From an uncultured Chloroflexia bacterium (GTDB lineage Bacteria; Chloroflexota; Limnocylindria; QHBO01): DNA of 64,000 bases. The stretch covers positions 42,327 through 106,326 of the forward strand of contig CAWIXR010000001.1 in the NCBI GenBank assembly GCA_963840145.1, read 5' to 3'. Each line of letters starts with the position of its first letter. Position 1 is the first letter of the stretch. Positions 1-64,000 of this stretch are shown here, one piece after another. Under the pieces are notes generated by a model. The model made no database searches. It was given only the letters and a program-made list of their open reading frames with translations, and was not told the origin of the DNA. The position numbers and the translations under genes are program-made.

Positions 1-1076
1 ATCGCCATGGCGATCGCCTGGCGCACGGCCAGATCGGCCAGCGGCGACTCCTCGCCACCGTAAACTTCGGCCACACCGCTCTCCGCGCCGGCTGCGTTCT
101 CACGCGCGACCGGGTTGAGACCGAGGTAGAGGCCGTTGAACGACAGTCGCTCGACGAGGGTGAAGCCCTCGCTCTCGACCGTCTCATAGTCGGCCGGGTT
201 GACCAGGTCGAAGCCCTGGATGCTGCCGCCCTGGAGCGCCTGGAGGCGCGCCGCCGGGTCGGCGATCGGCCGGATGATCAGCCGATCGAGGTAGGCCGGG
301 TCACCCCAGTACTCCTCGTTCCGGATCAGCTGAGCGCTGTCGTCCGGGATGTAGTCCTCGAGGATGAACGGGCCCGTGCCACCCTGCACGACGTCGGTGT
401 CGAGCGTGCTCGTCTCCGACGAGTCCGCACCAGTCGACTCGAGAATCGCCGGGCTGATCATGCTGAACGGCGTCAGCGTGATGCCGAAGAGGAACGTCGG
501 GCTCGGCTCGCGGAGCGTGATCGTCACGGTCAGCTCATCGGTCGCCTCGACGCTGGTGATCAGGTTCTCGGGACCGAAGCCGTCCATCAGCGCACCGTAG
601 TAGTAGGCGCTGGCCTGGTCGGTCTCGTCGAGGTTCTGCATGCGGTCGAAGTTGATCTTGACCGCCTCGGCGTTGAATGGGGTTCCGTCGTGGAACGTCA
701 CGCCACTGCGAAGCGTGAAGACGTATTCCGTATCGCCGGGCTCACCGGTCCAGCTCTCGGCGAGCACGCCCTCGAGCTCGTTGGTGCTGCCGGGGGCGAG
801 GTCGACGAGCGGCTCGTAGACCTGCTGAAGGACCCGGAACGACTCACCGTCGCTGGTGAGTGCCGGGTCTAGGCTGGCTGCCAGGCGGGCGCCGGCAAAG
901 ACCAGCGTTCCTCCGGCTGTCGGCTCGCCCGTGCCGCCGTCGGTGGGCTCAGCGGCCGACCCTGTCGGCTCCGGCTCTTCCGACTCCTCCGCCGTCGGAC
1001 TGGCGCCCTGCTCTCCGCAGGCCGCCAGAACGAGCGCGAGGATCGACAACAGGGAGACCAATCTCCATGTACGCAT
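1..1076 (-). CDS. ABC transporter substrate-binding protein, family 5 (peptide/nickel type), lipoprotein; partial, C-terminus lies before window start
   Basis: Reverse-strand translation from the ATG at complement(1074-1076) gives MRTWRLVSLLSILALVLAACGEQ… (lipobox LAAC) followed by family-5 SBP-like sequence (…GTLVFAGARLAASLDPALTSDGESFRVLQQVYEPLVDL…). Frame stays open to position 1, which is why the ORF track does not list it. Confidence 0.8.
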   Translation of the reverse strand, partial: MRTWRLVSLLSILALVLAACGEQGASPTAEESEEPEPTGSAAEPTDGGTGEPTAGGTLVFAGARLAASLDPALTSDGESFRVLQQVYEPLVDLAPGSTNELEGVLAESWTGEPGDTEYVFTLRSGVTFHDGTPFNAEAVKINFDRMQNLDETDQASAYYYGALMDGFGPENLITSVEATDELTVTITLREPSPTFLFGITLTPFSMISPAILESTGADSSETSTLDTDVVQGGTGPFILEDYIPDDSAQLIRNEEYWGDPAYLDRLIIRPIADPAARLQALQGGSIQGFDLVNPADYETVESEGFTLVERLSFNGLYLGLNPVARENAAGAESGVAEVYGGEESPLADLAVRQAIAMA

Positions 1077-1204
1077 CCATGCTCCTCCAAGTGAATGGTT
1101 GACTCGGACCACCGCTCCTCACGCTCTGTCCGGCTGTCGGCCGGTGATCCGGGAGCTGATCCTCCGCTCAAAACGGTGCGCTAGTCTCGCACACTCCGGG
1201 AATA

Positions 1205-1945
1205 TCAGGAAGGTCCGCCGGCTGGCGGGTTGGCCGGCGGCGCCGGCTCATCGTCGGATGTGTCGGTGGAGCTCGACCCGCTCGACGCCGAGATCGTGGC
1301 CGCATCGACCGGCACCAGGCGCACGACCGACGGGCCGTGATCGACATCGTCGCCGGGGTCCGGCGCGGTCTCCACGACCTCGGTGGCGGGGGCGGCCAGC
1401 GCGGGAAAGGCCGGCGGCAGCTGCTCGGACGGGGTCGGGAACCAGACCACCGTCGGCCGGTCCTCGCGGACGAGGCCCGTTCCGGCGGCCGGCGCTCGCC
1501 CTTCCCAATGGCGGAGGCCCGCGCCGCGGTCGGCCGGGGCACTCGCGGTGATGACGCCGATGTCCGATGCCTCCGGGGACTGAAGCGGGCCGATCGGCAC
1601 CATCTCCAGGTTCAGGGCCAGCACGAGCGCGAGGCTGGCTCCGGCCATCGCGCTCCCCGCGCGCAGGAGGCCGGCCAGCCTGGCCGGCCACTGACGCGTG
1701 ACGCTCGGCTCCGGCTGGCGCATCCGGGCCAGCACGCCCTCCCAGGCGCTCGGGCTCGGCGTGGCGTCGCCGATGCGCTCGGCGAGGGCGGTCCGCAGCT
1801 GGCGGACGAGCCCGCGGTCGAGCCCGACCTCGTCACGGCAGCGCTGGCAGCCTGACAGGTGCTCGAGGTGCGGGGCCGAGCCGGCGTCGAAGTCGCCGAA
1901 TCGGACGAGCCAGAGCAGCTCGCGACGGATGCGCCGGCAGCTCAT
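1205..1945 (-). CDS. anti-sigma factor, zinc-binding (ZAS-type) N-terminus, TM segment, Pro-rich C-terminus
   Basis: Track ORF; HxxxCxxC motif (HLEHLSGCQRC). Hydrophobic stretch AGSAMAGASLALVLAL. ATGA start/stop overlap with the upstream sigma gene. Confidence 0.75.
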   Translation of the reverse strand: MSCRRIRRELLWLVRFGDFDAGSAPHLEHLSGCQRCRDEVGLDRGLVRQLRTALAERIGDATPSPSAWEGVLARMRQPEPSVTRQWPARLAGLLRAGSAMAGASLALVLALNLEMVPIGPLQSPEASDIGVITASAPADRGAGLRHWEGRAPAAGTGLVREDRPTVVWFPTPSEQLPPAFPALAAPATEVVETAPDPGDDVDHGPSVVRLVPVDAATISASSGSSSTDTSDDEPAPPANPPAGGPS

Positions 1946-2625
1946 CGGCTGATCCTGCGCATCGCGGGAGCCGGCTGCCGCACGGCGGTGACGGGGATGC
2001 GGCGCTCGACGGGCAGGCTCGCGCGCAGCGCCTTCAGCGCGTAGTGGAGGCGCGACTTCATCGTGCCCACGTTGCAGTCGGCGATCTCGGCGGACTCGGC
2101 GAGGGAGTAGCCGTGGAGGTAGTAGAGGATGACCGCGGTCTGCTGCTTCGGCGGCAGCGCGTCGATCCCGCGCTGGAGCACCTCCAGCACCTCGCGGGAC
2201 TCGACGATCTGGTCCGGGGGTGTGGTGATGTCGACCACCAGGTTCGTGATCAGGCTGGTGAGCGGCTCCGAGATCGCCTTGCGGCGGCTGACGCGGCTGT
2301 AGCAGAGGTTGATCGTCACGCGCTGGAGCCAGGGGAGCGGCGATCGCGCCGGATCGAGCCGCTCGCGGACGCGGTACGCCTTCACGAAGCAGTCCTGGAG
2401 GACCTCCTCGGCGAGGAACGGGTCGCGCGTGATCGCGAGCGCCGTCGCGTAGACCGGGCGCTTGAACGTGTTGAAGAACTCTTCGAACGCGTCGACGTCG
2501 CCGCTCTGCATCCGCTCGACGAGGTCGTCGGGCTGTCGCTGTTCCACAGGCACCTGTGCGGATCGTCCGCTGTGGGGGTTGCTCATACTACGTCGCCCCG
2601 TCCGTTTACGTTCAACCGACGCCAT
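1942..2625 (-). CDS. ECF-family RNA polymerase sigma-70 factor
   Basis: Region 2 (DAFEEFFNTFKRPVYATALAITRD…) and region 4 HTH (QQTAVILYYLHGYSLAESAEIADCNVGTMKSRLHYALKAL). True start may be an internal Met (MSNPH… or MQSGD…). Confidence 0.85.
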   Translation of the reverse strand: MASVERKRTGRRSMSNPHSGRSAQVPVEQRQPDDLVERMQSGDVDAFEEFFNTFKRPVYATALAITRDPFLAEEVLQDCFVKAYRVRERLDPARSPLPWLQRVTINLCYSRVSRRKAISEPLTSLITNLVVDITTPPDQIVESREVLEVLQRGIDALPPKQQTAVILYYLHGYSLAESAEIADCNVGTMKSRLHYALKALRASLPVERRIPVTAVRQPAPAMRRISR

Positions 2626-2648
2626 CCATACGCCGCCGGTTGCGCCGC

Positions 2649-4313
2649 TCAGGCGGTCGGCGCCTCCGGGGTCGGGGCGGATGACGGGGCCGCGGGCGCA
2701 TCGGCCTCGTCGCCGAACCGATGACGCAGGTCCGGCCGCCGAGCCGCCGCGGCCTCGTCGAGACGGCCGACCGGCGTGGTGACCGGCGCGCGCCGGATCG
2801 CGTCGGGGTCAGACGCCGCGATCGACGCGATCTCGCGCATCACGCCGACGAAGTGGTCGAGCGTCTCGAGGGTCTCCGTCTCCGTCGGCTCGACCATCAG
2901 CGCCTCGTCGACGATCAGCGGGAAGTAGACCGTCGGCGGATGGATGCCGTGGTCGAGGATGGCCTTGGCGATGTCCAGCGTCGTGATGCCGTGCTCGCGC
3001 TTCTGGCGGCGCCCACTGAAGACGACCTCGTGCTTGGAGAGGCGGTCGTAGGGCAGGTCATACACATCGTGAAGGCGCACGCGCAGGTAGTTCGCGGCGA
3101 GCACGGCGTCCTCGCTGACCGTCCGCAGGCCCGCGGAGCCGTTCGAGCGGATGTACGTGTAGGCGCGCACGAACATCCCGAAGTTGCCGTAGCAGCTGCG
3201 CACCTTGCCGATGCTCCTCGGCCGGTCCCAGTCGAGTGCGAAGCGCGCGCCATCGGTCGAGCGCAGCGCTCGCGCGTTGGCCAGCACCTCGGCGGCGTCG
3301 CCGGAGGCGAGCACCGGCATCGGTGCGGGGAGGTATGGCTCCAGGCGCTCTCCGACGCCCACCGGGCCGGCCCCGGGTCCCCCGCCGCCATGTGGCGTCG
3401 AGAAGGTCTTGTGCAGGTTGAAATGCATGACGTCGAAGCCCGCCTCGCCGGGGCGGAAGCGGCCGAGGATGGCGTTGAGATTGGCGCCGTCCATGTAGGC
3501 GATCGCGCCGGCTTCGTGGACGGCGGCGAGGACCTGGTCGATCTGATCCTCGAAGATTCCGAGCGTCGACGGATTCGTGATCATCAGCGCCGCCACGTCG
3601 GGCCCCAGCGCCTCGCGCAACGACCCGAGGTCGATCCCGCCGCGCTCGTTCGAGCGGATCGTGACCGTCTGGTAGCCGACCATCGTGGCCGTCGCGGGGT
3701 TCGTGCCGTGCGCGGAGTCCGGCACGAGCACCTTCGTCCGCTGCTCGGCCTCGCCGCGGTCGCGGTGGTAGGCGCGGGTCATCAGCATCCCGGTCAGCTC
3801 GCCGTGGGCGCCGGCCGCGGGCTGCAGGGAGACCGCTTCGAAGCCGCTGATCTCCTTCAGCAGCTCGGCGAGCAGCCACATCAGCTCCAGCGAGCCCTGG
3901 CTGAGCGCCTCCGGGTCCAGCGGATGCGAGTCGGCCAGCCCGGGAAGGCGCGCCGCCCACTCGTTGACCTTCGGGTTGTACTTCATCGTGCACGACCCGA
4001 GCGGATAGAAGTTCAGGTCGATCGCCTGGTTGAGGTGCGCGAGTCGGTTGTAGTGCCGCAGCAGCTCGAGCTCGCTCACCTCCGGGAGCCGCGGCGCATC
4101 CTTCCGAAGGACCGATGCCGGCAGCTGCGGCTGCCGGGAGGCGCGCTCGCGCGCGACGTCCGACGGTTGCGGGAAACGCACCGCCCGCCGCTCCGGACGA
4201 GATCGCTCGAAGATCAGCGGCTCGACGACCGTCAGCTCCTCGCCGGCGGTCGCGCCGGAGAAGGCGGCGCCGCGGCCGGAGGCATCGGCACGGGGCGGAT
4301 CGGCGACGCTCAC
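2649..4313 (-). CDS. gcvPB: glycine dehydrogenase (decarboxylating) subunit 2
   Basis: Full-length P-protein C-terminal subunit signature (…MHFNLHKTFSTPHGGGGPGAGPVGV…). 4-nt overlap with gcvPA. Confidence 0.92.
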   Translation of the reverse strand: MSVADPPRADASGRGAAFSGATAGEELTVVEPLIFERSRPERRAVRFPQPSDVARERASRQPQLPASVLRKDAPRLPEVSELELLRHYNRLAHLNQAIDLNFYPLGSCTMKYNPKVNEWAARLPGLADSHPLDPEALSQGSLELMWLLAELLKEISGFEAVSLQPAAGAHGELTGMLMTRAYHRDRGEAEQRTKVLVPDSAHGTNPATATMVGYQTVTIRSNERGGIDLGSLREALGPDVAALMITNPSTLGIFEDQIDQVLAAVHEAGAIAYMDGANLNAILGRFRPGEAGFDVMHFNLHKTFSTPHGGGGPGAGPVGVGERLEPYLPAPMPVLASGDAAEVLANARALRSTDGARFALDWDRPRSIGKVRSCYGNFGMFVRAYTYIRSNGSAGLRTVSEDAVLAANYLRVRLHDVYDLPYDRLSKHEVVFSGRRQKREHGITTLDIAKAILDHGIHPPTVYFPLIVDEALMVEPTETETLETLDHFVGVMREIASIAASDPDAIRRAPVTTPVGRLDEAAAARRPDLRHRFGDEADAPAAPSSAPTPEAPTA

Positions 4314-5653
4314 CTGGTCGCCTCCAGCGCCGATACCAGGCTGGCGATGTCGTCATCGGTGGTCAGCTCGGTCGTCGCAAGCAGCAGCGTGTCGCGCAGC
4401 GCCGGCTCGTCGCGTTCGGGGAGGTAGCCGGCGACGATCCCGCGCTCGGCGAGCACGGCGTGGCGACCGGCGGCATCGGGCACGCGCACGGTGACCTCCG
4501 CGAAGTAGGGACCGTCGAAGCGCGGCTCCCCCACGCCGGCATCGGTCAGGGCGCTCACGAGGTGACGGGCCTGGATCGTCGACAGCTCAGCGACCTCGCG
4601 CAGGCCCTGCGGACCGACCGCCGCGAGGTAGGCCGTTGCGGCGAGCGCCATCAACGCCTGGTTCGTGCAGATGTTGGATGCCGCCTTCTCGCGGCGGATG
4701 TGCTGCTCGCGGGCCTGGAGCGTGAGCACGTAGCCCTTGCGGCCGGCGGTGTCGCGGGTCGCGCCGACCAGGCGGCCGGGCATCTGCCGCACCGATGCCA
4801 TCCGCGCCGCCATCAGCCCGACGTACGGCCCGCCGAAGCTGGCCGGGATGCCGAGCGGCTGGCCCTCGGCGGCAACGAGGTCGGCGCCGTACGCCCCGGG
4901 CGGCTCCAGCAGCCCGAGGGAGGTCGGCTCGACGACCGCCACGAGCTGGGCGCCGGCGGCGTGTGCGGCGTCGGCAAGCTCGCGCATCGGCTCGAGCTGG
5001 CCGTAGAAGTTCGGCTGCGCGGCGACGAGGCACGCGACGTCGTCGCCGAGCGCCTCCGCGGCGGCCTCCGGCGTCGTCGTGCCGGTGCCGCCCTCGGCGA
5101 GGTCGATCGGGACGGTCACGACCTCGATCCCCGGCCCGGAGCAGTACGTCTCGAGCACGCGGCGGTAGTCGGGGTTGACGCCCGCCGACACGGCGATCCG
5201 CGAGCGACGGGTAAGCCGGCAGGCCATCAGCGCGGCCTCGGCGGTCGCGGTGGCACCGTCGTAATGCGAGGCGGTCGCGACCTCCATGCCGGTCAGCTCG
5301 CAGATCAGCGACTGGAACTCGTAGATGCTCTGGAGCGTGCCCTGCGACACCTCGGGCTGGTACGGCGTGTACGCCGTCGCGAACTCCGGGCGGCCGATGA
5401 CCTCGCCGACAACCGACGGGATCAGGTGACGGTAGACGCCCGCACCGAGGAAGCTGACCTCGGGAATCCGGTTGCGCCCCGCCAGCCGGGCCAGCTCGGC
5501 ACGCACCTCCTGCTCGGCGAGCGGCGGCGGCACGTCCCAGGCGCTCGCGCGCACGGAGGCCGGGATGTCGGCGAAGAGGTCCTCGACCGATCCGACGCCG
5601 ATCGCGCCGAGCATCTGCGCCCGGTCGGCATCGGTATGTGGCGAATAGGACAT
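4310..5653 (-). CDS. gcvPA: glycine dehydrogenase (decarboxylating) subunit 1
   Basis: N-terminal P-protein subunit (…AYTPYQPEVSQGTLQSIYEFQSLICELTGMEVA…). Confidence 0.92.
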   Translation of the reverse strand: MSYSPHTDADRAQMLGAIGVGSVEDLFADIPASVRASAWDVPPPLAEQEVRAELARLAGRNRIPEVSFLGAGVYRHLIPSVVGEVIGRPEFATAYTPYQPEVSQGTLQSIYEFQSLICELTGMEVATASHYDGATATAEAALMACRLTRRSRIAVSAGVNPDYRRVLETYCSGPGIEVVTVPIDLAEGGTGTTTPEAAAEALGDDVACLVAAQPNFYGQLEPMRELADAAHAAGAQLVAVVEPTSLGLLEPPGAYGADLVAAEGQPLGIPASFGGPYVGLMAARMASVRQMPGRLVGATRDTAGRKGYVLTLQAREQHIRREKAASNICTNQALMALAATAYLAAVGPQGLREVAELSTIQARHLVSALTDAGVGEPRFDGPYFAEVTVRVPDAAGRHAVLAERGIVAGYLPERDEPALRDTLLLATTELTTDDDIASLVSALEATR

Positions 5654-5666
5654 GGGAAGGCCGCCG

Positions 5667-6044
5667 TCAGGCGGTCTCGGCAGCGTAGCCGTCCGCGTCG
5701 AGCAGGACGTCGAGCTCGGACGTGTCCGTGAGCTCGACCTTCGCGATCCAGCCCTCGCCGAACGGGTCGGAGTTCATCAGCTCGGGGCTCTCGCGCAGCG
5801 CCTCGTTGATCTCGACCACCTCGCCGGAGATCGGCGCGTACAGGTCGCTGACGGCCTTCACGCTCTCGACGACGCCGAAGGTGGCGAACTGGCTGAGCGT
5901 GGCGCCGATCTCAGGCAGCTCGACGAAGACGATGTCGCCAAGCTCATCGGCCGCGAAGCTGGTGATGCCGATGGTCGCGCGCGAGCCCTCCTGGCGAACC
6001 CACTCGTGCTCCTTGGAGTAGGCAAGGTCGTCGGGGTAGGCCAT
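5667..6044 (-). CDS. gcvH: glycine cleavage system H protein
   Basis: 125-aa H-protein with lipoyl-lysine region (…VESVKAVSDLYAPISGEVVEIN…). Confidence 0.92.
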   Translation of the reverse strand: MAYPDDLAYSKEHEWVRQEGSRATIGITSFAADELGDIVFVELPEIGATLSQFATFGVVESVKAVSDLYAPISGEVVEINEALRESPELMNSDPFGEGWIAKVELTDTSELDVLLDADGYAAETA

Positions 6045-6080
6045 GCGCTTCGCTCGATCCTCCTGGGGCGTTTCGCCGGG

Positions 6081-7199
6081 TCAGTCGCGGGGGCGGCGAT
6101 AGAAGGGCAACTTTACCTGCTCGGCCCGGTAGGGGCGGTCGCGGACGACGACCTCGAATGCGTTGCCGATGCCGGCCATGTCCGCCTCGACGCGGGCCAT
6201 CGCAATCTTCGTACCCAGCGTCGGCGACAGCGTCCCGCTCGTCACGCGCCCGACCGACCGGCCATCGGCGTGGACCTCGTAGCCGGTTCGCGGAATCGCG
6301 TTGTCGACCATCTGGAGGCCGATGAGCTTGCGTGCCGGACCGCTCGCCTTCACCGCCTCGAGCGCAGCGCGACCGACAAAGTCGCCCTCCTTCTCGAGCT
6401 TCACGACCCGCCCGAGGGCGGCTTCGTACGGGTTCGTATCGAGGTCGAGCTCGTTGCCGTACAGCGGCATGCCCGCCTCGAGGCGCAGCGTGTCGCGCGA
6501 GCCGAGCCCGCACGGGCGCAGCCCCGTCAATTCGCCGGCCGTGGCGACCGCCTCCCACACCTCGCGTGCGCGATCGGCATCGCAGAACAGCTCGAATCCG
6601 TCTTCGCCGGTGTAGCCGGTGCGGGCAACCGTGCACGGCACCCCGGCGACCGAACCCTCCGCGGCGTGATAGTTCTCGAGGGTGTCGAGGTCGACATCGG
6701 TCAGGCCCGACAGGACCGATGCCGCCGCAGGTCCCTGCGGCGCGACCAGACCGACGTCGTCGCTGCGGTCCTCGACCACGACGTCGCGCTGCTCCAGCCC
6801 GCCGAGGTGCGCGACCACCCCGTCGCGGTTCGAGGCGTTGCAGACGACCATGAACCGATCCGCGCCGAGCCGGTAGAGGATCAGGTCGTCGATGATCCCG
6901 CCGTCAGGCTGGCAGAGCATCGAGTACTGCGCCTGGCCCTCGGAGAGCGTCGACGGGTCGCTGACGACCGCGTGCGAGAGGAAGTCCAGCGCGCCGCTAC
7001 CGCGCACCTCGATCTCGCCCATGTGCGACAGGTCGAAGAGGCCGACGGCAGAGCGAACGGTGCGGTGCTCGTCGATGATCGAGGCGTACTGGACCGGCAT
7101 CTCGTAGCCGGCGAACGGGACCATCCGCGCGCCCAGCTCCGCGTGGACGGCGTGGAGCGGAGTCCGGCGCAGCGGCGTCTCGGCCGGTGCGCCCGTCAC
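6081..7199 (-). CDS. gcvT: aminomethyltransferase (glycine cleavage T protein)
   Basis: 372 aa with T-protein motifs (…[14 protein letters not shown]…, …[11 protein letters not shown]…). GTG start overlaps the NUDIX stop. Confidence 0.92.
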
Positions 7200-7663
7200 G
7201 CGCGAGCCCCGGCGGTTACGGCATCCGGCCCGGGTCCGACGCCGAGCGCCACGGCGGCCTCCTCGACCACGGATCGCTCGGTGGCGTGGGTGAGCAGGGC
7301 CAGCGCCTCATGCAGGTCGACCCAGCGGACCTCGTCGAACTCGGCGTCGTGGTCCTCCGGGCTGCCGCCGACGGCCCGCATCAGATAGAAGTGGACGCTC
7401 TTGTTGAAGCGGGTCGTGCCGCGCACGAAGAAGTAGCGGATCGATCTCAGGCGGCTCTCGACCTCGACCTCGAGCCCGGTCTCCTCGCGCGTCTCGCGGA
7501 CGGCGGTCTCCTCGATCGTCTCGCCGGCATCGGGCGTGCCCTTCGGCAGCGCCCACAGCGGCGGGCTGCGCCGATGGGCGAGGGCGACCTGGATGCGCCC
7601 GTCGAGCTCGCGGTAGACGACGCCGCCTGCCGACGTGGCGCGCGCGGTTCGCAGGATCGGCAC
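7196..7663 (-). CDS. NUDIX hydrolase
   Basis: Nudix box [23 protein letters not shown] (GX5EX7REUXEEXGU pattern). Overlaps the gcvT start, so it is co-transcribed with gcv. Start is probably the GTG at about 7660-7663. Confidence 0.8.
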
Positions 7664-7998
7664 CCCGGGCCGCTACGCGCGGCGGGAGCGCGGCAACCCG
7701 AACGGCAGCGCGGGGCGACGGGCGGGCATGCGGGCGGCCCGGCCGACGGCGGGGAACCGGAAGCGGCTGGTCTCGGAGCGCAGCGCGTTGACGCTCACCA
7801 TCATCGGCCGCGGGCGACGCGGACGGTGGAAGACCGTCCGCGATCGGGCAAGTCCAAGCATCGACCGGTGCGCCGAACGACGGCTCGAACCGAAGTCGAT
7901 GGATGGATGGGAGACGAAGCGGGCCACCAGACTCACTCGCATGGGCGGCATTGTACGCCCGGTCGATGGGGGCGCAAGCAAATCCGCCGAAACCCTCG
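7664..7998 (-). promoter_or_regulatory. Long (~335 nt) structured non-coding leader/promoter region of the NUDIX-gcv operon. Candidate -35 TTGCGC / 16-nt spacer / -10 TACAAT (the -10 at complement 7949-7954).
   Basis: Every frame translates to Arg/Pro/Ser-rich junk. Hairpins are visible, e.g. GGACGGUCUUCCACCGUCC. No glycine-riboswitch core motifs (GGAGAG / CCGAAGG) found by eye. Confidence 0.3.
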
Positions 7999-9195
7999 TC
8001 AGCGCGCCATCGTGGCGCGGTAGATCCCCTCCATCTCGGCGACCCGAGTCGGCAGCGCGAAGCGATCGGCGTCGTCCCTCGCCCGCGCGGCCATGGCCGC
8101 CCGCTCCGCGGTGTCGGCGACCAGCGCCGCCAGCGCCTCGCCCAGACGCGCCGCGCGGGTCGTTGCCGGCTCGGCGGGGACGATCCGGCCGTCGACCCCG
8201 TCGCGCACCGAGTCGGCGACGCCTGGGCCGGCGACCGCCACGGCCGGCAGCCCCGCCGACAGCGCCTCAGCCAGGACGAGGCCCTGGGTCTCCGTCCGTG
8301 ACGCGAAGGCAAAGAGGTCCGATGCGCGGAGCCTCGCGAGGGCCTCGAGCCGCGGCAGAGCCCCGGTCAGGTGGACCCGGCCGCCGAAGTCCGCCGTGCG
8401 GCGCCGCAGCTGCTCCTCGGACGGGCCTCCACCGATGACGAGCAGCCGGGCCATCGGCTCTCGCCCGAAGACCGCCGCCGCCGCGTCGATGATGACCTCG
8501 ACGCTCTTCTCCGGCGCCAGCCTGCCCAGGGTGGCGATCACGATCGCATCGGCCGGCCAGCCGGCATCCGGCCGCGGGTCGACGGGTGCCAGTGCTCGGA
8601 TTCCGTCGACGTCGATCCCGGTCGGCACGACGTGCACCCGTTCCCGGCGGTCGGGTGCCAGGCGCCCGCGGATCTCTTCAGCCAGGTCGGCGGACGGCGC
8701 GACGATGGCCGCACAGCGGGCCCAGAAGCGCCGCAGGTAGGCATCGGTCAGTGCCGAGCCCGGCCCGGCCAGCGGACCGAGGTAGTGACCGTAGTCCGCG
8801 AAGCGGGTGTGGTGCGTGAAGACGAGGGGCGCGCCGGACGCCCGCGCCAGGTTCCGCGCGAGCAGCCCGGTGACGAACGGCGAGTGCGCGTGGACGACGT
8901 CAGGCTGCCATCGCGTCGCGTCGCGGAGCGCGCCGGCCCACGGGTTCGGCGATGGCATCCGGTACGCCGGCGGGACCAGTCGGGGCAGCTGGTACGAGGC
9001 GAGCCAGGCGATCTCGGGCTCCGGGCCCGGCGAGCCGACCGGCCGCGGCGAGTCGCCCGGCGCCGGCCGCGGGGCGAGAACCAGCACGTCGTGCCCGCGC
9101 GCGCCGAGGCCGCGGGCGAGCGCGTCGACCGAGACGGTCACGCCCGACACGTACGGGAGGTACGACTCGGTCGTCAACGCGACGCGCATCGGCAC
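7999..9195 (-). CDS. glycosyltransferase family 4 (GT-B fold; MshA/PimA-like)
   Basis: 398 aa with typical GT4 N- and C-terminal halves (…HAHSPFVTGLLA…, …FAFASRTETQGLVLAEALSAGLPAVAV…). Confidence 0.85.
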   Translation of the reverse strand: MPMRVALTTESYLPYVSGVTVSVDALARGLGARGHDVLVLAPRPAPGDSPRPVGSPGPEPEIAWLASYQLPRLVPPAYRMPSPNPWAGALRDATRWQPDVVHAHSPFVTGLLARNLARASGAPLVFTHHTRFADYGHYLGPLAGPGSALTDAYLRRFWARCAAIVAPSADLAEEIRGRLAPDRRERVHVVPTGIDVDGIRALAPVDPRPDAGWPADAIVIATLGRLAPEKSVEVIIDAAAAVFGREPMARLLVIGGGPSEEQLRRRTADFGGRVHLTGALPRLEALARLRASDLFAFASRTETQGLVLAEALSAGLPAVAVAGPGVADSVRDGVDGRIVPAEPATTRAARLGEALAALVADTAERAAMAARARDDADRFALPTRVAEMEGIYRATMAR

Positions 9196-9209
9196 AAGAG
9201 GGCGGGGAA

Positions 9210-9286
9210 TGGTGGGCGATACTGGATTCGAACCAGTGACCTCACGGATGTGAACCGTGCACTCTAACCAGCTGAGCTAATCGCCC
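9210..9286 (-). tRNA. tRNA-Val (anticodon CAC)
   Basis: Reverse complement folds as a cloverleaf: GGGCGAUUAGCUCAGCUGGUUAGAGUGCACGGUUCACAUCCGUGAGGUCACUGGUUCGAAUCCAGUAUCGCCCACCA. Anticodon loop UUCACAU; CCA is encoded. Confidence 0.9.
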
Positions 9287-9312
9287 ATTGGGGAGGCCGA
9301 GTATAGCCGCCC

Positions 9313-9561
9313 TCAGATCGGCGCGACGACCCGGACGATGGCGCTGATCAGCAGCATCGCGACGAGCGGCGCCCAGTCGATCCCGCTCGTCGGGGGCAGC
9401 ACGCGGCGGATCGGCGCCAGGATCGGCTCGGTGGCCTGGTAGATGAACGCGGTCAGCCCGCCGCCGCCCCGCGGGTTCGTCCAGCTCAGCAGGACGCGCG
9501 CGATGATGAGCAGCCAGAGGGCAATCGCCAGCAGCCAAACGAAGTTGGTGAGCACTGCCAT
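9313..9561 (-). CDS. YggT family membrane protein
   Basis: 82 aa, two hydrophobic helices. Sits in the dcw-distal position next to yggS. Confidence 0.8.
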   Translation of the reverse strand: MAVLTNFVWLLAIALWLLIIARVLLSWTNPRGGGGLTAFIYQATEPILAPIRRVLPPTSGIDWAPLVAMLLISAIVRVVAPI

Positions 9562-9582
9562 GAGTGCTGAGAATAGCAGCGA

Positions 9583-10272
9583 TCAGCCTCGTGGCCCGAA
9601 GAGCGCGGTGCCGATCCGGACGAGCGTGGCGCCCTCGGCGGCGGCCGCCTCGGCATCGGCGCTCATGCCCATCGACAGCTCCGGCAGGCCGATGCCGGAC
9701 GCCTGCTCAACGCGGTCGCGCAGCTCGCGGAGCGCCCGGAAGGACGCGCGCGCCTCCTCGTCGGTGACGTCCATCCGCCCGATCGTCATCAGGCCGACGA
9801 CGGGTTCACTCGACAGCGTCGGCGCCAGCCCGATGAGCTCGTTGGGCGTCATCCCCGCCTTCGCCGCCTCGCCGGTGACGTTGACCTGGAGCAGGAGCCG
9901 CGGTCGGTGCTCGTCATCGGCCACAAGGTGCTCGAGCAGCTTCGGGGAGTCGACCGAGTGGATGACCGCGAACGCGCGGGCCGCACGCCGCGCCTTGTTC
10001 GACTGCAGCCGGCCGACGAGGTGCCACTCGGCGTCGGGGAGCGCCGCGACCTTTGGCTCGGCCTCCTGGACTCGGCTCTCGCCGAGCATCGTCAGGCCCG
10101 CTGTAAACGCGGCCTGGGCGACCTCGACGGGCCAGCCCTTCGTGACCGCCACGATCCGCAGCCGGTCCGGGTCGTGGCCGTTCGCCTCGGCAACCGAGCG
10201 CAGGCGACGCAGTAGCCGCCCGTGGCGCTCGCGGATCTCGTCGACCTCGATGGGCGCGGTCGGATCCGTCAT
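9583..10272 (-). CDS. yggS: YggS family pyridoxal-phosphate homeostasis protein (YlmE)
   Basis: MTDPTAPIEVDEIRERHGRLLRRL…RIVAVTKGWPVEV…HLVGRLQSNKAR… The track ORF extends to 10395, but the conserved protein starts at MTDP. Confidence 0.85.
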   Translation of the reverse strand: MTDPTAPIEVDEIRERHGRLLRRLRSVAEANGHDPDRLRIVAVTKGWPVEVAQAAFTAGLTMLGESRVQEAEPKVAALPDAEWHLVGRLQSNKARRAARAFAVIHSVDSPKLLEHLVADDEHRPRLLLQVNVTGEAAKAGMTPNELIGLAPTLSSEPVVGLMTIGRMDVTDEEARASFRALRELRDRVEQASGIGLPELSMGMSADAEAAAAEGATLVRIGTALFGPRG

Positions 10273-10382
10273 CCGTGCGATCGTCCCACAGTTCAGCGTC
10301 GAGAGGCATCCACGCTGTCTTGCCGACAGGCGACTTCCCGTCGCCCGGGAGTTGCGACCAACGACTGCCCGTTGATGGCAGC

Positions 10383-10463
10383 TCTCCCGCAGCACGGGAC
10401 GTCACGCGCCTGATGTGGCTGCGTCGACCGTCAGGTTGCACGCATCTCCCGCAGCACGGGACG
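10383..10463. repeat. 19-bp perfect direct repeat tctcccgcagcacgggacg, two copies (10383-10401 and 10445-10463), in the ftsZ-yggS intergenic region
   Basis: Read directly. On the minus-strand RNA each copy forms the same hairpin, UCCCG-UGCUG-CGGGA. Confidence 0.6.
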
Positions 10464-10525
10464 CCGGGACCTCAGATTGCAGGCGGCAAGCCTCCGGCGG
10501 AACCTGGGCCCGGCATCGGCCTCGG

Positions 10526-11776
10526 TCAGTCGCTCTTGCGACGCAGGAAGCTCGGGATGTCGAGGTCCGACTCGTTGTAGGCCGGGCGCTGGTCGAGGCT
10601 GCCGGAGCTGACCGGCAGCGGCTTGCGCTCGGTGGGCTTGACCTCGGTCGCCTCGCGCTCCGTCGGCCGTGCGAACGGCGACTCGGTGCCGAGCTGCTCG
10701 GTCAGCGACTCCCGCTGCTCACGATCGCGCTCGATCTCGGCGAGGATCTCCCGGCTGCGCTCGTCAAGCGAGGTCTCGATCCCGATGCTCGCCTCGGTGC
10801 CGTACTTCGACGGCTTCGCCTTCTTGCTCGAGTCGAAGCCCGTGGCGATGACCGTGACCTTCACCTCGTCGCGCATCCTGTCGTCGATCACCGTGCCGAA
10901 GATGATGTTCGCCTCCGGATCGGCGGCTTCCTTGATCACCTCGGCCGCCTCGTTGACCTCGAACAGGCCGAGGTCCGAGCCACCGGTGACGTTGAAGAGG
11001 ATGCCGCGCGCGCCGGTGATGTTGACCTCCAGCAGCGGGCTCATGACGGCGGCGCGTGCCGCCTCGATGGCCCGGTTCTCACCGGTGCCGATGCCGATGC
11101 CCATCATCGAGCTGCCCGCCTCGCGCATGATCGTCTTCACGTCGGCGAAGTCGAGGTTGATGAGGCCGGGAACCGTGATCAGGTCGCTGATGCCCTGGAC
11201 GCCCTGGCGCAGGACGTCATCCACGACGCGGAACGCGTCGACGATCGAGGTCTTCTTGTCGACGACCTCGCGCAGGCGATCGTTCGGGATCGTGATCAGC
11301 GTGTCGACCTTCTCCTTGAGCAGCTCGGTGTACTGCTCGGCGACGAGCTTACGGCGCATGCCCTCGAAGCTGAACGGCTTCGTCACCACCGCGACGGTCA
11401 GCGAGCCGAGGTCCTTGGCGATCTCGGCGATGACCGGTGCGGCGCCGGATCCGGTGCCACCGCCCATGCCGGCGGTGATGAAGATCATGTCGGCGTCCTT
11501 GAGCGCCTCGTAGATCTTCTCGGAGTCCTCCTCGGCGGCGCGCTGCCCGACACCCGGATCGGCTCCGGCGCCCAGGCCGCGCGTCATCTTGTCGCCGATG
11601 CGGATCTTGTGCGGCGCGTCGCTCTGGAGCAGCGCCTGGGCATCGGTGTTCACGCTGATGAACTCGACGCCCATCATCTCGGCCCGGATCATTCGGTTGA
11701 CGGCGTTGCTCCCGCCGCCACCGACCCCGATGACCTTGATGAGTGCGAAGTTCTCGGAATCCGATCGGAGCGGCAT
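10526..11776 (-). CDS. ftsZ: cell division protein FtsZ
   Basis: GGGTGSG tubulin signature (…[23 protein letters not shown]…) and acidic C-terminal tail. SD GAGAGGA lies upstream of the ATG. Confidence 0.97.
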
Positions 11777-11866
11777 ATCGGGTGATCCTCTCGATGAGTG
11801 CTGGCAAACCCGAGGGCTCGACGGGTTTGACCGATTCTAACGATCGCCGTATGACGGCGTGGGACG

Positions 11867-11920
11867 TTTTCCACATCCGGGCACGGAGTTATCCACACTG
11901 CGGCATCTGAGCGTGGATAG
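11867..11920. promoter_or_regulatory. DnaA-box cluster in the ftsA-ftsZ spacer: TTTTCCACA (11867-11875), perfect TTATCCACA (11889-11897), and inverted weaker CTATCCACG (complement 11912-11920)
   Basis: Matches the E. coli TTWTNCACA consensus. Lies upstream of ftsZ. Confidence 0.45.
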
Positions 11921-11970
11921 ATCGGAACGGATGTCCACCGTGGCGAACGCACTCGCGATGGCACGCACTC

Positions 11971-13206
11971 CTAGCCGGGGAAGAGGTTTCGCACCCACTC
12001 GCCGACGCGCGAGAGCGGGTTCGTACCGTTGCCGGTGCCGTAGCCGATCGGCTCCTCGCCGAGGTGGTGGGCGCCCCACAGGAGGAGGCCGATCGGTGTC
12101 GCGAATGCCGGGTTGCCGATCTGGTCCATCAGCCCGCCGACGCCCTGCGGCGACCCGGCGCGCACCGGCATCTCGAGTGTGTCGCGGGCGAGGACGTCGA
12201 CGCCGCCGAGTCGCGCCCCGCCGCCGGTCAGAACGGCTCCGGCCGGCAGCATGCCCGCGTGCCCGGAGCGCTTCACCTCCTCGCGGATGAGGCTGAAGAT
12301 CTCCCCCATCCGCGCCTCGATGATCTCGGACAGCTTGCGGCGCTGGATCGTCTGCCCGGCCGCCTCGCCGAGCACCGCGACGTTGAGCAGCTCCTGGGGC
12401 TCGACCTCGGCGAGGTTGGCGGTGCCGTGCTTGATCTTGATCTCCTCGGCCAGGTTGAGCGACGTCCGCAGGCCGATCGCCACGTCGTTCGTGACGTTGA
12501 TCCCACCGACCGGCAGCACGGCGGTGTGGTAGACCGCGCCGTCGACGAAGATCGCGATGTCGGTCGTGCCGCCGCCGATATCGGCCACCAGCACGCCGAG
12601 CTCCTTCTCCGTATCGGTCAGGGTGGCCTCGGCCGCGGCCAGCGAGCTGATCACCATCTCGTCGATCTGGACGCCGGCGCCGGTGACGCACTTCGACAGG
12701 TTCTGGACCGATGTCGCCGCCCCGGCGACGATATGGGTCTCGACCTCGAGGCGCACGGCCGACATCCCGAGCGGGTCCTTGATCCCCTCCTGGCCGTCGA
12801 CGATGTAGCCGCGCGGCACGACGTGCAGGATCTCGCGGTTGGACGGCACCTGGACGGCCTTGGCCGCATCGGTCGCGCGGCCGACGTCCTCGCGGCTGAC
12901 CTCGCGCTTGTGCCCCGAGACCGCCACGACGCCGCGGGAGTTCTGCGAGCTGATGTGCGAGCCGCCGACGGCGACGAAGGCCGATGAGATCTTGTACCCG
13001 GAGAGGCGCTCGGCCTTCTCGACGCTCGAGGCGATCGAGTTCACGGTCTGGTCGATGTTGGCGACCATCCCCTTCTTCATCCCGACGGACGGCGCGATGC
13101 CATAGCCGATGACGTTGACGTCACCGGCCCGGCCGACCTCTCCGATGAGGGTCGTCACCTTCGTGGTGCCCGCGTCGATACCGACCAGGACAGCCTCGCG
13201 TTCCAA
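11971..13206 (-). CDS. ftsA: cell division protein FtsA
   Basis: Actin-fold motifs (…VGIDAGTTKV…, …DIGGGTTDIAIF…). Start proposed at the TTG preceded by GGGAGGT. The track's longer ORF begins at 13245. Confidence 0.9.
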   Translation of the reverse strand: MEREAVLVGIDAGTTKVTTLIGEVGRAGDVNVIGYGIAPSVGMKKGMVANIDQTVNSIASSVEKAERLSGYKISSAFVAVGGSHISSQNSRGVVAVSGHKREVSREDVGRATDAAKAVQVPSNREILHVVPRGYIVDGQEGIKDPLGMSAVRLEVETHIVAGAATSVQNLSKCVTGAGVQIDEMVISSLAAAEATLTDTEKELGVLVADIGGGTTDIAIFVDGAVYHTAVLPVGGINVTNDVAIGLRTSLNLAEEIKIKHGTANLAEVEPQELLNVAVLGEAAGQTIQRRKLSEIIEARMGEIFSLIREEVKRSGHAGMLPAGAVLTGGGARLGGVDVLARDTLEMPVRAGSPQGVGGLMDQIGNPAFATPIGLLLWGAHHLGEEPIGYGTGNGTNPLSRVGEWVRNLFPG

Positions 13207-13260
13207 GCTACCTCCCGCTCCGGGCGTGCTCGGCGAGCGCGCCATCGCTATGGGCCGAGC

Positions 13261-13584
13261 CTACAGGAAGTGACGCCGGATGAGGGCCACGTTCTGGAAG
13301 ATGCGCAGGCCGAACGCGAAGAGGGCGACGAGGTAGAGGTCGATGCCCAGCCGGTCGCCGACGAACGTCAGCGCCACCGCCACCAGGGTGTTGGTGATGA
13401 ACCCCGAGACGAAGATCCGGTTGTCGTAGTGGTCGTCCAGCTCGGAGCGGATGGCGCCGAGCACCGAGTCCAGGCCAGCGAGGATGGCCACCGCGGAGTA
13501 CCTCGCGAGGTCGGGGCTCACGTCCACGTTGAGCACCAGACCGAGCGCGATCCCGAGCGCAAGGCCAATCAGCGGAAGCCACAT
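13261..13584 (-). CDS. sbp: DUF1290 small basic membrane protein (Sbp/YlxX-like) between ftsQ and ftsA
   Basis: 107 aa starting MWLP…; hydrophobic. Conserved position between ftsQ and ftsA, as in Firmicutes. Confidence 0.75.
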   Translation of the reverse strand: MWLPLIGLALGIALGLVLNVDVSPDLARYSAVAILAGLDSVLGAIRSELDDHYDNRIFVSGFITNTLVAVALTFVGDRLGIDLYLVALFAFGLRIFQNVALIRRHFL

Positions 13585-13643
13585 CTGGGACGGTCCCGAT
13601 ACGAGGGTCTCGGCGCGTGATCGACGGCAGCCCGGCCATCACG

Positions 13644-14561
13644 TCATCCCTTGGCACGGAAATATACCTTTCCGGGGTTGCGCACATCGACCCAACCGAC
13701 CTCGTTCTCGGCGTGTGTGGCGAAGAGCGTGCGGACCGCGGTGATCTGCCGCTCGAGGCGCTCGTCGGCCTCGCCGGACGTCTCGCGCGGGTCGATGCCG
13801 TAGACGCCGAGCGCAACCTCCCAGGTCTGCTCGGTCGCGAACAGCCGGAAGCCGAACTCGTCGTCGAGCTGGACGGCCAGGCGCGTCTCGTCCGAACCGA
13901 GCAGGGCCGGGTCGAGGGCGGCGACGTCGAGGGCGGTCCGCAGCAGCGGCTCGGGGATCACGTCGCCCACCGACAGGAGGCTTGCGCTTGACCGATGGTC
14001 CCCGATCCTCGGCAGCTCCGTGAGGGCAGCGTCGGTTTCGCTGGCCCGTGGCTCGCGGGCGAAGATCGTGCCGTCGGCCGCGCCGAGGTACCGCCAGTCC
14101 GGGGTCACCCACAGGAACGCGGCGCTGTGCTCCACGACGGTCACCGACAGCCCACCGCCGATGCCCGCCGAGACCGATGCGCTCTCGACCGCCGGCAGAC
14201 GCTCGATCTCCGCTGCCAGCGCATCGGTGTCGACGGCCAGGAGGTTCATGCCGCGGTGCTCCGCGAGAGCCTGCCGCAGGTCGCGGTCGGGGGTGTAGCG
14301 CTCGCCCGCCCACGCCACGTCGGTGACGAGCAGCCACGGTCCGTACAGCAGCGCCACCAGCACCGCGGCGGCCGCGACCGCGCCGACCGCGCCGATCAGG
14401 CGGCGGATCGACGGCATGCGGGCGCCGACTCGACGCCGGAACGAGATGCCAGGCTGGCGCGCCATGCGGCCCGAGCCCCTCGACACGGCACGCGGCCGCG
14501 AGCGGCCGGTTGCCCGCGCGGCCCGCTGCTTCGTGACGCGTGGCTGCGGCTTCAGCTTCAT
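13644..14561 (-). CDS. ftsQ: cell division protein FtsQ/DivIB (POTRA domain)
   Basis: Basic N-terminus, one TM segment (AVGAVAAAAVLVALLYGPWLLV), then periplasmic POTRA-like region. In dcw-cluster position. Confidence 0.8.
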   Translation of the reverse strand: MKLKPQPRVTKQRAARATGRSRPRAVSRGSGRMARQPGISFRRRVGARMPSIRRLIGAVGAVAAAAVLVALLYGPWLLVTDVAWAGERYTPDRDLRQALAEHRGMNLLAVDTDALAAEIERLPAVESASVSAGIGGGLSVTVVEHSAAFLWVTPDWRYLGAADGTIFAREPRASETDAALTELPRIGDHRSSASLLSVGDVIPEPLLRTALDVAALDPALLGSDETRLAVQLDDEFGFRLFATEQTWEVALGVYGIDPRETSGEADERLERQITAVRTLFATHAENEVGWVDVRNPGKVYFRAKG

Positions 14562-15664
14562 CGGTCCCGCTCCATCGCCAGCTCGATCAGCCGAGCGATC
14601 AGCTCACTGAAGGAGAGGCCGGCCAGCTCGGCCTGCTTCGGGTACATGCTCGTGGCCGTGAAGCCCGGCAGCGTGTTCATCTCGGAGAGGTACGTCTCCT
14701 CGACGGTGACGAGGAAGTCGATCCGCGCCAGCCCGGCCGCGTCCACCGCGCGGTAGGCGGCCAGGGACAGCTCCTTCAGCCGAGCGGCGAGGTCGGGATC
14801 GACCCGTGCCCGCGGCTCGACGGTGGCGAGGCCGGCCACGTACTTGGCCTCGTAGTCGTAGAACTCGTGGCTCGAGCGCACCTCGCCGGGCTCGAAGACG
14901 ATCGGGTCGTCGTTGCCGAGCACCCCGCACTCCAGCTCGCGCGCGCCCTCGACGTAGGCCTCGACGATCACCTTGCTGTCGTAGGCGAACGCCTCGTCGA
15001 GCGCCGCCGGCAGCTCGCCGGGCTCGTGGACGAGGCTCATCCCGACGCTGCTGCCCAGGCGCGCCGGCTTCACGACCACCCGCGCCCCGAGCGTCTCGGC
15101 CACGGCGCGTGCGACGTGGTCCGGCTCGCGCTCCCAGGCGCGGCGCCGGAACCAGCACGACTCGACCACCGGCAGTCCGTGGCCGCGCATCAGGTCCTTG
15201 AAGACGACCTTGTCCATGGCCACGGCGCTGGCGAGCACGCCCGCGCCGGTGTACGGGATGCCGGCCAGCTCCAGGAAGCCCTGGAGCGTGCCATCCTCGC
15301 CGAACGGGCCGTGGACGACGAGGAATGCGACGTCGATCGCCTCGGCCAGGGAGCGGACCGCGGCACGGGCGGCGAGGCGCTCGTCGCCGGTCGTGGCCAG
15401 CGCGTGGCTGGCGTGGGTCCGCAGGCGGGCGACCTCCTCGGCCGGGCTCGCCGCGCCGACGAGGCCCGCCAGTGAGGCGCCGTCGCCGAGCTCGGGAGCG
15501 GGGCCGTCGGGGAGCATCCAGTGCCCGTCGCGATCGATGTAGACGAGGTACGGGTCGTACCGATCCCGGTCGATCGCGCGCAGCACCGCCTCGGCCGAGG
15601 CGACGCTCACCTCGTGCTCGGCCGATCGGCCGCCGGCGAAGACGCCGACCCGCAGGCGGCTCAT
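14558..15664 (-). CDS. ddl: D-alanine--D-alanine ligase
   Basis: [24 protein letters not shown]… and ATP-grasp motifs. The track ORF is longer (to 16180) but the upstream part is murB read in another frame. Confidence 0.92.
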   Translation of the reverse strand: MSRLRVGVFAGGRSAEHEVSVASAEAVLRAIDRDRYDPYLVYIDRDGHWMLPDGPAPELGDGASLAGLVGAASPAEEVARLRTHASHALATTGDERLAARAAVRSLAEAIDVAFLVVHGPFGEDGTLQGFLELAGIPYTGAGVLASAVAMDKVVFKDLMRGHGLPVVESCWFRRRAWEREPDHVARAVAETLGARVVVKPARLGSSVGMSLVHEPGELPAALDEAFAYDSKVIVEAYVEGARELECGVLGNDDPIVFEPGEVRSSHEFYDYEAKYVAGLATVEPRARVDPDLAARLKELSLAAYRAVDAAGLARIDFLVTVEETYLSEMNTLPGFTATSMYPKQAELAGLSFSELIARLIELAMERDR

Positions 15665-16598
15665 CGCTCGGCCTCCGGCCAGTCGCCGACGAACTCGATC
15701 TCGTAGCGCAGCTCGACGCCGAAGCGGCCGGCCACGGTGGCGCGCACGTGGTCGCCGATGGCGCGGACGTCGGCCGCGCGCCCGCCGCGATCGGTGACGA
15801 TGAAGTTCGCGTGCAGCTCGCTGACCCGCGCCGTGCCGAGGCGATGGCCCTTCAGCCCGGCCGCCTCGATCAGTCGCCCGGCGTGGTCGCCCGGCGGATT
15901 GCGGAAGACGCTGCCGGCGTTCTGGTCCGCGAGCGGCTGGGTTGCGCGCCGATGCGCCTGGTGGCCGTCGACGAGGCCGCGGATCGCGTCGGCGTTGCCG
16001 GGCTCCAGGCCGATCTTCGCGCCGCAGATGACCTCGTCGCCGTGCTTGAAGCGCGACTCGCGGTAGGCGAAGGCGCACTCGTCGGCGGCGAGGCGGCGAC
16101 GCTCGCCGTCCGCATTCAGGATGTCGACCTCGCGCACGACATGCGCCATCTCGCCGCCATGGGCGCCCGCATTCGCCCACACCGCCCCGCCGACCGTGCC
16201 CGGGATGCTGATCGCCCAGTCGAAGCCGGCCAAACCGGCGGCCGCGCAGCGCTTGGCCAGCGCCGTCATCGATGCGCCGGCGTCGGCGGTGAGAGTCGTC
16301 CCGTCGATGCTCGCCGAGTCCGCGCGGACGCGCACGACGAGGCCGCGGATACCGGCATCGGCCACGACGATGTCGCTGCCCTTGCCCAGCAGGAATGCCG
16401 GCACGCCGGCCTCCCGTGCCACGCGCAGCACGGCGACGAGCTCGTCGAGCGTCTCCGGCGCGGCCATTCGGTCCGCGGTGCCGCCGACGCGCAGCGTGGT
16501 GAGCGGTGCCAGGTCCGCGTCACGCTGAAGCTTGACGCCGCCCTCGACGGCGAGCGCATCGAGCCGGTCGAGGGCATCCGCCACGGCGGCGCTCATGC
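15661..16598 (-). CDS. murB: UDP-N-acetylenolpyruvoylglucosamine reductase
   Basis: FAD-binding MurB motifs (…[13 protein letters not shown]…, …[10 protein letters not shown]…). Overlaps both the ddl start and the murG stop. Confidence 0.9.
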
Positions 16599-17723
16599 GG
16601 CCGTCTCCGAGGGGAGCGGACGCCGCTCGGCGAGCGCCATCAGCTCGTCGGCCAGCGAGCGCGCCGCGTCCGGACGGCCGAGACGACGCGCGGCTTCGGC
16701 CATCGCGGCACGCCGGGCGTCGTCGCGCAGCGCGGACACCTCGGCGACAAGCCGTTCGGCGTCGAGAGCCTCGTCGGCGACCACCCGCGCCGCGCCCTCG
16801 TCGCCGAGGTAAGACGCGTTGTAGCGCTGGTGGGCGCCGGCGTACGGGTACGGCACGAGGATCGAGGCCACGCCGACCGCCGCCAGCTCCGCACAGGTCG
16901 ACGAGCCCGCACGGCCGACGACGAGGTCGGAGGCGACGAGCGCATCGGCCATGCGGTCGGTCATGAACGGCTCGGCGGTGTAACGCGAGCGCAGCTCGGC
17001 GGGCAGGCGCTGGCGGGCGGCGCCCGCATCGGCCATGCCGGCATCGCCCGCGAGGTGCAGGAGGTGCCAGTCGGTGAGCAGGCGCGGCAGCGCATCGGTC
17101 ACGGCGGCATTGAATCGAGTCACAGCCTGGGAGCCCCCGAAGACGAGAAGGAGGCGGTCGTCCCGGCCGAGGCCGAAGGAGCGGCGTGCGGCGTCGCGGT
17201 CGATCTCGGCGAAGGAGCGGATCGGGGTGCCGGACACGAACCCGTTGCCGGGGAAGGCATCCAGGGTCGGCGGGAAGCTGACCGCCACGCGGGTCGCGAA
17301 GCGGCCGATCGCGCGCGTCGCGCGTCCCGGCAGGACGTTGCCCTCCCAGACGAGCGTCGGAATGCCGCGCGCACGGGCGGCGAGGACGAGCGGGAGGGCC
17401 AGGTAGCCGCCGGTCGTGAACAGCGCGGCGGGTCGAAGGCGGCCGAGGAGCCACCACGCCTGCGGGACGCTGGCGGCAAGGCGCACCGGATCGGCCACCG
17501 TGTGCGGCGAGAGGCCGGCCGAGCGCAGCGAGCGCACGACGAGCTCGTGGTAGCGAAGCTCGCCGCGCATCGGGTGATCGGCCACGATTCGTCGTTCGAA
17601 GCCACGGACGCCACCCACGTAGTCGAGCTCAACGTCGCTTCGTGCGTCGCGGAGCGCTCGCGCGACGGCCAGCGCGGGGTACACGTGCCCGCCTGTCCCG
17701 CCGCCCGACACCAAACACCGCAT
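16593..17723 (-). CDS. murG: UDP-GlcNAc:undecaprenyl-PP-MurNAc-pentapeptide GlcNAc transferase
   Basis: MRCLVSGGGTGGHVYPALAVA… N-terminal G-loop typical of MurG. Confidence 0.92.
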   Translation of the reverse strand: MRCLVSGGGTGGHVYPALAVARALRDARSDVELDYVGGVRGFERRIVADHPMRGELRYHELVVRSLRSAGLSPHTVADPVRLAASVPQAWWLLGRLRPAALFTTGGYLALPLVLAARARGIPTLVWEGNVLPGRATRAIGRFATRVAVSFPPTLDAFPGNGFVSGTPIRSFAEIDRDAARRSFGLGRDDRLLLVFGGSQAVTRFNAAVTDALPRLLTDWHLLHLAGDAGMADAGAARQRLPAELRSRYTAEPFMTDRMADALVASDLVVGRAGSSTCAELAAVGVASILVPYPYAGAHQRYNASYLGDEGAARVVADEALDAERLVAEVSALRDDARRAAMAEAARRLGRPDAARSLADELMALAERRPLPSETAA

Positions 17724-18900
17724 CGAACAAGGATCCTGTCTGTGAGGTCTCGCGGCTGATCGACAGCAGGATGCCGACGGCCGCGAGGTTGATGGTCAGC
17801 GCCGATCCGCCGGCGCTGATGAACGGGAGCGGGATGCCCGTCACCGGCAGGAGCGCGGTGACGACCATCATGTTGATGCAGGCCTGGACCACGAGCCAGG
17901 TCGTGATGCCGCAGGCCACCAGGCCGGAAAACGTGTCCGGGGCACGGATCGCGATCCGGTAGCCCTGGACCGCGATGACCACGAACAGGGCCACCACCGT
18001 CAACGTGCCGACGAGGCCCCACTCCTCGCCGATGATCGCGAAGATGAAGTCGGTGGACGGCGCCGGCAGGTAGAGGAACTTCTGACGGCTCTCGCCGAGA
18101 CCGAGGCCGGTGAGCCCGCCCAGGCCGAGCGCGAGCAGTGCCTGGATCGTGTTGTAGCCGCTGCCCAGCGGGTCGCGGAAGGGGTCGAGGAAGGTCTGCA
18201 CCCGCTCGAGCTGGTAGCTCGTCGCGCTGATCATCAGCCACGCCGATGCCGCCACTCCCGCTGTGATGGCGCCCAGGTACAGCAGGTTGGCGCCGGCCAT
18301 GAAAAAGATGCTGACCGCCACGATCACGTACACGCCGGCCGTCCCGAGGTCGGGCTCGGCGGCGATGAGGAAGAAGCCCGGCGCGACGAGCATCGTGAAC
18401 GGGACGAGGCCGTTCCAGAACGAGCGGACGGCGCTGCCGCGCCGGTCGAGCCAGTGCGCGAGGTAGAGGATGACCGCCAGCTTCGCGAACTCGGCCGGCT
18501 GCAGCGTCCCGACGCCGGGGATGACGATCCAGCGTCGCGAGCCGTTGATCTCGGCGCCGATGCCCGGAATCAGCACGACGATCAGCAGGACGAGGGTGAT
18601 CACGTAGATCGGGATCGCCAGGTAGCGCAGGTGTCGGAAGTCGATCCTCATCGCCACCACCAGCCCGGTGAGGCCGATGCCGGCCCACACCAGCTGCTCG
18701 AGTCCCTGGGCCGCCGGATCGGCGCTGCTGATGTAGGAGCGCACGCTCGACGCCGAGTAGACCATCACGATGCCGATGGCGGTCAGCGCCATCACCGCCA
18801 GCAGAAGCGCGTAGGCCGGCTCGTGCCGCTCGCGGCGGACGCCGGTCTTTGCCCGCGTACCCCGGCGCGCCGCGGCGACCGGTAGCGTCGCGGCGGTCAT
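17629..18900 (-). CDS. ftsW: FtsW (SEDS-family peptidoglycan glycosyltransferase / lipid II flippase)
   Basis: Multi-TM SEDS protein (…QPAEFAKLAVILYLAHWL…, …PFISAGGSAL…). C-terminal basic tail overlaps the murG start. Confidence 0.9.
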   Translation of the reverse strand: MTAATLPVAAARRGTRAKTGVRRERHEPAYALLLAVMALTAIGIVMVYSASSVRSYISSADPAAQGLEQLVWAGIGLTGLVVAMRIDFRHLRYLAIPIYVITLVLLIVVLIPGIGAEINGSRRWIVIPGVGTLQPAEFAKLAVILYLAHWLDRRGSAVRSFWNGLVPFTMLVAPGFFLIAAEPDLGTAGVYVIVAVSIFFMAGANLLYLGAITAGVAASAWLMISATSYQLERVQTFLDPFRDPLGSGYNTIQALLALGLGGLTGLGLGESRQKFLYLPAPSTDFIFAIIGEEWGLVGTLTVVALFVVIAVQGYRIAIRAPDTFSGLVACGITTWLVVQACINMMVVTALLPVTGIPLPFISAGGSALTINLAAVGILLSISRETSQTGSLFDAVFGVGRRDRRARVPRAGRRASAPRRTKRR

Positions 18901-20327
18901 CGCCCGTCCTCCAGGCGCTCGACGGCGGCGCGGAACGCGTCGCCGCGTGCCGCGTAGTCGACGAACATGTCGAAGCTGGCTGCCGCCGGCGAGAGCAGCG
19001 CGACGTCGCCGGGCCGCGTCGCGTCGGCGGCCACCGTCACCGCCTCGTCCATCGACGCGGCGCGCCGCACGGGCACGCGGCTCCTCAGCAGGGCCTCCAG
19101 CTCGTCGGCCGTCTCCCCGATCAGCACGGCCGCCTTGCAGCGCGTCGCGATCGCGTCGGCGAAGGCGCCGTACTCGAGGCCCTTGTCCTTGCCGCCGGCG
19201 ATCAGCACGATCGGCGCGTCGAACGCCTCGAGCGCCGCGATGGCCGCCTGCGGGATCGTCGCCTGCGAGTCGTTGATCCAGCGCACGCCACCGTGCTCGG
19301 CGATCGTCTCGAGCCGGTGCGGGACGCCGGCGAAGGTTCGCGCGGCGACGCCGATCGCGGCGGCGGGGACGCCGACGAGGGTCGCGGCCAACGCCGCGCC
19401 GAGGACGTCGGCGAGCATGTGGCGCCCCGGCAGGCGCACCTGGTCCGCGGCGACGACCCGCTCCCCCGCCACGACGACCCAGCCGTCGTCGAGCCACGCC
19501 TCGGTCGGCCCGTGACCCGGCCGCTGCATGCCGTACCACGCCAGCGACGCCGGTGGCAGCCGCTCCCCGAGGTCGCGGCAGCCAGGGTCGTCGTGGTTGA
19601 GCACGACCCGTCCCGCCGGCGCGGTGAGCTCCGCCAGGAGCGCCTTGACGGCGCGGTACGCCTCCACCGTTCCGTGGCGGTCGAGGTGGTCCTCGGCGAC
19701 GTTCGTGTAGAGCGCGACGTCGACGCCGCGGCTGATCGTCGGCAGCTGGAGCTCACTCAGCTCCAGCACGACCCAGTCATCGGGTCCGAGCTCGAGGGAG
19801 CGCTCGACCAGCGGCGTCCCGATGTTGCCGCCCAGGACCGTCGAGATGCCGCCCGCCTCCAGCATCGCGGCCAGCAGCGAGGCGGTCGTGGTCTTGCCCT
19901 TCGTGCCGGTCACGCCCGCGAGTCGCGCATCGGTCAGGCGCAGGAAGAGGTCGACCTCGCTGATGACCTCCGCACCGCGCGCCTCGGCGGCGAGCAGCGC
20001 CTCGCGCAGCCAGGGGTCGGTCGTCGGGAAGCGGGCCGAGACCGATGGAGAGGTGACGAGCAGGTCGGCGTGCTCGAGCAGCGCGGCCGCCTCGGCCTCG
20101 CTCACGTCGAGGGCCAGGCGTACCGGGCGGGCCCCGAGCGCTGAGATGGCATCGGCCAGCTCGGAGGCCGGCCGCCGGTCGTAGGCGGCGACGACCGCGC
20201 CGGCATCCGCCAGGAAGCGGCAGGCGGCGATGCCGGAGCGAGCCAGGCCGAGCACGACGGTGCGCAGGCCGCGAAGGTCGTCGGCGGACCCGATCGGCGT
20301 CGATGGGGCAGTCATCATCGGTCCATC
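18897..20327 (-). CDS. murD: UDP-N-acetylmuramoylalanine--D-glutamate ligase
   Basis: Begins MMTAPSTPIG…; VLGLARSGIAACRFL Rossmann N-terminus and GVTGTKGKTTT P-loop. The track ORF extends further upstream in the same frame. Confidence 0.9.
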   Translation of the reverse strand, partial: DGPMMTAPSTPIGSADDLRGLRTVVLGLARSGIAACRFLADAGAVVAAYDRRPASELADAISALGARPVRLALDVSEAEAAALLEHADLLVTSPSVSARFPTTDPWLREALLAAEARGAEVISEVDLFLRLTDARLAGVTGTKGKTTTASLLAAMLEAGGISTVLGGNIGTPLVERSLELGPDDWVVLELSELQLPTISRGVDVALYTNVAEDHLDRHGTVEAYRAVKALLAELTAPAGRVVLNHDDPGCRDLGERLPPASLAWYGMQRPGHGPTEAWLDDGWVVVAGERVVAADQVRLPGRHMLADVLGAALAATLVGVPAAAIGVAARTFAGVPHRLETIAEHGGVRWINDSQATIPQAAIAALEAFDAPIVLIAGGKDKGLEYGAFADAIATRCKAAVLIGETADELEALLRSRVPVRRAASMDEAVTVAADATRPGDVALLSPAAASFDMFVDYAARGDAFRAAVERLEDGR

Positions 20328-21313
20328 TAGAGCTGCTGGTACGTGGCGAGGAAGAGGCTGAAGCCGAGCAGCCCGGCGAGCGCCGCGACGATCCAGAAGC
20401 GCAGCGTGATCTTCTCCTCCGCCCAGCCGATGAGCTCGAAGTGGTGGTGCAGCGGCGTCATGCGGAAGATGCGGCGCCCGCGGAAGCGGTAGCTGAGCAC
20501 CTGGATGACCACGCTCATGATCACGGCGAAGAAGACGATCCCGACGACCGCCAGGAGCGGCAGCTGGCCGTTCACGGTGGCGACGACTGCCAGCGTGGCG
20601 CCGAGGCTCAGCGACCCGGAGTCGCCCATGAAGATCTGGGCCGGGTGGACGTTGAACCAGAGGAAGCCCATCAGCGCACCGATGACGAGCGCGCAGAACA
20701 CCGCCAGCTCCGGGTGCGCGAGCTTGATGTCGGCGACCGGGACGAGGCTGATCAGCAGGTAGGCGACGAAGCTGAAGATGAGGACGCCGCCGGCGAGCCC
20801 GTCGAGGCCATCGGTCAGGTTCACCGCGTTGCTGGTGCCGACGATGACGAACGCGATGAAGCCGATGAGCAGGACCGGCGCCACCTCGATCTGGCCGACG
20901 AGCGGGATGTTCACGCCGGTCAGGTGGTAGTGGCTCCAGATGTAGACCGCGGCGAGGACCGCGACCCCGGTCTGCCACACGAGCTTCCAGCGGCCGCGCA
21001 TGCCGACGCCGCTGCGGACGTTCACGAAGTCGTCGATCGCGCCGAGGATGCCGACCCCGACCAATGTCAGCATCGGCGTCAGCGTGGCCGGACTCTCGAG
21101 TCGCAGGGCCATCGCCAGGAAGAGGACGACGACCACGACGAGCATGCCGCCCATCGTCGGCGTGCCGGCCTTGCCGTAGTGCGCCTCCGGCCCGTCGCTG
21201 CGGATCTGCTTTCCGTAGCCGAGGCGCTGGAGCAGGTTGATGTAGATCGGCGCCAGGATCACCAGGCCGACGAAGGCCAGCAGCAGCGCGACGACCATGT
21301 CGATGAGGTTCAC
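20327..21313 (-). CDS. mraY: phospho-N-acetylmuramoyl-pentapeptide transferase
   Basis: 328 aa, 10-TM MraY with the DD…D and HHH motifs (…TPLHHHFELIGW…). Confidence 0.95.
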   Translation of the reverse strand: MNLIDMVVALLLAFVGLVILAPIYINLLQRLGYGKQIRSDGPEAHYGKAGTPTMGGMLVVVVVLFLAMALRLESPATLTPMLTLVGVGILGAIDDFVNVRSGVGMRGRWKLVWQTGVAVLAAVYIWSHYHLTGVNIPLVGQIEVAPVLLIGFIAFVIVGTSNAVNLTDGLDGLAGGVLIFSFVAYLLISLVPVADIKLAHPELAVFCALVIGALMGFLWFNVHPAQIFMGDSGSLSLGATLAVVATVNGQLPLLAVVGIVFFAVIMSVVIQVLSYRFRGRRIFRMTPLHHHFELIGWAEEKITLRFWIVAALAGLLGFSLFLATYQQL

Positions 21314-22749
21314 GGCGCGCTCCCCCGCAGCAGGTCGACGGCCCGGTCGAGACCGATGCCACGCGAGCCCTTCAGCAGCACGACGTCCCCAACCCCGGGC
21401 GCGACCTCGCGCTCAAGGACCGCGACCGCCTCCTCGGCGTCCGCCGCGCTCGCGACCGGGATGGCATCGGCGCCCTCCGCGATCCAGGCGCCACGCGGCC
21501 CCACGGTGACGAGCATGTCCACGGCGGCCGCCGCCCTAGCGCCGATCTCGCGATGCAGCCGCTCCTCGTCCGGGCCAAGCTCGAGCATGTCGCCGAGCAC
21601 CGCGATCCGCCGGCGGCCGGCCGGCAGCGGAGTCTCGGCCAGGAAGTCGAGCGCGGCGGCGACGCTGACAGGCGACGCGTTGTAGGTGTCGTCGACGAGC
21701 GTCGCGCCGGAGGCGGCCTCGACGACCTGCATGCGATGGGCGGCCCGGCTGCCCGCCCCAAGCGCTTCCGCGGCGTCGTCGATCCCGATCCCCAGCCGCT
21801 CGGCGACGGCAAGGGCGGCCAGGGCATGCGGGACGAGGTGGCGGCCGGGGGTCCCGCTGCGCATTCGCCGCGTGGTCCACGGCGCGCGGACCGTGAATTC
21901 GGTGCCGGCCAGGCCGTGGCTGACGACGTCGGTTGCGCCGACGTCGGCCGACGGGCCGAGCCCGAACGTCCGCACCGCGGCCGGCGTCACCTGCGCCATG
22001 GCCGCGACGCGCGGGTCGTCCGCATTCAGCACGGCCAGGCCGTCGCGCGGCAGCGCGGCGGGGAGCTCGGCCTTGGCGGCCGCGATGCGCTCGATGCTGC
22101 CGGCGCGCTCGAGGTGCGTCGGGTGGACCGCAAGCACGACACCGACCTCCGGCCGGGCGATCTCCGCAAGCAGTGCGATCTCGCCGACGGTGTACATGCT
22201 CATCTCGAGCACGGCAGCCTCGTGGGACGGCTCGAGCCGCAGGAGCGTGATCGGCAGGCCGGTCTCCGAGTTGAGGTTGCCGTCGTTGCGCAGCGTGGTG
22301 AGGCCGCGCGACAGGACGTCGGCGGTGATCTCCTTGGCGATCGTCTTGCCCGTCGAACCGGTGATACCCACCACACGCACCGCGTGGCGAGACCGCCACC
22401 AAGCGGCGAGATCCTGGAGCGCGCGAAGCGCATCGGCCACGACGACCTGCGGGGCGGAGCGGAGGTCCTGCGGCAGGTCGATCGGCCGCTCGACGAGGGT
22501 GGCCGCGGCTCCGGCGCGGAGCGCATCGGCCACGAAGGCATGGCCGTCCGCGCGCTCACCTGGGAGCGCGACGAAGATGGAGCCGGGGGTGACGCGGCGC
22601 GAGTCGACCGACGCGCCGGTGATCGAGAACGAGGCCGCCGGAGCTGGCCCGTGCAGCCGGCCGCCGGTCGTGGCGAGCACGTCCTCGAGGCGGATGGTGG
22701 GAGGCACGCGCACCCCGCTGCGGACTTCGTTCGAGTCTAGCAAGGTCAC
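21310..22749 (-). CDS. murF: UDP-N-acetylmuramoyl-tripeptide--D-alanyl-D-alanine ligase
   Basis: GITGSTGKT P-loop and the MurF-specific NDGNLNSETGLP motif. Confidence 0.9.
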   Translation of the reverse strand: MTLLDSNEVRSGVRVPPTIRLEDVLATTGGRLHGPAPAASFSITGASVDSRRVTPGSIFVALPGERADGHAFVADALRAGAAATLVERPIDLPQDLRSAPQVVVADALRALQDLAAWWRSRHAVRVVGITGSTGKTIAKEITADVLSRGLTTLRNDGNLNSETGLPITLLRLEPSHEAAVLEMSMYTVGEIALLAEIARPEVGVVLAVHPTHLERAGSIERIAAAKAELPAALPRDGLAVLNADDPRVAAMAQVTPAAVRTFGLGPSADVGATDVVSHGLAGTEFTVRAPWTTRRMRSGTPGRHLVPHALAALAVAERLGIGIDDAAEALGAGSRAAHRMQVVEAASGATLVDDTYNASPVSVAAALDFLAETPLPAGRRRIAVLGDMLELGPDEERLHREIGARAAAAVDMLVTVGPRGAWIAEGADAIPVASAADAEEAVAVLEREVAPGVGDVVLLKGSRGIGLDRAVDLLRGSAP

Positions 22750-24536
22750 GGCTGTGCGACCGGCTCGGCGGGCCGGTCCGGCGGGATGGCGAGGTAGTCG
22801 AGCACCTGGGGCATGAGGCGGGCGTACACGTTCTCCGGGCGATCGGGCATGGTGCGTCCACCGGCGCCGGCCGGTCGATGGATGAGGACGAGCGTCACCA
22901 GCTTCCTGTCACCCGCCGGGAGGATGCCGACGAAGCTCGAGTCGACCCAGCCCTCGCGGTAGACCCAGCGCTCCACGAGCTGGCCGTCCGGGCCCTCGAC
23001 CATGATCGGTGCGGCGATCTGGGCGGTGCCCGTCTTGCCGGCCACGGTGTAGCCGGCCACCTGGGCGCCGGTCGCGATGCCGTCGTCGATCGCGTTCGTG
23101 AGCAGCTCGATCATCGTCTGGGCCGTCTCCTCCCGCATGATCCGCTCCGCGGGCGGCTGCGCGGCCTCATGGAACGTGCCATCCGGGTCGGTCCAGCCGG
23201 CGACCACGTGTGGGGTCACCAGCTCACCCCCGTTCGCGAAGGCCGCGTAGCCCGCGACGAGCTGGACGGCCGTCAGGCTCAGCCCCTGCCCGAACGAGTT
23301 CTGGGCGGCGGTCAGGTCGCCGCTGGCGTTCGCGCCGTCGGGGTCCCACACCACCCCGCTCGCCTCGCCGGCCAGCTCGATGCCGGTCTGCGCGCCGAAT
23401 CCGAAGCGCAGCAACGCCTCGTACAGCTCTCGGCGCCCGAGCTCGAGGCCGATCTTCGCGGCGCCGACGTTGTTCGATAGCGCCAGCACATCGGCCGCCG
23501 TGACGGGCCCGTGGCCGTACGGGCGGTCCCAGCGGTCGGCATTCTGGATGCGGATGACGCCGACGCGCAGGTTGTTGTCGTCGAGGAAGGTGTCATCGGT
23601 GTCGATCGCCCCGGCGTCGAGCGCGGCGGCCACGGTGAAGGCCTTCATCACCGATCCGGGCTCGTACTGCCGCGCAACCGCCGGGTTGCTGAACAGCTCG
23701 CCGTCGGTGACGGCGAAGTCGTTGGCGTCGTACGACGGGTAGCTGGCCATCGCCAGGATCGCGCCGGTCTCGGCGTCCATGATCACGCCGGTCGCGCCTG
23801 CCGCGCGATTCATCCGGTAGGTGTCCCAGATCTCCTGCTCGAGCATGTGCTGGACGCCGAGGTCGATCGTGAGGCTGAGGTCGGCGCCGTCGACCGGCTC
23901 GAGGAGCAGCGTCGCGGAGTCCGCGATCCTCCGGCCGATGACGTCCTCCTGCGCGCTCACCGCGCCAGGCGTCCCAGCCAGCAGCGCGTTCTCGCCGGCC
24001 TCGATCCCGTACTGGCCATGCCCGTCGACGTCGACGAAGCCGAGCAGCTGGGCCGCCAGCGTCGTGTCGTTGGCGACGCCCTGGACCGGGTAGACGCGCT
24101 GCGTCTCGGGCAGCAGGCCGATGCCGCGCAGGTCGAGCGAACGGATCCGCTCAGCCGCCTCTGGCGTGATGCGCCGCTTGAGCCAGACCCAGTCGCGCTC
24201 GCCGTCGAGGCTGGCGCGAAGCTGGGCCGAGGAGATGTCGAGGATCGGCGCGAGGATCCGCGCCGTCTTCCCCGGGTCGTCGATCAGCGGCGGGGTGGCG
24301 AAAACCGACTGCAGCTCGATCGAGGTGGCCAGCAGCGCCCCGTTGGCATCGGTGATCTCGCCACGCTCGGCCGGGATCTGCTCCTGCTGCGAGAGCTGGC
24401 CGAGCGCCATCGTCGACAGCCACGGCTGCTGGACGACCTGCCACCAGACGAGGCGCGCGCCGATCGCCGTCGCCACGAATGCGACGAGGATGAGGAGGAC
24501 CATGGCGCGGGCACGGCTGTCGGTCCTGGCGAGCAT
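22746..24536 (-). CDS. ftsI: penicillin-binding protein 2x / FtsI (peptidoglycan D,D-transpeptidase)
   Basis: N-terminal TM, PBP dimerisation domain, and transpeptidase motifs (SVMK…, SNN, KTGT). Confidence 0.9.
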   Translation of the reverse strand: MLARTDSRARAMVLLILVAFVATAIGARLVWWQVVQQPWLSTMALGQLSQQEQIPAERGEITDANGALLATSIELQSVFATPPLIDDPGKTARILAPILDISSAQLRASLDGERDWVWLKRRITPEAAERIRSLDLRGIGLLPETQRVYPVQGVANDTTLAAQLLGFVDVDGHGQYGIEAGENALLAGTPGAVSAQEDVIGRRIADSATLLLEPVDGADLSLTIDLGVQHMLEQEIWDTYRMNRAAGATGVIMDAETGAILAMASYPSYDANDFAVTDGELFSNPAVARQYEPGSVMKAFTVAAALDAGAIDTDDTFLDDNNLRVGVIRIQNADRWDRPYGHGPVTAADVLALSNNVGAAKIGLELGRRELYEALLRFGFGAQTGIELAGEASGVVWDPDGANASGDLTAAQNSFGQGLSLTAVQLVAGYAAFANGGELVTPHVVAGWTDPDGTFHEAAQPPAERIMREETAQTMIELLTNAIDDGIATGAQVAGYTVAGKTGTAQIAAPIMVEGPDGQLVERWVYREGWVDSSFVGILPAGDRKLVTLVLIHRPAGAGGRTMPDRPENVYARLMPQVLDYLAIPPDRPAEPVAQP

Positions 24537-24579
24537 GTCGGTCTCCGTGCTGCGGCCGCGTTCGGCCGCGTGAGATGGG

Positions 24580-24993
24580 TCAATCGGCGGACGTATCCGC
24601 GGGCTTGGCGAACGTGACGGCCGCGCCGTCGAGGTGCTGAAGGCCGAGCTGGAAGCGCGCGCGCCGGATGATCTCCGCCGGCGAGCGGGCCTGCGCGACC
24701 GCGGTGATCAGCTGCTGCTGCTCGGCGCGGCGATCGGCCAGGCTGAGGGCGAGGTTGTCGATCTCGTAGCCGCGTGCAGCGACGCCGGTCGATTGGCTGA
24801 GGTAGAAGATGGCGAGGGCGGCGGCGACCACGATCGCCACCAGGAACGGCCGAACGTCAACCGATGCGGCCAGCCGGATGCGGCCCGCGCGACGCGTTCG
24901 GCGCGCGGGGCGGCTGGCCTTGCGGCTTCGGACTCGCGACCGCCCGCCCAGAAACCACGGGCTCGTGGCGGGTCGGGCGCCCATGACGGCCAT
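24580..24993 (-). CDS. ftsL: cell division protein FtsL-like (basic N-terminus, single TM, coiled coil)
   Basis: Position between rsmH and ftsI. TM segment FLVAIVVAAALAIFYL followed by a heptad-like region. Confidence 0.65.
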   Translation of the reverse strand: MAVMGARPATSPWFLGGRSRVRSRKASRPARRTRRAGRIRLAASVDVRPFLVAIVVAAALAIFYLSQSTGVAARGYEIDNLALSLADRRAEQQQLITAVAQARSPAEIIRRARFQLGLQHLDGAAVTFAKPADTSAD

Positions 24994-25017
24994 TGCTCGG
25001 TACCCCTCGGTCGGTGA

Positions 25018-25230
25018 CTAGGCCGCGGTCGCGCGGCGGCGGGCCGAGATGGCGAAGGTGGTCGGCGCCTCGAAGTTGGCACCCTCCTCGATCTCGATGG
25101 CAGCGACCTGGTCGCTGAGCCAGTAGGCCTCCTCGCTCGCCGCGCGAAGGCGCCGCTCGCGAAGGTCGCGCTGCCGAGCCGAATACATCCGGCGGCGGCT
25201 GGCCTGGTGACGCGTACGTCCCTTGCTCAC
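25018..25230 (-). CDS. small hypothetical protein (70 aa) between rsmH and ftsL
   Basis: Track ORF with high GC3, consistent with coding. Basic N-terminus, acidic C-terminus. No recognisable family. Confidence 0.4.
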   Translation of the reverse strand: MSKGRTRHQASRRRMYSARQRDLRERRLRAASEEAYWLSDQVAAIEIEEGANFEAPTTFAISARRRATAA

Positions 25231-25259
25231 TCGGGTGACCCTCCTGCTCGTGCTCGCGC

Positions 25260-26219
25260 CTACGCGAGCTTCTCGGCGACGCGCAGCTTCGCGCTGCGCG
25301 CGCGGCGATTCCGCCGGACCTCGTCTGGGCCCGCGGTGACGACGCCCTTGGTGATCGCGCGCAGCTGCGCGCGGTGGCCGCAGGTGCAGACCGGCGGCAA
25401 CGGATCCTCGATGCAGTCGCGGCTCTCGCGAGCGACGAAGCGCTTGACGATCCGGTCCTCGAGGCTGTGATAGCTGATGACGGCCATCCGGCCGCCGGGT
25501 CGGAGCGCGGCGAGCGCGCCGGCCAGGCCCGACGAGAGGACCTCCACCTCGCGGTTGACCGCGATGCGCAGCGCCTGGAAGGTCCGGGTTGCCGGGTGGA
25601 TGCGGCCGGCATCGGCGCCGCCCGGGCGCGAGGGCGAGGCCGCGGCGACGACCGACGCCAGGTCGGCGGCGGTCACGAGCCGACCCTCCGCGCGCGCCGC
25701 CACGATCGCCTTCGCGATGCGGCCTGCACGGCGCTCTTCACCAAACGTCGCGAGGATTCCGGCGAGCTCTCGCTCCGAGGAGCGGTCGATGAGCTCGAGA
25801 GCCGATACACCACTGGTTTCATCGAATCTCATGTCCGGCGGCGCATCGGCCGCAAAGCTGAATCCCCGGCCGGGATCGGCAAGCTGGTAGCTGCTGAGGC
25901 CGAGGTCGAAGAGAACGCCGTCCAGTGGCGCCACGCCGGAGGCGATCGCCGCGTCGTAGATCGCCTCGAAGTTGGCGTGGCGCAGCACGACCCGGTCACC
26001 AAATGGGGCCAGCACGGAGGTCGCCTCCGCGATGGCCGCCCGGTCGGCATCGATGCCGAGCAGGCGGCCATGCGGAGACGTCGCCTCCAGAATCCGCTCG
26101 GCGTGCCCACCGCCGCCGACCGTGCAGTCCGCCACGGAGCTGCCAGGACCCAGCGCGAGCGAGGCAATGACCTCGTCGACCAGGACCGGCAGGTGCCCTT
26201 CTCCCATGGCGCGTCGCAC
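25260..26219 (-). CDS. rsmH: 16S rRNA (cytosine1402-N4)-methyltransferase
   Basis: HLPVLVDEV…DCTVGGGGHAERIL… SAM-binding motifs typical of MraW/RsmH. Confidence 0.92.
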   Translation of the reverse strand: MRRAMGEGHLPVLVDEVIASLALGPGSSVADCTVGGGGHAERILEATSPHGRLLGIDADRAAIAEATSVLAPFGDRVVLRHANFEAIYDAAIASGVAPLDGVLFDLGLSSYQLADPGRGFSFAADAPPDMRFDETSGVSALELIDRSSERELAGILATFGEERRAGRIAKAIVAARAEGRLVTAADLASVVAAASPSRPGGADAGRIHPATRTFQALRIAVNREVEVLSSGLAGALAALRPGGRMAVISYHSLEDRIVKRFVARESRDCIEDPLPPVCTCGHRAQLRAITKGVVTAGPDEVRRNRRARSAKLRVAEKLA

Positions 26220-26277
26220 CTCTGTTGTCGAACGGCGGGCCGACCGGCCCGGAGACGCATGAATGGCCGGGGCACCG

Positions 26278-26727
26278 TCAGATGCCCAGGTCGGCGAGGT
26301 GCTCGGCGAGCGCCTCCGGCTCGTTCTCGATCTGGGACCGATACGGTCCCCACCGCGTCGGCGCCCAGATCTCGAGTCGGTTCAGCGCGCCGACCACGAC
26401 CACCTCGCTCTCGGTCAGGCCGGCGTACTCGCGGAGATAGCTCGGGACGAGGACCCGCCCCTGGCGATCGAGCTCCACCTCGACCGCCCCCGAGCTCATG
26501 AAGCGGCCGAACTGTCGCGCGGCCGCGTTTGTCGTCGGCAGGCCCTGGATTCGGGCCGCCAGCTCTTCCCAGGTGTCCGACGGAAAGATCGCCAGGCAGC
26601 CATCCAGCCAGCGCGCCAGCGTGGCGCCCTGTGCCAGCCGCGGGCGGAAGCGGACCGGGACCGCCACTCGGCCCCGATCGTCCAGTGCGTGCCGGAACTC
26701 CCCGGTGAGGAAGGTCGCCCGCTCCAT
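26278..26727 (-). CDS. mraZ: transcriptional regulator MraZ
   Basis: 149 aa with the duplicated MraZ fold motifs (…DDRGRVAVP…, …DRQGRVLVP…). Confidence 0.92.
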   Translation of the reverse strand: MERATFLTGEFRHALDDRGRVAVPVRFRPRLAQGATLARWLDGCLAIFPSDTWEELAARIQGLPTTNAAARQFGRFMSSGAVEVELDRQGRVLVPSYLREYAGLTESEVVVVGALNRLEIWAPTRWGPYRSQIENEPEALAEHLADLGI

Positions 26728-26740
26728 CTGGCCTGTCTTT

Positions 26741-26770
26741 CACCACTAGTCCCCATTTGGCCCCATTTGG
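26741..26770 (-). promoter_or_regulatory. MraZ operator: three direct repeats with 10-bp phasing (ccaaaTGGGG / ccaaaTGGGG / actagTGGTG on the minus strand)
   Basis: Read directly. Lies between the predicted Pmra -10 and the mraZ start, as in E. coli, where MraZ binds TGGGN direct repeats. Confidence 0.6.
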
Positions 26771-26784
26771 AACCACAGGGCGCC

Positions 26785-26813
26785 ACTATACAGGTCGCAA
26801 GGTGCCCGTCAAG
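26785..26813 (-). promoter_or_regulatory. Pmra-like sigma-70 promoter: -35 TTGACG (complement 26808-26813), 17-nt spacer, -10 TATAGT (complement 26785-26790)
   Basis: Read directly on the minus strand: ccccTTGACGggcaccttgcgacctgTATAGTggcg. Confidence 0.55.
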
Positions 26814-26943
26814 GGGTTTTGCGCATCGGCGCATGGGAGATTTCGGCCAGGACGCCTGCGGGCGCCGCCCGACAGATCGGGCAAGTGGAGCGAGCGAGGC
26901 TTCCTGCGGGACTCCGCCCGATGGATCGGCCGAGAGCGCCGGT

Positions 26944-27903
26944 CTACGGAGCCGGGGTCGCCTCGGGAAACTCGGTCAGCTCGTCCTCGGAGAGGTAGGC
27001 GGAGCGTCGCTCCCCGTCGGAATTGAGGAAGACGGCACGGACCCGGAAGGGGCCGGAATCGGGATAGAGGTACGACCAGCCCTCGAGGCCGCCCTCCGCG
27101 GTCTCCCAGAACACCGGTTCGTCGGCGCCGCGGCGCGGGACGGCGCGCGCATACGAGAACCCGCCGAACGATGCGTCGCGCTGGCCGATGACCTCGCCGT
27201 CGTCGTTGAGCAGGTACAGCGTGTAGCCCTCCGGACCGACCGAGACCTCGTAGAACTCGAAGGTGTCGCCCGACTGGGGAGTCGGCTCCGGAGTGGGCGT
27301 GGCCGGGCCGGAGCCCGAGGCGCTCGTCGGTTCCGCGGTCGGCTCGACGGTGGCGGTCGGGGCGGAGGTGCTGGACGGCGTCGGCTCTGACGTCACCACC
27401 GGCGTCGGCGATGGCGAGCTCGACTCGACCGCCACGGGCGGGAAGAGCCCGCGACCCCAGATCAGGTATCCGACCGCGCCACCACCGATCAGCAGGAGGA
27501 GCAGCAGGAGGAGAATCGGGACAGCGCGGCGTCGCCGCCGCCTGGCGGGAACCGCTGCCGGGCGCGGCGGCTCGGCGAGCGGCGCGCGTGGACGGCGGAG
27601 CGCCTCGAGCTCCTCCGTCGGGATGACCAGCACGCCGCGCAGATAGCGTGGGCAGTTGCCGTACCCGCGCTCCTGGCAGACCCGCGTCTGCTGCTCGGCC
27701 GAAAGCGGCGCGGGATCGCCGAACGCGTAGCAGCGATGGTCGTCGCTGATGCCCTCGATGTATCCGGCGCGCTCCCCCGCCAGGCCGAGGAAGGGGCAGA
27801 CGTGCTCGGGGCGCTCCGCCAGCTGGGCGAACAGGGCGTGGCGCTCAGCCTCGCGAGCCGCCTCCGCGGCCGCCTCCTCCCGGCGCTTGCGTCGACCGAA
27901 CAC
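26944..27903 (-). CDS. membrane protein: N-terminal cytoplasmic Cys4 domain, single TM (poly-Leu), Pro/Ser/Thr-rich linker, ~130-aa extracytoplasmic domain
   Basis: Start chosen at the GTG preceded by AGGAGGTG. Cys motif: CPFLG…HRCYAFGD…CQERGYGNCPRY. TM segment AVPILLLLLLLLIGGGAVGYLIW. The longer track ORF (to 28299) would run into rnpB. Confidence 0.6.
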   Translation of the reverse strand: MFGRRKRREEAAAEAAREAERHALFAQLAERPEHVCPFLGLAGERAGYIEGISDDHRCYAFGDPAPLSAEQQTRVCQERGYGNCPRYLRGVLVIPTEELEALRRPRAPLAEPPRPAAVPARRRRRRAVPILLLLLLLLIGGGAVGYLIWGRGLFPPVAVESSSPSPTPVVTSEPTPSSTSAPTATVEPTAEPTSASGSGPATPTPEPTPQSGDTFEFYEVSVGPEGYTLYLLNDDGEVIGQRDASFGGFSYARAVPRRGADEPVFWETAEGGLEGWSYLYPDSGPFRVRAVFLNSDGERRSAYLSEDELTEFPEATPAP

Positions 27904-28338
27904 GGCACCTCCTGGCGTGGCAGCAGCACCGCGCACGCGGCAACTGAGCGTGAGTCTAGCGCGCCGGACCTCGCCGGCATCAGGGCGCAAGGCGGTGTCC
28001 GGCCGATGGTACGAACGCGCCATTGTTGACAGGACGCGACGGTCGGTAGCCTGCGCCACACGGAGTACCGACCACACGCGAGACGGGGCCACGCTGATGG
28101 CGCTGAACCCGATCGAGGGGAACGAAGCACGCCGACCGATCCCACGATCAGGTCGGATCCGGCGCTGCTCGGTGCGCCACGTGAGCATCCTCCCCGGCGA
28201 GCCGCCCTCGGTCCAGGTCGACTGCCTCCTCGGCGGCATCGAGCACCCGCTTCCGCTCGGCACGATGGACGAGGCGCGCCCGGTGTGCAACGCCTGCACG
28301 GCGAGATCGGTCTGGCGCGAGGACGAGGATTAGGCGAG

Positions 28339-28688
28339 GTCCCTGGAGAGCGGCCTGTAAGCCGAGTTCTGTCGTGAGCCGATGGATCGCCAATCGGTCA
28401 CGGACGGTCATCCATCTGTGCGACCTACCCGGGAGCTGAGCGAGCAACCTGCTGCGGCCGAAGCCGCCTTGCGCTCCCCTATTCGGTCTTGCTCCGGCTA
28501 GAGCTTGCCGCGTTTCACTCCCGCCGGCCCGGCCTCGTTGGCTGGGGGCGGGCATCGTCACTGTGGCGCTATTCCTCGCCTCACGGCGGACGGGCGTTAC
28601 CCGCTAGCCTGCTCTGAGGAGCTCGGACTTTCCTCGGACGCGGCCTTTCGACCGATGCGCCCGCGACCATCCGGCCGCCTCCAGGGAG
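28339..28688 (-). ncRNA. rnpB: RNase P RNA, bacterial type A
   Basis: Minus-strand RNA contains GAGGAAAGUCCGAGCUCC (P4 5' strand), GGGUAACGCCCG, GGGAGUGAAA, and ACAGAACUCGGCUUACAGG (P4 3' strand with compensatory CCGAG/CUCGG). P1 pairs CCCUGGAGGCGGCC…GGCCGCUCUCCAGGG. Confidence 0.9.
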
Positions 28689-28783
28689 AAACAGTGTACC
28701 CGACTCGAACATGCGTTCGACCTGGCTCCTGGCCGATGCGCCCGATGCGCAAGTGCGCCGCGTACGCGGCGCGAAGGACCAAC

Positions 28784-29203
28784 CTACCAGGGCGTCGCGC
28801 CATCTCCCGGCCCGTCGATGGCCACGTTGCTGAGCCGGTCGGCATCCTTGTTCAGCTCGCGCGGGACGTGGCCGACGGTATAGCCCTCGAGCTCGCGCAG
28901 CAACGACATCGTCGCCTCGTGGATCGGCTTCAGGTCTGGGTGCTTCACCTTATAGATACCGCTGATCTGGCGGGCGACGAGCTCGGAGTCCATCCGCAGG
29001 TCGACGTGCGTGGCGCCGAGCCGGCGTGCCTCCTCGAGCGCCAGCAGCACGGCGGTCCACTCCGCGACGTTGTTCGTGGCATGCCCGAGCGGCTCGGCGA
29101 TCTCCGCCACGGTCCGCCCGTCGGCGTCTCGCAGGATCGCGCCGGCGCCGGCAGGCCCGGGATTGCCGCGCGCCGCGCCATCGGTGTAGATCAGCAGCCT
29201 CAC
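28784..29203 (-). CDS. rnhA: ribonuclease HI
   Basis: VRLLIYTDGAARGNPGPAGAG…NNVAEWTAVLLALE…; catalytic D/E/D residues present. GTG start overlaps the sdhB TGA (GTGA). Confidence 0.88.
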   Translation of the reverse strand: MRLLIYTDGAARGNPGPAGAGAILRDADGRTVAEIAEPLGHATNNVAEWTAVLLALEEARRLGATHVDLRMDSELVARQISGIYKVKHPDLKPIHEATMSLLRELEGYTVGHVPRELNKDADRLSNVAIDGPGDGATPW

Positions 29204-29904
29204 GAGATGCCGGCGCCCCGGATCTCGTTCGTGACCTCGAGGATCGCGCGGGTGATCTTGATGTCGCGCGGGCAGGCCTCGACGCAATTGAACGTCGTGC
29301 GGCAACGCCACACGCCGTCGGGGTCGGCCATGATCTGCAGCCGCTCCTCGTGGGCGGTGTCGCGCGAATCGACGATGAACCGATGCGCGTTCACGATCGC
29401 CGCCGGCCCGACGTACTGCTGGTCGGACCAGAACACCGGGCAGCTCGTCGTGCACGCCGCGCACAGGATGCAGCGGCTGGTGTCCTCGTAGCGTTCGCGA
29501 TCGGCCTGCGACTGGCGGCGCTCCTTGCCGTCGGCGGGGATCTCGTCGTTGACGAGGTACGGCATCACCTGCTTGAACGAGTCCCAGAACGGCTCCATGT
29601 CGACGAGCAGGTCCTTGACGATGCCCATGCCGCGGATCGGCTCGACGGTGATCTTCGTCCCTGCGTCGCGCACGAGGAACTCGCAGGCGAGCCGGTTGCG
29701 GCCGTTGATCAGCATCGCGTCCGAGCCGCACACGCCGTGGGCGCAGGATCGGCGGAAGGTGAGCGTGCCGTCCTGGTACCACTTCACCTGGTGCAGGAGG
29801 TCGAGCACTCGGTCCGTCGGCTCGGCCTCGACCGCGTACTCCTCCCAGTGCGGCTCGCGGTCGAGCTCCGGGTTGTAGCGGAGAATCCGCAGCGTGACCT
29901 CCAT
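29200..29904 (-). CDS. sdhB: succinate dehydrogenase / fumarate reductase iron-sulfur subunit
   Basis: MEVTLRILRYNPE…; 2Fe-2S cluster cysteines (CAHGVCGSDAMLINGRNRLAC) and 4Fe-4S/3Fe-4S cysteines (CILCAACTTSCP…CVEACP). Confidence 0.92.
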   Translation of the reverse strand: MEVTLRILRYNPELDREPHWEEYAVEAEPTDRVLDLLHQVKWYQDGTLTFRRSCAHGVCGSDAMLINGRNRLACEFLVRDAGTKITVEPIRGMGIVKDLLVDMEPFWDSFKQVMPYLVNDEIPADGKERRQSQADRERYEDTSRCILCAACTTSCPVFWSDQQYVGPAAIVNAHRFIVDSRDTAHEERLQIMADPDGVWRCRTTFNCVEACPRDIKITRAILEVTNEIRGAGIS

Positions 29905-31697
29905 CAGTAGGTCCTCGCCTTCGGCTCGAACTTCGTAATCGTCACCGGCTTGTAGTCGAGGCCGATCTCCCCCGTCTGCGGCGAGCGCGTCACAAAGGTG
30001 TGCTTCAGCCACTGCTCGTCGTCGCGCTCGGGGAAGTCCTCGCGGGCGTGGCCGCCACGCGACTCCTTACGGGCCAGGGCCGAGGCCACGGTCGCCTCGG
30101 CGGTGTCGAGGAGGAACCCGAGCTCGAGGGCATCGGTCAGGTCCGTGTTGTAGCGGCAGCCGCGGTCGTCGACGCGCAGCGTCCGCGCCCGCTCCCGCAG
30201 CGACGCGACCTCGTCGCGCGCCTCGGTCAGCAGCCCCTCCGTGCGGTAGACGCCGCACTTCGTGAACATCGTCTCCTGGAGCTCGGTGCGGATGACGGCC
30301 GGCCGTTCGCCGTCGTGGCCAGCCAGCAGGCCGGAGACCAGCGCCTGGACCGATGCCTCCGCCTCGCGGTCGTCGGCGGGATCCGGCAACCCGGCCAGGT
30401 CAGCGGCCATCCGCTTCCCGGCGCGCCGCCCGAACACGAGGATGTCGAGCAGCGAGTTCGTCCCGAGTCGATTCGCGCCGTGAACGCTCACGCAGGCGAC
30501 CTCGCCCGCGGCGTACAGCCCGGGGATCGCCGTCCCGGCGGCGTCGGCCAGGGCGCGGCCGTCGATGTCGGTCGGGACGCCGCCCATCGCGTAGTGGGCG
30601 GTCGGCTGGATCGGCACGAGATCGGTCAGCGGCTCGAGGCCGAAGTAGGTCCGGATGAAGCCGCTCATGTCGGGGAGCTTCTTGTCGAGCACCTCGGCGC
30701 CGAGGTGGCGGACGTCGAGATGGACGTAGTCCTTGCCGCCGATCCCCCGCCCCTCGGCGACCTCCAGGTAGATGGAGCGCGAGACGACGTCGCGGGAGGC
30801 GAGGTCCTTCATCGTCGGGGCGTAGCGCTCCATGAATCGCTCGCCGGTGTCGTTGACGAGGAAGCCGCCCTCGCCACGCATCGCCTCACTGAGCAGGAAG
30901 CCGAGCTTGTACATGCCGGTCGGGTGGAACTGGAAGAACTCCATGTCCTCGAGCGGGAGGCCGCGGCGGTACGGGATCGCCATCCCGTCGCCGGTCAGGG
31001 TGTGCGCGTTCGAGGTGACCTTGAAGACCTTGCCGTAGCCGCCGGTCGCGAAGAGGACCGCCTTCGCGCGGAAGGCGTGGATCTCCGACGTCGCCAGCTG
31101 GAGGGCGAGCACCCCGCTCACCGGGCCGCCCAGGCCCTCGGGCAGGACCAGGTCGAGGACCTGGTACTCGTCGAAGAAGGCGACCTCGCGCCGGATGCAC
31201 TGCTGGAAGAGGGTCTGGAGAATCGCGTGCCCGGTGCGGTCGGCGGCGAAGCACGAGCGCCGAACCGGTCCCTCACCGTAGTTGCGGGTGTGTCCGCCGA
31301 ATCGGCGTTGGTTGATCAGCCCTTCGGGAGTGCGGTCGAACGGCAGGCCGAGGTGCTCGAGGTTGATGATCGTCTCGACCGCGTCCCGGCACATCACCTC
31401 GGCCGCGTCCTGGTCGACGAGGTAGTCACCGCCCTTGACGGTGTCGAACCAGTGCCACTCCCAGTGGTCCTCCTCGGTGTTGCCGAGCGCGGCGCACACC
31501 CCACCCTGCGCCGCCCCGGTGTGCGAACGAGACGGATAGAGCTTGGAGATCACACCGATGCGGGCCTCCGGCCCGAGCTCCTGCTTCAGCTCGAGCGCCG
31601 CGTACAGGCCGGCGCCCCCGGCGCCGACCACGACCGCGTCGAGATCGTGCACCCGGCTCGGCGGGATGACCGGGCTGCCGGTGGTGAAGAGGGTCAC
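29904..31697 (-). CDS. sdhA: succinate dehydrogenase flavoprotein subunit
   Basis: VVVGAGGAGLYAALE FAD-binding site, …RSHTGAAQGG… covalent FAD histidine region. GTG start overlaps the sdhD stop. Confidence 0.93.
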   Translation of the reverse strand: MTLFTTGSPVIPPSRVHDLDAVVVGAGGAGLYAALELKQELGPEARIGVISKLYPSRSHTGAAQGGVCAALGNTEEDHWEWHWFDTVKGGDYLVDQDAAEVMCRDAVETIINLEHLGLPFDRTPEGLINQRRFGGHTRNYGEGPVRRSCFAADRTGHAILQTLFQQCIRREVAFFDEYQVLDLVLPEGLGGPVSGVLALQLATSEIHAFRAKAVLFATGGYGKVFKVTSNAHTLTGDGMAIPYRRGLPLEDMEFFQFHPTGMYKLGFLLSEAMRGEGGFLVNDTGERFMERYAPTMKDLASRDVVSRSIYLEVAEGRGIGGKDYVHLDVRHLGAEVLDKKLPDMSGFIRTYFGLEPLTDLVPIQPTAHYAMGGVPTDIDGRALADAAGTAIPGLYAAGEVACVSVHGANRLGTNSLLDILVFGRRAGKRMAADLAGLPDPADDREAEASVQALVSGLLAGHDGERPAVIRTELQETMFTKCGVYRTEGLLTEARDEVASLRERARTLRVDDRGCRYNTDLTDALELGFLLDTAEATVASALARKESRGGHAREDFPERDDEQWLKHTFVTRSPQTGEIGLDYKPVTITKFEPKARTY

Positions 31698-32140
31698 GAG
31701 AACGGACCTGTCGGCGGCGCGGTGTTCGGGTCGAAGAAGACGATGACCGCCATGCCGAGGATCAGCCAGATCGCGCTGATCGCCAACAGGATCCCGACGA
31801 GGAGGCTTCGCAGCCCGCGGTGGGTCACGTAGTCGCCGATCACGACCCGCGTGCCGTTCGCGCCGTGGACGAACGCCAGCAGCAGCAGGAGGAAGTCGTA
31901 GATCCGCCAGAACGGCGTCCCCCATCGGCTCTGCACGAAGGCGAAGTTGATCTCGTTGCCGGTCAGCTCGACGAGCACGTGCATGATGAACATGTGGCCG
32001 AGGGCCAGGATCACCAGCGCCAGGCCCGAGAGGCGCATGAAGTACCACCAGAACCGCTCGCGGCCGGATGCCTCGGGACGCGGGCGCGCGGCGCGCGAGG
32101 GGTTCGCGTAGATGACGCGCGGGCGGCGGACGGCGGTCAT
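31694..32140 (-). CDS. sdhD: succinate dehydrogenase hydrophobic membrane anchor subunit
   Basis: 148 aa, three TM helices. Second gene of the sdhCDAB-order operon. Confidence 0.75.
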   Translation of the reverse strand: MTAVRRPRVIYANPSRAARPRPEASGRERFWWYFMRLSGLALVILALGHMFIMHVLVELTGNEINFAFVQSRWGTPFWRIYDFLLLLLAFVHGANGTRVVIGDYVTHRGLRSLLVGILLAISAIWLILGMAVIVFFDPNTAPPTGPFS

Positions 32141-32144
32141 CGGC

Positions 32145-32546
32145 TCAGCCCCATGGCATGAACGGGCGGGTCATGATGAAGGCCAGCGGGATCATCGCCA
32201 CGACCGTCGCGCCGATCACGCCGTAGGTCAGCGGCCGGTAGTAGACGGTCAGCCCCGGCCAGAAGTCCATGGCGATCACCCGCAGCCCGTTGAGCGCGTG
32301 GTAGACGAGAGCCGCCATCAGCACGACCTCGCCGAGCCGCGCGGGCAGGTTCTTGAAGATGCCGACCGCGGCGTCGTAGACCTCCGGACCGAAGAGGACC
32401 GTCGAGGTCTCGACGACATGCATGAACAGGTAGAAGAGCACGCCGAGCCCGCTGACGCGGTGGCCGAACCAGGCCAGCTCGGCCCATGACACGCGGTATC
32501 CGAAGACGGTGATCACGTCGGCGAAAACGATCCTCCCACGGGGCAC
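32145..32546 (-). CDS. sdhC: succinate dehydrogenase cytochrome b subunit
   Basis: 133 aa, three TM helices with a conserved His. First gene of the sdh operon. Confidence 0.75.
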   Translation of the reverse strand: MPRGRIVFADVITVFGYRVSWAELAWFGHRVSGLGVLFYLFMHVVETSTVLFGPEVYDAAVGIFKNLPARLGEVVLMAALVYHALNGLRVIAMDFWPGLTVYYRPLTYGVIGATVVAMIPLAFIMTRPFMPWG

Positions 32547-32583
32547 CGCCCATCAGGCGACACAGGCGAGCGGCCCCTCGATT

Positions 32584-33591
32584 CTATCGCGCCAACCGGG
32601 CCGCCACCGCCTCGGCGAACTCGCGGGTGCCTGCGGCCCCGCCCAGATCGTAGGTCACCGTCGTGCCCTCGGCGATCACGTCGCGAGTGGCCGTCTCGAC
32701 GGCGTCGGCCGCATCGGTTTCGCCGAGGTGGCGCAGCATCAGCGCGCCGGACAGGATCAGTGCGGTGGGGTTCGCCTTGTTCTGGCCCGCGTACTTCGGG
32801 GCCGATCCGTGGACGGGCTCGAAGACGGCCGCCTTCTCGCCGATGTTCGCCCCCGGCGCGACTCCCAGCCCGCCGACGAGCCCGGCCGCCAAGTCGCTGA
32901 CGATGTCGCCGTAGAGGTTCGGAAGGACGAGCACGTCGTAGAGCTCGGGCTTCTGGACGAGCTGCATGCACATGTTGTCGACGATGCGGTCCTCGAACTC
33001 GACTCTGCCCGCGTACTCCGTGGCGACCTGCTGGCAGCTCTCGAGGAAGAGGCCGTCCGACAGCTTCATGATGTTCGCCTTGTGCACCGCGGTGACCTTG
33101 CGCCGGCCGTTCTTGACGGCGTACTCGAAGGCGTAGCGCGCGATCCGCTGCGACGCAGCGCGGGTGATGATCTTGATGCTCTCGGCCGCGTCCGGTCCGA
33201 CACGGTGCTCGATCCCCGCGTACAGGTCCTCGGTGTTCTCGCGGACGATGATCAGGTCGACGTCCTCGTAGCGACTCTCGACGCCGGCCATCGTGCGCGC
33301 GGGCCGGACGTTGGCATACAGCTCGAGCGCCTGGCGCAGGCCGACGTTGACGGAGCGGAACCCGGAGCCGACGGGCGTCGTGATCGGTCCCTTCAGAGCG
33401 ATGCTGTTGGCGCGAATGGACTCGAGCACCCGCTCCGGCAGCGGCGTTCCCTCGCTGGCGATCGTCGCCTCGCCGGCCTCCTGGACATCCCACTCGAAGC
33501 CGATGCCGGTCGCCTCCAGCACCCTCCTGGCCGCCACGGCCAGCTCTGGACCGATCCCGTCCCCGGGGATCAGCGTGACGGTGTAGCTCAC
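32584..33591 (-). CDS. icd: isocitrate dehydrogenase, NAD-dependent type (isocitrate/isopropylmalate dehydrogenase family)
   Basis: [16 protein letters not shown]…, …[19 protein letters not shown]… Start taken at the GTG preceded by GAGGTGAT; the track ORF extends to 33663. TCA-cycle context argues for IDH rather than LeuB. Confidence 0.8.
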
Positions 33592-33696
33592 CGGGTGATC
33601 ACCTCGCGTGGGGCCGGTCAAAGCGCCGGCGTACGGTTCCCGAGTGTAGCGGTCCGTGGGCATTGGCCTGCGAGTCGCCGGGGTCGGCGACCCTGT

Positions 33697-33815
33697 GTTG
33701 CGCCGAGTGCAACCAAGTGCGAAGGAAAGGCCGCTCGTTCAACCTGGGTTGCGTCCGGTGCACCACGCGTCGAAGGAACGACCGTTCGCTCGGAATTGGT
33801 TGCACCGCATGCAAC
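33697..33815. promoter_or_regulatory. Three palindromic sites GTTGC-N7-GCAAC, 51 bp apart (33697-33713, 33748-33764, 33799-33815), each within a degenerate ~51-bp repeat unit, in the icd/sucC divergent promoter region. The third site lies next to a -10-like TAGAAT (33841-33846).
   Basis: Read directly: GTTGCgccgagtGCAAC, GTTGCgtccggtGCACC, GTTGCaccgcatGCAAC. Confidence 0.55.
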
Positions 33816-33886
33816 TCTCGGGGTCGGGCACGAACCCCGCTAGAATCGGGCTCCCCGAGTCATTCCGTTCAGAGGAGCCTGCCGGC

Positions 33887-35027
33887 GTGAAGCTCCAGGA
33901 GTATCGGTCCAAGGAGATCCTCGCCCGTCACGGCGTCCCGCTGACCGCCGGCGAGACGGCGACGACGCCGGCGGACGCGCGCGCCGCGGCCGAGCGGATC
34001 GGCGGCCCGGTGGTGATCAAGGCCCAGGTGCTCGTCGGCGGCCGCGGCAAGGCCGGCGGCGTGAAGGTCGCGCAGACGCCGGCCGAGGCGGAAGAGCGGG
34101 CGCGCGAGATCATCGGCCTCGACATCAAGGGCACGACCGTGAAGACCGTGCTCGTCGCGCCGGCGGCGAAGATCGCAAAGGAGTTCTACCTCGGGCCTGA
34201 TCCTCGACCGCGCGGCGAAGGCGATCACCGTGATCGCGAGCGCCGAGGGCGGCGTCGAGATCGAGGAGACGGCGCGGACGAACCCCGAGGCGATCCTGCG
34301 GCTGTCGCTGCACCCGCTCATCGGCCTCCAGGAGCACGAGGTGCGGCGCATCGGCTTCTTCCTGGGCATCCCGGCCGAGCTGCGCAAGGACTTCGCATCG
34401 ATGATGCGCGGGCTGTACCGGGCCTTCGTCGAGTCCGACGCCGACCTCGCCGAGATCAACCCGCTGGTCCTGACCGATGCGGGCCAGCTCGAGGCCCTCG
34501 ACGCGAAGATCGTGCTCGACGACTCGGCGCTCCCCCGCCACCCCGACCTGGAGGAAATGCGCGACCTCAACGAGGAGGAGCCATCCGAGATCGCGGCGCG
34601 CGAGGCGGGCATCAGCTTCATCAAGCTCGACGGGTCCATCGGCTGCATGGTCAACGGTGCCGGCCTGGCGATGACGACGATGGACCTCGTCAAGCTGGCC
34701 GGCGGCGAGCCCGCGAACTTCCTCGACATCGGCGGTGGCGCCAAGGCCGATCGGGTGGCCGCGGCCTTCAAGATCATCCTCGACGATCAGAACGTGAAGG
34801 CCATCCTCATCAACATCTTCGGCGGCATCACCCGCGGCGACGAGGTCGCCCGCGGCATCGTCGAGGCCCGCTCGAAGCTCACGCGCGATGTGCCGATGGT
34901 CGTCCGCATCGTCGGCACGAACGCCGAAGAGGCGAAGCCGATCCTCGCGAAGGCGAACCTCATCACCGCCGACTCGCTCGACGACGCGGCGGCCAAGGCG
35001 GTGGCTGCGGTCGGGGGTGCGGCGTGA
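33887..35027 (+). CDS. sucC: succinyl-CoA synthetase (ADP-forming) beta subunit, interrupted by a 1-nt frameshift in the GGG run at 34193-34195
   Basis: N-terminus [19 protein letters not shown]…AKEFYLG is in frame 2. The continuation [25 protein letters not shown]… through the C-terminus is in frame 0. Deleting one G restores a full-length SucC. GTG start is preceded by AGAGGAG. Confidence 0.85.
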
Positions 35028-35905
35028 GCATCCTCGTCAACCGCGACACCCGGCTGCTGGTCCAGGGCATCACCGGTCGCGAGGGCGAGTTCCACTCGAC
35101 GGCGATGCTCGAGTACGGCACGGACATCGTGGCCGGCGTGACGCCCGGCAAGGGCGGGCAGTCGGCGCTGGACGGTCGCGTGCCGGTGTTCGACACCGTG
35201 GCCGATGCGGTCGCCCAGACCGGCGCGAACGCCTCGTGCATCTTCGTCCCGGCGGCCTTCGCCCCCGACGCGATGCTCGAGGCGGCGGACGCGGGCGTCC
35301 CGCTGGTCGTCTGCATCACCGAGGGCGTCCCCGCGCTCGACATGCTCACCGTCTACCACGTGCTGCGCGCGAAGGGCGTGCGGCTGATCGGCCCGAACTG
35401 CCCGGGGCTGACCTCGGTCGGCGAGGCCAAGGTCGGGATCATCCCCGGCAACATCCACGCGCGCGGGCCGGTCGGCCTGGTGTCCCGTTCCGGGACGCTG
35501 ACCTACGAGGTCGTCCAGGCCATGACCGATGCGGGCATGGGCCAGACGACGACCCTCGGGATCGGCGGCGACCCGATCGTCGGCACGAGCTTCATCGACG
35601 CCCTCGACCTCTTCAACCAGGACCCCGAGACCGAGGCGATCGTGATGATCGGCGAGATCGGCGGCGAGGAGGAGGAGAAGGCGGCGGCCTTCGTTGCCCG
35701 CGAGGTGCGCAAGCCGATGGCCGCCTTCATCGCCGGCCGCACCGCCCCGCCCGGACGGCGGATGGGCCACGCCGGGGCGATCATCTCGACCACTGGCGGC
35801 GGGACCGCCGAGTCGAAGCGGGCCGCGCTCGAGGAGGCCGGCGTGCGCGTCGCCGACTCGCCTTCGCAGATCCCGCAGCTGCTGCGAGACGCCGGCGTCG
35901 GCTAG
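35024..35905 (+). CDS. sucD: succinyl-CoA synthetase alpha subunit
   Basis: [21 protein letters not shown]…, with the CoA-binding and phosphohistidine regions. GTGA overlap with the sucC stop. Confidence 0.93.
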
Positions 35906-35974
35906 GCGGTCGGGCTGCGCCCCGACTGGCGGATCCGCGCGGTCCGCGCCATCAGCAGCTCGAAACCGCATCCA

Positions 35975-36397
35975 TCAGGGCCGCTCCTGCACGTCGAGCA
36001 GCTCCCAGAGGACGCCGTTGAGCGAGCGCGGGTGGACGAAGGCGACCGTGCCATGGGCTCCGGGCCGCGGCTCGCGATCGATCAGCTCGGCCTCGGCGGC
36101 GGCCAGCGCCTCGAGCGAGGCCGGCAGGTCATCGGTCAGGAAGCAGACATGGTGGACGCCCTCGCCATGAGTGGCGAGGTAGCGGGCGACGCCGCCCTCG
36201 TCGTCGATCGGCTCGACCAGCTCGATCCGCGCCGACGGATCGGGGCCGGTCGGCAGGAAGACGAGGCGCACGCGCTGGGGAGCGAACGTCATCGGCGGCC
36301 CCTCTGGCTCGAGGCCGAATAGCTCCCGGTAGCGGGGCAGCGCCTCGTCGATCGAGCGGACGACGATCGCGACGTGATGGATCGGCCCGATGCTCAC
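35975..36397 (-). CDS. mce: methylmalonyl-CoA epimerase (VOC/glyoxalase fold)
   Basis: [28 protein letters not shown]…[12 protein letters not shown]… GTG start overlaps the mutase TGA stop. Confidence 0.75.
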
Positions 36398-37995
36398 GGG
36401 CGGTGCTCGCCCCACACGCCGCGCAGCGCGGTGGCGATCTCGCCGAGAGTGACGTCCGCCTCGACGGCGGTGCGGATGCGGGGCAGGACGTTCTCGGTGC
36501 CGGTCGCCGCGGAGGTCAGCGCGGCCAGGGCGGCGTCGGCGGCGGCCCGGTCGCGTCGCGCGCGGACGGCTCGCGTCCGCTCGACCTGCTGCTCCTCGAG
36601 CTCGGGGTCGATCGCCTGCGGGGCCGGGCGCTGCTCGTCACCCTCGTCGGCGAATGCGTTGACGCCGACGATGACCCGCTCCCCGGCCTCGATCGCCCGC
36701 TGTACCGCGTACGCCGCGTCGCCGATCGCATCGGGCTGGTAGCCGGCCTCCAGCGCGACGAGCGTGCCGCCGAGCTCGTCGATGTGCGCCAGCTCGGCGA
36801 CGGCGCCGGCGAAGATCGTCTCGGTCAGGGTCTCGACGTAGTACGAGCCCGCCAGCGGGTCGACGGTCGCTGCGACGCCGGCCTCGTGATACAGCACTTG
36901 TTGTGTTCGGAGGGCGAGGCGGGCAGTCGCCGGCGTGGGTAGGCCGAGCGCCTCGTCCAGGGCATTCGTGTGCAGCGACTGCGTCCCGCCGAGGACCGCG
37001 GCCAGCGCCTGGACGGTCGTGCGCACGACGTTGACGTCCGGCTGCTGCGCGGTGAGCGTCGAGCCGCCGGTCTGGACGTGGAATCGCATCGCCAGGCTCT
37101 TTGGATCCTTCGCCCCGAACCTGTCGCGGGCGACGGTCGCCCAGGTGCGCCGAGCGGCGCGAAACTTCGCGACCTCCTCGAGCAGGTCGCCGTGGGCGGC
37201 GAAGAAGAAGGAGAGGCGCGGCGCGAAGTCGTCGAAGGCCATCCCGGCGGCCAGCGCCGCATCGGCATAGGCGATCGCGTTGGCGACCGTGAAGGCAACC
37301 TCCTGGATCGCCGTGGATCCCGCCTCGCGCATGTGGTAGCCGCTGATGCTGATCGTGTTCCATGCCGGCAGCTCAGTGCGGCAGTAGGCGAAGGTGTCGG
37401 TCACCAGGCGCATCGAAGGGCCGGGCGGGAAGATGTAGGTGCCCCGCGCGATGTACTCCTTGAGGACGTCGTTCTGGATCGTCCCACGAAGCCGATGCGG
37501 GTCGACGCCGCGGCGGCGCGCCACCGTCTCGTACAGCATCAGCAGGATCGCGGCGGTGGCGTTGATCGTCATCGAGGTGGAGACCTCGCCCGGGTCGATC
37601 CCGTCGAGGAGCAGCTCCATGTCGTCGATCGAGTCGATCGGCACCCCGGTCCGCCCCACCTCGCCGACCGCCATCGGGTCGTCGGAGTCGTACCCCATCT
37701 GGGTCGGCAGGTCGAAGGCGACCGACAGGCCGGTCTGGCCGCTGGCGAGGAGGTAGCGGAAGCGGCGGTTCGTCTCCTCGGCCGAGCCGAAGCCGGCGTA
37801 CTGGCGCATCGTCCACGGCCGGCCCCGATAGCCGTCCGGCCGAATGCCGCGGGTATACGGGAACGCGCCGGGCTCTCCCAGCGCGGCCGCCGGATCGAAG
37901 TCGGTGAGGTCCGCCGGGCCATAGACCGGCTCGATCTCGATGCCGGACGCGGACCGATGCGGACGGCGCCGCTCCGGCGCGTCGGGCTCGCTCAT
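36394..37995 (-). CDS. methylmalonyl-CoA mutase large subunit, catalytic (TIM-barrel) domain only; no B12-binding domain
   Basis: …[61 protein letters not shown]… The 533-aa product ends before any B12-binding domain. Confidence 0.88.
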
Positions 37996-38017
37996 CGGCC
38001 TCCGATTGTAGCCGTGC

Positions 38018-38482
38018 CTATTCGAGCCGCAGCAGCCCCGCGCCCGTGGCGACGGTCTGGCCGGGGACGACCTCGACCTCGATGACGCGGCCGTCGCGCG
38101 GGGCGCGAACCTCGTTCTGCATCTTCATCGCCTCGATCGTGAGCAGTGGTTGGCCGTCGGTCACCTCGTCGCCGGCGGCCACCCCGACGGTAACGATCAG
38201 CCCGGGCAGGGTCGCGCGCACTTCGACCGGGCCGGAGTGGGTGCGCGCCTCGGTCTCGGCCTCGGCCAGGACCCGCTCCCGCCAGGAACGGACGGTGACG
38301 GGGATCCGACGGCCACGAAGAGTCACCGTCCAGTCAGTCCCCTGTCCTTCCACAAGGACAGGCAGCGAGCGCTCGCCGTCGGACAGGCGGGCCACGCCGT
38401 GGGCGCGGTCGATCCAGTCGAGCCGCCAGCCATCCGGCGTGGGAATTGGCTCACCGTCGACGCGAGTCTCGAGTTCGCTCAC
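38018..38482 (-). CDS. biotin carboxyl carrier / biotin-requiring subunit (separate gene)
   Basis: 154 aa. C-terminal biotinyl domain ends …[29 protein letters not shown]…. GTG start overlaps the TGA of the upstream biotin carboxylase (GTGA). Confidence 0.75.
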
Positions 38483-39999
38483 TCGCGCAGTCCCTCGCGC
38501 CGGCCGAGCTCGCCCCAGGCCGAGCCGCGTTCCGGGACGGCGGCCCAACCGGATCGGGCGCTGGCGCGTCGCGCGGTCGTCGCCGCGACGGCCGACAACG
38601 CGCGATCCTCGTCGGTGAGCGATGGACCGTTCCCCCATCGGTCGGCGATGAGGCCGGTGTCGTAATCGCCGGCGACGAATGCCGCGTCGTCGACGAGCCA
38701 GCGCAGGAATCCGGCATCGGTCTGGAGCCCGCCGATCTGCGTCTCGTCGAGCGCTCGGCGCAGGCGGTCGATGGCGCTCGGCCGGTCGTCGGCGTGGACC
38801 ATCAGCTTGGCAAGCAGCGGGTCGTACTCGGGCCGCAGGTCCGTATCGCCCTCGATGCCCGCGTCGACGCGCACGCCCGGCCCCGACGGCATCACCCAGG
38901 CACCGATGCGTCCGGCGGTCGGTCGGAAGCCGTCGTACGGATCCTCGGCGTAGAGGCGGACCTCGATTGCGTGCCCGCGGCGCGGGGCATCCAGCACCTC
39001 GGGCGTCAGCCGCTCTCCTGCCGCGATGCGAATCTGCCACGCGACAAGGTCGAGTCCGGTGGTGAGCTCGGTGACGCCGTGCTCGACCTGGAGGCGAGTG
39101 TTCATCTCGAGGAAGTAGTGGCTGCCGTCGGCGACGAGGAACTCGACGGTGGCCGCGTTGTGGAACTCGACGGTTCCGGCGACGCGGCGCGCGGAGTCGA
39201 ACAGGGCCTCGCGCAGCGCGTTGTCCACCGCCGGTGACGGGGACTCCTCGACGAGCTTCTGGTGGCGGCGCTGGACGGAGCAGTCGCGCTCCCCGAGGAC
39301 GGCGAGGTTTCCGTGCCGGTCGCCGAGCAGCTGGACCTCGACGTGCCGGGCGGGGGCGACGAGGCGCTCGACGTAGATCGTGCCGTCGCCGAACGCCGCC
39401 TCGGCCTCTCGGCGCGCGGCCTCCATCGCCGGCCGCAGTTCTTCCGCTCCATCGACGCGGCGCATGCCTCGGCCGCCGCCGCCCGCCGCGGCCTTCAGCA
39501 TCACCGGATAGCCGATGTCGCCGACCGCGTCGACGTCGTCCTCCAGCGCGACCGTCGTGCCCGGAACGATCGGGACCCCCGCCTCGGCTGCCGACCGGCG
39601 CGCGGCCAGCTTGTTGCCGAGGGCCTCGAGGGCGGACGGCGGCGGGCCGACGAAGGCGATGCCCGCCGACTCGACTGCGCGCGCGAACGCCGCATCCTCG
39701 CTGAGGAACCCGTAGCCGGGATGGATCGCTTCGGCGCCACTCCGTTTCGCCGCCGCGATCACGGCGTCGACCGACAGGTACGAATCGCGCGCGGCGGGCG
39801 GGCCGATCCGCTCCGACCGGTCCGCCAGCCGGACGTGCAGCGCGTCGGCATCGGCGTCGGAATGAATCGCGATCGGCGAGATGCCCAGCTCCCGGCACGC
39901 GCGAATCACGCGGATCGCGATCTCGCCACGGTTCGCGATCAGCAGCCGCCCAAACGGCGGTCCTGCGGTGTCCGTGCGCAAAGACGCCGGGTCGCTCAA
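38479..39999 (-). CDS. accC: biotin carboxylase (acyl-CoA carboxylase alpha, BC domain only)
   Basis: …RLLIANRGEIAIRVIRACRELGI…, ATP-grasp motifs, …LEMNTRLQVEHGVTE… TTG start overlaps the pccB TGA. The track ORF's extra N-terminus is pccB in the wrong frame. Confidence 0.9.
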   Translation of the reverse strand: MSDPASLRTDTAGPPFGRLLIANRGEIAIRVIRACRELGISPIAIHSDADADALHVRLADRSERIGPPAARDSYLSVDAVIAAAKRSGAEAIHPGYGFLSEDAAFARAVESAGIAFVGPPPSALEALGNKLAARRSAAEAGVPIVPGTTVALEDDVDAVGDIGYPVMLKAAAGGGGRGMRRVDGAEELRPAMEAARREAEAAFGDGTIYVERLVAPARHVEVQLLGDRHGNLAVLGERDCSVQRRHQKLVEESPSPAVDNALREALFDSARRVAGTVEFHNAATVEFLVADGSHYFLEMNTRLQVEHGVTELTTGLDLVAWQIRIAAGERLTPEVLDAPRRGHAIEVRLYAEDPYDGFRPTAGRIGAWVMPSGPGVRVDAGIEGDTDLRPEYDPLLAKLMVHADDRPSAIDRLRRALDETQIGGLQTDAGFLRWLVDDAAFVAGDYDTGLIADRWGNGPSLTDEDRALSAVAATTARRASARSGWAAVPERGSAWGELGRREGLRE

Positions 40000-41546
40000 A
40001 GCGGGATGTTGCCGTGCTTCTTCGGCGGCAGCGACTGGCGCTTGTTCTCCAGCATCGCCAGCGCACCGACAACTCGCGCGCGCGACTCGGACGGCTGGAT
40101 GACTTCGTCGACGTAGCCGCGCGCCGCGGCGATGTACGGATTCGCGAATCGTTCCTCGTACTCGGCGACGAGACGGGCGCGTTCCGCATCGGCGTCCTCG
40201 GCCTCGGCGATTCGGTCGCGGAAGATGATGTTCACCGCACCCTCGACGCCCATCACCGCGATCTCGGCCGTCGGCCAGGCAAAGTTCATGTCGCCGCGCA
40301 CATGCTTGCTGCTCATGACGTCGTACGCGCCGCCATACGCCTTGCGCGTGATGATCGTGACCTTTGGGACCGTCGCCTCGCAATAGGCGTACAGCAGCTT
40401 CGCGCCGTGCCGGATGATGCCGCGATGCTCCTGGTCGACGCCGGGCAGGAAGCCTGGCACGTCGACGAGTGTCAGCAGCGGCACGTTGAACGCGTCGCAG
40501 GTGCGAACGAATCGCGCGGCCTTGTCGGACGCGTCGATGTCGAGAACCCCGGCAAGCACCTCCGGCTGCTGCGCGACGATGCCCACGCTGCGGCCCTCGA
40601 TCCGCGCGAAGCCGCAGACGATGTTTCGCGCGAAGTGCTCATGGACTTCGGTGAACGAACCGCGGTCGACGATCCCGGCGATGACCGAGTGCATGTCGTA
40701 CGACTGCTTGGCGGAATCGGGGATCAACGCGTCGAGCGAGGCACCGTCATTCGATGGCGCCTCCCACTCCGCCCGCCGTGGCGTCAGGTCGACGTTGTTC
40801 TGCGGCAGGTAGCCGATCAACGTTCGCGCCAGCTCGAGCGCCTGCGGCTCACCCGGCGCGAGAAAGTGCGCGACGCCGCTTGACTCGTTGTGGACTCGCG
40901 CGCCGCCGAGCCCCTCGAAGTCGATCTCCTCGTGCGTCACCGTCTTCACCACGTTCGGCCCGGTGACGAACATGTAGCTCGTTCCCTCGACCATGACGAC
41001 GAGATCGGTGATGGCCGGCGAGTAGACCGCGCCGCCAGCGCATGGCCCCATCACCAGTGACAGCTGCGGTACGACACCGGACGCCAGGGTGTTGCGCAGG
41101 AAGATGTCGGCATAGCCGCCGAGGCTGACGACACCTTCCTGGATGCGCGCACCTCCGGAGTCGGAGAGGCCGATGATCGGCGCGCCGTTCTCCATCGCCA
41201 GGTCCATGACCTTGCAGATCTTCTCGGCGTGCGCCTCGGACAGCGAGCCGCCGAACACGGTGAAGTCCTGGCTGTACACAAAGACGAGCCGATCGTCGAT
41301 GCGACCGTAGCCGGTGACGACGCCGTCACCGAGATAGCGTTCCTCGTCGAGCCCGAACTCGCTGGCGCGATGCGTCACGAACGCATCGATTTCGGTGAAG
41401 CTGTCCTCGTCGAGCAGGAGGTCGAGCCGTTCGCGCGCCGAGAGCTTGCCGCGCGCGTGCTGCTGGTCGAGCCGTTTCGCTCCCCCACCCTGTCGCGCCT
41501 CCGTGCGCAATGTCGCCAGTCGCTGCAGCTTGTCGGCCGTCGACAC
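39996..41546 (-). CDS. pccB: propionyl-CoA carboxylase beta subunit / methylmalonyl-CoA carboxyltransferase
   Basis: Carboxyltransferase N- and C-halves (…GGARIQEG…, …RKAYGGAYDVM…). Start taken at the GTG preceded by AAGGAG. The track ORF's N-terminus (…VAQWLEQPAHNRTVAGSIPAG…) is actually a translated tRNA gene. Confidence 0.92.
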   Translation of the reverse strand: MSTADKLQRLATLRTEARQGGGAKRLDQQHARGKLSARERLDLLLDEDSFTEIDAFVTHRASEFGLDEERYLGDGVVTGYGRIDDRLVFVYSQDFTVFGGSLSEAHAEKICKVMDLAMENGAPIIGLSDSGGARIQEGVVSLGGYADIFLRNTLASGVVPQLSLVMGPCAGGAVYSPAITDLVVMVEGTSYMFVTGPNVVKTVTHEEIDFEGLGGARVHNESSGVAHFLAPGEPQALELARTLIGYLPQNNVDLTPRRAEWEAPSNDGASLDALIPDSAKQSYDMHSVIAGIVDRGSFTEVHEHFARNIVCGFARIEGRSVGIVAQQPEVLAGVLDIDASDKAARFVRTCDAFNVPLLTLVDVPGFLPGVDQEHRGIIRHGAKLLYAYCEATVPKVTIITRKAYGGAYDVMSSKHVRGDMNFAWPTAEIAVMGVEGAVNIIFRDRIAEAEDADAERARLVAEYEERFANPYIAAARGYVDEVIQPSESRARVVGALAMLENKRQSLPPKKHGNIPL

Positions 41547-41575
41547 GCAAGCACTCCTTCGCGTGATCGGTGGTG

Positions 41576-41648
41576 TGGGCCCGGCAGGAATCGAACCTGC
41601 GACCGTCCGGTTATGAGCCGGTTGCTCTAACCATTGAGCTACGGGCCC
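41576..41648 (-). tRNA. tRNA-Met (anticodon CAT); elongator-like, although an Ile-lysidine tRNA cannot be excluded
   Basis: Reverse complement: GGGCCCGUAGCUCAAUGGUUAGAGCAACCGGCUCAUAACCGGACGGUCGCAGGUUCGAUUCCUGCCGGGCCCA. G1-C72 is paired, so it is not an initiator. The 3' CCA is not encoded in register. Confidence 0.85.
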
Positions 41649-41720
41649 GCGAGCAAGACGGTGGACAAGTCCGAGTATAGACGGATGTCTTTGCACAACG
41701 ACATCGACATTTCTCCACGT

Positions 41721-41729
41721 TGTGGATAA
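41721..41729 (-). promoter_or_regulatory. Perfect DnaA box (TTATCCACA on the minus strand), 80 bp upstream of parA
   Basis: Read directly on the plus strand as tgtggataa. Confidence 0.4.
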
Positions 41730-41807
41730 CCCGGATGCCCGTTTCGGGGTCGAGCGCCTATCATCGGTTTCGTTCCTCCCGCCCCTGTCGCACGGAAGGT
41801 GTTGCGT

Positions 41808-42574
41808 TGACCAAGGTCATATCGATCGCGAATCAGAAGGGCGGTGTGGGCAAGACCACCTGCTCCATCAACCTGGGCGGCGCATTGGCGGAACGCGGTT
41901 ACCGCGTCCTCTGCGTCGACATGGATCCGCAGGCAAATCTCACCGTCGGCCTGGGCGTTTCCCTCTCGGACGTGCGCGTGTCGATGGCCGACGTCCTCTC
42001 CGACGATCGCGTTGGTCTTGACGAGATCGTCCGCGAGACCGAGACGCAGGGTCTGTGGGTCGCACCCGCAACGCTCGAGCTCGCGTCGACCGAGGTCGAG
42101 CTGTTCACCGCCATCGGCCGCGAGATGGTGCTTCGCGACGCGCTGGACGGCTGGGCGGACCGCCAATTCGACGTCGTCATCATCGACTGCCCGCCGACGC
42201 TCGGTCTGCTGACCATCAACTCGCTGGTGGCGTCGAACCGCGTGATCATCCCGGTGCAGACGCAGTACTACGCGATCAAGGGCCTGACCGCGCTCATCAA
42301 GGTCATCAACACGATCAAGATCAAGCTGAACCACGACCTCGAGGTGCTCGGCCTGCTGCCGACCTTCTTCGACGGCCGCACGGTGCTCGCCCGCGAGATG
42401 CTCGCCAACCTCAAGCAGCTCGGCGATCACCGGGTCTTCAACACGATGATCAAGCAGACGGTGAAGCTCGGCGAGGCGCCGCTCACCGGCAAGCCGGTCA
42501 CCGAGTACGCGACGAACTCATCGGCCGCCCGCGCATTCCGTGACCTGGCACAGGAGGTGATCGAGCTTGGGTAG
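41808..42574 (+). CDS. parA: chromosome partitioning ATPase ParA/Soj
   Basis: Starts at the TTG after GGAAGGTG; KGGVGKTT deviant Walker A. Confidence 0.9.
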
Positions 42575-43565
42575 CAAGGGTCCCGCATTCCGGGAGAACA
42601 TCCACCGACTCTTCGACGAGGCCCAGGCGACCGACCTCGCCCCGGGCATCGTGTCGCTCATCGAGTCACGCGGCACACACGCGCAGATCCGCGAGGTGCC
42701 GGTCAGCAAGATCCTGCCGAACCCGGCGCAGCCGCGGCTCTCCTACGACGAGGAATCGCTGACCGAGCTGGCCGACTCGATCAGAGAGCACGGCGTTCTC
42801 CAGCCGATCCTCGTGCGGCCCAGCGGCTCGAAGTTCGAGCTCATCGCCGGGGAGCGGCGCTGGCGCGCGTCGACAATGGCCGAGCGCGAGACGATCCCCG
42901 CAATCGTCGCCGAGTTCGACGACCAGACCGCGCTCGAGGTCAGCATCATCGAGAACCTCCAGCGCGAGGACGTCTCGCCGCTCGAGGAGGCGGTGATGTT
43001 CCGCAAGATGACCGAGACATTCGGCTATTCGCTGCGCCAGCTGGCGCAGAAGGTCGGCAAGGACAAGGGGTACATCGAGAACCGGCTGCGCCTTACCGAT
43101 GCGCCTGCCGACGTCCGCGAGCTCGTGTCCGTGCGCAAGGACACGATCAGCCACGCCTACGAGCTGATGAAGATCGGCGACGAGCGAAAGCGTCGACGGC
43201 TCGAGAAGCGGATCATCGCCGGCGAACTGTCGCTGGCCAAGCTACGGCTGATCACCGGCACGACCGGCCATCCCGAGGAAGAGAACGGTCACGCCGAGCA
43301 CAAGCCGCGACGACGGGCGAAGACCGCGGCCGGGCGCGCGGCCGAGGTGCGGGCCGCGGACGATGCGCTGATGGGCGCTCGCTCGAAGCTCGCCGAGGGC
43401 ATCGATGACCTCGTCGACATCCTCCGCCAGCCGGAGCTCATGGAGCAGATTCCCGAGGTCAACCGGGCGAACTTCGCGAAGCACCTCACGATCACGAAGC
43501 TCAAGATCGAGAACGCGATCGCGATCATCCGCGCCGGGACGCCCGCATCAGCCGAGGGCGAGTGA
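42567..43565 (+). CDS. parB: chromosome partitioning protein ParB/Spo0J
   Basis: ParB N-terminal domain (…LQPILVRPSGSKFELIAGERRWRAS…) and HTH region. Start overlaps the parA stop. Confidence 0.9.
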   Translation: MGSKGPAFRENIHRLFDEAQATDLAPGIVSLIESRGTHAQIREVPVSKILPNPAQPRLSYDEESLTELADSIREHGVLQPILVRPSGSKFELIAGERRWRASTMAERETIPAIVAEFDDQTALEVSIIENLQREDVSPLEEAVMFRKMTETFGYSLRQLAQKVGKDKGYIENRLRLTDAPADVRELVSVRKDTISHAYELMKIGDERKRRRLEKRIIAGELSLAKLRLITGTTGHPEEENGHAEHKPRRRAKTAAGRAAEVRAADDALMGARSKLAEGIDDLVDILRQPELMEQIPEVNRANFAKHLTITKLKIENAIAIIRAGTPASAEGE

Positions 43566-43578
43566 CCGGCCCCGCCGG

Positions 43579-43935
43579 TCAGGCGACGTAACTCATCACC
43601 TCGCGGTTCGCGACGAGAAAGTCGATCAGCTTCTCCTGCGCCCTCGGATCGATGCGGCGCAGGCCGGCGATCGCCTTCGGCAGCTCGAAGATCGGTGCCG
43701 CCAGGTTCCCGGCGGTGTCGATCCCGACGACGTGGTCCGGTCCCCCGCCGACGAGGAAGGCGCGCTGGAATCCGCGCTCGTCGAGCCCGGTCGCCCGGCG
43801 GAACGAGGCGATCGCGGTCCCGACACCCAGGCGCTTGGCGTAGTCCATGAACAGGTCTGCCGCCCAGGCATCGACCTGGGTGGCATCCTGGGCGGTCACC
43901 ATCTCGCGGTAGCTGGACTCGTCGACCTCGCTCAT
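43579..43935 (-). CDS. hypothetical protein (118 aa)
   Basis: Track ORF with high GC3 and a non-junk amino-acid composition. No recognisable family. Confidence 0.5.
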   Translation of the reverse strand: MSEVDESSYREMVTAQDATQVDAWAADLFMDYAKRLGVGTAIASFRRATGLDERGFQRAFLVGGGPDHVVGIDTAGNLAAPIFELPKAIAGLRRIDPRAQEKLIDFLVANREVMSYVA

Positions 43936-44013
43936 CGCGACCGATTCTAGCGAGCAGCGGACGCGCCGCGGGAGGCCGCGCGACCGCCCGGCGCTGCGTT
44001 ATCCTCGCCGCGG

Positions 44014-44583
44014 ATGATGGACCAGCGTACGGACCCGCGGACCGACGACACGCTCGTCTTCGAGTTGCTCCGCACCGAGCGCGGGGCGTCCCGCCCAGAG
44101 GTCGTCGGCCGCGCGGTCTTCCGCGGCGGGCAGTCGACCGTCGAGGCCGATGAGGCCGTCAAGGTCGCCGTCGAGGAGCAGCTCGAGCGGGCCTTCGTCG
44201 ACCGCGTCCGGGCCGACGAGCGTCCGCGCGGGTATCGGCGCACCGGCAGCGGCATCGTCGACCTGCTCGTGCCCGGGATGCCGGAGCACTTCATCGCCCG
44301 GATGCGTGGGCTCTGGCTCAGCTACCCCGACGGGTCGGTCATCACCGCCCGCAGCGCGACCGCCGGCGCCTCCACCGCCGTGGCCCTGCCAGAGTCGACG
44401 GACGTCGGCCCGCCGGTGACAGATGCCCGCACCCGCCGGGCGACGCTCGGCGCGGCCGACAGGACTCTCGGTACCCGGCCGCTGGTCCTCAGCCACCCAC
44501 CGGAGACCGGGATCCGGCCCTCGGGTGAGGCCACCATCGGCGTCGCCCCCGTAAGCCGGACCGACTGCGGCTGGCTGGTCTGA
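44014..44583 (+). CDS. hypothetical protein (189 aa)
   Basis: Track ORF with high GC3. No recognisable family. Confidence 0.5.
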   Translation: MMDQRTDPRTDDTLVFELLRTERGASRPEVVGRAVFRGGQSTVEADEAVKVAVEEQLERAFVDRVRADERPRGYRRTGSGIVDLLVPGMPEHFIARMRGLWLSYPDGSVITARSATAGASTAVALPESTDVGPPVTDARTRRATLGAADRTLGTRPLVLSHPPETGIRPSGEATIGVAPVSRTDCGWLV

Positions 44584-44602
44584 GCATGGGTATCATCGGG
44601 TC

Positions 44603-44812
44603 ATGAATCTTCTGGCGCGGCTGGCAATCCCGGTCCTCATCCTGATCACCGCGGTCGTGTACTGGTTCCTGAGCTACGAGGTGGCTGGCACGGTGCTGCT
44701 CCTCATCTTCTCGATCGCCATGGGGGTGATGATCTGGGTGCTCGGACCGACCTTCAACGACGTCGGCCCGACCGCCCCCGTTGACCCCGACTGGCACGAG
44801 CGACGCGGGTGA
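44603..44812 (+). CDS. small two-TM membrane protein (69 aa)
   Basis: Two hydrophobic helices (LAIPVLILITAVVYWFL; VLLLIFSIAMGVMIWVL). High GC3. Confidence 0.5.
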   Translation: MNLLARLAIPVLILITAVVYWFLSYEVAGTVLLLIFSIAMGVMIWVLGPTFNDVGPTAPVDPDWHERRG

Positions 44813-44836
44813 CGACGGTCCGGCGGGCACGGAAAG

Positions 44837-44888
44837 GCCGGACACTGCGGCTGCCCTGGCGGCGTGAGCCGCCAACGCAGTGTCCGGC
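44837..44888 (+). terminator. Long bipartite hairpin: 13-bp perfect outer stem (GCCGGACACUGCG…CGCAGUGUCCGGC) enclosing an inner GGCGGC-GUGA-GCCGCC stem-loop. No U-tract follows.
   Basis: Read directly. Lies between the small membrane protein gene and the MOSC gene. Confidence 0.3.
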
Positions 44889-44981
44889 ACAAAGGTACTA
44901 ACGGAGGATGGGCCATAGCGTTAGTCCTGCCTCGACGATTGGCGGGCGACCGGGCCCATCGGATCAGCTGGAGGGCTGGAG

Positions 44982-45422
44982 ATGACGGTCGTCGCCATTC
45001 ACCTCGGCGCCGAGCACGGCGCGCCGGTCGAGCCGGTGCCATCGGTCCGGGCCCGGGCGGGCATGGGCCTCGAGGGCGACCGGCACTTCTTCCCCGATGG
45101 CGACGCGGAGCCCGGTGAGGCGCTGACCCTGGTCGAGGAGGAGGTCGTCGGCGAGGTCGGCCTGCCGCAGGGCGGCACCCGCCGCCAGGTCACCGTCCGT
45201 GGCGTGCGCCTGAACGAGCTCGTCGGCCGCCGCTTCCGGGTCGGCGAGGTCGAGTGCTACGGCGTCAAGATCTGCGAGCCGTGCCTGACCCTCGAGCGGA
45301 ACACCCGCCCAGGGATCATCAAGGACCTCGTGCACCGAGCCGGCATCAACGCCGACATCCTCAACGACGGGGCGATCTCCGTCGGCGACGAGATCATCAC
45401 GCTCGACTCTTCTGGCCGATGA
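44982..45422 (+). CDS. MOSC domain-containing protein
   Basis: 146 aa; …GLEGDRHF…, …CYGVKICEPC… are typical of MOSC beta-barrel proteins. Confidence 0.8.
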   Translation: MTVVAIHLGAEHGAPVEPVPSVRARAGMGLEGDRHFFPDGDAEPGEALTLVEEEVVGEVGLPQGGTRRQVTVRGVRLNELVGRRFRVGEVECYGVKICEPCLTLERNTRPGIIKDLVHRAGINADILNDGAISVGDEIITLDSSGR

Positions 45423-45771
45423 CGACCTCGTTGCCGTCGGGATCCAGCACCCGCGCCGTGCGTTCGCCCCACGGCTGCTCCGCGGGCTCCTCGGTGATCG
45501 CCCCGCCGGCCACCCGGATGCGCTCGACGAGGGCGTCGCAGTCATCGGCGTAGACCCAGAGGCTCACGGCGCGCGGCCGCGCGACGTCCACGAGGCCCGC
45601 GTCGAGGGCGATCCCGAGGTGCGAGGCGCCGAGGTCGACGCCGACGTAGACGGGCGCGCCGTCGTCACCGGGGAATGAGAACGTCAGCGTTCCGCCGAGC
45701 AGGTCGCGGTAGAAGCCAAGCGCCCGCTCGAGGTCTCGGGTGGCGACGATCGGGAAGAGCTCGCTGATCAC
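45397..45771 (-). CDS. VOC family protein (glyoxalase / bleomycin-resistance fold)
   Basis: 124 aa. 3' end overlaps the convergent MOSC gene by about 26 nt. Confidence 0.75.
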   Translation of the reverse strand: MISELFPIVATRDLERALGFYRDLLGGTLTFSFPGDDGAPVYVGVDLGASHLGIALDAGLVDVARPRAVSLWVYADDCDALVERIRVAGGAITEEPAEQPWGERTARVLDPDGNEVVIGQKSRA

Positions 45772-46280
45772 GGTCCGTCGAAGCGGAACCGCGTCGGGTC
45801 CCGGGTGATGTCCGTCCAGGCGATGACCTTGCGGAGCCGGATGGCGATCGCCCCGTTGCGCCGGTAGAAGGCGGCCGTCATGCCGTACTCGGGGAACTTC
45901 GCGTTCGACGCGGCAGCCAGCCGCTCGCCGAGCGCGGTGTCCACGGAGCCGAGGACCTCGGCATCGCCCTCGATCAGCACGACGTCATCGGTGCCGTCGA
46001 GGTGGATCGAGACCGCGGGATTGGCCTTCACGTCGTGGACCCAGCGCGTCTCGCCGCTGCCGCCGACAAAGATCGCCCCGTCGAGATAGAGCCCGTCGAT
46101 CGGGCGGACGCGGGGCCGCCCATCGGCGCCGACCGCCGTCAGCCAGTAGACGCGGTCGGTCGCGAGGCGCTCCTCGACGTGGCTCCACTCGACGAACGCG
46201 GTCGCGCGGCTCATGCCGTAGGAGCCGGGAATCCCCGGGCGGTCGACGCGTGGCGCCGCGAGCGATGGAGTGTCGGTCAT
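45768..46280 (-). CDS. pyridoxamine 5'-phosphate oxidase-like FMN-binding protein
   Basis: 170 aa; PPOX-like split-barrel signature (…VYWLTAVGADGRPRVRPI…). Confidence 0.7.
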   Translation of the reverse strand: MTDTPSLAAPRVDRPGIPGSYGMSRATAFVEWSHVEERLATDRVYWLTAVGADGRPRVRPIDGLYLDGAIFVGGSGETRWVHDVKANPAVSIHLDGTDDVVLIEGDAEVLGSVDTALGERLAAASNAKFPEYGMTAAFYRRNGAIAIRLRKVIAWTDITRDPTRFRFDGP

Positions 46281-46308
46281 CAGTCAATCTCGCCGGGTTC
46301 GGCGAAGG

Positions 46309-46384
46309 TGGCTCCGGCGGTAGGACTCGAACCTACGACCAAGTGATTAACAGTCACCCGCTCTACCAACTGAGCTACGCCGGA
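46309..46384 (-). tRNA. tRNA-Asn (anticodon GTT)
   Basis: Reverse complement: UCCGGCGUAGCUCAGUUGGUAGAGCGGGUGACUGUUAAUCACUUGGUCGUAGGUUCGAGUCCUACCGCCGGAGCCA. CCA is encoded. Confidence 0.9.
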
Positions 46385-46753
46385 ACGCGCGCGAACCGAC
46401 GATCAGGCGTGACCGTGGGTCGGCCGGCCGATGATACCGTCGCCTCCGAGGACCGGTCAAAACGGAGAATGTCCCGTGGTGCCCTCGCGCACTCGCGTCT
46501 GAGTCCTATTGACGCGCGTCCTGTATCGGTTCAACAATTACTGGTCCATAAAGGCTAGGGACTTCCGACCCGAACGTCCCATGATTCCTCTGATCCGAGA
46601 CGGAGGAGAAGAGCCTAGCTGCCGGCTCGCGGCGGGTTCTCTCATCGATCTCAGTGCCACTGTCCGTGCCCATTCGCGGTGCCACACCGCCGGGGTGTCA
46701 ACCGGCAGGTTGGAGCGGCTGTCGCTCCGTGCAACGCGAAGGGGGGTGATGGG

Positions 46754-48274
46754 ATGTCCGTCAGGGTAGACGAAGCCCCACAAGAGGGCATCACCGACGA
46801 GGTCGCGACGCCGCTCTCCGGCGAGGCGCGGGGGCGCGCGTCTCCCAGATGGTTCGGGGCTGCGCGCAGCACCCGCACGAGGATCCTGGCCTCCTACGTC
46901 GTCCTTCTCGCTCTATCCGTCATCATCGGCCTGGTCGGTCTCCGCGAGGTCCTGCTGATCAGCCTCAACGACCGCGTCCAGGAGGACCTCGAGCAGGAGG
47001 TCACCGAGCTCGACCGGCTCGCGACCGAAGGCAACGACCCGCAGACCGGCCAGCCCTTCGACAGCCTGGAGCGCGTCTTCGAGGTCTTCCTCTTCCGCAA
47101 CCTGCCTGGCAACGGTGAGGCACTGCTGACGTTCGTCGAGGGCCAGCAAACCGATCGCAACGTCGAGCAGTTCCCGCTCGAGACCTTTCCTGCGGAGCGG
47201 CTGGCCGAGTGGGAAAGCCTGAGCGAGCCCAGCGGTGGCATCAGCCGCGTCGTCGTCGACAGCTACGGCACCGAGATCGGCGACGTCCACTACCACGCGG
47301 CGCGCGTCCGGCTCGGCGACGAGGTCGGCTCGTTCGTCGTCGCCATCCTCCCGGCCAGCGAGCTCGTCGTCATCGAGGAGCTTCAGACCTATGGTCTGCT
47401 GGCAGCGCTCGGCGTCCTCCTCATCAGCTCGATCGCGGCCTACTTCCTGGCTGGGCGGGTCCTGCGGCCGGTGCAGGAGCTGACCGATACCGCACGCTCG
47501 ATCTCCCAGTCCGACCTGACCCGGCGGATCAGCGCGAGCGGGGGTGACGAGGCCTCCGAGATGGCGCGAAGCTTCAACGCGATGCTCGACCGGCTCGAGG
47601 CCGTGATGCGCAGCCAGCGCGAGTTCGTCCACGACGCCAGCCATGAGCTGCGCGACCCGCTCACGATCATCGGCGGCCACCTCGAGCTCCTCAGCGAGGA
47701 GCCGGAGGAACGCGACGCGACGATCGCGCTGGTCGTCGATGAGCTCGACCGAATGGCCCGCATCGTCGACGACCTCCAGCTCCTGGCCGATGCCCAGCAG
47801 CCCGACTTCCTGCGCCCGACGTGGATCGACATGGAGCCGTTCACCAACGAGTTGATCGCCAAGGCCGCGGCGATGGCGCCCCGGACGTGGGAGCTGGACG
47901 GCGCAGCCGATGCCGAGGCGTTCGTCGACCGCCACCGCCTCACCGAGGCAGTCATGAACCTGGTCCACAACGCCGTGCAGCACACCGTCGGGCACGACAC
48001 GATCGCCATCGGCTCGTCGGTGGCCGGCGGCGAGATCCGGCTCTGGGTCCGCGACACCGGCTTCGGCATTGCCGAGTCCGACCAGGCCCGGGTCTTCGAT
48101 CGGTTCCGGCGCGGGCGCAGCGCCCACCGGCGCTACCGCGGCAGCGGCCTCGGCCTGGCGATCGTGCGGACGATCGCCGAGTCCCACAATGGCCACATCG
48201 AGCTGATCAGCAAGCTCGGCGAGGGGTCGACGTTCACGATGGTGCTGCCGGCCCGGGCGGGAGGCGCGAGGTGA
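46754..48274 (+). CDS. two-component sensor histidine kinase (TM sensor, HAMP, HisKA, HATPase_c)
   Basis: MSVRVDEAPQEG… preceded by GAAGGGGGGTGAT. H-box HELRDPLT; N/G-box region …RDTGFGIAESDQARVFDRF…GSGLGLAIV…. Confidence 0.88.
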   Translation: MSVRVDEAPQEGITDEVATPLSGEARGRASPRWFGAARSTRTRILASYVVLLALSVIIGLVGLREVLLISLNDRVQEDLEQEVTELDRLATEGNDPQTGQPFDSLERVFEVFLFRNLPGNGEALLTFVEGQQTDRNVEQFPLETFPAERLAEWESLSEPSGGISRVVVDSYGTEIGDVHYHAARVRLGDEVGSFVVAILPASELVVIEELQTYGLLAALGVLLISSIAAYFLAGRVLRPVQELTDTARSISQSDLTRRISASGGDEASEMARSFNAMLDRLEAVMRSQREFVHDASHELRDPLTIIGGHLELLSEEPEERDATIALVVDELDRMARIVDDLQLLADAQQPDFLRPTWIDMEPFTNELIAKAAAMAPRTWELDGAADAEAFVDRHRLTEAVMNLVHNAVQHTVGHDTIAIGSSVAGGEIRLWVRDTGFGIAESDQARVFDRFRRGRSAHRRYRGSGLGLAIVRTIAESHNGHIELISKLGEGSTFTMVLPARAGGAR

Positions 48275-48930
48275 CGCGCATCCTGATCGCCGAGGACGAC
48301 GGCCTGATCAGCTCGTTCATCGACAAGGGCCTGCGGGCCAGCGGCTTCTCGACGCTGATCGCCAGCGACGGCGAGGAGGCCGAGCAGTACGGGATGACCG
48401 ACGAGTTCGACCTCATCATCCTGGACATGGGCCTCCCCGAGCGCGACGGCCTCCAGGTCCTGAAGTCGCTGCGCGCGCGCGGTAAGCAGATGCCGATCCT
48501 CATCCTCACCGGGCGGCCCGAGCGCGACGTCGTGACCTGCCTCGACGCCGGCGCCGACGACTACATGCGCAAGCCCTTCCGTTTCGAGGAGCTGCTTGCC
48601 CGCGTCCGTACCAGGCTGCGCGACCGCGGCTCGCGAGAGTCGTCGGCCCTGACGGTCGGACAGGTGCACCTCGACCTTCGGACCCGCCGCGTGACGATCG
48701 ACGACCGCGTGGTCGACCTGACCGCCCGCGAGTTCAGCCTGCTCGAGACGCTCCTCCGGCATCCGGACCAGGTTCTGAGCCGGGAGCAGCTGCTATCCCA
48801 GGTGTGGGGCTACTTCTTCGACCCCACCTCGAACCTCGTCAACGTTTACGTCAACGCGCTGCGGCGGAAGCTCGGCGCCGACGTCATCGAGACGGTCCGC
48901 GGCGCGGGGTATCGGCTGCCGAAGCGCTGA
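48271..48930 (+). CDS. OmpR/PhoB-family response regulator
   Basis: VTRILIAEDDGLI…DLIILDMGLPERDG… receiver domain, then a winged-helix domain (…LTAREFSLLETLL…GYRL). GTG start overlaps the HK TGA. Confidence 0.92.
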   Translation: MTRILIAEDDGLISSFIDKGLRASGFSTLIASDGEEAEQYGMTDEFDLIILDMGLPERDGLQVLKSLRARGKQMPILILTGRPERDVVTCLDAGADDYMRKPFRFEELLARVRTRLRDRGSRESSALTVGQVHLDLRTRRVTIDDRVVDLTAREFSLLETLLRHPDQVLSREQLLSQVWGYFFDPTSNLVNVYVNALRRKLGADVIETVRGAGYRLPKR

Positions 48931-49118
48931 TCGGTCCGATCGCGGACGGTGCGCGGACGCACCGTGCCGGAGTTCAATTGTAAGGACGTTCTCACGAAAC
49001 CCTTACCGCTGACTGATGGCGCCCTTACCGAATCCTGATCGCTGACCACGAATGTCAGCGTGTGCTGAAATCATCCTCACCCCGACCCGTCCAGCTGCCG
49101 GACGTCACGCGCATCGGC

Positions 49119-52100
49119 GTGATCGTCCGGGAGCTCCTCCGCCGTGCAGGAACGTCCCCTACCGCGGCACTGGAGGTCGGGGCTGATTCGAGCTGCCTGC
49201 TTTCCGATTGCGGGCGCCCGCTGACTTCGGCTGACGACAGCTACTGCAGCCGAGCCTGTCTGCGGCGCGCGGGTCGCATCGCGCAGGCCGCCGAGCTGGC
49301 GGGACAGAGCTGCGCCAGGGACGGCTGCGAGAACCTCTTCGACGCCCGCACGAGCGGTCACCGCTTCTGCAGCAGCGCGTGTGGGATCGAGGCCCGCCGG
49401 ACCGATCGGGCACCATGGACCCACGGCCTGACGGCCGCCCCCACTCGCCTTCCCGCCAACATCCCAGCCCCCGGCCTCGTCGCCGGGGGCGTTGCACGTC
49501 TCGGCCGCGGCGCGACGCAGGTCGGTGCCGCGATCGCCGCGGGGACGGCCGCCATTGCGCGGCCCATCCGATCGGGCGTCTCGCGCGCCGGCACCGTCCT
49601 CGTTGCGGCCACGCGTCCGGTCCGGGCCGGGGTCAGTCGCGCACTGGGCCCGATTGCCCGGCGCCTCGAGCCGGTGGTGAGCCCGGTGCGCCGGTGGCTC
49701 GGAGCCCTGTACGCCAGGACGGCGCCGGCCAGGGCCGTCATCGGCCGACCACTCAGCCTTGCATGGCGCCGCACACCGCGGCGCGTTCGTGTGCCTGGCG
49801 CCCTTCTCGTCGCGACCGCATCGGTCATGGTGCTCGTGCTCTCCTTCGCGGCCGCGTCGGACTTCACCGTCAACGACACGAGCGACCGCGTCGACGCGGT
49901 CGTCGGCAATGGCGTCTGCGACGTCAACACCAGCACGTCCGGCAGCCAGTGCACCCTGCGCGCCGCCATCCAGGAGGCGAATGCGCACCCCGGCCACGAC
50001 AAGATCACGATCGAGCCGGGCCTCTACCAGCTCGCGATCCCGCCGATCAACGAGAACGCCGCGAACGTCGGCGACTTCGAGCTCCTCGACACGGTGACCA
50101 TCGAGAAGCAATGGTTCACCCTCGGCGACGTCATCATCGACGGCGGCAATCCCCTGCCGAGCGCGCCGGTCATCGCCCGCGGCATCGACCGCCTCTTCGA
50201 GGTCCACCCCGGCGCCGGTGACGTCACCATGCGCGACGTCACCCTCCAGAACGGCTTCAGCCCCGAAGAGGGCGGCGCGATCCAGAACTGGTCGCTCGGC
50301 AAGCTGACCCTCGACGGCGTGACAGTCCGCGACAACTTCGCCGAGAAGGCCGGCGGCGGCCTCAACCATGGCGACCTCAACGACTACGAGTGGGCCACCG
50401 ATCCGCCGAACCTCGACCTGCTGCCCCACGGGCGCGTCGAGGTCATCGACTCGTTCTTCACCGGCAACGGCTCGGCCGGCGGCAGCGGTGCCGCCATCAA
50501 CAACGTGTCGGGCGGCACGATCACGATCACCGGCAGCACGTTCACCCTGAACCCCGGCGCGATCATGCCGGACCCGCTCGACCCTGAGGAGTTCCTCCTC
50601 GTCGACCCGGCCGACTACCCGCTCGACGCCAGCACGATCGCCAACCAGGCCCGCTGGGAGAAGGTCGGCACGCTGCGGATCAGCAACTCGACGATCTCGC
50701 TGAACGCGGCCGAGGGCAACGGCGCCGGCATCCTCAACGAGGGCGACAGCATCGTCGAGCTCGCGAACGTCGTCCTGACCCAGAACCGCACCGGCGCCAG
50801 CGGCGGCGGCCTCTACACCGAGGGCGGCAAGGTCACGATCACCGGCGGCACGGTCTCAAAGAACCAGGCGGCGAACGGCGGCGGCCTCTACGGCGGCGGC
50901 CATGTCTCGCAGTTCGGCCTCCGCGGGACGTTCACGTTGTCGGGCGTCCAGGTCGCCGACAATATCGCCGAGAACGGCGGCGGCCTGTACAACGACGGCG
51001 ACGCCCACATGGTCGTGACCAACACGACCTTCGCGCGCAACCACTCGTCCGACCACGGCGGCGCGCTCGTCAGCGATGGCCGCGCCAGCCTTCTGCTCAG
51101 CCACGTCACGGTCACGGCCAACACCTCGAACGGCGAGGGCGGCGGCATCTGGCTGCACAGCGAGCGGATGCAGACGATCGCCGACTCGACGGTCACGCTC
51201 AACAGGGCGGGCGTCCCGGTCGTCGAGGAGGACGGCACGCTGAGCGACGACATCGCCGGCGGTGGCGGCATCCACACCGATGGCGGCCCGACGACGATCC
51301 TGCGCACCCTCATCGACAGCAACGAGGCGAATGATGAGGGCGGCGGACTCAGCCTCAACAACGCGGGCGACCTCCTGATCGCGGACAGCACGATCTCGAA
51401 CAACCGGGCATTCGACGGCGGCGGCATGGAGAACAGCGCTCGGGAGGTGACCTTCGAGCGGCTCACGGTCACCGGCAACCGTGCGGCCTCGGCCGGCGGC
51501 GGCATCCACAACACCTCGAGCGGCGAGTTCTTCATCCTCGACACGACGGTCCGCGGCAACACCGCCCAGATCGGCGGCGGGCTTGCCAACGCGCCGGACA
51601 ACAGGATCACGATCCGCGGCTCGCTCTTCCTCAATAACACGGCGCGCCTGGGGACGCCCGGCGAGGACGGCGAGCTGCCCGAGGAGGCCGGCTACGGCGG
51701 CGGCATCATGAGCTACGCCGACGGCGACTCGCTCATCGAGAACACCACGATCTCCGGCAACAAGGCCGCGGTGGCCGGCGGCGGCCTGTTCCACGACGCC
51801 GACGGCGAGCTGCGCATCGTGCACACCACGGTCTGGCGCAACTCGGCGCCGGCCGGCGGCGGCATCGGCGTCAAGGAATCCGACTTCGTGCCCGACATCC
51901 CGCCGAAGACGAACGAGGCCGTCGTCCTGAAGAACTCGATCGTCGGCGGCAGCATCCGCGGCGGCAACTGCGACTGGTACATCCGGTCGGAGGGCGGCAA
52001 CCTCGAGAGTGGCGGCGTCAACACCTGCTTCCTGGCCGTCACCCACGAGACGGCGCAGAGCCCGATTGAGCTCGGCGTCCGCGACCGCCGCGGCGACCCG

Positions 52101-55100
52101 AAGCTGCTGGCCATCGCCGACAACGGCGGGCCGACCCTGACCCACGCGCTCCTGTACGGCAGCCTCGCCATCGACTCGAGCCCCGAGCCGTGCTCGGTCG
52201 ACGACCAGCGCGGCGTCGAGCGCCCCGCGCCGAACGACACGGTCCATGACGAGATGAACCGATGCGACGCCGGCGCCTACGAGTTCGTCGGTCCGCCGCC
52301 GCCGTACGACAACGTCGCCCCCGAGACGATCTTCAACTACCCCGAGGACGGTCCTGTCCAGGATTCCCTCGAGACGATGGCGTTCACCTTCCGCGGCGAG
52401 GATCCCGCGGTCGACGCGAACAACGTCCCGGTCAACTTCACCTCGCCCGATGAGCTGAACTTCGAGTGCCGCTTCCTCGAGATCGAGCTGACCGAGGAGC
52501 CCGAGCCCGTTCCGCCGTGGGAGCCGACGCCGCCCGAGGAGATGTGGAACGGCTGCTCGAGCCCGTGGTCCGTGCCGCTGACCGAGGAAGGTCTCTTCCG
52601 CCTGGAGATCCGGGCGATCGACCGCGCCGACAACATGGACGAGACGCCGGTCAGCGTGATCATCAGCGACGTCGGCCTGGAGCCGCCCGACACCCAGATC
52701 GTCGAGGCGCCCGGCCTGACCCCCGGCACCGTCGTGCCGCCCGCTCCGGCGGAGACGCCGCAGACCAACAGCCGCGCCGCACTGTTCAGCTTCCGCGCGG
52801 TGAGCGACTTCACCCCGTCGCAGTTCGCCGAGTACGAGTGCCGCCTCGACAGCCGCGACCCGGAGCAGTGGCTCGAATGCTTCAACCCCGTGATGTACTC
52901 CGACCTGACCACGGGCCTGCACACCTTCGAGGTGCGCGCCATCGGCACCGAGCTCGGCGGCCCCGATCCGACGCCGGCCCGGTACACCTGGCGCGTCGGC
53001 CCGGATCCGGCCGGCGGAGTGCCGTTCAGCTGCGATGAGGCGAACATCACCCTGACGCCCAACGCCGACGGCTGGGCGGACCAGGTCAACCCGCTCGAGA
53101 ACTACAAGTTCGAGACGGAGCTCGACGTCCGGTCCGAGGCCAATGTGCCCGAGTCCGGCCCGACCGAGCACCGGAACGCGCGGGCCTTCATCCGCTTCGC
53201 GCTCCAGGCTGACACCGACTGCGAGCTGCAGTCGGCCACGCTGCGCATGTTCTCCGAGGGCCACACCGAGGGACGAACCCTCGTCGCGGTTCCGCTCGCC
53301 GGGCCGTTCAAGGAGAGCACGCTCACCTGGGTCAGCGCGCCGCTCGAGGTCCCGGGCGCCGTCCCGGCGCCGGTCCCCGCGGGCGAGGGCTATCGCGACT
53401 TCGACGTCACCGACCACGTGAGGGACATCCTCGCCGGCACACTGGTGAACCATGGCTGGCTCATCCGCGACGCGGTGGAGTCCGATCCCGAGGGCGGCGA
53501 CCAGACCTTCGCGTCACGCGAGCTGCCACAGGATCCGCCGGAGATCACCCTGCCTGAGCTCGAGCTGCGCTTCGCGCCGGTCGCAAGCCCGCCGCCGGCC
53601 GAGCGTGACCAGACGCTCGTCGACAAGTACGTCGAGTGCGGTGAGGTCATCACCGAGAGCGTTCGGCTCCTGGGCGACGTGACCGGCTGCCTCACCGAGG
53701 GCATCGCCATCGGCGCCCCGAACATCATCCTCGACCTGAACGGCAAGATCGTCTCGAGCGGCTTCATCCTTGAGCCGGGCGAGGAGGACAACCTCACGCC
53801 GGGCATCCGCAGCGGATACCCGAACGTCGAGATCCGCAACGGCACCGTCACGAACTTCGGCTACGGCATCCTGCTCGGTCCTGGGTCGGTGCACAGCGAA
53901 GTCCACCACATGACCCTGACCCGCAACGCCCTGACCGGCCTGCAGCTGTTCGACGCCGATAACGGGCGCCTCGGCAACACGGTCCGCGACAGCACGTTCG
54001 ACTCGAACGGCGAGACGGGCCTGCAGCTGATGAGCGGCACCGAGGGCAGCCTCATCGAGAACAACTTCTTCATCAGCAACGGGATGTCGATCCACCTCTT
54101 CGACTCCCACCGCAACACGATCCGCAACAACACGATCAGCGGGATCATCCTCGACCCGACCCTCGACTCCGACGCCGGAATCGTGGTCGAGAACGGCTCG
54201 CGCGATAACGTCCTGATCGACAACGACGTCAGCGAAACCGGTGACGCCGGCATTGTCATCCACCAGGGCTCGCACGGGAACACCGTCGTCGGCGGCATCC
54301 TCGTCCGGAACGGCGACGCCGGCGTGATCGTCCAGGATTCGGACCGCATCACGGTCGACGGCGTCCTCGCCCACCAGCAGTCGGACGGCGGCGTCGTGCT
54401 GTCGAACTCGAGCAACAGCGTCGTCAAGAACAGCGACCTGGGCTACAACCCCTCCGGCGTCGACGCATCGGGCGTGAACAACCTGCTCGTCTACAACAAC
54501 GACGTGTCGCACTCGCTCCAGGCCGGCATCGAGCTCGGCGAGGGTGTGAACATGGTCGTCACCTGCAACACGGCCAACCTGAGCGGCGGCAGCGGCATCT
54601 CGATCGAGGGCGCCACGTTCGACTCGCTGGGCGTCGCCGTCGGCGGCGCCCTGGTCACGGGCAACACGGCCAACGAGAACGCCGAGTCCGGCCTCTCGAT
54701 CGCCGTCGGCCGCCACCGGGTCGGTGGTCCGGTCATCTGCCCGGGTGGCGAGGTCATCGGCAACAACGCGAACAACAACGCCGGCTACGGCATCGACGCC
54801 GGCGAGGACCCCGTTCCGGGCGAGCCGCTCGACCCGAACCGCAACATCGACGGCGGCGGGAACCGCGCGAGCGGCAACCACGCCGACGTCGGCGTGGCCG
54901 TCGGCCTGCCGGACGCCATCCAGTGCGTGGGCGTGGTCTGCGCCGCCGGCGACGACGTGCCGATGACGCCTGAGGACCTCACCGCGCCCGAGACGATCCT
55001 TCTCGCCGGCCCGGTCGGCTCGATCCTTCCGCTGCCCGCGGGCGTTTCCACGAACAGCGAGCGCGCCGTCTTCGAGTTCACCGGCAACGACGGCCCGCAG

Positions 55101-58100
55101 GGCGACGCCCCCACCGCGCTCATCTTCGAGTGCCGCGTGGACGCGCCGCCGGATCCGGTGATCATCGAGGAGCCTGAGCTCGAGCCGCCCGATCCGGGCG
55201 AGCCGCCGGAGCTGCCCGAGCCGCCCGAGGGCGAGTTCTGGGTCGCGTGCTCCAGCCCGCTCACCTACCTGGCCCTCGAGTCCTCGATGACGCACACCTT
55301 CGAGGTGCGAGCCGTCGACCAGGCCGGGAACTTCGACCTGACCCCGATCACGTACACGTGGACGATCGAGGCTGGCGTCGAGGAGGACGGCAGCGAGGAG
55401 TGCCTGCTCGGCGAGCCGATCAGCGACACGTGCTCCGTCCTCGGGCAGGCGCCCGACACGCGGATCAGCGCCGCCCCGGGCGAGCTGATCACCGATGAGG
55501 CCGGCACCCGCTACGACACCACGAACCGCTCGGCCACGTTCCGGTTCACCGGCAGCGACAACGTCACCGCCGGGTACAACCTGGCCTACGAGTGCCGCAC
55601 CTGGTACAGCGAGCTCAACGACGCGCTCACGCCGGCGGACATCCCCTCCGACGTCGACTTCGTCCCGTGCGAGTCGCCGAAGCAGTACATCGAGCTTCCA
55701 TACGGCGGCCACATCTTCGAAGTGCGCGCGACCGATCGCGGCGGCAACACCGACGCGGAGCCTGCCTGGCACGCCTGGTGGGTCCATCCCCCGCCGCCCG
55801 ACACGACGCCTCCGGACACGGAGATCCAGTCGGGTCCCGATCCGATCACCGTGCGGACGAACGCCACGTTCACCTTCACGGGAAGCGACAACCAGACGCC
55901 GACCGGCGACCTGCTCTTCGAGTGCCGCCTCGACGGCGCGATGGATCCGCTCGCCCCGGCCGTGCCGCTATGGACCCTGTGCACCTCCGGTCACGTCGTC
56001 AACGGCCTCACCCCGGGCGATCACGTCCTGCAGGTCCGCGCCAAGGACCAGAGCGGCAACGTGGACGACGTCAACGGGCTGGTCGACGCCACCGTGACCC
56101 CTGGGGAGATGGATCCCAGCGACGGCGTGCCCGCCGCCTACACCTGGACGGTCGGCCCGACGCCGATCGCAAGGACGGTCTTCTGCGGCCAGAAGATCAC
56201 GATCAGCATCGTGCTCAACAACAACCTGGGCGATTGCATCGGCCATGGCCTGATCATCGGTGCCAACAACATCACGATCGACCTGAACGGCAAGACGATC
56301 GACGGCAAGTCGATCGGTGCGGCCATCCTGAACAACGGCTACGACTCGGTCACGATCCGCAACGGCCGACTCACCGACTTCGACTACGGCGTCATGCTCA
56401 ACAACGGCGCCCAGAACAACATCGTCGAGGGAATCACCGTCGACCTCGCCCAGGAAGCCGGCATCAGCCTCGGCCACGGCACCTTCCCGGAGGATCCGAC
56501 ACTGGCACCCAGTGAGCCCGTGCCCGGATACCAGTCCGGCGTCGACAACACGATCCTGCGTGGCAACACCATCGTCTCGAACAAGCGCGGCGTGTGGCTG
56601 GTGAACGGTGCCCGCGACAACGTCGTGCGCGGCAACCTCATCGGCGCCACGAGTGGCCCGGCCGTGTTCATCGAGCGCGCCACGGCCACCCTCGTCGAGA
56701 GCAACGACATCCAGGTCTCCAGCGACGCCGGCGTCCTGCTTGAGGGCGCGACCAACAACGTCATCCGCAACAACACGATCGCCGAGGCCGGCACCGGCGT
56801 CGAGATCAGCGACACGACGTCCGGGCCGACGGTCGGCATCGAGTCGAGCGACAACGTCGTCCAGGGCAACCACATCAGCGAGACGAGCGGTGCCGCCGTG
56901 GATATCGTCCACTCGCGCCGCAACCAGATCCTCGACAACGTCGGCACGCTGACGAACTCCGACGCGATCGAGCTGTTCTACGGGTTCGACAACGTGATCA
57001 AGGGCAACGACGTCCGTGGCAACAAGGGCGGCATCAGCCTGAAGAACTCGACCGGCAACACGATCGAGGCCAACAACACCAGCAACTCGGATGGGACGGG
57101 AATCTCGCTCGAGTCGCAGTCGTTCGCCAACGTGATCGTCAACAACATCTCGAACAACAACGTCGGCGGCGGCATCTACATCGGTGACGAGACGCCGGCC
57201 GGCCAGGGAACCCTCGTCCAAGGCAACACCACGAACGGGAACAAGGAAGCCGGCATCAAGGCAACGAAGCCGGCCCACATCTTCAAGGACAACGTCTCGT
57301 TCGACAACGACAGCTGGGGCATCTACGTCGGCGACCCGTCGAACGGGCGCGCCAACATCGACGGCGGCGGCAACCGCGCGCAGGGCAACCTCGGCCCACT
57401 CGGCATCGACCTGAAGCCGCAGCAGTGCTACAACATCACCTGCCTCGGCGGCGAGGGCGGCGGCGACGGGATCCCGCCGAACACGAACATCCTCGAGGGA
57501 CCGATCCAGCCTGTCAGCAGCGAGAGCCTCGCCACCTTCCGCTTCAGCGGCGCCGACAACGCCAGCCCGGTTACCTTCGAGTGCCGCTTTGACAGCGCCC
57601 TCGAGACCGCCTGGGAGGCCTGCGCCAGCCCGAAGACCTACACGAACCTCGTCAACGACACGTACACCTTCGAGGTGCGCGCCGTCGACTTCTCCGGCAA
57701 CACCGATGAGACGCCCGCCAGCTACACGTTCGCCGTGGAGCTTGGCGACTTCGAGGCCTTCATCGACGCGAGCCCGGACAGGGCGACCGTCGAGACGAGC
57801 GCGACCTTCGAGTTCTCGTCCAACCGCCAGAGCGGTGTCACCTTCCAGTGCCTGCTCGTCGACCCGCTGACCGTCCTCACGACGGCGACGTGGGCTGCAG
57901 CGCCTGTCTGCACCTCACCGATCAGCTACACCGATCTCGCGGTCGGCGGCCACGAGTTCTGGCTGCGCGCGACCGGTCCGTCGGACGCCTACAGCACGAA
58001 GATGTACGCCTGGACCATCGGTCCTGCGCCCGTCCCGGCCGAGGTCTCGTGCGGCCAGGTCCTCATGCAGAGCACGCGCGTGCTCAACGACCTCGTCGAC

Positions 58101-61100
58101 TGCGGCGGCTACGCCCTGATCGTCGGCGCGCCCGGCATCACGATCGACCTCGACGGGCACGTCCTCGACGGCCTCGGGCTCGACGCCGGCGTCCTGAACA
58201 ACGGGCATGACGACGTCACGATCAAGAACGGGCTCATCACCCAGTTCCTGTACGGCGTCCAGCTCAACGCGGGCACCGCGCGCAACGTCGTGCACTCGCT
58301 GCGGCTCGAGGCGAACGAGGAGGCGGCGATCGCCCTCTCCGACGCCGACCAGGGCGCCGACGGCAACCTGATCCGCGACAACTCGATCGTCGGCAACGAG
58401 GTCGGCATCGCCCTCTACACCGGGACGCGGCACGCCGTGATCCGCAACAACGACCTGGGCGCCAACCAGGGCGAGGGCGGCATCTATCTCGAGTTCGCCA
58501 GCGACAACCTCATCGAGCACAACGAGATCTCGATGAGCGGCGGCGGCGGCATCTTCATGATCGGCGGCGGCAACAACGTCGTCACCGACAACGTGCTCAA
58601 GGAGAACGGCGGCTACGGGATCGTGGCCGGCGAGGAGCTGCTGCCCTCCAACAACAACCTCATCCAGCGCAACGAGGTCGAGGGCGGCCAGGGCGGCGTC
58701 CTCGTCGGCGGCAACAACAACACCGTCATCAACAACTCGATCACCGGCGTGACGGGCCCCGGCGTCGCCGTCGAGCTCGCCAACAACACCCTGGTCAAGG
58801 GCAACGACTTCATGGGCAGCGCCGGCGGCGTCTCGGTCGGCGAGGCGAACGGCACGACGATCGTCGCCAACAACGCCAGCGGCACGCTGGGCGCGGGCAT
58901 CGAGATCGGCGAGCTGTCGCTCGACACGATCGTCCGCGACAACACGGCCAGCGGTAACGGCGGCGCCGGCATCGAGATCACCGAGTCCTCCGTCCTCGAT
59001 CGCGGCTCGCTCGTCGAGAACAACACGGCCGACGCCAACGGCGGCGACGGCATCTACGTCGAGGGCGCCGGTCACCGCGTCGTGAACAACGAGGCCAAGC
59101 TGAACGGCGGATGGGGCATCTACTCCGTCGGCGCCGTCGATGGCGGAGGCAACCTCGCCGCGGGCAACATGGAGCCCGAGCAGTGCTTCGGCATCGTCTG
59201 CGAGCTCGGCACGGTCCCCGGCGCTCCGGAGACCTGGATCATCGCCAAGCCGGCCGACTGGAACGCGGGCGTCGAGGGCGTCCAGAGCCCGAGCCGCAAC
59301 GTCAGCTTCACGTACATGGCCTCGGACGACTTCTCGCCGATCACCGACATCGTCTTCGAGTGCCGTCTCGACAACGACAACCCGCTCGCGTGGGAGGACT
59401 GCGAGTACCCCGCCGAGTACCTGAACCTCGGTCCGGGCACCCACAAGTTCGAGGTCCGCGCGATCGACATGCTGGGCCAGGGCCTGGCCGATCCCACGCC
59501 GGCCGTGTTCGAGTGGGCGTACGAGCCGCTGCCGAGCGGCGTCGCGCCCGAGGTGACGATCGACGTCACCCCGGTCGACACCGACCCGCTGAAGCCCGGC
59601 GTGCAGACGTGGATGGTCGACTCGATCTTCACCTTCTCCGCGAACGAGCCCGACGTCACCTTCCAGTGCAAGGTCGACGCGAACGGCTACGAGCCGTGCG
59701 GGTTCGAGGCGGCGCAGTTCATGAACCAGGGCGCCTTCGAGTGGGGCCTGAACGAGACCGAGGTCGGGAACCACACCTTCTTCGTCCGCGCCATCGACTT
59801 CGAGGGCAACGTCAGCGCGCCTGAGACCTTCGTCTGGGAGCTGCTCGGCGTCAACGTCGTCTTCACGAGCGGCCCGGGCTTCACCCCGGCCACCGGCGGC
59901 CCGGCGGGCGACCCCGCCACCGGCGGCATGACCTCCAGCACCTCGGCGATGATCGAGTTCGAGGCCAACGTCGGCGACGCGACCTTCTGGTGCCGGTTCG
60001 ACAGCATCGATCCGGGCGGGTACTTCCCGTGCGAGTCGCCGTTCCTGGCCGGGCCGGCCTTCGCCGCCCAGACGGAGTTCCCGGAGCCGCTGCTGGCCGG
60101 CGACCACACCCTCGAGGTGTACGGCGAGTCCGAGCTCTACGGCTCGGCGGCCGAGCTCGAGCCCGCGATCTACGAGTGGGAGGTCGTCGACCCGGTTGAC
60201 GGCAGCCCGCCCAACACGACGATCGAGCGCGCCCCGGCGGGCCAGGTCACCAACCCGGACAACACGCTGAGCTCCACGACGTTCGAGTTCGTCGGTCTCG
60301 ACGACCTCACGCCGGACTTCCTGCTCCTGTTCGAGTGCCAGGTCACCAACGGCACCGAGCTGCCCAACGAGCTCGAGTGGATCGAGTGCACGAGCCCGTT
60401 CAACCTGCTCGACGTCTACTCGTACGCCGATCCGCAGATGGCAATCGGCGTGGAGCACACCTTCTGGGTGCGCGCCGTCGATACCTTCGAGCCGGAGTTC
60501 CCGGATCCGACGCAGCCCGAGTTCGAGGGCAACCCCGATCCGACCCCGGACTTCCACACCTGGACGCCGATCGCCGACACGCGCGGCCCGATCACCACGA
60601 TCTCCGCCGGACCGGCGAATGGCGCCACCGTCGGTGAGGAGGTCGAGCCGTACATGTTCTTCGGCCTCGACGACGCGACCCCGCTGCACCTGCTCACGTT
60701 CGAGTGCCAGGCCTACGTCACGGCGGCCGGCCCCGACCCGCAGGGCTGGGAGACGTGCGAGACCACGGTCGACAGCGGCTGGGAGCTCAGCGTGCCTGAG
60801 CCGGGCGCCTACACCGTCGCGATCCGCGCCACCGACATGGCCAACAACGTGGGCATCGCCGCCACGCGACTCGTGACCGTCGCGGCCGCCCCCGTCGTGA
60901 CCTTCATCACCGGCCCGGCCGGCCGGCTCGATCCGGTCTCCGGCGAGCCCGACGGCGCCAGCCAGACCGAGAACGCGGTCTTCACCTTCACCTCAGACCA
61001 GCCCGGCTCGACGTTCGAGTGCTCCTTCGAGGGCGACTTCCTGCCCTGCGGCGGCCTCAGCGACCCGGCGACGGGCGCGGCATGGGTCGTCGAGACCGGC

Positions 61101-64000
61101 GAGAACGAGTTCATCGTTCGCGCGACGAACCCGCAGGGCATCGTCGGCGAGGAGGCGGTCTACGCCTGGCTGACCGAGCTCGGTCCCGACGTCGTCGAGC
61201 CCAACTCGAGCTTCACGTTCGGGCCCGAGAGCGGCACGCTGTTGCAGGAGGCGACCTTCGTCTTCAGCGGCACCGACAACCGGACGCCGGCGGGCGACCT
61301 GAGCTTCGAGTGCGCGCTCGACTCCACGACCGCGTGGAACTCGTGCACCTCGCCCGAGATGTTCAGCGACCTGACCCGCGGCTCCCACACGCTCCGCCTG
61401 CGCGCGGTCGACGCGGCCGGCAACATCGAGTCCACCCCGGATACGTACACCTGGGTCGTGGCACCGCCGCCGGTGGCGACGATCCTGTCCGGGCCTGGCG
61501 TCGACATCGAAGAGACGCAGGACCGCGACGCCACGTTCACGTTCAGCTCGGACGTGCCCGGCTCGACCTTCCATTGCTGGCTCGACGGCAAGTACAACCC
61601 CGGCACGCCTGGCGGCGTCCTGGGCACCGAGCCGCTGCCGTGCACCTCTCCGATCACCTACGAGAACCTCGGCTACGGCGAGCACCTGTTCGCGGTCATC
61701 GCAATCGATCCGTTCGGCAACATGGGCCTGGAGTGGGAGGATGCCGAGTTCATCGTGACCCCGCCGGATGCCCGGATCCTCTCCGCGCCGGCAAGCGGCA
61801 CGACCACGACCGCGGTGTTCGAGTTCACCAGCGAACCGTTCGAGGCCGATTCGGTCTTCTACTGCTCGCTCGACGATCGGCCCTTCGGCCTCTGCACGGC
61901 CGAGCCGGTCGCCGGCCAGCCGGGCGTCTACCGCAAGACGTACACGAACCTGCACCCGGGTGAGCACGTCTTCCAGGTCCAGACCCTCTTCACCGGCCTC
62001 GACTGGATGGGTCTGCCCTTCGAGTTCGAGCCGATCCCCGCGATGCACACCTGGACGGTGCAGGACTTCACCGATCCGGACACGGCCATCGACTTCGGCC
62101 CACCGGCCACGACGCTCAGCACGAGCGCCTACCTGATGGTCAGCTCCGACGACCCGACCGCGACGATCGAGTGCGAGCTGACCGGTCCCACGGGCACCGA
62201 GTCCGGCGAGTGCGAGCCCGGCGTGGTGACCGAGTTCACCGACCTCGTGCCAGGCGACTACACGTTCAGCGCGGTCGCCACCGACCTCTCCGGCAACGTC
62301 GACGAGACCCCAGCGACCCATTCGTGGACGATCCAGGTCGCCGGCGCCCCGAACACCAACGTCGGCGAGAACGTGATCGTCACGATCGGGAACGTCAGCG
62401 TCTCCTTCTTCAGCGTCGACACGGCCGGCACCACGATCGCCGATCGCATCTTCGCGGGCCCGCCGCTGCCCGAGGGCTACGCCGGCGCCAGCACGCACAT
62501 CTACGACATCCAGACCTCGGCCGAGTACTCGGAGCCGATCAACATCTGCATCAGCTACGACCCGGCCGACTTCGAGGGTGCACAGTCTCTGCGCCTGCTC
62601 CAGTTCGATAGCGAGCTGTGGATCGACGTCACGACCCTCCACAACCCGTTCGTGTCGCCGGCCCGCATCTGCAGCAACATCGCCGAGGACTTCGGGCTCT
62701 TCGCGATCGCGATCGCCTCGACCGGCTCGGCGCCGGAAACCTCGATCTTCTCCGGTCCGGAGGGTCCGCTCGGGCCTGAGGGCGTGCCCACCTCGACCAG
62801 CGGCTCGGCGACGTTCGAGTTCTGGACCGATCAGCCCAACGCGATCACGCAGTGCTCGCTCGACGGCGATCCGTGGTTCTACTGCGAGTCGCCGCTGACC
62901 GTCGGCCCGCTCGAGGAGGGCGGCCACGAGTTCTGGGTCCAGGCGATCAACGAGTTCGGCTGGATGGACCTGACGCCTGCCATCTTCGAGTGGGAGGTTC
63001 TCGGGCCCGACGTCACCCCGCCGACGACGATCATCACCGGCGGCCCGCCGGAGGGCTCGTCCACCCCGAACTTCATCAGCATGTTCACCTTCAGCGGCGC
63101 CGATGACATGACGCCGTCCCTCGAGCTCGACTTCGAGTGCACGCTCGACGGCGTGAACCTGGGCGGCTGCGATCCGCTCCTCGAAGAGATCGAGGTGGAG
63201 ACCCCTGGCCCGCACCAGCTCATCGTTCAGGCGATCGATGCCGCGGACAACATGGACCCGGTCGGCGCCATCCGGAACTGGACCGTCATCGACATGTCAG
63301 GTCCCGACACGGAGATCATCCTCGGTCCTGAGGAGGAGACGACCGAGACGAGCGCCACGTTCGAGTTCGAGGGCTTCGAGCTCCTGAACGACCTGCCCGT
63401 CAACGAGTTCGAGTGCGCCCTGGACGACGGCGAGTTCACGCCGTGCACCACCCCGCACGTCATCCCCGGCCCGCTGGGCGGCGGCGTGCACGTCTTCCAC
63501 GTTCGCGCGGTCGATCCCGACGGCAACCGCGACATCTCGCCGGCCTTCTACGAGTGGCTGATCCTCGGCCCCGAGGACACCACGCCGCCGGAGACCTTCA
63601 TCCACGTGTTCCCGGATCAGGCCAACTCCGGCCCGGACGTCATCTTCGGCTTCGCCAGCAATGAGCCGGTCGAGAGCTTCGAGTGCGCGTACGGCGACGG
63701 CCCGCCGCCGGCAGAGATGCCGACGCAGTGGGAAGAGTGCGATGTCGTCTGGGTGCTCGAGGCGCTCGATTCCGGCCCGCACTGGCTGTGGGTCCGTGCC
63801 CTCGACGTCGCCGAGATCCCGAATGTCGATCCGACGCCCGCCGGCGCAAGCCGTGGCTTCCCGGCCGGCAGCGTCGACACCGCACCGTTCGTGTGGGTCA
63901 CGACCGGCGAGCCCGAGACCTTCATCGACGATGGTCCGGACGACCCGACGGGCGCCTACACCGCGACCTTCCACTTCCACTCCGACCAGGCCGACGCGAC
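49119..64000 (+). CDS. Giant multi-modular surface protein, partial (frame 0 open from the stop at 49014-49016 to beyond the window end; >4,900 aa here). The start is uncertain: in-frame GTGs at 49062, 49119 or 49791.
   Basis: No frame-0 stop anywhere from 49017 to 64000; frame continuity checked at 49863, 52461, 55125 and 63408. Consistent sense-strand homology-like motifs throughout. The ORF track omits it because it has no stop in the window. Confidence 0.8.
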   Translation, partial: MIVRELLRRAGTSPTAALEVGADSSCLLSDCGRPLTSADDSYCSRACLRRAGRIAQAAELAGQSCARDGCENLFDARTSGHRFCSSACGIEARRTDRAPWTHGLTAAPTRLPANIPAPGLVAGGVARLGRGATQVGAAIAAGTAAIARPIRSGVSRAGTVLVAATRPVRAGVSRALGPIARRLEPVVSPVRRWLGALYARTAPARAVIGRPLSLAWRRTPRRVRVPGALLVATASVMVLVLSFAAASDFTVNDTSDRVDAVVGNGVCDVNTSTSGSQCTLRAAIQEANAHPGHDKITIEPGLYQLAIPPINENAANVGDFELLDTVTIEKQWFTLGDVIIDGGNPLPSAPVIARGIDRLFEVHPGAGDVTMRDVTLQNGFSPEEGGAIQNWSLGKLTLDGVTVRDNFAEKAGGGLNHGDLNDYEWATDPPNLDLLPHGRVEVIDSFFTGNGSAGGSGAAINNVSGGTITITGSTFTLNPGAIMPDPLDPEEFLLVDPADYPLDASTIANQARWEKVGTLRISNSTISLNAAEGNGAGILNEGDSIVELANVVLTQNRTGASGGGLYTEGGKVTITGGTVSKNQAANGGGLYGGGHVSQFGLRGTFTLSGVQVADNIAENGGGLYNDGDAHMVVTNTTFARNHSSDHGGALVSDGRASLLLSHVTVTANTSNGEGGGIWLHSERMQTIADSTVTLNRAGVPVVEEDGTLSDDIAGGGGIHTDGGPTTILRTLIDSNEANDEGGGLSLNNAGDLLIADSTISNNRAFDGGGMENSAREVTFERLTVTGNRAASAGGGIHNTSSGEFFILDTTVRGNTAQIGGGLANAPDNRITIRGSLFLNNTARLGTPGEDGELPEEAGYGGGIMSYADGDSLIENTTISGNKAAVAGGGLFHDADGELRIVHTTVWRNSAPAGGGIGVKESDFVPDIPPKTNEAVVLKNSIVGGSIRGGNCDWYIRSEGGNLESGGVNTCFLAVTHETAQSPIELGVRDRRGDPKLLAIADNGGPTLTHALLYGSLAIDSSPEPCSVDDQRGVERPAPNDTVHDEMNRCDAGAYEFVGPPPPYDNVAPETIFNYPEDGPVQDSLETMAFTFRGEDPAVDANNVPVNFTSPDELNFECRFLEIELTEEPEPVPPWEPTPPEEMWNGCSSPWSVPLTEEGLFRLEIRAIDRADNMDETPVSVIISDVGLEPPDTQIVEAPGLTPGTVVPPAPAETPQTNSRAALFSFRAVSDFTPSQFAEYECRLDSRDPEQWLECFNPVMYSDLTTGLHTFEVRAIGTELGGPDPTPARYTWRVGPDPAGGVPFSCDEANITLTPNADGWADQVNPLENYKFETELDVRSEANVPESGPTEHRNARAFIRFALQADTDCELQSATLRMFSEGHTEGRTLVAVPLAGPFKESTLTWVSAPLEVPGAVPAPVPAGEGYRDFDVTDHVRDILAGTLVNHGWLIRDAVESDPEGGDQTFASRELPQDPPEITLPELELRFAPVASPPPAERDQTLVDKYVECGEVITESVRLLGDVTGCLTEGIAIGAPNIILDLNGKIVSSGFILEPGEEDNLTPGIRSGYPNVEIRNGTVTNFGYGILLGPGSVHSEVHHMTLTRNALTGLQLFDADNGRLGNTVRDSTFDSNGETGLQLMSGTEGSLIENNFFISNGMSIHLFDSHRNTIRNNTISGIILDPTLDSDAGIVVENGSRDNVLIDNDVSETGDAGIVIHQGSHGNTVVGGILVRNGDAGVIVQDSDRITVDGVLAHQQSDGGVVLSNSSNSVVKNSDLGYNPSGVDASGVNNLLVYNNDVSHSLQAGIELGEGVNMVVTCNTANLSGGSGISIEGATFDSLGVAVGGALVTGNTANENAESGLSIAVGRHRVGGPVICPGGEVIGNNANNNAGYGIDAGEDPVPGEPLDPNRNIDGGGNRASGNHADVGVAVGLPDAIQCVGVVCAAGDDVPMTPEDLTAPETILLAGPVGSILPLPAGVSTNSERAVFEFTGNDGPQGDAPTALIFECRVDAPPDPVIIEEPELEPPDPGEPPELPEPPEGEFWVACSSPLTYLALESSMTHTFEVRAVDQAGNFDLTPITYTWTIEAGVEEDGSEECLLGEPISDTCSVLGQAPDTRISAAPGELITDEAGTRYDTTNRSATFRFTGSDNVTAGYNLAYECRTWYSELNDALTPADIPSDVDFVPCESPKQYIELPYGGHIFEVRATDRGGNTDAEPAWHAWWVHPPPPDTTPPDTEIQSGPDPITVRTNATFTFTGSDNQTPTGDLLFECRLDGAMDPLAPAVPLWTLCTSGHVVNGLTPGDHVLQVRAKDQSGNVDDVNGLVDATVTPGEMDPSDGVPAAYTWTVGPTPIARTVFCGQKITISIVLNNNLGDCIGHGLIIGANNITIDLNGKTIDGKSIGAAILNNGYDSVTIRNGRLTDFDYGVMLNNGAQNNIVEGITVDLAQEAGISLGHGTFPEDPTLAPSEPVPGYQSGVDNTILRGNTIVSNKRGVWLVNGARDNVVRGNLIGATSGPAVFIERATATLVESNDIQVSSDAGVLLEGATNNVIRNNTIAEAGTGVEISDTTSGPTVGIESSDNVVQGNHISETSGAAVDIVHSRRNQILDNVGTLTNSDAIELFYGFDNVIKGNDVRGNKGGISLKNSTGNTIEANNTSNSDGTGISLESQSFANVIVNNISNNNVGGGIYIGDETPAGQGTLVQGNTTNGNKEAGIKATKPAHIFKDNVSFDNDSWGIYVGDPSNGRANIDGGGNRAQGNLGPLGIDLKPQQCYNITCLGGEGGGDGIPPNTNILEGPIQPVSSESLATFRFSGADNASPVTFECRFDSALETAWEACASPKTYTNLVNDTYTFEVRAVDFSGNTDETPASYTFAVELGDFEAFIDASPDRATVETSATFEFSSNRQSGVTFQCLLVDPLTVLTTATWAAAPVCTSPISYTDLAVGGHEFWLRATGPSDAYSTKMYAWTIGPAPVPAEVSCGQVLMQSTRVLNDLVDCGGYALIVGAPGITIDLDGHVLDGLGLDAGVLNNGHDDVTIKNGLITQFLYGVQLNAGTARNVVHSLRLEANEEAAIALSDADQGADGNLIRDNSIVGNEVGIALYTGTRHAVIRNNDLGANQGEGGIYLEFASDNLIEHNEISMSGGGGIFMIGGGNNVVTDNVLKENGGYGIVAGEELLPSNNNLIQRNEVEGGQGGVLVGGNNNTVINNSITGVTGPGVAVELANNTLVKGNDFMGSAGGVSVGEANGTTIVANNASGTLGAGIEIGELSLDTIVRDNTASGNGGAGIEITESSVLDRGSLVENNTADANGGDGIYVEGAGHRVVNNEAKLNGGWGIYSVGAVDGGGNLAAGNMEPEQCFGIVCELGTVPGAPETWIIAKPADWNAGVEGVQSPSRNVSFTYMASDDFSPITDIVFECRLDNDNPLAWEDCEYPAEYLNLGPGTHKFEVRAIDMLGQGLADPTPAVFEWAYEPLPSGVAPEVTIDVTPVDTDPLKPGVQTWMVDSIFTFSANEPDVTFQCKVDANGYEPCGFEAAQFMNQGAFEWGLNETEVGNHTFFVRAIDFEGNVSAPETFVWELLGVNVVFTSGPGFTPATGGPAGDPATGGMTSSTSAMIEFEANVGDATFWCRFDSIDPGGYFPCESPFLAGPAFAAQTEFPEPLLAGDHTLEVYGESELYGSAAELEPAIYEWEVVDPVDGSPPNTTIERAPAGQVTNPDNTLSSTTFEFVGLDDLTPDFLLLFECQVTNGTELPNELEWIECTSPFNLLDVYSYADPQMAIGVEHTFWVRAVDTFEPEFPDPTQPEFEGNPDPTPDFHTWTPIADTRGPITTISAGPANGATVGEEVEPYMFFGLDDATPLHLLTFECQAYVTAAGPDPQGWETCETTVDSGWELSVPEPGAYTVAIRATDMANNVGIAATRLVTVAAAPVVTFITGPAGRLDPVSGEPDGASQTENAVFTFTSDQPGSTFECSFEGDFLPCGGLSDPATGAAWVVETGENEFIVRATNPQGIVGEEAVYAWLTELGPDVVEPNSSFTFGPESGTLLQEATFVFSGTDNRTPAGDLSFECALDSTTAWNSCTSPEMFSDLTRGSHTLRLRAVDAAGNIESTPDTYTWVVAPPPVATILSGPGVDIEETQDRDATFTFSSDVPGSTFHCWLDGKYNPGTPGGVLGTEPLPCTSPITYENLGYGEHLFAVIAIDPFGNMGLEWEDAEFIVTPPDARILSAPASGTTTTAVFEFTSEPFEADSVFYCSLDDRPFGLCTAEPVAGQPGVYRKTYTNLHPGEHVFQVQTLFTGLDWMGLPFEFEPIPAMHTWTVQDFTDPDTAIDFGPPATTLSTSAYLMVSSDDPTATIECELTGPTGTESGECEPGVVTEFTDLVPGDYTFSAVATDLSGNVDETPATHSWTIQVAGAPNTNVGENVIVTIGNVSVSFFSVDTAGTTIADRIFAGPPLPEGYAGASTHIYDIQTSAEYSEPINICISYDPADFEGAQSLRLLQFDSELWIDVTTLHNPFVSPARICSNIAEDFGLFAIAIASTGSAPETSIFSGPEGPLGPEGVPTSTSGSATFEFWTDQPNAITQCSLDGDPWFYCESPLTVGPLEEGGHEFWVQAINEFGWMDLTPAIFEWEVLGPDVTPPTTIITGGPPEGSSTPNFISMFTFSGADDMTPSLELDFECTLDGVNLGGCDPLLEEIEVETPGPHQLIVQAIDAADNMDPVGAIRNWTVIDMSGPDTEIILGPEEETTETSATFEFEGFELLNDLPVNEFECALDDGEFTPCTTPHVIPGPLGGGVHVFHVRAVDPDGNRDISPAFYEWLILGPEDTTPPETFIHVFPDQANSGPDVIFGFASNEPVESFECAYGDGPPPAEMPTQWEECDVVWVLEALDSGPHWLWVRALDVAEIPNVDPTPAGASRGFPAGSVDTAPFVWVTTGEPETFIDDGPDDPTGAYTATFHFHSDQADA
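49209..49380 (+). other. Giant protein N-terminal cytoplasmic module: two YacG-like zinc-ribbon repeats (C-x4-C…YCSRAC and C-x3-C…FCSSAC)
   Basis: Frame-0 translation: …CLLSDCGRPLTSADDSYCSRACLRRAGRIAQAAELAGQSCARDGCENLFDARTSGHRFCSSACGIEARR…. Confidence 0.5.
49791..49862 (+). other. Giant protein single TM / signal-anchor segment, preceded by a ~130-aa Ala/Arg/Gly-rich low-complexity linker (49440-49790)
   Basis: …WRRTPRRVRVPGALLVATASVMVLVLSFAAASDFTVNDTS…. Confidence 0.55.
49863..52290 (+). other. Giant protein module 1: ~800-aa right-handed beta-helix with Pmp-like GGG(L/I) repeats. It has choice-of-anchor-Q-like boundaries (N-terminal G-x-C-T-L-R-A-A-I-x-E-A-N; C-terminal DQRGVERP…CDAGAYEF).
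   Basis: About 14 GGGL/GGGI turns (AGGGLNHGD, GGGLYTEGG, NGGGLYGGG, GGGIWLHS, GGGGIHTDG, GGGLSLNN, GGGMENS, GGGIHNTS, GGGLANAP, GGGIMSYA, GGGLFHDA, GGGIGVKE…). Confidence 0.65.
53630..54960 (+). other. Giant protein NosD-like parallel beta-helix block A (PbH1 repeats)
   Basis: Entry motif VECGEVITESVRLLGDVTGC…IILDLNGKIV…NVEIRNGTVTNFGYGILL. Exit cap NIDGGGNRASGNHADVGVAV…IQCVGVVCA. Confidence 0.65.
56180..57470 (+). other. Giant protein NosD-like parallel beta-helix block B
   Basis: VFCGQKITISIVLNNNLGDCIGHGLIIGANNITIDLNGKTIDG…VTIRNGRLTDFDYGVML. Exit cap NIDGGGNRAQGNLGPLGIDLKPQQCYNITCLGG. Confidence 0.65.
58040..59215 (+). other. Giant protein NosD-like parallel beta-helix block C
   Basis: VSCGQVLMQSTRVLNDLVDCGGYALIVGAPGITIDLDGHVLDG…VTIKNGLITQFLYGVQL. 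Exit cap VDGGGNLAAGNMEPEQCFGIVCELG. Confidence 0.65.
59220..64000 (+). repeat. Tandem array (>14 copies here; further copies at 52330-53010, 54960-56150 and 57470-58020) of an ~85-aa two-cysteine module with signature (A/V)(T/V)FxF(S/T)x(S/N)D…(F/L)EC(R/x)(L/V)D…(W/F)xxC(T/S)SP…LxxGxHxFxVRA(I/V)DxAGNxDxTPAxYxWxV
   Basis: Protein-level repeats read in frame 0. Examples: ATFRFSGADNASPVTFECRFDSALETAWEACASPKTYTNLVNDTYTFEVRAVDFSGNTDETPASYTF (57510-57740) and ATFEFEGFELLNDLPVNEFECALDDGEFTPCTTPHVIPGPLGGGVHVFHVRAVDPDGNRDISPAFYEWLI (63350-63570). Confidence 0.7.

Follow-up and report, generated by a model that had tools for sequence, protein, structure and literature searches.

A 64,000-nucleotide stretch of DNA from an uncultured Chloroflexia bacterium (contig CAWIXR010000001.1; here called the window) encodes, across positions 59220 to 64000, a tandem protein repeat whose units carry two conserved cysteines. 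The locus raises the question of whether this module is a new kind of immunoglobulin (Ig)-like domain, as the original prediction proposed, and of what a long row of such modules would contribute to the protein that contains it.

The repeat lies in a plus-strand frame that runs from 49017 to the window end at 64000 with zero stops (approximately 4,990 codons) and is cut there. Long antisense open reading frames (ORFs) are also present, e.g., 57915 to 60689 and 60993 to 63215, both on the minus strand. These were taken as high-GC artefacts, since the plus frame has a GC3 of 0.95, homologues, and a confidently predicted fold. Using the open frame, GC3, orthologue starts, and Pfam and NCBIfam domains, the gene was placed at 49674 to 64000 on the plus strand, with its 3' end beyond the window. 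The start of the giant protein is likely in the interval from GTG 49674 to ATG 49827, directly ahead of a signal/anchor helix (ALLVATASVMVLVLSFAAA); the N termini of two orthologues (P0123 and P0124) fall at aa ~203 to 271 of the giant. The product is probably a secreted or surface protein with a full length of about 6,500 residues.

Starting from six seed modules, an iterated HMM detected 21 full modules in this ORF. An independent HMM, trained on 125 modules taken from other proteins, recovered the same 21 (i-Evalues of 2.5e-8 to 3.7e-27) together with a partial 22nd (63897 to 64000; aa 4961 to 4994; i-Evalue of 8e-5) that is cut by the window end. The open plus frame and the agreement of the two HMMs confirm that a diverged tandem protein repeat spans 59220 to 64000. 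The predicted number of more than 20 copies is correct for the whole ORF, but only 14 of the full modules, plus the partial one, fall within 59220 to 64000 itself. Nor are the copies strictly sequential, as had been proposed: beta-helix domains, a CBM96/DNRLRE domain, and a 143-aa domain stand between them.

All of these features are on the plus strand, and the upstream modules alternate with four parallel beta-helix domains (limits approximate) and the CBM96/DNRLRE domain, as identified with Pfam and NCBIfam models. Beta-helix domain 1 (49914 to 52286; Beta_helix and para_beta_helix) has a CSLREA-like N-terminal motif (~49863 to 49982; CSLREA_Nterm, 8e-4) and includes a choice-of-anchor Q domain (~52095 to 52286; choice_anch_Q, 1.9e-16). 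Next come module 1 (52365 to 52661), with a long Cys-Cys loop of 28 residues, module 2 (52767 to 53000), which is 86% identical to its positional orthologue at two loci (L001 and L002), and the CBM96/DNRLRE domain (53046 to 53549; PF24517, 3.5e-13; NF033679, 1.1e-14). Beta-helix domain 2 (53634 to 54986) is followed by module 3 (55053 to 55370), whose Pro/Glu-rich Cys-Cys loop of 38 residues contains a 9-nt micro-repeat at 55181 to 55229, by module 4 (55521 to 55787), and by module 5 (55851 to 56156), which has an insertion 3' of the GN motif. Modules 6 (57519 to 57740) and 7 (57789 to 58022) lie between beta-helix domain 3 (56184 to 57506) and beta-helix domain 4 (58044 to 59216), the latter holding the best Beta_helix and NosD stretches. 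Ten modules in a row then occupy 59289 to 62336: modules 8 to 12 at 59289 to 59525, 59613 to 59846, 59934 to 60188, 60264 to 60572, and 60633 to 60884, and modules 13 to 17 at 60963 to 61178, 61239 to 61463, 61518 to 61760, 61800 to 62063, and 62112 to 62336. Beyond the 143-aa domain (62337 to 62765), modules 18 to 21 (62796 to 63851) are located at 62796 to 63002, 63072 to 63290, 63342 to 63566, and 63627 to 63851. All module limits were taken from the module HMMs.

The module consensus is xxIxxGP...AxFxFxxxD...FECxLD...WxxCxSP...LxxGxHxFxVRAxDxxGNxDxxPAxxxWxV, and the two cysteines are the only invariant columns of the alignment. The core HxFxVRAxDxAGNxDxTPA, which had been described as invariant, occurs in none of the 21 modules, HxFxVRA occurs in 7, and FEC occurs in 12, so that this signature is a consensus and not a fixed string. 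The unit is also not a uniform 85 aa: the period in the region is 90 to 123 aa, and the module cores are 69 to 106 aa long. Three polar positions are well conserved, namely, D after FECxL (~90%), D in RAxD (89%), and N in GN (82%); their conservation could mean metal or ligand binding and not a purely passive spacer.

At the DNA level, the modules have diverged, as originally described. Codon-aligned nucleotide identity between pairs is 38 to 61% (mean, 50%), amino acid identity is 17 to 45%, and Tandem Repeats Finder (TRF) detected nothing that repeats with the period of the modules. Short strings of the ttcgagtgc type do recur: TTCGAGTGC is present in 12 copies versus 0.56 expected by chance, all on the plus strand within the giant ORF and encoding FEC. 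The modules of the window each have an orthologue in Nocardioides gansuensis and Jiangella aurantiaca, and their order is preserved; identity to the positional orthologue is 55 to 86%, versus 30 to 50% between paralogous modules. These module-by-module orthologues in Nocardioides and Jiangella establish that the array is old, and module divergence together with positional orthology rules out an assembly collapse or a recent expansion. The orthologous giants are 4,200 to 6,200 aa long and share a conserved architecture; their C-terminal end reads module-DNRLRE-module-module-DNRLRE. By comparison with them, the present protein is predicted to continue for about 1,700 residues beyond the window and to finish with a DNRLRE domain. 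Among the genome contigs searched, identity at the best loci reached 76% over the best segment. No conserved genes were found downstream of the orthologues, and therefore no partner system can be inferred.

Among 2,588 modules of 270 proteins, both cysteines were present in 2,555, neither in 31, and a single one in 2. The 31 joint losses versus 2 single losses are a textbook sequence signature of a disulfide. Because the two residues are conserved together and lost together, one disulfide per module, as had been proposed, is strongly indicated, here as a predicted staple of the C-C' hairpin. The second cysteine does not follow after the 20 to 25 residues first suggested: the Cys-to-Cys spacing in the window modules is 8 to 38 residues (median, 12), and variation in module length is concentrated between the two cysteines. 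Across the family, a loop of 9 residues is the mode (79% of modules), and the range in the window therefore indicates that the loop has diversified in this protein in particular.

An AlphaFold2 model of the module at 61203 to 61469 (pLDDT of 97.6) is a seven-strand FN3-type sandwich, in agreement with the proposed Ig-like unit. Its strands (residues 2 to 6, 17 to 23, 34 to 39, 46 to 48, 52 to 54, 60 to 69, and 80 to 86) are arranged A-B-C-C'-E-F-G in two sheets, which is the order that defines the FN3, or s-type Ig, fold. C37 lies in strand C (34 to 39) and C48 in strand C' (46 to 48) of the same hairpin, a placement that excludes the disulfide between strands B and F of opposite sheets that is canonical for Ig domains. 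With Foldseek, the top solved structures were 4a2m, 4a2l, and 3ott (TM of 0.71). The nearest solved fold is thus the Y_Y_Y domain, and the module has the same fold as 4a2l, 3ott, and 3v9f. The model also bears on the idea that the modules span the membrane as parts of a beta-barrel, as was first predicted for OmpL47, which was chosen in 2009 as a predicted transmembrane outer membrane protein (PMC2698987); the OmpL47-type NCBIfam model has "beta-barrel" in its name. A transmembrane barrel is contradicted by the predicted soluble seven-strand sandwich. Moreover, the closest relatives of the host are actinobacteria, which are not known to have an outer membrane of the Gram-negative type. In experiments, OmpL47 partitioned wholly into the aqueous phase (PMC2698987), and we regard the barrel as exceedingly improbable.

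Family membership was assessed with curated models and profiles. The whole protein passed NCBIfam NF047446 (OmpL47-type beta-barrel domain) with 123.1 bits (E of 4.7e-36; three stretches; cutoff, 40), and six homologues scored 90 to 342 bits. No single module of the window reached that cutoff (best, 31 bits); E was ≤0.01 in 4 of 21 window modules, and four canonical modules from relatives scored 22.6 to 25.9 bits, also below the cutoff. Single-module matches were significant, with E values of 1e-5 to 3e-7, and the best alignment covered model positions 4 to 61 of 68, spanning both cysteines and the HxFxVRA core. By summed score, the whole protein reached 49.2 bits with Pfam Y_Y_Y (PF07495; gathering threshold, 26.6), with no single stretch passing and single modules scoring at most 16.3 bits. 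Likewise by summation, it reached 41.6 bits with Big_13 (PF19077), with 0 passing stretches; single modules peaked at 22.5 bits, below the cutoff of 27, and aligned only to positions ~69 to 102 of 102. These Pfam matches cover the C-terminal third of the module only.

A broader family profile (A3) matched the Ig-like domain of SiiE (2yn3_A) with an E value of 2e-10 (43.9 bits), over the C-terminal half only (profile positions 43 to 83; Big_13 positions ~69 to 102 of 102), and matched the FN3-like module of a chitinase (6bt9) at 1.5e-4 over positions 12 to 81; its match to 4a2l was not significant (E of 0.92). A profile of the window modules (A1) searched against PDB sequences gave only summed weak matches to titin FN3 domains, with an E value of 0.66 for 4a2l. 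Consistent with the original prediction, the protein had no match to Pfam PKD, HYR, Cadherin, Calx-beta, or Big_2, and within the Big_3 group only Big_3_2 matched, below threshold (E of 0.0026; 18.4 bits versus a cutoff of 23.3).

That no single module exceeds a Pfam or NCBIfam cutoff, and that no published description of the FEC two-Cys module was found in the literature searched, could be read as a sign of a new fold or family unrelated to known Ig-like domains. We consider this very improbable: the whole protein passes NF047446, single modules match it at 1e-5 to 3e-7, and the SiiE match stands at 2e-10. At least 39,647 representative proteins match the module, individual proteins carrying as many as 47 copies; giant surface proteins of actinobacteria, myxobacteria, and others are among them. 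The cluster names of ten homologues were generic only, e.g., "parallel beta-helix repeat protein" and "MYXO-CTERM domain-containing protein." With these matches, and with Y_Y_Y as the closest solved fold, the claim of novelty does not stand. The module is a very common bacterial Ig/FN3-like domain that is related to named families and is not a new kind, and it likely forms one broad group with the OmpL47-type (NF047446), SiiE-type Big_13, and Y_Y_Y domains. Assignment to a named domain succeeds for the whole protein through NF047446 but not for single modules, which remain under every curated cutoff; the assignment therefore draws on summed scores, profile matches, and fold, and the modules constitute a two-Cys subfamily without a dedicated model.

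The SiiE match admits another reading, in which the modules are Ca2+-stabilised repeats like the Ig domains of SiiE and cadherins, a possibility compatible with a disulfide. Ca2+ sites would form at module junctions from the D of FECxLD, at the C-terminal pole of one module, and DxAGNxD of the next, at its N-terminal pole, and would stiffen the stalk. The three polar residues (D, D, and N; 82 to 90%) are conserved as this would entail, weak N-cadherin matches occur at positions 63 to 79, and the same segment gives weak matches to NF033510 ("Ca2+-stabilized repeat adhesin"; summed scores reach 117 bits in homologues, and one window module scores 18 bits). However, no single module reaches the NF033510 cutoff, and the VxAxDxxGN segment is also found in Y_Y_Y and FN3-like domains, which are not known to require Ca2+. 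We consider Ca2+ stabilisation rather unlikely.

We favor a reading, which we judge likely, in which the two-Cys FN3-type modules are disulfide-stapled, rigid spacers on an extended stalk. Each module is an FN3-type Ig-like beta-sandwich of ~75 to 100 residues with strands A-B-C-C'-E-F-G. The first cysteine (FEC, strand C) would face the second (CxSP, strand C'), and a disulfide formed after export would most likely staple the C-C' hairpin and close a loop of variable length. The resulting spacers would be stabilised by oxidation and resistant to proteases. The giant combines an N-terminal signal/anchor helix with four or more parallel beta-helix domains and a carbohydrate-binding-type CBM96/DNRLRE domain, and the stalk of modules would string the beta-helix and CBM domains together and keep them off the cell surface. 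Those domains, and not the modules, would engage extracellular polysaccharide or matrix; CBM96 has been described as an alginate-binding module in one report (PMC9971899). The spacer role is the most likely one for the modules, judging from architecture and analogy.

Alternatively, the modules themselves could be adhesive or ligand binding, with the disulfide-closed C-C' loop, which varies in both length and sequence between modules, setting specificity as in loop-based binders built on FN3 scaffolds. The spread of loop lengths in the window relative to the family mode would fit such a role, and the conservation of each module between species (55 to 86% identity) suggests module-specific constraints. 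OmpL47 binds laminin, fibrinogen, fibronectin, collagen III, and elastin, but it does so weakly, at levels much lower than those of OmpL37, and it was dropped by its authors (PMC2935396). The long loops are Pro/Glu rich and of low complexity, one with the 9-nt micro-repeat, and so look more like tolerated insertions than binding sites, and the protein already contains dedicated binding-type domains in its beta-helices and CBM96. We consider adhesive modules unlikely, slightly more so than Ca2+-stabilised ones.

A more intriguing lead than the module itself is the domain at 62337 to 62765, which interrupts the array between modules 17 and 18. This 143-aa all-beta domain is unrelated to the modules and has a ZU5-like beta-sandwich fold (ZU5/GAIN/FIIND-like) with two invariant cysteines; it has no match to Pfam ZU5 or GPS. 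Autoproteolytic motifs of the ZU5 superfamily are HFS, HL|T, or CxH (PMC3482391). In the window copy, the sequence ahead of the last strand is DFGLFAIA, which offers no Ser, Thr, or Cys as a nucleophile. Many homologous copies read SLSPFAVA or SFSPFALA, and this L-S-P-F-A motif of the sister copies resembles the GAIN cleavage site HL|T-x-F-A.

Taken together, these data allow a tentative proposal, plausible as a whole but short of probable: the FECxLD...CxSP module may be a distinct, very large E-set subfamily without a single-domain model or solved structure, its C-C' disulfide loop may have diversified module by module in this lineage, possibly as a binding or junction element, and the ZU5/GAIN-like insert might self-cleave the giant. 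The importance of the module is modest, as domains of this kind are already known and it does not open up a long-standing question. Still, a very common module goes largely unannotated by Pfam at the level of single domains, with its C-terminal third alone caught by Big_13 and Y_Y_Y, and a dedicated model from the present alignments would bring annotation to tens of thousands of proteins. The joint loss of the cysteines further predicts that the giants depend on extracytoplasmic oxidative folding.

Several known systems invite comparison. Like the modules, OmpL47-type domains are small tandem beta domains of surface proteins; OmpL47 of Leptospira interrogans (LIC13050) is a 39-kDa spirochaete protein, whereas the present modules belong to an actinobacterial giant of 5,000 to 6,000 aa. 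Y_Y_Y is an Ig-like domain that follows the twin beta-propellers of Bacteroides hybrid two-component sensors (BT4663, 4a2l; BT4673, 3ott; BT3049, 3v9f). It is 15 to 18% identical in sequence to the modules and occurs as a single copy after the propellers of a periplasmic sensor, while the modules form long tandem arrays between beta-helix domains without a propeller. The modules have no match to Pfam fn3, and their Cys pair distinguishes this subfamily from the FN3-like modules of glycoside hydrolases (Clostridium thermocellum CbhA, 3pe9; Bacillus thuringiensis ChiA74, 6bt9). Periscope proteins also use tandem Ig-like domains as the presumed stalk of a surface protein, and their repeats stay highly identical at the DNA level and differ in copy number (PMC9704523). 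In contrast, the modules share 38 to 61% nucleotide identity, are blank in TRF, and are conserved in number and order between genera, which rules out length variation of the periscope type. Of all Pfam families, Big_13 is the one precomputed most frequently on homologues, and its match leaves the N-terminal half of the module with its FEC...C pair uncovered. SiiE, a giant Salmonella adhesin (2yn3), and the present protein are both giant surface proteins with long tandem arrays, and Big_13 domains build the stalks of rod-like surface proteins (PMC9704523).

The repeat feature at 59220-64000 is part of one giant plus-strand gene that is cut by the end of the window. The frame of position 59220 contains no stop from 49017 to the last base of the window (4,994 codons). 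The window has a G+C content of ~70%, and the third-position G+C (GC3) of the ORF is 0.95 from 49827 onward, so the ORF is clearly coding. Two long antisense ORFs over this gene, at 57915-60689 (-; 924 amino acids) and 60993-63215 (-; 740 amino acids), were not accepted as genes; they were attributed to the 95% third-position G+C of the plus frame. Full-length homologues of 4,200 to 6,200 residues have the same architecture as the giant protein and start at the equivalents of its residues ~203 to 271, which places the true start codon probably between GTG 49674 and ATG 49827. The preceding stretch, 49017-49673 (+), is in frame without an intervening stop and codes for two (Y/F)CSxAC cysteine motifs (..DSYCSRAC.. 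and ..HRFCSSAC..) resembling zinc-ribbon elements. Its GC3 is only 0.72 to 0.84 versus 0.95 in the gene, and the orthologues begin downstream; it may be either a cytoplasmic extension at the N terminus or noncoding sequence that is merely open.

The order of parts was read from the translation together with Pfam and NCBIfam scans. At the N terminus, a basic stretch with a hydrophobic helix (ALLVATASVMVLVLSFAAA) precedes a CSLREA-like motif and the first parallel beta-helix domain, which carries a choice-of-anchor Q domain. Two modules and then a CBM96/DNRLRE domain separate it from the second beta-helix domain, three modules separate the second from the third, and two modules separate the third from the fourth. 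The fourth directly precedes the long module run, which begins exactly where the original prediction placed its start (59220). The giant protein is of an extracytoplasmic type, with an export signal; its nonrepeat domains are NosD/pectate-lyase-like parallel beta-helices and the CBM96/DNRLRE domain. Directly upstream, on the same strand, are a histidine kinase gene (46679-48274, +; HAMP, HisKA, and HATPase_c) and an ORF (~48270-48930, +) whose C-terminal part, judged by eye, is like an OmpR-type response regulator. At the Nocardioides orthologue, a kinase-like ORF lies downstream on the opposite strand. A ParA (AAA_31/CbiA) and ParB (ParB_N, HTH_ParB) gene pair (41681-43565, +) adjoins a carboxyl transferase gene (39999-41816, -) and a methylmalonyl-CoA mutase gene (36397-38124, -).

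The repeat feature is real and well defined. Using a module HMM iterated from six seed modules, 21 full modules were found in the window ORF. A second HMM, derived solely from a diverse set of 125 modules in other proteins, recovered the same 21 (i-Evalues, 2.5e-8 to 3.7e-27) and also detected a partial 22nd module cut at the window end. The profile of the window modules matched a family profile built from 60 foreign modules (A3) with a profile-profile probability of 99.8%. The count of more than 20 copies first assigned to 59220-64000 applies to the whole ORF: this region contains 14 full modules and the partial one, and the remaining seven lie upstream, between beta-helix domains. The period in the region is 90 to 123 residues rather than ~85, and the second cysteine follows the first by 8 to 38 residues (median, 12) rather than 20 to 25. 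The original consensus is right as a consensus of the window modules; its supposedly invariant core, HxFxVRAxDxAGNxDxTPA, matches 0 of 21 modules as a full string, and the two cysteines are the sole invariant columns. The copies have diverged at the DNA level, as proposed: codon-aligned identity is 38 to 61%, and Tandem Repeats Finder found no repeat at the module period. TTCGAGTGC occurs 12 times (chance expectation, 0.56), every one coding for FEC in the giant ORF.

For the whole protein, three families score at or above their curated cutoffs: NCBIfam NF047446, the OmpL47-type beta-barrel domain (123 bits; cutoff, 40), Pfam Y_Y_Y (49 bits; cutoff, 26.6), and Pfam Big_13 (42 bits; cutoff, 27). 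NF047446 was also passed by 6 of 6 homologues (90 to 342 bits). No single module passed a Pfam or NCBIfam cutoff, including four canonical modules from relatives; the top scores reached 31 (NF047446), 22.5 (Big_13), and 16 bits (Y_Y_Y). In the Pfam alignments, only the final third of the module (GxHxFxVRAxDxAGN) was covered. A3 matched SiiE (2yn3), the Big_13 archetype, over the C-terminal half only (E = 2e-10) and aligned almost end to end with an FN3-like module of a chitinase (6bt9; E = 1.5e-4). The whole-protein scores and these profile matches demonstrate homology between the module and named Ig-like families. The repeat had been proposed as novel; it belongs instead to a kind of bacterial Ig/FN3-like domain that is very common and for which models already exist, and NCBI rules would name the giant protein after the OmpL47-type domain. 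The two-cysteine module is poorly annotated by current Pfam models; we found no dedicated model or solved structure for this subfamily, and a literature search returned no paper on it.

In a complete scan against 1.84 billion representative proteins, the window profile matched 39,647 proteins at E 1e-3, 22,411 at 1e-10, and 6,743 at 1e-30, with up to 47 copies per matched protein. Source-named matches include Actinomycetota, Deltaproteobacteria, Corallococcus, Thaumarchaeota, and Candidatus Xenobia. Orthologous giants were found in Nocardioides gansuensis and Jiangella aurantiaca (36 modules each in the part retrieved), and further ones in Actinomycetota, Thermoleophilaceae, and Chloroflexia MAGs. 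Modules 2 to 21 can each be paired with a positional orthologue from Nocardioides and Jiangella; the order is strictly conserved, and the pairs are 55 to 86% identical, versus only 30 to 50% between paralogous modules. Module 1 was outside this comparison, being upstream of the retrieved parts of both loci. This orthology indicates that the array either differentiated before these lineages separated or was transferred between them as a unit. It bears out the view of an old array and rules out a recent expansion or assembly artefact. Whole-gene horizontal transfer is one possible explanation of the collinearity of the two loci with the window. The orthologues extend ~1,700 residues past the window-end point, in the order module-DNRLRE-module-module-DNRLRE, with no obvious sorting signal at their C termini; this would bring the window's protein to ~6,500 residues.

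Modules 17 and 18 are separated by a gap of 228 residues that holds a separate 143-residue, ZU5/GAIN-like domain (62337-62765, +). This insert had no match in Pfam or NCBIfam. Each orthologous giant has one or two conserved copies of it (~30 in all), with two invariant cysteines. Its predicted fold (pLDDT, 85.5) is of a class known for autoproteolysis. Many homologous copies contain SLSPFAVA before the last strand, a string resembling the GAIN-domain site HL|TxFAVLM. The window copy reads DFGLFAIA, without a nucleophile, which limits the hypothesis of self-cleavage to the sister copies. Domains of the ZU5 superfamily were described earlier by Zhang et al. in large surface proteins of bacteria, alongside adhesion modules and glycohydrolases (PMC3482391).

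The module at 61203-61469 was modelled with AlphaFold2, using the 21 modules as the input alignment (pLDDT, 97.6). Seven strands were predicted (residues 2-6, 17-23, 34-39, 46-48, 52-54, 60-69, and 80-86), and their modelled order is A-B-C-C'-E-F-G, as in FN3-type Ig-like domains. C37 (strand C) and C48 (strand C') fall in one hairpin, and the register of its six-residue turn, derived from the secondary-structure string, would put them directly opposite. The two positions were compared in 2,588 near-full-length modules taken from 270 homologous proteins: 2,555 modules (99%) have cysteine at both, 31 at neither, and 2 at just one. Independent loss would yield ~0.4 joint losses versus the 31 observed, and such coupled presence and loss is the signature of a disulfide. 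The model bears out the Ig-like unit originally proposed, and these counts strongly favor its one disulfide. In 79% of family members, the loop between the two cysteines is 9 residues long; in the window it reaches up to 38. A 9-nt micro-repeat at 55181-55229 (+) (CGAGCCGCC, 5.4 copies), coding for a Pro/Glu-rich expansion, falls exactly within the Cys-Cys loop of module 3, which has 38 residues versus the family mode of 9.

The modules are probably spacers, stabilised by their disulfides, which would arrange the beta-helix and CBM domains in series on an elongated stalk. Big_13-type domains make up the stalks of rod-like surface proteins (PMC9704523), and CBM96 is described in PMC9971899 as an alginate-binding family. 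Each module would have the variable C-C' loop at its C-terminal pole and the conserved DxAGNxD loop at its N-terminal one, which would turn both loops toward module junctions. Ligand binding through loops and Ca2+-stiffened junctions as in SiiE are possible, non-exclusive alternatives. For the namesake OmpL47, the experimental data show only that it is exposed at the surface, partitions into the aqueous phase, and binds several matrix proteins weakly (PMC2698987, PMC2935396). Classical Ig domains have a B-F bond, whereas the predicted disulfide of the module would instead be an intra-sheet C-C' staple.
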